From Ferroglobus placidus DSM 10642 (lineage in GTDB: Archaea; Halobacteriota; Archaeoglobi; Archaeoglobales; Archaeoglobaceae): 32,000 nt of DNA. This document shows, piece by piece, positions 1-32,000 of the stretch; the first letter of the stretch is position 1; every line of letters begins with the position of its first letter. Location of the stretch: NCBI RefSeq assembly GCF_000025505.1, contig NC_013849.1, positions 1,860,001-1,892,000 on the forward strand. The letters run 5' to 3'. The notes under the pieces are model-generated. The model made no database searches. It worked only from the letters and a program-made list of their open reading frames with translations, and was not told the origin of the DNA. A program made the translations under genes and the position numbers.

Positions 1-8
1 AAAATTCG

Positions 9-2246
9 TCACATTATTCCGGAAGTTAGCTTCCTGTAAAGCTCTCTGTTATTCCTCCAGAGATCGAAGCGGTCGAGATGCATGACTTTTGCCCACGCAG
101 AAACAAAATCCCTGACGAACTTCTCTTTCGCGTCATCGCAGGCGTAAACTTCGGCAACAGCTCTTAGCTCGTCGTGGTGCCCTATTATTAAATCGACTCT
201 CGTAGCTCTCCACCTCACTTCCCCGCTTTTTCTATCTACAGCCTCGAAGGTGTACCGATAGCTATCCGCAGCCCGCCACTCGTAACTCATGTCCAGAAGG
301 TTTACGAAGAAGTCGTTCGTAAGTGTCTCAGGCTTGTCTGTGAGAACGCCGTAGTCAGAGTAGTTGTAGTTGGCTCCAAGCACCCTCATCCCGGCGATGA
401 GCACCACCATCTCAGGAACTGTTAGAGTGAGAAGATTGGCTTTATCGACGAGGAAGTATTCAGGAGTCGTGTAAACATCAGCTTCATCAATGCTCTCGGG
501 ATTTCTGAAGTAATTTCTGAAGCCGTCAGCGAAAGGCTCAATAGCTTTGTAAAATTCAGCATCGACATGCTCCTGCAGTGCGTCAACCCTTCCGGCAACG
601 AACGGCACTTCCACGCTGAATCCAGCCTTTCTTGCAGCTTCTTCAATAGCTGCACAACCTCCGAGAACTATAAGGTCAGCTAACGAAACCTTTTTGTCAT
701 TTCCCTTCGCTTCCTGCTCCTCGTTGAACTCTCTCTGTATTTTTTCGTAAACTTTTACAACTTTTTTCAGCTCTTCCGGATGGTTTACCTCCCACTCGTT
801 CATTGGATAAAGCCTTATCCTCGCCCCGTTTACCCCTCCCTTCCTGTCGGAGTTTCTGTATGTTGATGCCGAAGCCCATGCGTAGTAAACGAGCTGCTTT
901 ACGCTTAGCTCCTCGAGCAGCCTTTTCTTCAAGTACCTTACGTCTTCTTCTTCGATAAGCTCGTAGTCCCTCTCGGGGAGGGGATCCTGCCAGATGAAAG
1001 TCTCCTTCGGAACGTATTTTCCGAGATAGCACTCCTTAGGTCCCATGTCCCTGTGAGTGAGTTTAAACCATGCTCTCGCGAAGGCTTTCTCAAACTCCTC
1101 GGGATTTTCGAGGAATCTCTTTGCTATTTCCGCGTACTTCGGATCGAACCTCAAAGCAAGATCGGCTGTGAGCATTCTCGGCCTGTGCTTCTTGTTCGGA
1201 TCGTAAGCGTCGGGAATTATCTCCGGCGCATCCTTTGCAACCCACTGATACTTTCCAGCAGGACTCTTCTCAAGCTCCCACTCGTATTTGAAGAGGATGT
1301 GCAGATACTGTATTCCAAACTTTGTCGGCGTAGGAGACCAAATGAGTTCGAAGCCTGATGTGTAAGTGTCTGGACCCTTTCCGCTTTTGTACTCGTACTT
1401 CCACCCGAGCCCCTGCATTTCTATCGGCGAAGAGCTCGGATCCGGACCAAGATATTCAGCTGGTCCGGCTCCATGACATTTTCCGAAAGCATGTCCGCCG
1501 GCGATTAAAGCAACCGTCTCCTCATCGTTCATTCCCATTCGAGCAAATGCCGTTCTTATCTCCTTGGCAGATTCAGCCGGATCGGGATTTCCACCCGGTC
1601 CCTCCGGGTTGACGTAAATCAACCCCATTTCAGTTGCAGCGTAAGGTCTTTCAAGCTTCTCCTTCTCCCCTCTTTTTGCTGTGAGCATCTCCTCCTCCGG
1701 TCCCCAGTCGGGGCTTTCGTCGGGCTCAAAAACGTCCTCTCTGCCGAGAGCGAAGCCGAGAATTTTAACCCCCATGTCCTCCAAAGCGACAGTTCCGGCT
1801 AAGATTATCAAGTCTGCCCAGGAAAGCTTTCTTCCGTACTTCTTCTTTACAGGCCAAAGAAGCCTTATCGCTTTGTCGAGGTTTACGTTGTCCGGCCAAT
1901 TTATTCTTGGAGGAAATCTTATGCTTCCGTCTCTCGCCCCACCTCTTCCGTCGTAAATTCTGTAGCTACCAGCGCTGTGCCAAGCGAGACGGATAAACAA
2001 TGGTCCGTAATGCCCGAAATCTGCAGGCCACCAGTCCTGAGAGTTCTTCATAATATCTTTCAAATCCTTTATAACGGCGTCAATGTCGAGGGTTTCGACT
2101 TCTCTTGCGTAATCGTAATCCTCCCCGTAGGGATTTTGATTGGGGCAGTTTTGCCGAAGAATTTTCAAATTCAGTCTGTTCGGCCACCAGTCCGTAATCC
2201 ACCTTTTTCTCGACTTTTTCCCAGTTTTACTACCACTTTTTTCCAC
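9..2246 (-). CDS. katG: Bifunctional catalase-peroxidase KatG (745 aa)
   Basis: Full-length ORF. Class I haem peroxidase hallmarks are present: distal '[11 protein letters not shown]' and proximal '[14 protein letters not shown]'. The length (~740 aa) fits the duplicated two-lobe architecture. GTG start at 2246 is preceded on the minus strand by the SD-like GAGGTGG (2251-2257). Confidence 0.95.
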
Positions 2247-2288
2247 ACTACCACCTCTTATCTCGTTGGATTGATTATTTAAAAAATT

Positions 2289-2300
2289 TTCTAATTAGAA
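2289..2300. promoter_or_regulatory. 12-bp perfect palindrome TTCTAATTAGAA in the katG / fur-like divergent intergenic region; candidate operator
   Basis: The palindrome was read directly. It lies in a 102-bp AT-rich spacer (2247-2348) next to TATA-like TTATTTAAAAAA. No binding data exist. Confidence 0.3.
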
Positions 2301-2348
2301 GTGACATCTATCGAAAACTATTTCTATTAAAGAACTGAGGAAAAATGG

Positions 2349-2741
2349 ATGAGCAACTGGAAAAATTTCGCGATCGAAAAAATGAGAAAAGCGAACCTAA
2401 AGCTAACTCCTCAAAGGCTGAAGTTAATAGAGGTGATCGAAAAAACGAGATACAAACACCCGTCACTGAACGAAATTTACGATGAAGTGAAAAAGGAGTA
2501 TCCAACCACGAGTTTTTCGACGCTGTATTCCAACCTTTTAATTTTGAAAGGTCTCAACCTGATCGAATTTTTCTCCTTTGAAAGGGAAACGAGGCTTGAA
2601 GTAAACGTTAAACCGCACATTAACGTTGTGCACGCAGACACCGGAGAAATTTCAGATTTCGTCGATGAGGAGTTAATTAAAAATATAGAAAGAAAAATGA
2701 AAAAGAAAGTAAAAATGATAAACGTTCTCGTAGAGGGTTAG
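2349..2741 (+). CDS. Fur/PerR-family metalloregulator-like protein, Cys-free (130 aa)
   Basis: N-terminal wHTH has the family signature 'LKLTPQRLKLIEVI...HPSLNEIYDEV'. The C-terminal 'KPHINVVHADTGEISDF' aligns by eye with the HxH..CxxCG..DF segment of Fur/PerR. SD-like TGAGGA lies 8 nt upstream. The gene is divergent from katG. Confidence 0.7.
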   Translation: MSNWKNFAIEKMRKANLKLTPQRLKLIEVIEKTRYKHPSLNEIYDEVKKEYPTTSFSTLYSNLLILKGLNLIEFFSFERETRLEVNVKPHINVVHADTGEISDFVDEELIKNIERKMKKKVKMINVLVEG

Positions 2742-3023
2742 CTTTAATTTGGGAGGTAAGGAAAAGAAGAGTCGGTGTTGCATCAGCTTCGGCTTTCAGC
2801 CAATCATCCTCTCCAACGATTCTCTTCCAAACCTTTCCGTCCCTCGTTAAATATCGATCCCCCTAGCTCTCTCCTAACCTCCTCCGCTCTCGGGTCTATC
2901 CTAGCTATACCCGCTCCCCCATTCAGCCAGCACCCTATCTTCATCTATCCCTATATCTACTCTTCAAGGTAACCAGATGTAGCTTATGATCTCCAAATTC
3001 GAGAGGTATGAATGATTTACCAG

Positions 3024-4106
3024 CTACTCCTTTAGTAAAGCGTATTTTAGAACAGGATCGGTAAGCTGATAGTAGACATTTCTGCCTTCAACGATTTTTT
3101 CTACGAAAGATGCCTTAAGCAAGCTCTTTATCGCTCTGTTTAAGGAACTGTCAGGAATAGTTCTCCCTTCTACCGACTCTAAGTATTTCTTGATCTCACT
3201 CCAAGTCTTCTTACCAATTGCGATAGCTTTAGCTATCTCGAAAATCCTTTTCTCCGCTGGTTTGTGCTTTTCTAAAAATTTGTTAAACTCTTCAAGCGAA
3301 AGTTTGCTAGCTTCACCCAAAACCTCGTCAACCACACCTTCAGAAGGCTCCTTTTCCAAGCATTTTAATCCAAAGTGAACTAACCAGCCAACTATTCCAT
3401 CAAGCCTCTCACAAGCGTACTCAATAAGGTCTTCTTCAACATCCAACCCTACCTGCCCAAAGCCTTTTATGAGAAAATCCTTGCTCTTGAAGTAATCGAA
3501 CCTTTCCAACCTTATTTCTCTGAAATATCTGCCGTAAAGTGGAGCTTTCGGATTTTCAACACCTAGGAAGTCGTAAAGTAAGCCAATTTCTGATCCGCTT
3601 AAGACTATTTTCAATTCAGAGTGGTCGTAAAGATAAGCTAGTACTTCGGCTACCTCCTTACCCACAGGCCCTCTTAAGTATTGAACCTCGTCAAAGACCA
3701 GTACTACCTCATAACCTTCAAGATTTCTTAATAGCTCAACTAGATCTACTCTTTTCTCTCTCCACGAAAGGCTTATACCACTTCCGAGCACTTGAACTCC
3801 AGTTATTCTTTTCAGTTCATTTCTAAGCTTCTGCCACACACTCCTATGTTTTCTGAAAAATTCGTTCATAGCTGACTCTATCCTTCGGTAAAGACCTTCT
3901 ATAGACTGTGGAACTCCTCTCAAATCTACCATTACACTTGGTTTATCGCTCAAACCGACCAGAATGAGGGATGTTTTTCCTAATCTTCTTATTCCCGTAA
4001 CTACAGTTAGAGGAGATCTTTTCACAGACCTTACAAACTCTTCAAGCTCTTCATCCCTATCGTACAAATCTTCCCTTCTCCTCTTGGGTCTTGGATCGAA
4101 GTACAT
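3024..4106 (-). CDS. Archaeal-type AAA ATPase (Arch_ATPase/DUF234-like, 360 aa)
   Basis: Walker A 'GIRRLGKTSL' and Walker B-like 'VVLVFDEVQYL' are present. The C-terminal ~80 aa look like a wHTH tail ('GKKTWSEIKKYLE...NRAIKSLLKASFVEK'). This is the typical architecture of the archaeal ATPase family. Confidence 0.8.
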   Translation of the reverse strand: MYFDPRPKRRREDLYDRDEELEEFVRSVKRSPLTVVTGIRRLGKTSLILVGLSDKPSVMVDLRGVPQSIEGLYRRIESAMNEFFRKHRSVWQKLRNELKRITGVQVLGSGISLSWREKRVDLVELLRNLEGYEVVLVFDEVQYLRGPVGKEVAEVLAYLYDHSELKIVLSGSEIGLLYDFLGVENPKAPLYGRYFREIRLERFDYFKSKDFLIKGFGQVGLDVEEDLIEYACERLDGIVGWLVHFGLKCLEKEPSEGVVDEVLGEASKLSLEEFNKFLEKHKPAEKRIFEIAKAIAIGKKTWSEIKKYLESVEGRTIPDSSLNRAIKSLLKASFVEKIVEGRNVYYQLTDPVLKYALLKE

Positions 4107-4107
4107 T

Positions 4108-4152
4108 AACTATCGCCCCGATAGTTGACTATCGGGGTGATAGTATATAAAA
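4108..4152 (-). promoter_or_regulatory. Promoter plus tandem palindromic operator candidate for the ATPase gene
   Basis: Site 1 is AACTATCG-CCC-CGATAGTT (4108-4126). Site 2 is ACTATCG-GGG-TGATAGT (4128-4144, one arm mismatch). They are followed by a minus-strand TATA, TTTTATAT (4145-4152). The sites fill the space between the TATA and the ATG at 4106. Confidence 0.45.
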
Positions 4153-4611
4153 TTTAGCTTTTATTATCTTGTCAAAATAATCACGGCGGTTCAAGGACTC
4201 GTCATCTACGACCATCACCTTTCTTAGGCAAGAAACCAGTAGTCGAGCGGAAGGTCTGATTATGACGGAGATGCACGATGGAAGTTCCTAAATTTACTTC
4301 TAAGGGCTGGTGCGCTAAAGGGAGAAAAGCTATCGGTAGAGTGTGGTTCGAAAGAATCAGATACGAAAACGTGTTTTTTATCTTAGGATGCTTCTCTGAT
4401 ACTGCCTGAAGTTTTTTAACTCGAAGTAAGAGTGTAAAAGTTCTTAACAGCGTCTTCAAGATTGAGCAGGGCGCTCTTTTCCCGATTGTCAGCTATAGAT
4501 ATATAATTAGCTCTATATTATACTCGATAAATTATTTTTAAATCGTAATAGTTAAGAACTGTTTATTCTGAAGGAAGTAAAAAGAGAGATATGGCAAAGC
4601 TAAGTTTCTTA

Positions 4612-4684
4612 AGCCACGGCCGGGATTTGAACCCGGGACCTTTGCCTTACCAAGGCAACGCTCTGCCAGCTGAGCTACCGTGGC
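4612..4684 (-). tRNA. tRNA-Thr (anticodon GGU), 73 nt, no encoded CCA
   Basis: Hand-folded cloverleaf: acceptor GCCACGG/CCGTGGC, D arm GCTC-AGCTGGCA-GAGC, anticodon stem TTGCC/GGCAA with loop TTGGTAA, variable AGGTC, T arm CCGGG-TTCAAAT-CCCGG, discriminator T. Confidence 0.95.
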
Positions 4685-4749
4685 TTAAATTAGCTTAGCG
4701 AACAATTTGCTTATGAAGTTTGCGGTTAATAGAATTGCTATGCATATCG

Positions 4750-5418
4750 CTATTTCAAGAACTCCAGCATTTCCTCTTCGCTAACGTCGTGCCACTCCAG
4801 ATAAGCGTCCGCAACGGCGTAGGGGTAAACGTCCCTTAAGTTTACGCAAAATATTCCGTCGCAGCTCTTGGAAATTAAATTAATCGCATGCGAGGAAGCT
4901 GTGGGAACGGCGACGTAAACCTTGTCGTAAAACCTCCTCGCGCTCTTTATTGCTACGAGCATGGTATAGCCGGAAGCCAGTCCGTCGTCGACGAGAAAAG
5001 CGATTTCGTTTCCTTCTTTAAGCAAATACTTCTCCGGGATAATTTTCAACCTCCTCTCTATTTTCTCCCTCGTCTTTTTTATTTGCTCTTCAACGACGTC
5101 GTCGCTGATTTTGTAGTGGCGAATAGCTCTTTTGTTCAATTCCACGTCTCCGAACATGCTCAACGCTCCAAAGCCTGCTTCGGTTGTCCAAGGAAACAGT
5201 ATCTTCGAAACGAGCAAAACCTTCAATCTCAATTTCATTTTTTTAGCCATCGCCCAAGCTACCGGGACTCCTCCAGCCGGAATTGCGACGACATCGGTCT
5301 TATCTCTGTCAACGTCAAAATGCCTAACGATTAAATCCGCAAGCTTTTCTCCGGCATCTATTCTATCTTTGAAAACCCCAAACTTATTGTAGTATCTTTC
5401 ATCATGAACGACAAACAT
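4750..5418 (-). CDS. Predicted phosphoribosyltransferase (type I PRTase fold, 222 aa)
   Basis: PRPP-binding motif 'IAFLVDDGLASGYTM', plus the N-terminal 'VVAIPAGGVPVA' loop typical of the uncharacterised PRTase family. Confidence 0.8.
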   Translation of the reverse strand: MFVVHDERYYNKFGVFKDRIDAGEKLADLIVRHFDVDRDKTDVVAIPAGGVPVAWAMAKKMKLRLKVLLVSKILFPWTTEAGFGALSMFGDVELNKRAIRHYKISDDVVEEQIKKTREKIERRLKIIPEKYLLKEGNEIAFLVDDGLASGYTMLVAIKSARRFYDKVYVAVPTASSHAINLISKSCDGIFCVNLRDVYPYAVADAYLEWHDVSEEEMLEFLK

Positions 5419-5441
5419 ACAGACAGAGTAAGGCGAAGGTG

Positions 5442-5451
5442 TAAATTTTTA
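5442..5451. promoter_or_regulatory. Shared bidirectional TATA element (TAAATTTTTA)
   Basis: Its centre is about 28-30 nt from both divergent start codons (5418 on the minus strand, 5476 on the plus strand). That spacing fits two leaderless transcripts. Confidence 0.4.
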
Positions 5452-5475
5452 CTGTCGGTAGGCATAAGAGCGCAC

Positions 5476-5808
5476 ATGGAAGAAGTTAAGAAAAAGATTC
5501 TTGAAGCATTCAGAATTGCAAGAGAGTCGAACGAAAAGCCGTGGGAGCTGCAGGACAAACTAAAGAAAGTTTTTCCTTCCGTAGTAGCTGTGGGAGACGA
5601 CCTTTCTTTTACCGTTAAGCTCGAAAAAGATGTTACCGTCGACGAAGAAAAGGTTCTTTCTCTTGGAGCCAAAAAGGTGAAAATCTACCCGTTCAAAAAC
5701 GCTTACAGATTTGAAAAGGGATTTGTAGCGGTGGAAGGAAAGTTTTTGAGAATTAGCAGAGACGTTGACGAGAAAATTCTGAGGGAGTTTTTGGATGCAT
5801 TAAGTTAA
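5476..5808 (+). CDS. Hypothetical protein (110 aa from the ATG at 5476; the track ORF begins at 5404)
   Basis: Purine-rich, hyperthermophile-like composition. It ends 24 nt before hel308. The longer 5404 start would overlap the divergent PRTase gene, so the internal ATG is preferred. I recognise no motif. Confidence 0.55.
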   Translation: MEEVKKKILEAFRIARESNEKPWELQDKLKKVFPSVVAVGDDLSFTVKLEKDVTVDEEKVLSLGAKKVKIYPFKNAYRFEKGFVAVEGKFLRISRDVDEKILREFLDALS

Positions 5809-5832
5809 TAAATTCTCCTCGTAGTTTTATGA

Positions 5833-7899
5833 ATGATGAACGTTGATGCTCTTTCGGATCATCTCTCTAAATACGTCGTCGATATTCTCAAAAAAAGGGG
5901 AATCGAAAGACTTTATCCGCCTCAGGAGGAGGCTGTGAGGAAAGGCTTGTTTTCGAATAAAAATTTGGTGGTTGCGATACCTACCGCAAGCGGGAAGACG
6001 CTAATAGCTGAGTTGGCGATGATCTACGAAGTTATTCGCGGAGGGAAGTGTTTGTACACGGTTCCTCTAAGAGCTTTGGCTGGAGAGAAGTTCGAAGAAT
6101 TCTCCAAATGGGAGGAGATTGGAGTAAAAATTGGCATATCAACGGGAGATTACGAAAGCAGAGACGAGTGGCTCGGAGAGTGCGACATAGTCGTTACGAC
6201 ATCTGAGAAAGCCGACTCTCTATTAAGAAACGAGGCGAGCTGGTTGAGAAATCTGAGCTTACTCGTTGTCGACGAAATACACCTAATAGACTCCGCAAAA
6301 AGAGGAGCAACTCTCGAGGTTTTAATAGCCAAGCTGAAAAAGCTAAATCCAAATTTGAGGATAATAGCCCTTTCAGCAACGATTCCAAACGCTGACGAGA
6401 TTGCCGAGTGGTTGAATGCCGAGTTGATTAAGAGCGAGTGGAGACCCACACCTCTCTACGAATACGTTTTCTACCCGGGAAGACTTTTAAAGTTCGAAAA
6501 CGGTTTTTTGAGGGAAGTTAAAGCTGAAAGTTCCATTGAGAGGCTTATAGTGAGAACTCTCGAAGAAGGAGGGCAGGTTTTGGTTTTCGAATCCACGAGG
6601 AGGAACGCTGAAAGCTACGCAGTTAAAATTTCCGGCTATACGAAAGAATTCGTCGAGGATAACAGCGACGTGGCTGAAAAAGTCCTCGAAGAAAACGAGG
6701 GAGAGATGAGCAGAAAGCTTTCTGAGTGCGTCAAATTGGGAAGCGCTTTCCACCACGCTGGATTGTTGAACTCTCAGAGAGTTGCAATAGAGAAAGCTTT
6801 CAGAGAAGGGAGAATAAAAGTTCTCGTAGCAACTCCAACCTTGGCAGCCGGAGTTAACCTTCCGGCAAGGAGGGTTATTTTGAAAAGCTACAGGCGCTAC
6901 GATTCTGGAGCATACGCTCCAATAATGGTGAGCGAATACAAGCAGATGGCTGGAAGAGCCGGAAGACCGGGTTTGGATGAGTACGGGGAAGCTATAATAG
7001 TGACGAAAACGAGAGACGAAGCTTTAAAAGTTGCCGAAAGGTATTTGGCTGGAGAGCCGGAAAAGGTTATCTCGAAACTCGGAAGCGAAACACATTTGAG
7101 GTTTCACACTCTATCGTTAATATCCGAAGGAATAGCAAGCAGCTTCGAAGATTTGCTCGATTTTTACTCAACAACGTTTTTCGCATACCAAAACGAGTTC
7201 ACCTTGGAGTGGGAGATAAGAAGAATAGTCCTCCAGCTTGAGAAGTGGGGGATGATCGTCGAATACGCTCCCACCTCCTTCGGCAAGCTCGTTTCAAAGC
7301 TTTACATAGACCCCCTTTCGGGATTTATATTTAAAGAAGAGCTATCGAAATTTGATGAGCTTTCCGACTTGGCTATGCTCCACCTAATTTGCAGAACTCC
7401 AGACATGGAACTCCTCAGTATCAGAAAAGCGGACGGCTGGATTGAGAACGAGCTTGAAAATTTAAGAGAAGAACTAACATATTATCCTTCGATTTACTCG
7501 GCAGAATACGACTTCTTTCTGAGGGAGTTTAAAACCGCCTTATGCCTATACGACTGGATAAACGAGAGAGACGAGGATATAATTTGCGAAAAGTACGGAA
7601 TAGCTCCGGGAGACTTGAGGAGGATTGTTGAAACTGCCGAATGGCTGATGCACTCTTTGAGGAGGATAGCTGAACATCTCTCTCACAACTTGGCATCTAA
7701 GGCTTTAAAGCTCGAGATGAGGTTGAAGTACGGAGTTAAAGAAGAGCTTCTCGATCTCGTTAAGCTGAAAAACGTTGGTAGGAAAAGAGCGAGAAAGCTC
7801 TACAACGCTGGAATTAGAAATCTCGAAGATTTGATTCAGAATAGAAAGATAGCAGAAAAACTCATAGGTAGCAGAATTGTCGAAAAGATTTTGAGCTAA
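5833..7899 (+). CDS. hel308: Hel308 / Ski2-like superfamily 2 DNA helicase (688 aa)
   Basis: Helicase motifs I 'AIPTASGKT', II 'VVDEIH', III 'SAT' and VI '[10 protein letters not shown]' are present. There is a C-terminal helix-hairpin-helix '[17 protein letters not shown]'. The length matches archaeal Hel308. Confidence 0.93.
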
Positions 7900-7916
7900 A
7901 CTCAAAAAACTTGGAT

Positions 7917-8618
7917 ATGAACGTAATTCTCGTAGGTCCGGCTGGAAGCGGGAAATCTACGTTTGCCAAGGAGTTCTCCACTTATTTGAGGGAAGGCGGA
8001 TATGATGTTAAGGTTGTCAATCTCGACCCAGCCACAGATCCGATCTACGAAGCTGACAGAAATTTGAGGGATTTTATTAAAACTGAGGAAGTTATGAAAA
8101 AATTCAAACTCGGAATAAACGGAGCGTTGATTAAATCGATGGAGATGTCGTTGGAAATTCTGGATGAAGTTATAGTCGAAGGAGAATACGTGATATACGA
8201 CACCCCCGGACAGATGGAGCTTTTTCTTTATACGGATTTCGGAGAAAAGCTTGTGGAAAAATTGAATGGCTTTACGACCGGGTTATTTTTGATAGATTCT
8301 TGCCTTGCAACGAGTCACGAGAAGTTTGCCGCATGCGTAGCTCAGGCTGTTGTTGTCACGCTGAGGTTTTCAATTCCATTCGTTACCATCTTCACGAAGT
8401 CGGACTTATGCGAAGCTTTAAGTTTGAAGGACGTTAAGAAAAGAATTTCCGAAAGCGAAGGAATGGTTGCCGAAGTTCTCGAGAACTTTTTGAGGTTCGT
8501 GGACGTGACGACTCTCCCTCAGAGAATAGTCAGAATTTCGAGCAAGGATAGAAGGGGATTTGACGAGGTTTTCGGAGTTATACACGAGATATTCTGCTCA
8601 TGCGGAGATATCAGCTAA
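7917..8618 (+). CDS. GPN-loop GTPase family protein (PAB0955-like), with GIN in place of GPN
   Basis: P-loop 'GPAGSGKST', 'VNLDPA', 'DTPGQMELF' and 'TKSD' are present. ATG at 7917 is preferred over the TTG at 7911. Confidence 0.8.
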   Translation: MNVILVGPAGSGKSTFAKEFSTYLREGGYDVKVVNLDPATDPIYEADRNLRDFIKTEEVMKKFKLGINGALIKSMEMSLEILDEVIVEGEYVIYDTPGQMELFLYTDFGEKLVEKLNGFTTGLFLIDSCLATSHEKFAACVAQAVVVTLRFSIPFVTIFTKSDLCEALSLKDVKKRISESEGMVAEVLENFLRFVDVTTLPQRIVRISSKDRRGFDEVFGVIHEIFCSCGDIS

Positions 8619-10019
8619 AACCTTCTCGTACTCTCTCTTAAGCCTTTCCTTCTTGTAACCAATACTTAAATCGTCCCAGGGCAATTCTTCGTCAACTTCG
8701 AAAGCTTCCAAGAATTTATCAAGCTTGAGCTTGAAAATCAAGTTGAAATTCGGCTTGAGCTCTATGAGCCTCGAAACTCTCTCGTCTCCCCTCGATAGCA
8801 CGGTTTGAATCGCAAACTTCCTAACGCTCTCCACGCTAACCTCCGCAAACTTCCTCATTTTCTCGAGAAACTTCGCTTTCTCCTCAAGAGATTTTATATT
8901 CTCCTTAACGTCCTTTCCTATTTCCCCTCCGTAGGGAAGCCATTGAAAAGGAGTGTGGGGCTTCGGAACGAGAGGATTAACTGAAACTGCCACTTTCAAA
9001 TTCATGCTTCTTATTCTTTCCACGAGAGAAACGATCTCTTCGAGATCTTCAAGCTTTTCTCCCGGCAAACCTATCATGAAGTAAAGCTTCACCTTCTCTA
9101 TCCCAGCCTCTTTCGCCAATTTTGCAGCGACTATTATTTCTTCGTTGCTAATATCTTTCTTTATCACCTCCCTAAGCCTCTCGCTCGTCTCCGGAGCGAA
9201 CGTTAAGCTTTTCAACCCGCTTTTCACGAGGATTTTTAGAACCTCTTCGCTTATCTTATCGGCTCTGAGAGAAGAAGGAGAAATTTGGTAGCCAAGCGAA
9301 TAAAGCTCCGAGATTATCTCTTCGAACTTCGGATGGTCTGAAGGAGAAGGAGAGATCAAAGCAATCTTATCAACGATCTTTCTGTTTTCTCTCGCTATCT
9401 CGACTATCTCCTCAACCTTTCTCCACCTCGCCGGAGCGTAGAGCTGCCTTACTATGCAGAATCTGCAGGATCTCGGACAACCTCTCCCTACTTCTATGTG
9501 CAAAGCCCTGCCGTAGGCTCCTTCCCCAATTACCTGCATTTTCTGATGCTCTGGAAGCTCTCTCCAGAGAAACCTTCTCTTGTTTTTCGGATAAAGCTCA
9601 AGCTTTCCCTCGACGATATCCAAAACGAGGTTGTCAGCCTCTCCTATAAAAAGACCGTCGAAGAACTTCGCTATGGGCTTCGGATTTTCCGTAACGCAAG
9701 GACCACCGGCTATTTTCACCCCGGAAAAGTTACTCTTCTTTATTATTTGTACGGCGTTGAAGTAGTCCTCTTCATACTGCAACGTAAACAAAGCCACATC
9801 GAAGCTTTTCAGCTCGCTTCCGCTTTCTACACTTCTTAATCCTTCGAAAACGTCTGTAAAAAATCTCTCAGCGATGAAATCTTCTGAGGAATTTATTTCG
9901 TAATAAAGCCTTTGAACTGCCAAGCTCGATACGCCGCCGACGTATCTGTTCGGGTAAACTATGGCGACTCTCTTTAATCCCTTCTTCCAGCTTTTTAAAA
10001 ATGGGTTGAATTCCGTCAT
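8598..10019 (-). CDS. Radical SAM protein with a B12-binding-like N-terminal domain (473 aa)
   Basis: CxxxCxxC cluster motif '[11 protein letters not shown]' sits in a TIM-barrel-sized core. The N-terminal Rossmann-like region precedes it. The start overlaps the ilvN stop (ATGA). Confidence 0.85.
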
Positions 10020-10507
10020 TCGAGGGCTTTGCTTCCCCTCTGCATCGCTATTTTTCCGGTTCTTGCAACCTCTTTTATTCCGTACTGCCTCATCAGGTCT
10101 ATGAAAGCATTTATCTTGTCCTCATCTCCCGTGATTTCAATTATAAAGCTGTCTCTCGCAACGTCCACTATTCTCCCCCTGAAGATGTTCGCTATCTCGA
10201 TTATCTCCCCTCTCGTTTGAGGAGTGGCGTTGACCTTAACTAAAGCGAGCTCTCTCTCAACGGAATTTTTCGTGACGTCGCTCACCTTCAGAACCTCTAT
10301 CAGCTTGTTCAGCTGCTTGGTAACTTGCTCTATTGTCTTATCATCCCCGTCGACAACTATCGTCATTCTCGAAATTTGAGGCTTCTCGGTTATTCCCACA
10401 GCTAAGCTTTCTATGTTGAATCCCCTCCTCCTGAAGAGTCCCGCAACCTTAGCCAGAACTCCCGGCTTGTTTTCAACTAAAGCAGCCAGGGTGTGCCTCA
10501 TGATCAC
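10016..10507 (-). CDS. ilvN: Acetolactate synthase small (regulatory) subunit
   Basis: N-terminal ACT domain '[31 protein letters not shown]'. It is 163 aa and has an ATGA overlap with ilvB. Confidence 0.93.
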
Positions 10508-12168
10508 ACCTCCTCATCGATGATCTCGTTCAAAGCAGCTCCGGCGGGAACCATCGGATAAACGTTCTCAAGCCTGTCAACTCTGAAGTCGACGACGACT
10601 GGAGCGTCAATACTCAAAGCTTCCTTGATAGCATCTTCAACCTCGCTTTCCCTTTCAACCGTCATTCCAACAGCCCCAAACCCTTCAGCAATCTTTTCAA
10701 AACTCATCTCTTTGCAGAGCAAACAGGTTTGAGAGTACCTTTCGTCGTAGAACAGCTGCTGCCACTGCCTAACCATTCCGAGGAATGCGTTGTTCAAAAT
10801 GAAGACTTTCACGTCAATGCCGTAGTCGACGCAGGTGGCAAGCTCCTGAATGTTCATGAGAAAGCTTCCGTCTCCAGCTATGTCAACGACTGTTTTGTCT
10901 GGAAAAGCCGTCTTAACTCCTATCGCCGCCGGAAATCCAAATCCCATAGTTCCCAATCCGCCTGATGTTATGAATTGCCTCGGATACTTAACTTTGAAGT
11001 ACTGAGCAGCCCACATTTGATTCTGCCCGACTTCAGTCGTTACTATCGCATCCGGAGCTAATTCGTAAAGCTTTTCTATAACGTACTGCGGCTTGAGCTT
11101 TCCGTCTCTTTTATACCTCAGCGGATATTTCCTCCTCCACTCGTTCACCTTGTCCTCCCACTCCTTCCTTCTCTTGTACTGAATGTGCTTTATCAGCTCC
11201 CTCAAAACGAGCTTAGCGTCTCCAACTATTGGCACGTCAACCCTAACGTTCTTTCCGATTTCAGCTGGATCGATGTCTATGTGGATTATCTTAGCATTCG
11301 GAGCGAAGCTGCTGACCTTGCCGGTTGTTCTGTCGGAAAATCTCACTCCGACGGCGATTATCAAATCGGATTCCTGAACAGCATAGTTAGCATACTTAGC
11401 TCCGTGCATTCCTATGAATCCCAAGCTTAACGGGTGAGTTTCGGGAATGGCTCCCTTCCCCATCAAACTCGTGACGACGAAAGCCGGAATAGTTTCAGCT
11501 AATTTAACGAGCTCTTCTGAAGCGTTGGAAAGGATAACTCCTCCTCCGGCGAGAATTATCGGTCTCTCAGCCTTCATTATCAGCTCTGCAGCTCTCTTTA
11601 TCTGTCTTGGATGTCCAGCATATTTTGGCTTGTATCCGGGGAGGTCAACTTTTTCCGGATAATCGAACTCTATATCCGCTATGGTAACATCCTTCGGTAA
11701 ATCTATTAAAACAGGTCCCGGTCTTCCGGTTCTGGCTATGTAGAAAGCCTCTTTGATTATCCTGAGAAGTTCTTTTTCGTCGGTGACGAGGTAGTTATGC
11801 TTAGTGATCGGCATGGTTATTCCGGTTATATCCGCTTCCTGAAAAGCGTCGTTGCCTATCAAGCTCCTCGGAACTTGCCCCGTCATAACTACAACCGGTG
11901 AAGAGTCCATGTAGGCTGTTGCAATTCCAGTAACGGTGTTCGTTGCTCCCGGTCCCGAGGTTGCGAAAGCGACTCCGACTCTGCCAGTAGCTCTCGCGTA
12001 ACCGTCTGCTGCGTGAACCGCTGCTTGCTCGTGCCTCGTGAGAATGTGCACTATCTCCGAATCGAAGAGAGCATCGTACACTTCGATTATCGCTCCTCCG
12101 GGTATTCCGAAAATGTGCTTCACACCTTCCTTCTCCAAGGCCTTGACAATAGCGTCGGCAGCCCTCAT
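10504..12168 (-). CDS. ilvB: Acetolactate synthase large (catalytic) subunit, ThDP-dependent
   Basis: 'GIPGG' N-terminus and the ThDP motif '[14 protein letters not shown]...NN' are present, with '[14 protein letters not shown]'. ATG at 12168 is preferred over the upstream TTG at 12183. Confidence 0.93.
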
Positions 12169-12646
12169 AAAAACCACCCACAACTACCTGAGAAAAATTA
12201 GCATACTACTACAACAGGAAGGTTCAACATTGTTTGCATCGCCTTCTCCTTCGAAAGGGGAATTTAAATAGTTTTTGGTTTTAGAGAACGTGTCCAGAAA
12301 TAACCTCCCGAGATAAGACTGCAAAAATATTACTATCGAATTAAACTCCTTCATGCTCAAGAGGTTGAATACTCCCATCTACGACGTCGAACTGATTCTG
12401 AAATTCCTTCACGTGATATTGGCATCGCTGAAGATTGATGATAGATTTGAAAAGTGTACAGAAAAGCTGAAAACTTCGGAGATCTAAGCGTTGAATTCGG
12501 CGAGAGGTTGAATTGGCAGACTTGTAACAATAACAGCAATCGATAAACCCCTAACCCGAACACACGACCCCTGAATCCAGTTAGGATGTCGATCTCGAAG
12601 AATGAGAGCGAAAAGCTTTTATTCATCAAATTAAATGCATTAAAAA

Positions 12647-13279
12647 ATGATCCTCGTTGGAGAAGGAGAAGGTTTAGAAACTCCCGACTCTTTTATGAAG
12701 TGTAAGGTTTCGGATAAAGTATTAAATCTTCTCGGAGACTACCGCTACCTGACAAAAGGTTACTATGTCTCTCTCCACGCCGAAGAAAATGGTTGTGAGG
12801 TTTTTCCACCAGTTAAGAATGCGCTCGATGCATACAGAGCTCCTTTGTTTACGAACATGCTTCGAAAACTCGGGTTCGAAACTCCAGACTTTGAAGTGGT
12901 TTGCAAGCCAAAACCGGAGAAGTGCGTTTTGCTCCCCTTAAATCCATTCTCCAAAAATTCGGTCAGGCTCGTGAAAAACGATTATCAGTATCTAAAAGCG
13001 TTCAGGAGATTGAGCATTAATAATCGCTACCCGGTTGTGCAGGTTAGAGTCGAAAGATTTGAAAAACTGAAAATACACCTAACAAAAGCTGATAAAGACG
13101 AATACAGCTTTATATCCGAAAGATTGTTTAGGACTTTGAAAATTCCACTCGGCAAAGTTTTCGTTGATGTAAGTGATGGAAAACCTAAACCTTTTTACTT
13201 CGCACCGCTTGAGAGGGGTGAGATAGACCTCGATATCATATTCGAGGTTCTGAATAATGAGGATAGCCTGTTTTGCTGA
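12647..13279 (+). CDS. RLAN (RimK-like ATP-grasp N-terminal) domain protein, stand-alone (210 aa)
   Basis: 'YRYLTKGYYVSLHAEENGCEVFPPV' matches my memory of the RLAN signature (Y..GYYvSLlAEarG..v.Psv). It overlaps the following ATP-grasp ORF by 23 nt in another frame. Confidence 0.7.
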   Translation: MILVGEGEGLETPDSFMKCKVSDKVLNLLGDYRYLTKGYYVSLHAEENGCEVFPPVKNALDAYRAPLFTNMLRKLGFETPDFEVVCKPKPEKCVLLPLNPFSKNSVRLVKNDYQYLKAFRRLSINNRYPVVQVRVERFEKLKIHLTKADKDEYSFISERLFRTLKIPLGKVFVDVSDGKPKPFYFAPLERGEIDLDIIFEVLNNEDSLFC

Positions 13280-14117
13280 GAGCTACAATTTCAAGTTCAA
13301 ACAGGAAAGGCAGGCACTCGAAATTTTCAAAAGAACTGCTGAAGAGCTCGGACACAGCTTTACAATTCTGGGAAAAGAGATTCTTCAACGTATCGACGAT
13401 TTCGACTCTGTGTTTATCAGAGCAACAACTGATCCTCTCTTCACTTCTTACATTGTCTCAAGGCTCGCTGAAGAGATGGGGAAAAAGGTGATTGACGATT
13501 CGGAAAGCATAAGAATATGTTCAAATAAGGTTGCACTCTACTACAGATTGAAAAAAAGTTCAGTTCCAACGCCAAAAACGATACCTTTCTTCGGGGACTT
13601 TGAAAATCTTGAAAGCTATGCTGAAGAGCTGGGATATCCAGTTGTCGTGAAGAGACCGAACTCAAGGTTTTCTCTTTACGTGGAGAAGGCAAATAATTAT
13701 TACGAGCTCATTAAGGTTGTGAAAAAGTACATGAGGAGAAGTAAGGCTTTAATTTTGCAAGAATACGTGCCAACAGCATTCGATTGGCGTATTGGGGTGC
13801 TTGGGAGAGAAGTTATCTACGCATGCAAGTATTTCATGCCCAAAGGCGGGTGGAAGATTACAGATTACATCGGCGGAAAGAAAGTCTGGGGAAATGTGAA
13901 GGCAGTTAGGGTTGAAAATCTGCCATCAAAACTTAGAAAAATTGCTGTAATGGCTGCAAAAAGCGTCGGAAACGGACTTTACGGTGTAGATGTAAAAGAA
14001 ATTAACGGAAATTACTACGTCATCGAGGTAAACGACAATCCAACGATAATGCACGGCGATGAGGATGCGAAAAATCCTGAGCTTTACGAGAAGATTATTC
14101 TCGCGCTGACCAGCTGA
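13257..14117 (+). CDS. RimK-like ATP-grasp ligase (286 aa)
   Basis: ATP-grasp motifs 'YPVVVKRPNSRFSLYV', 'LILQEYVP..FDWRIGVLG' and 'LYGVDVKEINGNYYVIEVNDNP' are present. Confidence 0.85.
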   Translation: MRIACFAESYNFKFKQERQALEIFKRTAEELGHSFTILGKEILQRIDDFDSVFIRATTDPLFTSYIVSRLAEEMGKKVIDDSESIRICSNKVALYYRLKKSSVPTPKTIPFFGDFENLESYAEELGYPVVVKRPNSRFSLYVEKANNYYELIKVVKKYMRRSKALILQEYVPTAFDWRIGVLGREVIYACKYFMPKGGWKITDYIGGKKVWGNVKAVRVENLPSKLRKIAVMAAKSVGNGLYGVDVKEINGNYYVIEVNDNPTIMHGDEDAKNPELYEKIILALTS

Positions 14118-14215
14118 GCCCTCGGTTTCATTCCTGGTGAGCGGGAAAGTTCTCCGATTATGATTTGCTGATTAGTAAACCGATTTATGGAGAGTTCTAC
14201 ATTAAATTCCTGAGA

Positions 14216-14378
14216 ATGTTGGAAAAAGCAAGGTTGTGGCTTGAGAGCTAAGGCTGATTTGAAATCCGCTGAAGTGCTGATGGACATAGTTCCTGCAGAT
14301 AGCATCTACCACAGTCAGCAGGCTGTGGAGAAGGCAATTAAGGCAGCACTGGTTTTGAAGGGAATTGATGTCAAATAG
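14216..14378 (+). pseudogene. Decayed HEPN-domain gene (frameshifted and 3'-truncated)
   Basis: One frame gives 'MLEKARLWLES*' (14216-14251). A shifted frame continues 'AKADLKSAEVLMDIVPADSIYHSQQAVEKAIKAALVLKGIDVK*' (14247-14378). Together these match the N-terminal half of the HEPN consensus (A..dL..Ae.L......a.fh.qQA.EKAlKA.L). The Rx4-6H half is missing. Confidence 0.55.
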
Positions 14379-14390
14379 GCCCAATAAACC

Positions 14391-14400
14391 TTATAAATTA
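14391..14400 (+). promoter_or_regulatory. TATA box (TTATAAATTA) for a leaderless transcript of the 14419 ORF
   Basis: The TATA centre lies about 25 nt upstream of the ATG at 14419. There is no SD between them. Confidence 0.45.
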
Positions 14401-14418
14401 TAGCTTCGGAATGTAGCT

Positions 14419-15498
14419 ATGTGTAAAAATAGAATTTTAAAAGATTATTCAAAGCGCATAAGACGCTTCAAAGAACTAATCAAAAAAAGTATTTGGATTA
14501 TTGGGGCCATCCTTGTATTTGTATTAACTTTTATATTTCCAACAAACATAAACGTCAAAACGGACGACGTTAGATATCTCTTGAGTGCATCTGCCCAAGT
14601 TGAAGCTACCATTATTGCAATATTCATCTCTATACTTTTGGTTGCCATCCAGCTTACTTTGAAAGATTATTCGGAAATAGTTTTAGATGTTTATCGTAAA
14701 AACAAAAGTTTTTGGTCTATTTTAATCCTTTATTTAGTTTCAATTGTTATACTATTGATTTCACTGGCAAATGTTGAAGCTTTAACGAATTGGATTAAAA
14801 TTTATATATTTTTAGTGGTAATAAATTTATTAATATTGTTACCGTATATTATTTTGTATACATTTGAATTACTTAGCCCTCAAAAAATTGCGGAAAAATT
14901 TACGAACATGTATAAAATTAGTTATAATAATGGAGACAATTTTAATATTTTGAGAAAATATATAGAAATTTCAGAAAAAAGTATCGATTCCCATAACGTC
15001 AAGTTTGGTGTCAGCATATTAGATAAGATTAGAAAAAGTGTATCAGAAGAGCTAAAAGTAATAAATTACGAACTGATAAAAGATATTTCAAAGCTTGAAG
15101 ACATCTTGCTTTTTTTCGAAAATATCTCTTTTTGGTTGCGAGCTCTCACACTTTACATAATTGACCGTTACGAACACCGTATAATAACTAAGAACGAAAG
15201 TGACTGGCTAATGAATATTATCATTAAGATTTTACGTGATCTATGGGCTAACTTGGTAATTGGCCTGTATCCGTTTTATTCCAATCAAGAAACTGAAGAA
15301 AAACTTGAACGTTGTTTAAATCGATGCTTAATCGAATTAGAGACGATAGTAGGGAAACTCAAAACCGTTCCAGATTTAGAGGATAATTTGAGTAATTTTC
15401 TGAACGTTATACCATTTAGACAAATTGAAGACTTAGCAAGTAAAAATAAGAAACTAGAACACATTGCCGAACGTGTCAAAAAGTTAAAAAGCCCGTAA
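14419..15498 (+). CDS. Low-GC membrane protein: four N-terminal TM helices plus a ~200-aa helical soluble domain (359 aa), function unknown
   Basis: Hydrophobic segments are 'IWIIGAILVFVLTFIF', 'ATIIAIFISILLVAIQL', 'FWSILILYLVSIVILLISL' and 'IYIFLVVINLLILLPYIILY'. The ORF is long and uninterrupted despite about 20-35% G+C (hand counts on three 60-nt lines). It may be DUF2254-like, but I am not sure. Confidence 0.7.
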   Translation: MCKNRILKDYSKRIRRFKELIKKSIWIIGAILVFVLTFIFPTNINVKTDDVRYLLSASAQVEATIIAIFISILLVAIQLTLKDYSEIVLDVYRKNKSFWSILILYLVSIVILLISLANVEALTNWIKIYIFLVVINLLILLPYIILYTFELLSPQKIAEKFTNMYKISYNNGDNFNILRKYIEISEKSIDSHNVKFGVSILDKIRKSVSEELKVINYELIKDISKLEDILLFFENISFWLRALTLYIIDRYEHRIITKNESDWLMNIIIKILRDLWANLVIGLYPFYSNQETEEKLERCLNRCLIELETIVGKLKTVPDLEDNLSNFLNVIPFRQIEDLASKNKKLEHIAERVKKLKSP

Positions 15499-15570
15499 CA
15501 GTATCATATATGTTTATTGATGTTCTTTTTAGTTCTAATTGAAAATTTACACTCGAAAATCTAGCAAATG

Positions 15571-16041
15571 CTATATTACTATCTCACCAACCTTCTCAGT
15601 TTCAGGTTCTTCTATCTCCAGAATTCTCCTCAAAGCTCTTTCATCGAGCTCATTAACGAGAGTCTTAATTGCTTCCACAGCCCTTTCGTACTGCTTCCTG
15701 TAAATCTCCTCGTTTTGCCTGAGAAATGTTACAAGTGAGCATATTGACTCCTTTTTGAGATATATCTCAATTTTACCCTCCCTCAGGTCGAAGGTGAAAG
15801 GTCCTGCAACGCAGGTTTCGGGCTTGATGCCGTGAATCAGGCATTTCCTCTCTTTCTCATCAAAAAACACGCAGTAGCCATTTTCCTTCACCTTTGGATG
15901 TGTGTATTCTTCAAAATCGAACAGCTCTAAGCTTATTCCAGAGTCCAGCAGAATTCTCAGCCTCCTCTCAGTAATTGGAGGTTTGGCATCGATGCAGCAC
16001 TTCCCACCACACTCAAAGCAGATTTCGTAAAAGTCAGTCAT
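15571..16041 (-). CDS. YkgJ/UPF0153-family cysteine-cluster protein (CxxCxxCC)
   Basis: 'CFECGGKCC' near the N-terminus, plus 'YCVFFDEKERKCLIHGIKPETCVAGPF'. ATGA overlap with the upstream GCS2 gene. Confidence 0.8.
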   Translation of the reverse strand: MTDFYEICFECGGKCCIDAKPPITERRLRILLDSGISLELFDFEEYTHPKVKENGYCVFFDEKERKCLIHGIKPETCVAGPFTFDLREGKIEIYLKKESICSLVTFLRQNEEIYRKQYERAVEAIKTLVNELDERALRRILEIEEPETEKVGEIVI

Positions 16042-17135
16042 ACATACACCTCATTCCTTTCAAGACATTTTGAAAGTTCCTCGCACACGCCAATAATTTC
16101 TTTTCTACTGATGTCGCCCATGTTCATGAGAATCGATTCACCCAAGCTACCCTCCTTGATTCTCAGCTTGACGATCTTGAGATATTTTTTCTCCTCATCG
16201 TCCGCATTCTCTTTTGCTTTTCTAAATAGTTCCTTCAACTCGGATTTGAGCTCTGCAGTTCCGCTCCTTATCGCACTGTCGAGTTTCTCGATCAGTTTCT
16301 CCCTTGGCAATTCTTCTATTTCAGCCCTTAGAATTGCCCTAATGAAAGCAGTGAGAGCCACGTCGCTCTTTATACACTCCTGCTCGTCCATCACTTTTAT
16401 TTCAAGGCATTTCCTGCTGAACCTAACTATGACTCCCCTCGAATTCACCCACTCACGACAGAGTACATGAGCGTCTCTTTTCCTCAGCTCCTCATAAATT
16501 CGCTCGAGAATTTTCCTGTACTCTCTTAAACTTGCTATCTTTTCTGGAATTACATCGTTGCATATTAGCGGTATTTCCTTCTGATTGATCCTGTAAAAAT
16601 TGAGTCTTGTGTCGATGTAGTACGGCATCCCCTCGCATATTGGTGAGGCAGAGGCGATGGCAGCGATGTATGGAATGAGAATTCTCAACTTGTTGTGAAG
16701 CTCGACAGCCTCTCTTTCCGACGAATACGAGATATTGAGCTGAAAGCTCTGAATGTTAAGCCAGCCATGCTGTTTTATATTGAAAATCCTGTCGTAAGCT
16801 TCGTATATCTTCCTGTCCCTGTGATCCCACACTTTCGCATTTTCGAGCTTTAATAAAGGGTGCATCCCCAGTCCTAAAAGCTTGCAGCCGTCCATAACGC
16901 TAAGAAGTTCCTCAACACCTTCCTGCATTACCTCCTCAAACTCAGAAAGTTCTTCAAAGGGTTTTACGGGTTTTAATTCGATGACGTGCTTTTGCAGTTC
17001 CTTGCCAATAATTACCCTTCCAATGACAGCTTCATTTGCAATCCTTCCTCTTATTTTCCTGATTATTTGATCTGAAATCGGCAAAGGATTGAAGTTTTCA
17101 TCATTTATCGAAAACTCGTGCTCAGGGCCAAGCAT
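16038..17135 (-). CDS. Glutamate-cysteine-ligase family 2 (GCS2 / YbdK-like carboxylate-amine ligase), 365 aa
   Basis: N-terminal 'GPEHEF' metal/ATP motif and 'IELKP' are present. The late 'RGVIVRFSRKCLEIKVMDEQ' resembles the R....lE.R..D signature of the family. Confidence 0.85.
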   Translation of the reverse strand: MLGPEHEFSINDENFNPLPISDQIIRKIRGRIANEAVIGRVIIGKELQKHVIELKPVKPFEELSEFEEVMQEGVEELLSVMDGCKLLGLGMHPLLKLENAKVWDHRDRKIYEAYDRIFNIKQHGWLNIQSFQLNISYSSEREAVELHNKLRILIPYIAAIASASPICEGMPYYIDTRLNFYRINQKEIPLICNDVIPEKIASLREYRKILERIYEELRKRDAHVLCREWVNSRGVIVRFSRKCLEIKVMDEQECIKSDVALTAFIRAILRAEIEELPREKLIEKLDSAIRSGTAELKSELKELFRKAKENADDEEKKYLKIVKLRIKEGSLGESILMNMGDISRKEIIGVCEELSKCLERNEVYV

Positions 17136-17139
17136 AAAA

Positions 17140-18338
17140 TCACCCAGTCAAATAAAGCATGGTTGCACCTATTAGCACAGTCAAAAAAGTTAAAGGCGCA
17201 CCAACTTTAAGGTATTCGAAGAAGTTGACGGTTATTCCATGCTTTTCTGCATTCTCCACAACTATCAAATTTGCAACACTTCCTATAATTGTCAGATTTC
17301 CAGCAAATGTTGAGGACATGGCTAAAATGTACCACAAATTACCGTTTGCAGCCTGAACTGCGGGAAGAACCATCATAACGAACGGAACGTTGCTCACAAG
17401 ATTGCTACCCACTACTGTCAGGAAGCTCATCCAATAATATGACGTAAGACTATCCTCATAGCTCAGCATGGATACCAGATAGTCTCCGTAGGCTTTCTCG
17501 AAACCGTGCATGACTATGAAGAGATTGCAAAAGAGAAGCAGCAAACTCCAGTCAACTCTTTCCAGAGCTTCCTTTGGCTTTATTCCTCCTATTGCAAAAA
17601 TCGTAGCAGCACCAATTAATGCTGCGAGCGAGATAGGATAAACTTCGGTTATAAACAGGAGTAGCACGAGCATGAACACAGCTAAACTTTTAGCAGTCAG
17701 TTTTCTGTCAAGGCTGATCTCAATCTCTACAGCCCTGAAATTATTCAACTCTTTCCTGTAGATTAAATAGATGACCGCATAAGTCACAAAAAGCCCAGTA
17801 ATACTTACCGGAAGCATTTTTGCAGCAAATTCGATGAATCCAACGCCTGACTTCATACCGATAAGCATGTTTTGCGGATTGCCAACAATCGTTGCAGCAC
17901 TTCCGATGTTTGCGGAGGTCGCTAAAGCTATGAGCAAAGGCACGGGATTTATTCCCGACGCCAAAGCCAACCTCACAACGACAGGAGTCACATGAAGACG
18001 CATATCGTGTCGTTTACGAAGAAGGCTGATAGAAAGCCAGCCAAAAAAACTATGGTGAAAAGCAACCTCTTCCCATTTCCAGAAAACCTCATGATTTTGT
18101 AAGCGAGATAATCGAAAAATCCTGCGATGCCAAGATAAGCTGTTAGAACCATCATCCCAAAAAGTAAAATTATCGTGTTGTAGTCTATCGCACTAACAGC
18201 CTCATCGAGGCTCAAAACACCGAAAGCAAGCATTAAAGCGGCTCCGATTGTAGATGCTGCGGGCCTATCTATTCTGCTGTAGATATTTTGCAATGAGATG
18301 AGAGCGTAAGTTAGGATGAATATCAAAAGCTCGATCAA
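17140..18338 (-). pseudogene. ArsB/NhaD-superfamily (YbiR/citrate-transporter-like) permease interrupted by a frameshift at 17988-18003
   Basis: Two overlapping ORFs (17988-18338 and 17140-18003) read '...FFVNDTICVFM*' and 'MRLHVTPVVVRLALASGINP...'. Together they reconstitute the contiguous NDxxxxxxTP(I/V)V and 'GNPQNMLIG' permease core. TTG start at 18338 has a perfect SD, GGAGGTGAT, 4 nt upstream. Confidence 0.8.
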
Positions 18339-18382
18339 AAAATCACCTCCGTAAGGGTTCTAAACGTTTTATCTTAACTTGG

Positions 18383-19276
18383 TTAGCTAATACCCAGCCT
18401 AACCCTGACGTAATCGAAAATCACCTTTGGAACGTTTATGCCGGTTGCTTTTTCGAAGCCTTCAAATCCTGGAGATGAGTTTACCTCACACACCATGTAG
18501 CTATCTCCATTGAAAAGAACGTCCACGCCAGCTATATCCAAGCCCAGCAATTTCGCAGACTCAACAGCAAGCCATTCAACAGCAGGATTTAGATTAAATG
18601 GAGATACTTCCCCTCCTGATGAAAAATTAGCCTTGAACTTCTCTCCCTTAGCTTTTCTGAGCATTGCACCGATTGCTCTTCCACCTACAACAAAAACACG
18701 GATATCCCTCCCTTTACTTGATGAGACAAACTCCTGAATAATCAAATTAACTTTTGGGTCCTTTGAAATTTCCAGTAAACCTAAAAGATCTTCTAGCTGA
18801 GCTCTGTTCTCGCAGAGGAAAACGCCTTTTCCATGGGAGCCGGAGACAGTCTTTACTATTAGGGGATAGTTAAACTCCTTCTCAACTATGTCAACATTCA
18901 GAGGAAACTTGGCAAGCATGGTTTTGGGGATCGGAATGTTATTTGCAGCGAGTATTTGGAGGGTAGCAAGTTTATCCTTAGCGGCTTCTATGCTCTGACT
19001 TGAATTAAGAACGAAAACACCAAGTTTTTCGAGATGTCTTATCACGGCCAAGGCAAAGTAAGTTGTGCCCGCGCCCATTCTTGGAATCAGACAGTCCGGC
19101 AAGTCCGATGGACTGCCGTTGAAAAATAAACTCCTCCCCTCCCTCGTAACGATTATATCAAATTCTTCTGGTGCAACCAATTGAAGCTCAATTCCCATCT
19201 TCTCCGCTTCTTCTTGAAAACGCCTATTTTCATACGATTTGAAATTCTTCTCTTTCGCGAGAATCCAAACCCTCAT
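18383..19276 (-). CDS. rimK: RimK-family alpha-L-glutamate ligase (ATP-grasp), ~297 aa
   Basis: 'YPLIVKTVSGSHGKGVFL', 'IIQEFV..SKGRDIRVFVVGG' and 'GLDIAGVDVLFNGDSYMVCEVNSSPGFEG' are present. ATG at 19276 (SD-like GGGGAT upstream) is preferred over the ATG at 19297. Confidence 0.88.
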   Translation of the reverse strand: MRVWILAKEKNFKSYENRRFQEEAEKMGIELQLVAPEEFDIIVTREGRSLFFNGSPSDLPDCLIPRMGAGTTYFALAVIRHLEKLGVFVLNSSQSIEAAKDKLATLQILAANNIPIPKTMLAKFPLNVDIVEKEFNYPLIVKTVSGSHGKGVFLCENRAQLEDLLGLLEISKDPKVNLIIQEFVSSSKGRDIRVFVVGGRAIGAMLRKAKGEKFKANFSSGGEVSPFNLNPAVEWLAVESAKLLGLDIAGVDVLFNGDSYMVCEVNSSPGFEGFEKATGINVPKVIFDYVRVRLGIS

Positions 19277-19303
19277 AGCTATCCCCAACCGAGTCATTTT
19301 ATT

Positions 19304-20803
19304 TTAGGTCTGCTTCCGCACGTAATCTTCCACACTATTTTCGAACATTATTTGAGATTCGGAAGGTGTCGGAATTCTCTGAAACGCATCATTTGCAAAC
19401 CAGTTAAAATTAAACCATCTTAGCTGAGGATTCATGTGAGGTAAATGCATGTACATCATGAGGGTTTGAACATCTTTGATAACCGCATGCTTAATCTCGT
19501 TTTTAACAATTTTTTCGCTTAAAGCATTGTCTTCATTGAAGAATCCGATAATCTTCGCAGCTACGATCGAAAGGATTGACGAGATTAAGAAAAGGAAGTC
19601 GTAGGATGCCAGATGAATAGCGGGAATTTCTACATGACCCAAAGAGGATTCAATGTCTATTTTCAGTGTAAAATTTGTTGAGAGGAGGAAAGAGGCAATT
19701 AAACCTCCGCTTATTGATCCCGCAGCTGCGAAAATCGATGCCATCGCGTTGTTTATTGCATAATACGAAGCTGATGAGCCCTTAGGAGTTATCTTCGCGA
19801 TCATGTTCATGAACGCTATAGGTGGAACAGACGAATAGAATCCGTCAAGCATGTAGATTAAAATTAATAGCAATGGTGTGAGTGGATGCTTTTCTGGCAT
19901 CGTTGTGAATGTAAATAGCAAGGCTGCCAAGGAAAACGAAACGAAAGATAGGGTAGCCACAGGCTTATTTCCGAATCTATCCATAATTCCACCAGAAATT
20001 CTAAGGAAGTACATTGAACTTATCTGACTTAGAGACGCGAGCGCAATAACAACCCATACTGGGTATTTTAAAACTGTGATGACGTAAACCGAGAAGAATG
20101 GTAGGGCCATTTCTGAAGCGAATTTCCAGATCGATAGGGCGGAAGTTAGCTTTAAAAAGTTTGAATTCTTAAGCGGTTCTGTTAAGCTTCTTCTTCCTCT
20201 ACACTCAACCTCCACATCGTCAATCCCCTTTATGAAATACACACTTACCATTCCGGCAGCGAATGCTGTCAGAAAGAGAATTGAAAACGTTAGCTCTCCG
20301 ATAGCGTTAAAGAGGACGCTAAATGCTAAAACGATAAACAGCGCTACAAACTTACCGTAGGCAATTCTTTTCGAGTAGAACTCACCCCTGATGTGGTCGG
20401 GAATTAGATCACGCATCCAAGAGCTCCAAGAGACTGCGGAAACTTCTTTGAAAACGTTGTAGATTGCGAAAAACACTACAAATATTAGAACGTTGGAGTG
20501 AAGATTGACGAGTAGTGTAACTCCAATTGCGAGTAGTGAAATTCTGGAGATCACGTTTGCAAGCAGTGAAATTCTTTTTCTGCTGAACCTTTCAGCAATG
20601 AGAGCTGAAGGTATTTGTACTAGCTGAGAAATGTAGGATATAGCCACTACGAAACCTACCAAAACCGGTGGGGCGTTAATCGATGCAAGATATGAACTGA
20701 TTACCGAAACTGTCAACAGTGAAAACATAACCTGCGATGCTATCCCATCCATCAAAAGGTTTCTGAGGCTTTTATTCAAGTTAACTCCGCACTCTTTTCC
20801 CAT
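19304..20803 (-). CDS. Major facilitator superfamily transporter with a ~90-aa cytosolic C-terminal tail
   Basis: About 12 hydrophobic segments, with the MFS-like loop 'AERFSRKRISLL' after TM2. ATG at 20803 (GGGAGAG upstream) is preferred; the track start is the TTG at 20818. The gene ends 7-28 nt before rimK. Confidence 0.8.
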   Translation of the reverse strand: MGKECGVNLNKSLRNLLMDGIASQVMFSLLTVSVISSYLASINAPPVLVGFVVAISYISQLVQIPSALIAERFSRKRISLLANVISRISLLAIGVTLLVNLHSNVLIFVVFFAIYNVFKEVSAVSWSSWMRDLIPDHIRGEFYSKRIAYGKFVALFIVLAFSVLFNAIGELTFSILFLTAFAAGMVSVYFIKGIDDVEVECRGRRSLTEPLKNSNFLKLTSALSIWKFASEMALPFFSVYVITVLKYPVWVVIALASLSQISSMYFLRISGGIMDRFGNKPVATLSFVSFSLAALLFTFTTMPEKHPLTPLLLILIYMLDGFYSSVPPIAFMNMIAKITPKGSSASYYAINNAMASIFAAAGSISGGLIASFLLSTNFTLKIDIESSLGHVEIPAIHLASYDFLFLISSILSIVAAKIIGFFNEDNALSEKIVKNEIKHAVIKDVQTLMMYMHLPHMNPQLRWFNFNWFANDAFQRIPTPSESQIMFENSVEDYVRKQT

Positions 20804-20966
20804 ACGGGTCTCTCCCAAAACATAGCACAGTTTTCAGTATTTAGAACTGGCGGTAAGCAGTTTATCACGAATTTTAAGAATTTTCTACAGGGTAAACTTG
20901 AATACATCGCAAGAGAAAAATAATCATAATATTAATATATAATAAAAAATATTATTTCTTTTCGAA

Positions 20967-21029
20967 CTATTCTTTGGGCTTTTTAGATTTCTTCTCCTTT
21001 TTCTTTCCCTTCTTTTCTTCTTCAGCCAT
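20967..21029 (-). CDS. Candidate small ORF, 20 aa: MAEEEKKGKKKEKKSKKPKE
   Basis: The ATG at 21029 is preceded by SD GGTGA (21036-21040, 6-nt spacer) and a TATA-like ATATATAG (21064-21071). The TAG stop is followed on the minus strand by the T-tract ATATTTTTTATT. The sequence is low-complexity, so a chance ORF remains possible. Confidence 0.3.
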   Translation of the reverse strand: MAEEEKKGKKKEKKSKKPKE

Positions 21030-21157
21030 CCTATTTCACCTTGCTTTTTGTTGCTTCGACGGCTATATATCTCAATATTCTCAAAAACAGAAAGCTTTTT
21101 GTGAATTTAAAGCAACGAAGTTCTGTGCCGAAAAAGAAAGTCGATAAGCATAGCATA

Positions 21158-21751
21158 ATGTGCAAAATAATAGAGTTCGCTGAAAAAAGCGAAGAGATTA
21201 CCGTGTACAACATGGTAAAAAAGCTCAGAGAAATCGGAGTGGACGTTGAAGAAGAAACTGTTAGGAGGACTCTAAAGGAGCTGGAAAAATTTGGCATTTT
21301 GAAGTTTAAAGAAACTTGTATTGGCAGAACGAAAAAGGAGAAAAAAGTGTATACGCTTACCGTTCCACCACACATGGCCAAAAATATGGTTGAGATTCTC
21401 CTCGGCTTAAGAAGCTTTCTGCGAGAAATTACTGCGAGGGTATTTTCGTCGGTAGTTGTGCTGGTGAAAGATAGAAAGTACTCCGTCATGGGATTGGAGG
21501 GGGAACAAGATTTTAAAAAAGCTGTTTTTAATTCTGCGTTACCTCTGCTTACAGAAGCTTATAAACCTGATTTTGCTGTATTTATCTTCCGGGAACTTTC
21601 GGAAGAGCATAGATTCACGACAGTCATCGTGAGCCCATTCGGGAAGTCTATTTACAAAGTTATAGAAACAAAAGAAAAGCTCATAATTGATGAAGTTGGA
21701 CACGAGAAAGAGCTAAACGAATTGCTGGGAAGTCTGAAATTCTTCAATTGA
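21158..21751 (+). CDS. Hypothetical protein with an N-terminal winged-helix-like domain (197 aa from the ATG at 21158)
   Basis: 'ITVYNMVKKLREIGVDVEEETVRRTLKELEKFGILKF' looks like a wHTH recognition helix plus wing. I do not recognise the C-terminal ~110 aa. The track start at 21041 is a TTG with an implausible N-terminus. Confidence 0.55.
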   Translation: MCKIIEFAEKSEEITVYNMVKKLREIGVDVEEETVRRTLKELEKFGILKFKETCIGRTKKEKKVYTLTVPPHMAKNMVEILLGLRSFLREITARVFSSVVVLVKDRKYSVMGLEGEQDFKKAVFNSALPLLTEAYKPDFAVFIFRELSEEHRFTTVIVSPFGKSIYKVIETKEKLIIDEVGHEKELNELLGSLKFFN

Positions 21752-22148
21752 CTACTCTTGGAATTCGTCAAAGTTAATTTTAACAATCCCATAGGATAAA
21801 CCCGACCATTCCAATCTACTTGAAGCTTTGCAAGAACTTGCAAGCCGTAACATTTACATAATTTTACTAGCAAACGATTTCACCAGCCGATTTCACTTTT
21901 CTAAGCCTCCACCTCCATCATGACACCCTTTCATCCCGGAGTCGTGATTCAGGACTTTATCAGGTTTTACAACGAAAGAAACTCATCGGCTTCAATGCAG
22001 TGATAGATGATTGGATATTCGATGAAATTCGACAGAAAATAGACATGAACAATAGGTGAAAATAATTTCGCCCCTCAAAAGACCTCCTACTAAACTCAAA
22101 GATTCAAACATCAGCATCTTATGCATTCAATCCACTATTTCAACTCTT

Positions 22149-22811
22149 CTACGGTTCTATCCCCTTATCCGTTAGTCTGAATTCGCAAAAAGCTCCTTCC
22201 TCTCTCGATCTGTGTTTTATCAGCCTCGCAATTCTCTTTCCGTCGATTTTTTCCAGCGAAATAATGGTTTTCGAGAGGTGGTCAACGCTCGGTCCGCCCA
22301 AAGGCTTGTCTATTCCGTTTCTTACATCTGTGAACATCTGATTCGTGAAAACTACCGCTAAATCGTGTTTTCTCGCTACTCCAAGCAGAAGCGTTAGCTG
22401 TGAAATCAGCTCTCTCTTCGCTTTTATCTGCTTTTCCTCATCCTCCAGCTCGCTTCTGTAGAGAGAGGTTAGGGAGTCTATGACGACGAGAACGATCTCC
22501 TCTCTCTCGCACAACTTCGCGACTTCCCTAACTGCAACGCTTTGCATTTTAAAATCGTAAACGTCGTAGATGTAAACGTCCTTTAGAACGCTTTTGTCCT
22601 CGAAAATCTGATTTACTCTCTCGGGAGACAAGCCTTCAGTGTCGATGTAAACAGCTTTTCCAAATCTTTTGACGGTGTTGTATGTAAGCATGAGGCAGAG
22701 GGAAGTTTTTCCGCTCCCGCTAACTCCGTAGATTTGGGTTAGCGTTCCTGTTTCAACCCCTCCTCCGAGGAGCGAGTCGATGCAGGAGCTTCCGGTAGGG
22801 AGCTTCTTCAT
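22149..22811 (-). CDS. radB: DNA repair and recombination protein RadB
   Basis: RecA-core only, 220 aa. Walker A 'GVSGSGKTS', Walker B 'VLVVIDS', and N-terminal 'LPTGSSCIDSLLGGGVETG'. Confidence 0.92.
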   Translation of the reverse strand: MKKLPTGSSCIDSLLGGGVETGTLTQIYGVSGSGKTSLCLMLTYNTVKRFGKAVYIDTEGLSPERVNQIFEDKSVLKDVYIYDVYDFKMQSVAVREVAKLCEREEIVLVVIDSLTSLYRSELEDEEKQIKAKRELISQLTLLLGVARKHDLAVVFTNQMFTDVRNGIDKPLGGPSVDHLSKTIISLEKIDGKRIARLIKHRSREEGAFCEFRLTDKGIEP

Positions 22812-23950
22812 TCCATCACCTTCAGTATTCTTCTATAAACCTCTTCCGGAGACAAACTTTCGGCTTCGCAAATTCTTTTAACATCTTCGTACTCGGGTTT
22901 AACTCTGTAATCGGACACCTTTACCCTAACAACGTATTCCTTTTCGTTAATTTTCACTTTAACCTCTCTAACTTCCCTGTAGGCTTTTAACCTGTGCTCC
23001 ACGGGAACTATCCTGACTCCGAGGGAGCCTGTTAACTCCATCATCTTTTCAGCTACTTCCTCAGCCTTGTCGTAGCTGACTATTGCCGAAAGCAAGCTTC
23101 CAGCTCTTCCTTTTTTCATGAGAACCGGAGTCACATAAACATCGTGGCTAATCTCCGAAAGCTTCTCGACGGCGTAGCTCAAATACTCCGGAGAGAGATC
23201 GTCGACGTTAGTTTCCACCACAACTATCCTATCGCGAATCTTGGATTCTCCGAGTATTATCCTCAGAACGTTCGGAACCTCTGTATCTTTTTCTCCAGCT
23301 CCGTACAGAATTTTGTTGACTTTAAAAGAGCCTCTAAACGCTCCTTCCGAGAAATGGGCTAAAATTGCGGCTGCCGTAGGAGTTAGAAGTTCCCCTTCTC
23401 CTTCCATGACGATCTCGATTTTCGAATCTGCGAGAATTTCCAAAGTTGCCGGAGCGGGAGACGGATACTTCCCGTGGGAGAATTCCACGAAGCCCACTCC
23501 AACTCTAACCCTGTTCGTGTAAATTCTGTATCCTCTTTCTTTCAGCCTCAAAAAGCCAAGAGTCGAAAGTGTGATGTCGAATATTGCATCATCGCTTCCC
23601 ACCTCGTGGAACTTCGCTTTTTTGTAATCTCTTCCGTGCACCCTTCCCTCAGCTTTAGCAAGCCTTTCAAAAATTTTTATAGCCTCCTTTTTCAACCTCT
23701 CGTCAAGCTTCGAACTCTCAACGAGCCTTACAACTTCCCCGAAAGTTCTTTCCTTAGCTTCGCTCTTCACTCTGACGAGGTTTGACGCTATTCCTCTCTT
23801 GTTTACCCTCTCAATGCTACACTCAACCTCAAGGCTTAACTCTTCAACGATTTTTTCGATGTCCTCCCTCTGAATTACCTCATCATAGAGAGCTCCTATG
23901 ATCATGTTTCCACTTGCACCATTGAAAGCGTCAATTACAGCAATTTTCAT
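22808..23950 (-). CDS. larC: LarC-family nickel insertion protein (DUF111/UPF0272)
   Basis: N-terminus '[21 protein letters not shown]' is the family signature. ATG at 23950 is preferred because the longer 24010 start would overlap cdc48. The stop overlaps the radB start (ATGA). Confidence 0.85.
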
Positions 23951-23993
23951 GCTACCACAAGACTTTTTATCTTCTAAAGATTTTACTTTAATC

Positions 23994-26411
23994 ATGGAAC
24001 TGCTACTCAAAGTAAATCAAGCTTACCCCAGTGACTCCGGAAGAGGTATAGCAAGACTCGATCCGGAATCGATGTTTAGGCTGAACATTTCACCGGGAGA
24101 CATAATAGAAATAGAGGGAAGAAGGAAAACGGTCGCCAAGGTCTGGAGAGCCCCAAAAAGAGATTGGGGTAGGGGGATAATAAGAATAGATCGCTTTATC
24201 AGAGAGAACGCAGGTGTAAACATAGGAGATACCGTCAAAGTTAGAAAAGCGGAATATTCGATAGCCAGACAGGTCATTCTTGCCCCTCTAAAAAAGCTCG
24301 ACTTCAAGGTTTACGGGGCTGATATAGGGGAGTATCTCAAGCATCAGCTCCTCAAGAGACCTGTTATGGAAGGAGACCTCGTTCCGATCGTCGGAGCTCC
24401 AGCTTTTACGGGATTTGGCAAATACACCCAAAATCAGGCTACAGTCCTTGTTGCGGTAAAGACGGAGCCGAAGGGAGCGGTGATAATAGACGATCAGACT
24501 CACGTTGTGTTTAGAGAGCGCCCAGTCAAAGGTTTCGAAAGATTTGGAAAAGCCGGAGTCACCTACGAGGATATAGGTGGGCTTAAAGAGGAGCTTCAGA
24601 AAGTCAGGGAGGTTATAGAGCTTCCGCTCAAGTATCCGGAGATATTCCAAAGACTCGGCATAGAGCCGCCCAAGGGAGTTTTGCTGTACGGACCGCCGGG
24701 AACTGGTAAAACGCTAATAGCCAAGGCTGTGGCTAACGAAATAGGAGCAACTTTCTTGACGATAAACGGTCCCGAAATTATGAGCAAGTTCTACGGAGAG
24801 AGCGAGCAGAGGCTTAGGGAGATTTTCGAAAAAGCTAAGGAGAACGCACCAAGTATAATTTTCATAGATGAGATCGACGCGATAGCTCCGAGGAGAGACG
24901 AAGTTACTGGGGAAGTTGAGAGGAGGGTCGTTGCTCAGCTCTTAACGTTAATGGACGGTCTCGAAGAGAGAGGGCAGGTTATAGTTATCGGAGCAACCAA
25001 CAGAATCGAAGCCGTCGATCCGGCTCTGAGAAGACCGGGGAGATTTGACAGAGAAATAGAGATAGGCGTTCCCGACAGAGAAGGGAGATTCGAGATTCTT
25101 CAGATTCACACGAGGAACATGCCTCTCGAGCCAGAGTACTCAAGAGAATTCGTGCTCGAAGCTTTAAACTCTCTTAAAAACTTATTAAAGGAAGAGGGAG
25201 ACTCAAGGCTCTCTCAGATCGAATTCATAATAGAAGAAGTCAAGGAGGCTGAAAGGAAAGAAGAGGTCAAAGCTATAATCGAAAACCTCTTCCCAGAAGA
25301 GCTCAGACCTGACTTGGAAAGGGAGATAATTAAGGCTATGCTAAGACATTTAGCAGACCAAACTCACGGATTCGTTGGGGCTGACATAGAGGCGTTGTGT
25401 AAAGAGGCGGCGATGAAAGCTCTGAGGAGGTATCTGCCGAGGATAGACCTGAACGGTGATGAGTTGCCAGTGGAGCTGCTTGAGGAAATGAAAGTCACGT
25501 TCGACGACTTTAAGGAGGCTTTGAAAGAAATAGAACCTTCGGCGATGAGGGAAGTTCTCGTGGAAGTTCCGAAAGTTACGTGGGAAGATGTCGGCGGGTT
25601 AGAAGATGTTAAGCAAGAGGTTATCGAAGCGGTGGAATGGCCGTTGAAGTATCCGGAGAAATTTAAGAAGTTCGGGATCAAACCGCCTAAGGGAGTTTTG
25701 CTGTACGGACCGCCAGGAACCGGTAAAACGCTAATAGCCAAGGCTGTGGCTAACGAGAGCGAAGCGAACTTCATAAGCGTGAAGGGTAGCGAGCTTCTGA
25801 GCAAGTGGCTCGGAGAGAGCGAAAAAGCCGTGAGGAAGATCTTCAGGAAAGCGAAGCAAGTTGCTCCTTGCATAATCTTCTTCGACGAAATTGACGCCAT
25901 AGCTCAGATGAGAGGGATTGATGAGGGGAGTAGAGCTGTTGAAAGGGTGGTTAACCAGCTTTTAACTGAGATGGACGGTCTCGAAGAGCTTGAAGGAGTC
26001 ATAGTTATCGGAGCAACCAACAGACCAGACATAATCGATCCCGCTTTACTAAGGCCGGGAAGGTTCGACAGGCTGGTTTACGTAAGACCACCAGACAAAA
26101 AGAGCAGGTACGCCATCTTCAAGATCCACACAAGAAATATGCCTTTAGCCGAAGACGTCGATCTCGAGGAGCTTGCGGAGTTAACGGAAGGCTACGTAGG
26201 TGCTGACATAGAGGCAGTTTGCAGAGAGGCTGTAATGTTAGCTTTGAGGGAGAACATAAACGCTGAAAAAGTCGAAATGAGGCACTTTTATCAGGCTATA
26301 AAGAAGATTAAGCCGAGCGTAAACGAGGCTATGCTGAGGTTCTACGAGAAGTTCGAAGAGAGGGTGAAAGTGGAGCCGAAGCAGGCGAAGACGATAATCG
26401 GATACGGTTAG
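23994..26411 (+). CDS. cdc48: Cdc48/VCP/VAT-type double-ring AAA+ ATPase (805 aa)
   Basis: N-domain '[12 protein letters not shown]...GDIIEIEG'. There are two AAA modules, each with '[17 protein letters not shown]', with Walker B 'IIFIDEIDA' and 'IIFFDEIDA'. Penultimate Tyr at the C-terminus (..IIGYG). ATG at 23994 is preferred over the track start at 23898. Confidence 0.95.
24666..24739 (+). repeat. Intragenic repeat copy 1 (cdc48 D1 Walker A region)
   Basis: 71/74 nt are identical to 25683-25756 (hand alignment; mismatches at repeat positions 6, 33 and 38). Confidence 0.9.
25683..25756 (+). repeat. Intragenic repeat copy 2 (cdc48 D2 Walker A region)
   Basis: 71/74 nt are identical to 24666-24739. 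Further exact tracts are 24951-24968 = 25971-25988 (18 nt) and 24981-25004 = 26001-26024 (24 nt). Confidence 0.9.
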
Positions 26412-26459
26412 TCGAAACGTTTATAGCTTCCTCTTTTTTAAATCGAATGGGTGGTAGTA

Positions 26460-26696
26460 ATGTTCGCAAGGTCTCTTGCAAGAAAGACCGTGCTTCTTTC
26501 CGACGGCACGGTTCTCGGAACTTTGCACAACATAAACGTAGACTTCAGAACAGGTTCGCTGATAAGCTTGGTTGTGAAACCGCAGAACGAAGTAAGCGGA
26601 ATAGAAAAGGTTGACGGCTATTACATAATACCCTTCGATAGTGTGAAATCCATAAGTGACTACATAGTTATCGACAGGAAAAGGCTGAGCAGATGA
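26460..26696 (+). CDS. PRC-barrel domain protein (78 aa)
   Basis: 'VLLSDGTVLGTLHNINVDFRTGSLISLVV...YIIPFDSVKSISDYIVID' fits the PRC beta-barrel pattern. SD GGGTGGT lies 4 nt before the ATG at 26460; the track start is the GTG at 26451. Confidence 0.8.
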   Translation: MFARSLARKTVLLSDGTVLGTLHNINVDFRTGSLISLVVKPQNEVSGIEKVDGYYIIPFDSVKSISDYIVIDRKRLSR

Positions 26697-27379
26697 GATA
26701 CTTTTTTCCCCCCTTAATTCTGCCCCTTTTTATCCTTTTCATCCTCTTACCTTTTTTTGCTTTGACTTTCGTCTTAACAACAACTCAGGTTTTCAAAACT
26801 CTCTTCGGAATTTCCACCCTCGAAGCCCTCATGATCTTTTCGCTCATCGTCATCGGAAGCTTCGTAAACATTCCCGTTTACAAAATCGAAGGAAGGGAAG
26901 TTGTCAGGAGAAGAAGTATTTTCGGAATTTTTTACTACTATTACGTGGAAAAGAAGCAGATAGTCGTGGCGATAAACGTTGGTGGTGCTTTAATTCCGTC
27001 GATCCTTGCCTTGAAAGTACTTCTAACTCTGCCAATTCTTCCGACTCTCCTCTCCATCGCAATAGCCTCCATTTTAATCTACTTCTTCGCAAAGCCAATT
27101 CCCGGAGTGGGAATTGCTGTCCCCCTCTTTATTCCTCCGCTGATAGCTCTCATGTGCTCCTTCACGATCGCTCAGATCTTCGAGTTGAATTTGCTCACAC
27201 TTCCCAAACTCGCTTTCGTTTCGGGAGTTTTCGGATCTATTATCGGAGCGGATTTAATGCACTTGAAAGACGTTGAAAAGATCGGGAGTGGAGTCGTAAG
27301 CATAGGAGGAGCCGGAACGTTTGACGGAATTTTCCTAACGGGTGTGTTTTCTGTTGTATTCTCATTCCTACTGCTTTAG
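26693..27379 (+). CDS. Integral membrane protein, DUF1614-like (228 aa)
   Basis: Multiple TM segments, with 'INVGGALIPS' and 'SIGGAGTFDGIFLTG' motifs that I associate with DUF1614. ATGA overlap with the PRC-barrel gene. Confidence 0.6.
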   Translation: MRYFFPPLILPLFILFILLPFFALTFVLTTTQVFKTLFGISTLEALMIFSLIVIGSFVNIPVYKIEGREVVRRRSIFGIFYYYYVEKKQIVVAINVGGALIPSILALKVLLTLPILPTLLSIAIASILIYFFAKPIPGVGIAVPLFIPPLIALMCSFTIAQIFELNLLTLPKLAFVSGVFGSIIGADLMHLKDVEKIGSGVVSIGGAGTFDGIFLTGVFSVVFSFLLL

Positions 27380-27481
27380 GTCTATGTTTAATCCGAGCTT
27401 ACTGGAAGTTTTTTAAGCGAAGCTGAACATTCACGATAAATTTTCGCAAACTTTATAATCGGTTCAAGTAAACTGTTTTAC

Positions 27482-29167
27482 ATGACAGACATAATGAAGT
27501 ATGTAGTGCCAAAGGAGACCTGGCCGGACATTATTATCCCGGACGAGGTGCAGCAGTACATAGGGGATAGAAAGGAGCTGAACCTGGCTGAGGAAATTCT
27601 CGACAGAAACATAAAGGAAGGAAGGGGAAGGAAAGTTGCCATATACTTCGAGGATAGAAGAGTGACTTACAGAGACCTCTACAGGCTGAGCAACAAGGTT
27701 GCCAACTTCCTCAAGGAAATTGGAATTGAAAAGTACGACAGAGTAGGTTTCAGAATGAGGAACATGCCAGAGGCTGTGGCGGTGAACTTCGGAATAATGA
27801 AAGCTGGAGCGATTCCCGTTCCTCTCAACCCGATGTGGGCTAAGAAAGAGATAGTGCATGTCGCAAACAACGCTGAGATAAAGGCTATTTTCGTAACCGG
27901 CGACGATAAGACGTTTAAGGCTGTTGAAGAGAGCGTTCCGGAATTTAAGACGGTCGAGAAGGTAATAGTTACGGAAAGAGAAGACCTCAAAGAGCCGTTT
28001 ATTTCCTTCAACGAAGTTTACGAGAAGAGCAGCAAGTTTGATCCCGTTCCGCTCGAACTCGGAACTCCAGCTGTGATACTTTACACGAGCGGAACGACCG
28101 GATTACCGAAGGGCTGCGTGCACTTCGTTGAGAACGTGCTCTCGTCAGTTTACCTCGTAGGAAAGTACGTGTGGAAGCTCACTGAAGACGACGTCGTCGG
28201 AGGTCCGGCTCCAGTGAGCTTTGCCATGGGTTACGGAAACGGTTGCCTAATTCCGTACTTCCACGGAGCAGCCACGAGTATCTGGCCCGGATTCAGCGTT
28301 GAGAACTTCTTCCGCTTCGTGGAGGAGCATGGAATAACTGTCTTCAGCTCTCTGCCAACAGCCTACAGAATGATCTTAGCTAATCCGAACCTCGACGAGT
28401 ACCTGAAGAAGTACGACCTTTCGAGCCTTAGGCTTTGCACCGGAGGAGGAGAAGCTCTCGGTGCCGAAACAGCAAAGAAGTGGCAGGAGAAGTTCGGAAT
28501 GCCAATCTACGAATCTCTCGGAGCTACGGAAATGGTTCACATCTGCATAAGCAACACTGTCGCTCCTAAGCCAGTAGCTGGAAGCATCGGCTGGCCAGTT
28601 CCTGGCTACACAGTCAGGATCGTCGATCCTGAGACCGGTAAGGACTGTCAGCCGGACGAAGTGGGCAACTTGTACATAAAAGGTCCTACCGGCATAAGGT
28701 ACTGGAACCATCCGACGAGACCTCTGGATGAGAAGCAGAAGGAGAGCGTTAAGAACGGATGGAACGTCCTCGGAGATTTCGTGAGAAGAGACGAGAACGG
28801 ATACATCTACTTCGTATCGAGGGACGACGACCTCATCAAGTCTTCAGGATACAGAATAGGTCCAGACGAAATAGAGCAGCCGCTAAGCCAGCACCCGGCT
28901 GTGGCAGAGTGTGCAGTCATCGGAGTTCCGGATCCTGAGGGTATAAGAGGACAGCTCGTTAAGGCGATCATAAGGCTCAAAGAAGGATACGAGCCGAGCG
29001 AAGAGCTTAAGCAGGACATACTCAAGTTCCTCGAGCAGCACATAGCTAAGTACAAGCTACCAAGAATAATTGAATTTACCACCGAGCCCTTGCCAAGAAC
29101 CGCGACAGGAAAACTGCTGAGAAGAGTTCTGAGAGAAAGAGAAGCTCAAAAGCAGCAGCAGAAGTAA
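27482..29167 (+). CDS. AMP-forming acyl-CoA synthetase / aromatic-acid-CoA ligase family (561 aa)
   Basis: AMP-binding motif 'LYTSGTTGLPKG', hinge 'SSGYRIGPDEIE', and C-terminal 'LPRTATGKLLRR'. TATA-like ACTTTATAAT lies about 25-30 nt upstream, so the transcript may be leaderless. Confidence 0.88.
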   Translation: MTDIMKYVVPKETWPDIIIPDEVQQYIGDRKELNLAEEILDRNIKEGRGRKVAIYFEDRRVTYRDLYRLSNKVANFLKEIGIEKYDRVGFRMRNMPEAVAVNFGIMKAGAIPVPLNPMWAKKEIVHVANNAEIKAIFVTGDDKTFKAVEESVPEFKTVEKVIVTEREDLKEPFISFNEVYEKSSKFDPVPLELGTPAVILYTSGTTGLPKGCVHFVENVLSSVYLVGKYVWKLTEDDVVGGPAPVSFAMGYGNGCLIPYFHGAATSIWPGFSVENFFRFVEEHGITVFSSLPTAYRMILANPNLDEYLKKYDLSSLRLCTGGGEALGAETAKKWQEKFGMPIYESLGATEMVHICISNTVAPKPVAGSIGWPVPGYTVRIVDPETGKDCQPDEVGNLYIKGPTGIRYWNHPTRPLDEKQKESVKNGWNVLGDFVRRDENGYIYFVSRDDDLIKSSGYRIGPDEIEQPLSQHPAVAECAVIGVPDPEGIRGQLVKAIIRLKEGYEPSEELKQDILKFLEQHIAKYKLPRIIEFTTEPLPRTATGKLLRRVLREREAQKQQQK

Positions 29168-29262
29168 ACTTCATTTTTTATTTTTAGTGCGTTTTTAACA
29201 ACGTGAGAGAAATTCTGCTTCGGCACCTTAATTTTTATTAACTTTCGAATTGTAGGAAGGCT

Positions 29263-30339
29263 ATGAGGTACAAAACTGAACTCACGAGGATCGTCGAACT
29301 GCCTTACTATGTCGAAGTTAGCGAGAGTTCGAGGAAGAAAGTTAAAGACATTCTCGACTCCTTCAACCTAAACAGCACGCTTTTCCTAACTGGGAAAAAT
29401 TCTTACGAGGTTGTTGGAGCGAAGATCGAGGAGAAAATATCTGATTACATCGTTGAGAAGGTATTTGTTGAAAAAGCCACTATGAGCGAGGTTAGGAGGA
29501 TAGAGCTTTTTTTGGGCTACACCGACATAGACTCGGTTGTTGGAGTGGGAGGAGGGAAGGTGATAGACGTCGGGAAGGTTATCGCTACCGAACTCAAAGT
29601 CGCTTTTATAAGCATCCCGACTTTAGCGTCAAACGACGGTATAGCTTCTCCGGTTGCAAGCTTTAAAGAGAATGGAAAGCCAGTTTCGATTTCCGTCAAT
29701 CCCCCAACTGCTGTTTTGGCAGACTTGACAATTTTAAGAAACAGTCCGATAAGATATCTCAGAGCCGGTTTTGGAGATTTAATTTCCAACATTACCGCTG
29801 TCAAGGATTGGAAGCTTGCGAGAGACAAAATTGGCGAGGAGTACAACGAGGTTGCGGCTTCGATGGCTTACCTTCCTTCGAGCCTCATGCTCAACTTGGA
29901 GAGCGTTAATTTCAAAGATGATTTGACGACCCTCGAAAAACTCATTAGGGGGTTGATTTTGAGCGGAGTTTCGATAGCCATAGCTGGATCGAGCAGACCT
30001 GCAAGCGGAGCAGAACACAAATTCAGCCACGCTTTGGATTATCTCGGATACGGGAGCGGAGTGCACGGAGAGCAAGTAGCTTTGGGAACGATAATAATGG
30101 AGTACCTCCATCAGAAGTACTACGGAATCGGAGACTGGGAGGCTATAAAGACAATTTTTGAAAAAGCTCAGGTACCGACGACGGCAAAAGAGCTAAATTT
30201 AACTAAGGAGCAGATTCTCGAAGCTTTAATTTACGCTAAAAGAATCAGGAAAAAGAGGTACACGATTTTGGAAGACGTGAATCCGAGCAAAGAAGAGCTT
30301 GAACTCGTTTTAATCAAGACCGGGATCGTAGAGAGTTAG
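29263..30339 (+). CDS. egsA: sn-Glycerol-1-phosphate dehydrogenase (archaeal lipid backbone synthesis)
   Basis: Iron-ADH/DHQS-like fold with 'GVGGGKVIDVGK', 'PTLASNDGIASP' and 'GAEHKFSHALD...HGEQVALG'. It is 358 aa. Confidence 0.88.
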   Translation: MRYKTELTRIVELPYYVEVSESSRKKVKDILDSFNLNSTLFLTGKNSYEVVGAKIEEKISDYIVEKVFVEKATMSEVRRIELFLGYTDIDSVVGVGGGKVIDVGKVIATELKVAFISIPTLASNDGIASPVASFKENGKPVSISVNPPTAVLADLTILRNSPIRYLRAGFGDLISNITAVKDWKLARDKIGEEYNEVAASMAYLPSSLMLNLESVNFKDDLTTLEKLIRGLILSGVSIAIAGSSRPASGAEHKFSHALDYLGYGSGVHGEQVALGTIIMEYLHQKYYGIGDWEAIKTIFEKAQVPTTAKELNLTKEQILEALIYAKRIRKKRYTILEDVNPSKEELELVLIKTGIVES

Positions 30340-30798
30340 AACGTGCTTTGCCTCTTCAACTCTGTTTATCTTCCTAACCTCAGCTACGTTGTAGTTCTCG
30401 ATTCTAACATCTATCAGCTCGCTCCCCAAGCCTTCGTTCATTTTCAGCAGAGAGTACACTCCGTTTACCTCCTCCCAGACCTCTTCCCCGAATACAATTT
30501 TTTGAAAGGCTTTATTCAGCTCAATCCAGCTCATCTCAGCTATCTTTTGAACGGGAACGAAAGAAAAGTATTCAACTACTTTTTCCACATTCTCCTTTTC
30601 GTGAATCCACGTGCATTCCACGCAGCTCCATACTTTAAAGTTTTTAAGCCTCCCGAAAGCGTTGTACAAGCAGGGATAAAAGGGACAGAAGCAGAGGGAG
30701 CAATCCTGACCTTCGAAGTGACACGGGTAATACTCGCATTCTCCCTTTTTCATCCCGAAAATAGCCGAAACTAAATCTTTCAAAGCCTCTTCCCTCAT
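30310..30798 (-). CDS. Cysteine-rich small domain protein (zf-like; 162 aa)
   Basis: 'CEYYPCHFEGQDCSLCFCPFYPC' matches the Cys-rich small domain signature. The start overlaps the DUF89 stop. The 3' end overlaps egsA convergently by 30 nt. Confidence 0.7.
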   Translation of the reverse strand: MREEALKDLVSAIFGMKKGECEYYPCHFEGQDCSLCFCPFYPCLYNAFGRLKNFKVWSCVECTWIHEKENVEKVVEYFSFVPVQKIAEMSWIELNKAFQKIVFGEEVWEEVNGVYSLLKMNEGLGSELIDVRIENYNVAEVRKINRVEEAKHVLTLYDPGLD

Positions 30799-31655
30799 TT
30801 CAGCATCGCCACCATGCTGCCGACGCTAACCCCTATATCCCTCGCTACAGGTTCGCATTTGGCAGTCAAAAGAAAAGCAACGTTTTCCCACTTCGATTCG
30901 GACAAGCATTCGTAGTTAGCCATACCCTTAGCCACGATTACGTCAGCCTCCTCTATCCTACTCTTCGTAACCTCCGGAAGCATTTCTTCGTCTATACCAA
31001 TCTCTCCTCCGTTAGGAAGTATTTCGTCGGCAACTTTATCTATTCCGGCAAGCTTCGCATCTTCGATTGTTGCGTCGCTGAGTATTGGCTTTCCTCTAAC
31101 TACAACGCTAACTTTCTCCGAGATCTTCTTGATTTCCCTTATCAGCAAATAATCGAAGAATATCTCTCCGGCGTTGTCAGTTACGTAAACAACCTTCCCT
31201 CTGCAGAGGTCCTTTATCTCCTCGGTGTCGTCGATAGTTAACCCTTTCGCGAACATTTTGAGGAAGTACATCTTGAAGTTATCTTCCTCAACTTTGTGAT
31301 CCAGAACTCCGTAGTCGAAGGCGTTACCGATTATGCTTGCCACGACTGCTCCGTAAAACTTGTCGGAAAGCTTCGAAATGAAATCTTCGACGAATGGCAG
31401 ATTTTTCATAGCAACAGCATTCGCTCTATCCTTAAGAGGTTTGTAAGGGTCTTCGACTCCGAGAACTTCGTAAACTCTTCTGTGGACTTTCGTGGCTATT
31501 AAAGCGTTAATCCCCCTCTTTTCGTATTCCTCGCTTAAAATTTTGAGAGCCTCTCCAACAGCCCTCTCTATTTTGCTCTGATCATTCGTAGCTATCTTGC
31601 ATTCTAGGTAAACCCTGTTCAGCAAACAAGCCGGACATTTAGCAGCGATCCTCAT
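30795..31655 (-). CDS. DUF89 / ARMT1-like damage-control phosphatase family protein (286 aa)
   Basis: Metal-site motifs 'VTDNAGEIFFD' and 'AKGMANYE' are present. The N-terminal 'CPACLLNRV' is typical of the archaeal subfamily. Confidence 0.85.
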   Translation of the reverse strand: MRIAAKCPACLLNRVYLECKIATNDQSKIERAVGEALKILSEEYEKRGINALIATKVHRRVYEVLGVEDPYKPLKDRANAVAMKNLPFVEDFISKLSDKFYGAVVASIIGNAFDYGVLDHKVEEDNFKMYFLKMFAKGLTIDDTEEIKDLCRGKVVYVTDNAGEIFFDYLLIREIKKISEKVSVVVRGKPILSDATIEDAKLAGIDKVADEILPNGGEIGIDEEMLPEVTKSRIEEADVIVAKGMANYECLSESKWENVAFLLTAKCEPVARDIGVSVGSMVAMLK

Positions 31656-31657
31656 AG

Positions 31658-32000
31658 CTACGTGTCGAGATTTCTCACTTCTGTGGCGTGCTCCATTATG
31701 AACCTCTTCCTGTCTTCGGTGTTCTCTCCCATGAGAATCGAAACTATCTCTTCGGCCATCGCCGCATCTTCGAGTGTTACCTGAATAAGTATCCTTCTCT
31801 TCGGATCCATCGTCGTCTCCCAGAGCTGTTCAGGGTTCATCTCTCCCAGACCTTTGTACCTCTGAACTTCCGCATCTCCTATTCTTTTAAGCAGGTTTTC
31901 GAGTTCTTTGTCTGAGTAAAGGTAGTAAACTTTCTTCCCCTTCTTAACTCTGTAGAGGGGCGGCTGGGCTATGTAAAGGTATCCGTTCTCTATAAGCGGA
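31658..32000 (-). CDS. gyrB: DNA gyrase subunit B, C-terminal end (partial, runs off the window)
   Basis: The frame stays open to the window edge: '...[22 protein letters not shown]...[24 protein letters not shown]...'. This is the Toprim/tail signature of GyrB. Confidence 0.93.

Follow-up and report, generated by a model that had tools for sequence, protein, structure and literature searches.

The locus examined here, from Ferroglobus placidus DSM 10642, encodes several ATP-dependent carboxylate-amine ligases at close quarters and raises the question of which of these genes belong to one system and what such a system might produce. The window, meaning the entire 32,000-nucleotide stretch analysed, contains the following features of interest:

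12647..13279, plus strand: RLAN protein of 210 aa, core gene 1 (Pfam PF14401, 52.8 bits)
13257..14117, plus strand: LysX/ArgX/RimK-like ATP-grasp ligase of 286 aa, core gene 2 (Pfam RimK, 51.8 bits)
14419..15498, plus strand: membrane protein in a low-GC patch, variable spacer gene
15571..16041, minus strand: YkgJ/CxxCxxCC protein of 156 aa, core gene 4 (Pfam PF03692, 55.3 bits)
16038..17135, minus strand: divergent GCS2-superfamily carboxylate-amine ligase of 365 aa, core gene 3 (Pfam GCS2 PF04107, 203 bits)
17140..18338, minus strand: ArsB/CitMHS (SLC13-like) anion permease, disrupted, matching the CitMHS profile; recurrent accessory gene
18383..19297, minus strand: bacterial-type RimK-family alpha-L-glutamate ligase (RimK 160.8 bits, RimK_N 77.3 bits), lineage-specific insertion
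19304..20818, minus strand: MFS transporter (MFS_1, 108 bits), first gene of the minus-strand operon; accessory
20900..20965, minus strand: AT-rich stretch upstream of the MFS gene, candidate archaeal promoter of the minus-strand operon as read from the sequence

The open reading frames listed in the earlier note were all recovered at their positions, the permease as a single frame excepted, and its six domain assignments were each confirmed by Pfam. The coordinates also yield the 23-nt overlap between the RLAN and ATP-grasp genes and the 4-nt gap between the permease and GCS2 genes, while the ATGA overlap, where the YkgJ start lies on the GCS2 stop, is visible in the sequence.

The RLAN protein, the LysX/ArgX-like ATP-grasp, the divergent GCS2 ligase and the eight-cysteine YkgJ protein constitute a real unit of four genes, kept together in hundreds of anaerobic archaea. 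A relative of GCS2 is encoded on 474 of the 494 pattern-matched genome stretches. Synteny was counted over the 53 related archaeal loci with 3 kb or more of sequence on either side: 48 contain RLAN, 46 the ATP-grasp and 40 YkgJ. The core genes are mostly co-directional and most junctions are 4-nt overlaps. Loci of Archaeoglobaceae run RLAN>grasp>GCS2>YkgJ, those of Methanoregulaceae and Methanotrichaceae run RLAN>grasp>YkgJ>GCS2, and strong synteny is observed across Archaeoglobi, the two methanogen families and further archaea. The same genes also occur in other arrangements, divergent in loci L171-L174 and split in L175, and the convergent arrangement of F. placidus is found again in A. fulgidus. 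The association of these four genes is beyond chance. The proposal that the RLAN/ATP-grasp pair and the GCS2-YkgJ pair work as one functional unit is therefore borne out by synteny across the related loci, and the opposite possibility, a plus-strand ATP-grasp occurring independently of GCS2, is decisively contradicted, as the two co-occur.

This real, uncharacterised system is the archaeal version of a neighbourhood type predicted in bacteria. Iyer, Abhiman, Burroughs and Aravind reportedly predicted, in 2009, a bacterial two-gene operon of RLAN-RimK and GCS2. Such neighbourhoods, mentioned in the earlier note, were retrieved here on one pair of bacterial contigs (L179/L180), where a fused RLAN-RimK of 492 aa overlaps GCS2 by 4 nt. 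The same two homologous ligases are coupled in both domains: bacterial and archaeal GCS2 share 29% identity (E 7e-40), and the ATP-grasp half of the fusion is 40% identical to the F. placidus ATP-grasp. In archaea, however, RLAN is a separate, overlapping gene, and the translationally coupled YkgJ occurs along with a set of conserved GCS2 cysteines. The bacterial GCS2 carries T, Q, T and S at the positions of archaeal C192, C226, C243 and C254, and no CxxCxxCC gene was called on L179/L180. The earlier note was right that the coupled partner in archaea is a Cys-cluster protein. Other bacterial RLAN-RimK fusions are paired with a GNAT in place of GCS2; across the GCS2-type contig pair and the two GNAT-type loci compared, the partner is thus one or the other of two types of N-acylating enzyme. 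NAAG, NAGGN and glutathione are made on this principle, by N-acylation followed by extension.

The five-gene minus-strand operon, initially put forward as a single system, does not as such represent the conserved one. The second RimK is confined to F. placidus and lies beside GCS2 in none of the other related loci, so its association is taken as chance. Its relatives (77-80% identity) are located on bacterial contigs in unrelated contexts, next to genes for a sigma-54 activator, RecG and a tyrosyl-tRNA synthetase with an S4 domain. Together with the absence from related loci, this identifies it as a lineage-specific insertion, a recent bacterial import, into an archaeal operon. The protein scores 254.8 bits against TIGR00768, over the cut-off of 143.4, and falls short of the thresholds that NCBIfam sets for RimK proper, LysX, MptN and CofF; its nearest structures are the Pseudomonas (7qyr, E 3e-53) and E. 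coli RimK. It resembles RimK, the poly-glutamate ligase of ribosomal protein S6, by family model and nearest structures, and differs from it by missing the equivalog cut-off and by its place in an archaeal operon; archaea are not known to possess the bacterial S6. A CofF/MptN-type enzyme clustered here fortuitously had been considered as an alternative. The CofF/MptN identity was rejected in view of these scores and structures, while the lineage-specific nature of the RimK clustering was upheld.

The permease is split by a frameshift into two open reading frames (17988-18338 and 17140-18003), which match positions 8-103 and 103-329 of the CitMHS profile. Comparison with the undisrupted orthologues in A. 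fulgidus and locus L006 identifies the break as a 2-nt TG insertion within TGTG at 17989-17992, and removal of the TG restores FVNDTICVFMTPVVVR. The split is also called on contigs of independent sequencing runs. An intact permease is encoded just upstream of GCS2, typically with a 4-nt overlap, in several Archaeoglobi-type loci, and downstream of it in L175. In A. fulgidus, L005 and L006, the permease is preceded by an orthologue of the MFS transporter (65-75% identity); the GenBank start of the F. placidus gene is at 20803, giving 499 aa.

The four core proteins were then considered individually. The AF2 model of RLAN (pLDDT 78.8, pTM 0.75) is matched by Foldseek to the ATP-grasp ligases PsnB, Ddl, ArgX and LysX (E 2e-7 and up, TMq 0.5-0.56), and hhalign gives a weak, topologically consistent match. 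The 18 positions at least 95% identical in RLAN include no Lys and no E-x-N motif, and no conserved set of ATP or Mg ligands is present. RLAN is accordingly modelled as a stand-alone, degenerate ATP-grasp-like partner, predicted to be inactive. The adjacent ATP-grasp has LysX as its best NCBIfam match (90 bits), under all cut-offs, and ArgX (3vpb, E 2.4e-11) as its nearest solved structure. Across 63 homologues, its residues K132, Q168, D245, E257 and N259 are conserved to 95% or more, by which it appears catalytically competent. Unlike the unrelated second RimK, it gives no glutathione-synthase match in NCBIfam.

GCS2 scores below the NCBIfam cut-offs for YbdK and GshA and meets no curated GCL or YbdK equivalog model; profile searches relate it to plant GCL (E 4e-6) and YbdK (E 0.007). 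Conserved residues comprise E5-H6-E7, E46, E53, H92, R238, R241 and E245, of which the E-H-E motif and the R238/R241/E245 block align to plant GCL, and from these motifs the enzyme is likewise predicted to be competent. For C192, C226 and C243, conservation is 95% or higher. No protein of the locus is more conserved than YkgJ, which is 91% identical to its A. fulgidus orthologue. Eight cysteines (C8, C11, C15, C16, C57, C67, C77 and C101) and a KPETC-AGP-TFD motif are invariant. Its confident AF2 model (pLDDT 92.6) finds no fold match in the PDB, and no NCBIfam model matches the sequence. YkgJ is probably an Fe-S protein: the N-terminal CxnCx3CC motif and the eight conserved cysteines recall the flagellin lysine methylase FliB and the CxxCxxCC family (PF03692), and the related motif of FliB binds an oxygen-sensitive [4Fe-4S] cluster (PMC8598068). 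The archaeal protein differs from FliB in being 156 aa long and coupled to a ligase.

The explanation we favour, with a confidence just short of even, is that the core module carries out two ATP-dependent ligations in series and so yields a small peptide-type metabolite with an N-gamma-glutamyl group, following the logic of glutathione synthesis. We infer the substrates, the order of the steps and the role of YkgJ as follows. GCS2 would activate a carboxylate, going by family chemistry most probably the gamma-carboxyl of glutamate, and join it to the amino group of a compound X. The ATP-grasp, with its dead RLAN partner, would then activate a carboxylate of the intermediate and add an amino compound Y. 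YkgJ may be an Fe-S partner, either redox-gating the ligase or modifying the product. Glutamate as the activated acid is an assumption, given the distance of GCS2 from all characterised GCLs. A substrate or the product probably crosses the membrane in Archaeoglobus and Ferroglobus, since GCS2-YkgJ shares its operon there with the MFS and SLC13/ArsB-like transporters; counter to the favoured explanation, transporters are missing from most methanogen loci.

The proposed pathway resembles glutathione synthesis (GshA and GshB) in combining a GCS-type, glutamine-synthetase-like ligase with an ATP-grasp and in its strong GCS2 superfamily match. It departs from it in that GCS2 fails the curated GCL models, the ATP-grasp is LysX/RimK-like rather than GshB-like, and a pseudo-ATP-grasp and an Fe-S-type protein are added. 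RIMKLA/B make NAAG and beta-citrylglutamate, and Ngg makes N-acetylglutaminylglutamine. In these syntheses, too, an N-acylated amino acid is lengthened by an ATP-grasp of the RimK family, and some bacterial RLAN-RimK genes have a GNAT as partner, whereas the archaeal N-acylating partner is a GCS2 ligase and not an acetyltransferase. The LysX/ArgX-LysW systems provide the nearest solved relatives of the ATP-grasp and also encode a Cys-containing protein alongside; they differ in that no small protein resembling LysW, with its conserved Glu at the C-terminus, is present here, and the relationship is distant (E 2e-11, LysX cut-off missed). One observation counter to a small-molecule reading is that ArgX and LysX have a carrier protein as their substrate.

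A second observation, counter to amino acids as X or Y, is that the deoxyhypusine-synthase (DS) and arginine-decarboxylase (ArgDC) neighbours seen in several lineages point to an amine of another kind. A ligase of the module could join agmatine, putrescine, spermidine or a related polyamine, an unlikely rival; the product would then be a gamma-glutamyl-polyamine or a conjugate of peptide and polyamine similar to glutathionylspermidine, perhaps tied to the spermidine-consuming deoxyhypusine pathway. Genes of the DS family (PF01916) and for pyruvoyl ArgDC (PF01862) adjoin the module in differently arranged loci: divergent from RLAN in A. fulgidus and L005, about 2 kb downstream in L015/L016, and on a single strand in L088 (RLAN-grasp-GCS2-YkgJ-ArgDC-MFS-ArgDC-DS). 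In L171/L172, RLAN-grasp-DS2 lie on one strand (81-nt gap) beside a canonical DS, DS2 being a divergent paralogue which keeps the SWGKI lysine motif. However, these genes are absent from the window and, out to 8 kb, from the methanogen loci L024-L084. ArgDC and DS are both housekeeping genes that may travel together independently of the module, their closeness to it may in part reflect inherited synteny, and the gamma-glutamylpolyamine synthetases known so far are members of the glutamine-synthetase family and not of GCS2.

In a special form of the favoured two-ligation scheme, rather improbable when taken by itself, the product would be a low-molecular-weight thiol: gamma-Glu-Cys formed by GCS2 and lengthened by one residue through the ATP-grasp, to serve anaerobic archaea as an analogue of glutathione. 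Membership of the GCS2 superfamily and the logic of two ligases agree with it, and the Cys-rich partner and Cys-decorated GCS2 suggest redox sensing. Redox-stress genes lie near the module in three lineages, encoding rubrerythrin in A. fulgidus, a flavodiiron protein, hemerythrin and thioredoxin in L173, and AhpC/thioredoxin in L175, but such genes are common neighbours in anaerobes. The failure of GCS2 against each curated GCL/YbdK model, the missing NCBIfam glutathione-synthase match of the ATP-grasp and the lack of residue-level support for cysteine binding also argue against a thiol. The earlier note knew of no archaeal description; the homologue AF2307, probably the A. fulgidus GCS2 (assigned by annotation and gene order only), was in fact noticed earlier, annotated only as a glutamate-cysteine ligase, and its expression, more than 2-fold up on CO (PMC4543118), is consistent with the thiol.

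Modification of a protein or peptide in the manner of RimK acting on S6 or LysX/ArgX on LysW, whereby the ATP-grasp and perhaps GCS2 would add amino acids to a carboxylate of YkgJ, RLAN or aIF5A, is distinctly improbable. The acylation of the carrier LysW by ArgX and LysX, the conserved acidic EEPETEK segment near the C-terminus of the highly conserved YkgJ and the recurrence of DS, the modifier of aIF5A, as a neighbour speak for it. Conversely, no conserved small carrier or precursor ORF, LysW-like or other, was found next to the module, the extreme C-termini of YkgJ and RLAN vary, the bacterial module works without YkgJ, and the exchange of GCS2 for GNAT in bacteria fits small-molecule N-acylation better. 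Addition of glutamates to F420, methanopterin or methanofuran, cofactors common to Archaeoglobi and methanogens, is very improbable: the taxa (Archaeoglobi, Methanoregulaceae, Methanotrichaceae) and a RimK family including CofF and MptN would suit it, and beyond MfnD no ligase is known to be assigned to the gamma-glutamyl chains of methanofuran, but both ATP-grasps fall far short of the cut-offs for CofF and MptN, a bacterial contig carries a homologous module, transporters are present while ORF clustering gives no cofactor-biosynthesis genes among the recurrent neighbours, and no Methanosarcina, Methanococcus or Methanobacteria isolate is among the best 80 genomes.

The spacer gene at 14419-15498 is outside the conserved system. 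It has a GC content of 0.34 and no significant Pfam match, and its tblastn matches are limited to the F. placidus loci L002-L004. The equivalent junction in A. fulgidus is occupied by a HEPN/nucleotidyltransferase pair.

Open reading frames (ORFs) were called throughout the window and the gene positions named in the earlier note were found to be correct. A Pfam search of the encoded proteins likewise returned every domain that the note had assigned. The resulting features are as follows.

12647-13279, plus strand, RLAN (Pfam)
13257-14117, plus strand, RimK-type ATP-grasp, weak match (Pfam)
15571-16041, minus strand, CxxCxxCC protein, YkgJ (Pfam)
16038-17135, minus strand, GCS2 (Pfam)
18383-19297, minus strand, RimK with pre-ATP-grasp domain (Pfam)
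19304-20818, minus strand, MFS (Pfam)

According to the ORF coordinates, the RLAN and ATP-grasp genes overlap by 23 nt. The ATGA overlap between GCS2 and YkgJ is seen directly in the window sequence, and the 4-nt gap described before GCS2 agrees with the coordinates. The F. placidus GCS2 is 100% identical to its GenBank entry and the adjoining proteins are ADC66296 to ADC66302. The permease gene, formerly taken as a single ORF (17140-18338), actually consists of two ORFs on the minus strand (17988-18338 and 17140-18003), coding for 116 and 287 amino acids. Compared to the intact orthologues of A. fulgidus and L006 (L005 and L006 being the closest relatives), this ArsB/CitMHS-type (SLC13/ArsB-like) gene displays a TG insertion within TGTG at 17989-17992; the reading frame is whole again once the TG is taken out, and the L005 orthologue is whole as well. 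The same split is called on contigs of independent sequencing runs and is therefore a real strain feature. GenBank lists no protein accession between GCS2 and RimK in F. placidus, which suggests that the original annotation called no intact permease gene. The split gene could be a pseudogene or could encode a two-piece transporter.

The conservation of these genes was evaluated using one genome per species, and a GCS2 relative is encoded in 474 of the 494 pattern-matched stretches. The best 80 loci belong to Archaeoglobi, Methanoregulaceae and Methanotrichaceae, with a few bins labelled otherwise. The window proteins were mapped onto these 80 loci and all their ORFs were clustered, revealing only four recurrent gene families: GCS2, RLAN, the plus-strand ATP-grasp and YkgJ. 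Flanks of 3 kb or more on each side are available for 53 loci (the full-flank set); 48 of these encode RLAN, 46 the ATP-grasp and 40 YkgJ. Archaeoglobaceae show the gene order RLAN>ATP-grasp>GCS2>YkgJ and methanogens the order RLAN>ATP-grasp>YkgJ>GCS2, and the majority of the junctions within the module are 4-nt overlaps. The genes are also encountered as divergent pairs (L171-L174), as separated pairs (L175) or in the order grasp-YkgJ-GCS2 (L170 and L177). A fortuitous clustering of the core is ruled out by this synteny in 80 genomes and several further lineages. The earlier note had made its proposal depend on the co-occurrence of the plus-strand ATP-grasp and GCS2, and the locus comparison clearly places the two together.

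A. fulgidus VC-16 and DSM 8774 have the same convergent arrangement as the window; in them the MFS gene, an intact permease gene, GCS2, YkgJ and a HEPN/nucleotidyltransferase pair follow each other, with ATP-grasp and RLAN on the opposite strand. The inserts at the junction differ between A. fulgidus and F. placidus; the junction is thus variable and the two convergent halves belong together. This junction looks like an insertion hotspot, occupied by a different unrelated insert in each genus: a low-GC (about 0.34) membrane protein gene in the window (14419-15498, plus strand) and the toxin-antitoxin-like HEPN/nucleotidyltransferase pair in A. fulgidus (L086 10475-11193). The permease is a recurrent accessory: several Archaeoglobi-type loci encode it immediately upstream of GCS2, and the unrelated locus L175 has it on the downstream side. 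The MFS gene is common to F. placidus, A. fulgidus, L005 and L006, and weaker MFS matches are present near the module in loci L015/L016. Other neighbors were noted as well. An ADP-forming acyl-CoA synthetase gene (domains ATP-grasp_5, CoA_binding_2 and Succ_CoA_lig, e.g. L070 9710-11782) follows GCS2 in 16 of the 39 full-flank methanogen loci, often at about 25-200 nt. Further recurrent genes of the methanogen loci, whose products resemble, by sequence appearance, a U32 peptidase, a triosephosphate isomerase, a regulator of the HTH/CBS type and a protein with a thioredoxin domain, were dismissed as lineage synteny.

The additional RimK-type ligase at 18383-19297, hereafter the second RimK, does not belong to this core. 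It scores above the cut-off of TIGR00768 (254.8 vs 143.4 bits) and below the equivalog cut-offs of RimK, LysX (177.7 vs 275.6 bits), CofF (TIGR04443, 109.9 vs 300) and MptN (NF040720, 171.3 vs 350). Its nearest solved structures are the RimK proteins of Pseudomonas (E 3e-53) and E. coli (E 1e-47). With these cut-offs missed and bacterial RimK structures nearest, the previous suggestion of a CofF/MptN-type enzyme had to be abandoned. To our knowledge, archaea do not possess bacterial S6. A second RimK is absent beside GCS2 from every other locus compared, including those of A. fulgidus, L005 and L006. Conversely, 80 metagenome loci (L090-L169) encoding relatives of 51-80% identity are devoid of GCS2, YkgJ and RLAN. 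The contigs of the closest relatives (77-80% identical) carry a sigma-54 activator, RecG and a TyrRS with an S4 domain, and are therefore bacterial; in 10 of these loci, RimK adjoins a 660-aa methyltransferase + D-Ala-D-Ala-ligase-like (Ddl) fusion gene. Its absence beside GCS2 elsewhere and its relatives on bacterial contigs rule out the second RimK as a module member, and it is best read as a recent bacterium-to-archaeon acquisition that entered the operon between the MFS gene and the permease gene.

The members of the core were then assigned by comparison with curated models. GCS2 matches PF04107 with 203.1 bits (cut-off 21) over profile positions 2-283 of 291. Membership of the glutamate-cysteine ligase (GCL)/YbdK group was defined as a score above the curated cut-off of NCBIfam TIGR02050, NF010045, NF010041, NF010039, NF010043 or NF010040. 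GCS2 falls below all of them, the best being TIGR02050 with 43.7 vs 176.4 bits and the remaining five at most 29 bits for cut-offs of 332-425. A profile of the GCS2 family matches plant GCL at no better than E 4e-6, and YbdK at 0.007. By these sequence comparisons, GCS2 is a distinct branch of its superfamily. It should be active, as judged by the conservation of the N-terminal E-H-E motif and of the R238/R241/E245 block. Three cysteines (C192, C226 and C243) also reach at least 95% conservation across 80 sequences, and a fourth, C254, does not vary in a 15-sequence alignment.

YkgJ (PF03692, 55.3 bits, cut-off 23) is the most conserved protein of the locus, with 91% between F. placidus and A. 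fulgidus. We know of no function for the large YkgJ family. The N-terminal motif C8-x2-C11-x3-C15-C16 and four further invariant cysteines add up to eight, and a KPETC-AGP-TFD motif is also present. The predicted structure is of high confidence (pLDDT 92.6) and a PDB structure search returned no counterpart. The only biochemical precedent for YkgJ as a putative Fe-S protein comes from FliB, which has eight conserved cysteines and binds an oxygen-sensitive [4Fe-4S] cluster through a related CX4CX3CC motif (PMC8598068).

The plus-strand ATP-grasp matches the general Pfam RimK ATP-grasp domain only, as its scores against TIGR00768 (84.4 vs 143.4 bits), LysX (90.2 vs 275.6), CofF (TIGR04443, 55.9 vs 300) and MptN (NF040720, 64.8 vs 350) are all below the cut-offs. 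ArgX and LysX are nearest to it. Residues K132, Q168, D245, E257 and N259 are at least 95% conserved in 63 sequences and align to the ArgX motifs. The ATP-binding lysine and the D/E-E-N Mg ligands that would mark a catalytically active ATP-grasp are thus present. RLAN (PF14401, 52.8 bits, cut-off 25) is encoded by a separate ORF preceding that of the ATP-grasp, with no fusion, and this pairing is kept in 46-48 of the 53 full-flank loci. An AlphaFold model of RLAN built with 27 sequences (pLDDT 78.8, pTM 0.75) was compared to the PDB using Foldseek. The top matches are all ATP-grasp ligases, PsnB (E 2e-7) being followed by Ddl, ArgX and LysX, with TMq values of 0.5-0.56. Profile-profile comparison with the ATP-grasp family gives a weak match (E 0.0017, probability 15%) aligning RLAN 36-83 with ATP-grasp 62-109, read as the junction of the N-terminal and central domains. 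The conserved RLAN positions (D14, Y32, Y39, Y40, E46, P54, D61, P66, G76, L98, N99, F101, Y128, P129, P167, L168, P182 and E192) include neither a lysine nor an E-x-N motif, so the ATP and Mg ligands are missing. From its modelled fold and this conservation pattern, we infer that RLAN may be an ATP-grasp paralogue that has degenerated and now works as a partner without catalytic activity. The family is small: a profile search of 1.84 billion representatives yielded 333 matches at E<=1e-3 and 72 at E<=1e-10, with stand-alone proteins of about 200-240 aa scoring highest and fused proteins of about 480-500 aa appearing from E ~1e-9. Protein P0290 (1259 aa, E 3e-53) was discarded as a spurious summed match to 22 copies of a short motif resembling LNLLGDYRY..GYYVSL. 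Two tandem RLAN ORFs (167 and 216 aa) precede the ATP-grasp gene in locus L089 (8001-9283) and could be a duplication or an assembly artefact.

Iyer and colleagues are said to have predicted the pairing of RLAN-ATP-grasp with GCS2 from comparative genomics in 2009, and the bacterial neighborhoods mentioned in the earlier note were indeed retrieved on the contig pair L179/L180. A 492-aa RLAN-RimK fusion is overlapped there by 4 nt by a 425-aa GCS2, and the contig is considered bacterial on account of a formyltransferase and a peptide deformylase encoded alongside. The bacterial and archaeal ATP-grasp halves are 40% identical (E 3e-60) and the GCS2 proteins 29% identical (E 7e-40), the latter being far nearer each other than to any characterised GCL. 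An AMP-forming acetyl-CoA synthetase gene lies convergent to GCS2 on L179 (3835-5754). In two further bacterial fusions the partner is a GNAT instead of GCS2, either fused to a C39-like peptidase domain (Azospirillum) or divergently transcribed (L181). The partner of RLAN-ATP-grasp thus alternates between two kinds of enzyme acylating an amino group. Two-step pathways of comparable design are GshA/GshB, RIMKLA (N-acetyl-Asp + Glu) and Ngg (N-acetylglutaminylglutamine). By analogy with these, and given the alternating N-acylating partner, the most economical reading would be a two-step synthesis. The partner enzyme would first N-acylate a compound, in archaea by gamma-glutamylation, and the ATP-grasp would then extend a carboxylate of the N-acylated product. 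The module is most similar to glutathione or N-blocked dipeptide synthesis in this two-step working. Its proteins are assigned by sequence to the GCS2 superfamily, the RLAN family, the RimK-like ATP-grasp domain family and the CxxCxxCC family, and none of them to the functionally defined equivalogs GshA/YbdK, LysX, RimK, CofF or MptN. The archaeal form differs from the bacterial one by its split RLAN, the addition of YkgJ and a GCS2 decorated with cysteines; it also has recurrent permease and polyamine-gene neighbors. Where archaeal GCS2 carries its four cysteines, the bacterial protein displays T, Q, T and S, and no CxxCxxCC gene was called on L179/L180; it therefore looks as if these cysteines and the Fe-S-type protein were added together, as a single archaeal feature. 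YkgJ and the GCS2 cysteines might together provide a redox gate or a product-modifying step.

We tentatively propose, as a possibility well short of an even chance, that a new gamma-glutamyl peptide of low molecular weight is made by anaerobic archaea, among them Archaeoglobi, Methanoregulaceae and Methanotrichaceae. It might be a thiol or a conjugate of peptide and polyamine, resembling glutathione or glutathionylspermidine. GCS2, gated or assisted by a dedicated Fe-S protein, would act in its synthesis with an ATP-grasp heteromer including RLAN as a dead paralogue. A thiol of the gamma-Glu-Cys-X type is possible: redox-stress genes lie near the module in three lineages, although GCS2 fails the curated GCL models. 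No description of the archaeal form was found in the searchable literature, and the only relevant item, also in favor of a thiol, is AF2307, an annotated glutamate-cysteine ligase of A. fulgidus for which CO causes a more than 2-fold induction (PMC4543118). AF2307 is equated with the A. fulgidus GCS2 by annotation and gene order only. An unexpected second lead suggests polyamine chemistry, since genes of the deoxyhypusine synthase (DS) family and of pyruvoyl arginine decarboxylase (ArgDC) adjoin the module in four different arrangements.

L085-L087 12975-14493 (A. fulgidus) and L005
L015/L016
L088 11447-16246
L171/L172 3081-5078

A divergent DS paralogue retaining the catalytic-lysine motif is located in L171/L172 just downstream of RLAN and ATP-grasp on the same strand. 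However, the DS/ArgDC link is missing in the methanogen loci L024-L084 and in the window. Protein tagging by the module is less likely, as the neighborhood offers no conserved ORF for a LysW-like protein or a precursor, and YkgJ and RLAN vary at their very C-terminal ends. In the loci scanned, no conserved ORF of 30-95 aa other than shadow ORFs, and no LysW-type CxxC...CxxC protein with an acidic end, could be proposed as carrier. Cofactor tailoring is unlikely in view of the low CofF and MptN scores, the existence of a bacterial homologue and the transporters beside the module. A defence system was rejected, PADLOC giving no matches for the ligases, RLAN, YkgJ or MFS.

Little is known about the small molecules that strictly anaerobic archaea use in redox and stress chemistry, and Methanothrix and Methanoregula are globally important methane producers. 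We are aware of no glutathione-like compound assigned to Archaeoglobi, Methanothrix or Methanoregula. The present analysis provides a compact gene set predicted to make such a compound, available in cultured model archaea such as A. fulgidus VC-16, and tells its conserved core apart from local additions. Two structural hypotheses emerge, an RLAN:ATP-grasp pseudo-enzyme pair and a GCS2:YkgJ Fe-S pair. Identifying the product could bring to light a new peptide or thiol of low molecular weight in archaea, and would also explain what the bacterial RLAN-ATP-grasp/GCS2 operons and one branch of the YkgJ family do.

The remaining part of the window was inspected as well. Its flanks (1-12183 and 22149-31655) look like ordinary housekeeping genes, including the following.

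5833-7899, DEAD-box/archaeal-type helicase (Pfam)
8598-10019, radical SAM protein (Pfam)
10016-12183, acetolactate synthase large and small subunits (sequence appearance only)
22149-22811, RecA/Rad51-family ATPase (precomputed Pfam labels on F. placidus contig L001)
22808-24010, Ni_insertion (PF01969) protein (precomputed Pfam labels on L001)
23898-26411, Cdc48-type AAA ATPase (sequence appearance only)
27482-29167, AMP-binding acyl-CoA ligase (Pfam)
29263-30339, Fe-ADH-like protein (Pfam)

In a search of 12000-21800 for riboswitches or leader RNAs, no Rfam model exceeded its gathering score. Between the MFS gene and a divergent winged-helix gene, a 20-codon ORF (20967-21029, minus strand, MAEEEKKGKKKEKKSKKPKE) preceded by GGTGA was noticed; it is purine-rich, of low complexity, absent upstream of the A. 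fulgidus MFS gene and probably not a gene. The winged-helix protein (21041-21751, plus strand) gives weak PadR and HTH_12 matches and a marginal PADLOC match to Csa3 (E 8e-4), and may regulate the MFS operon. A different winged-helix gene of 83 aa follows YkgJ in four Archaeoglobaceae loci (L018 and L020-L022), and a fifth member of this family is located upstream of the permease in locus L023.
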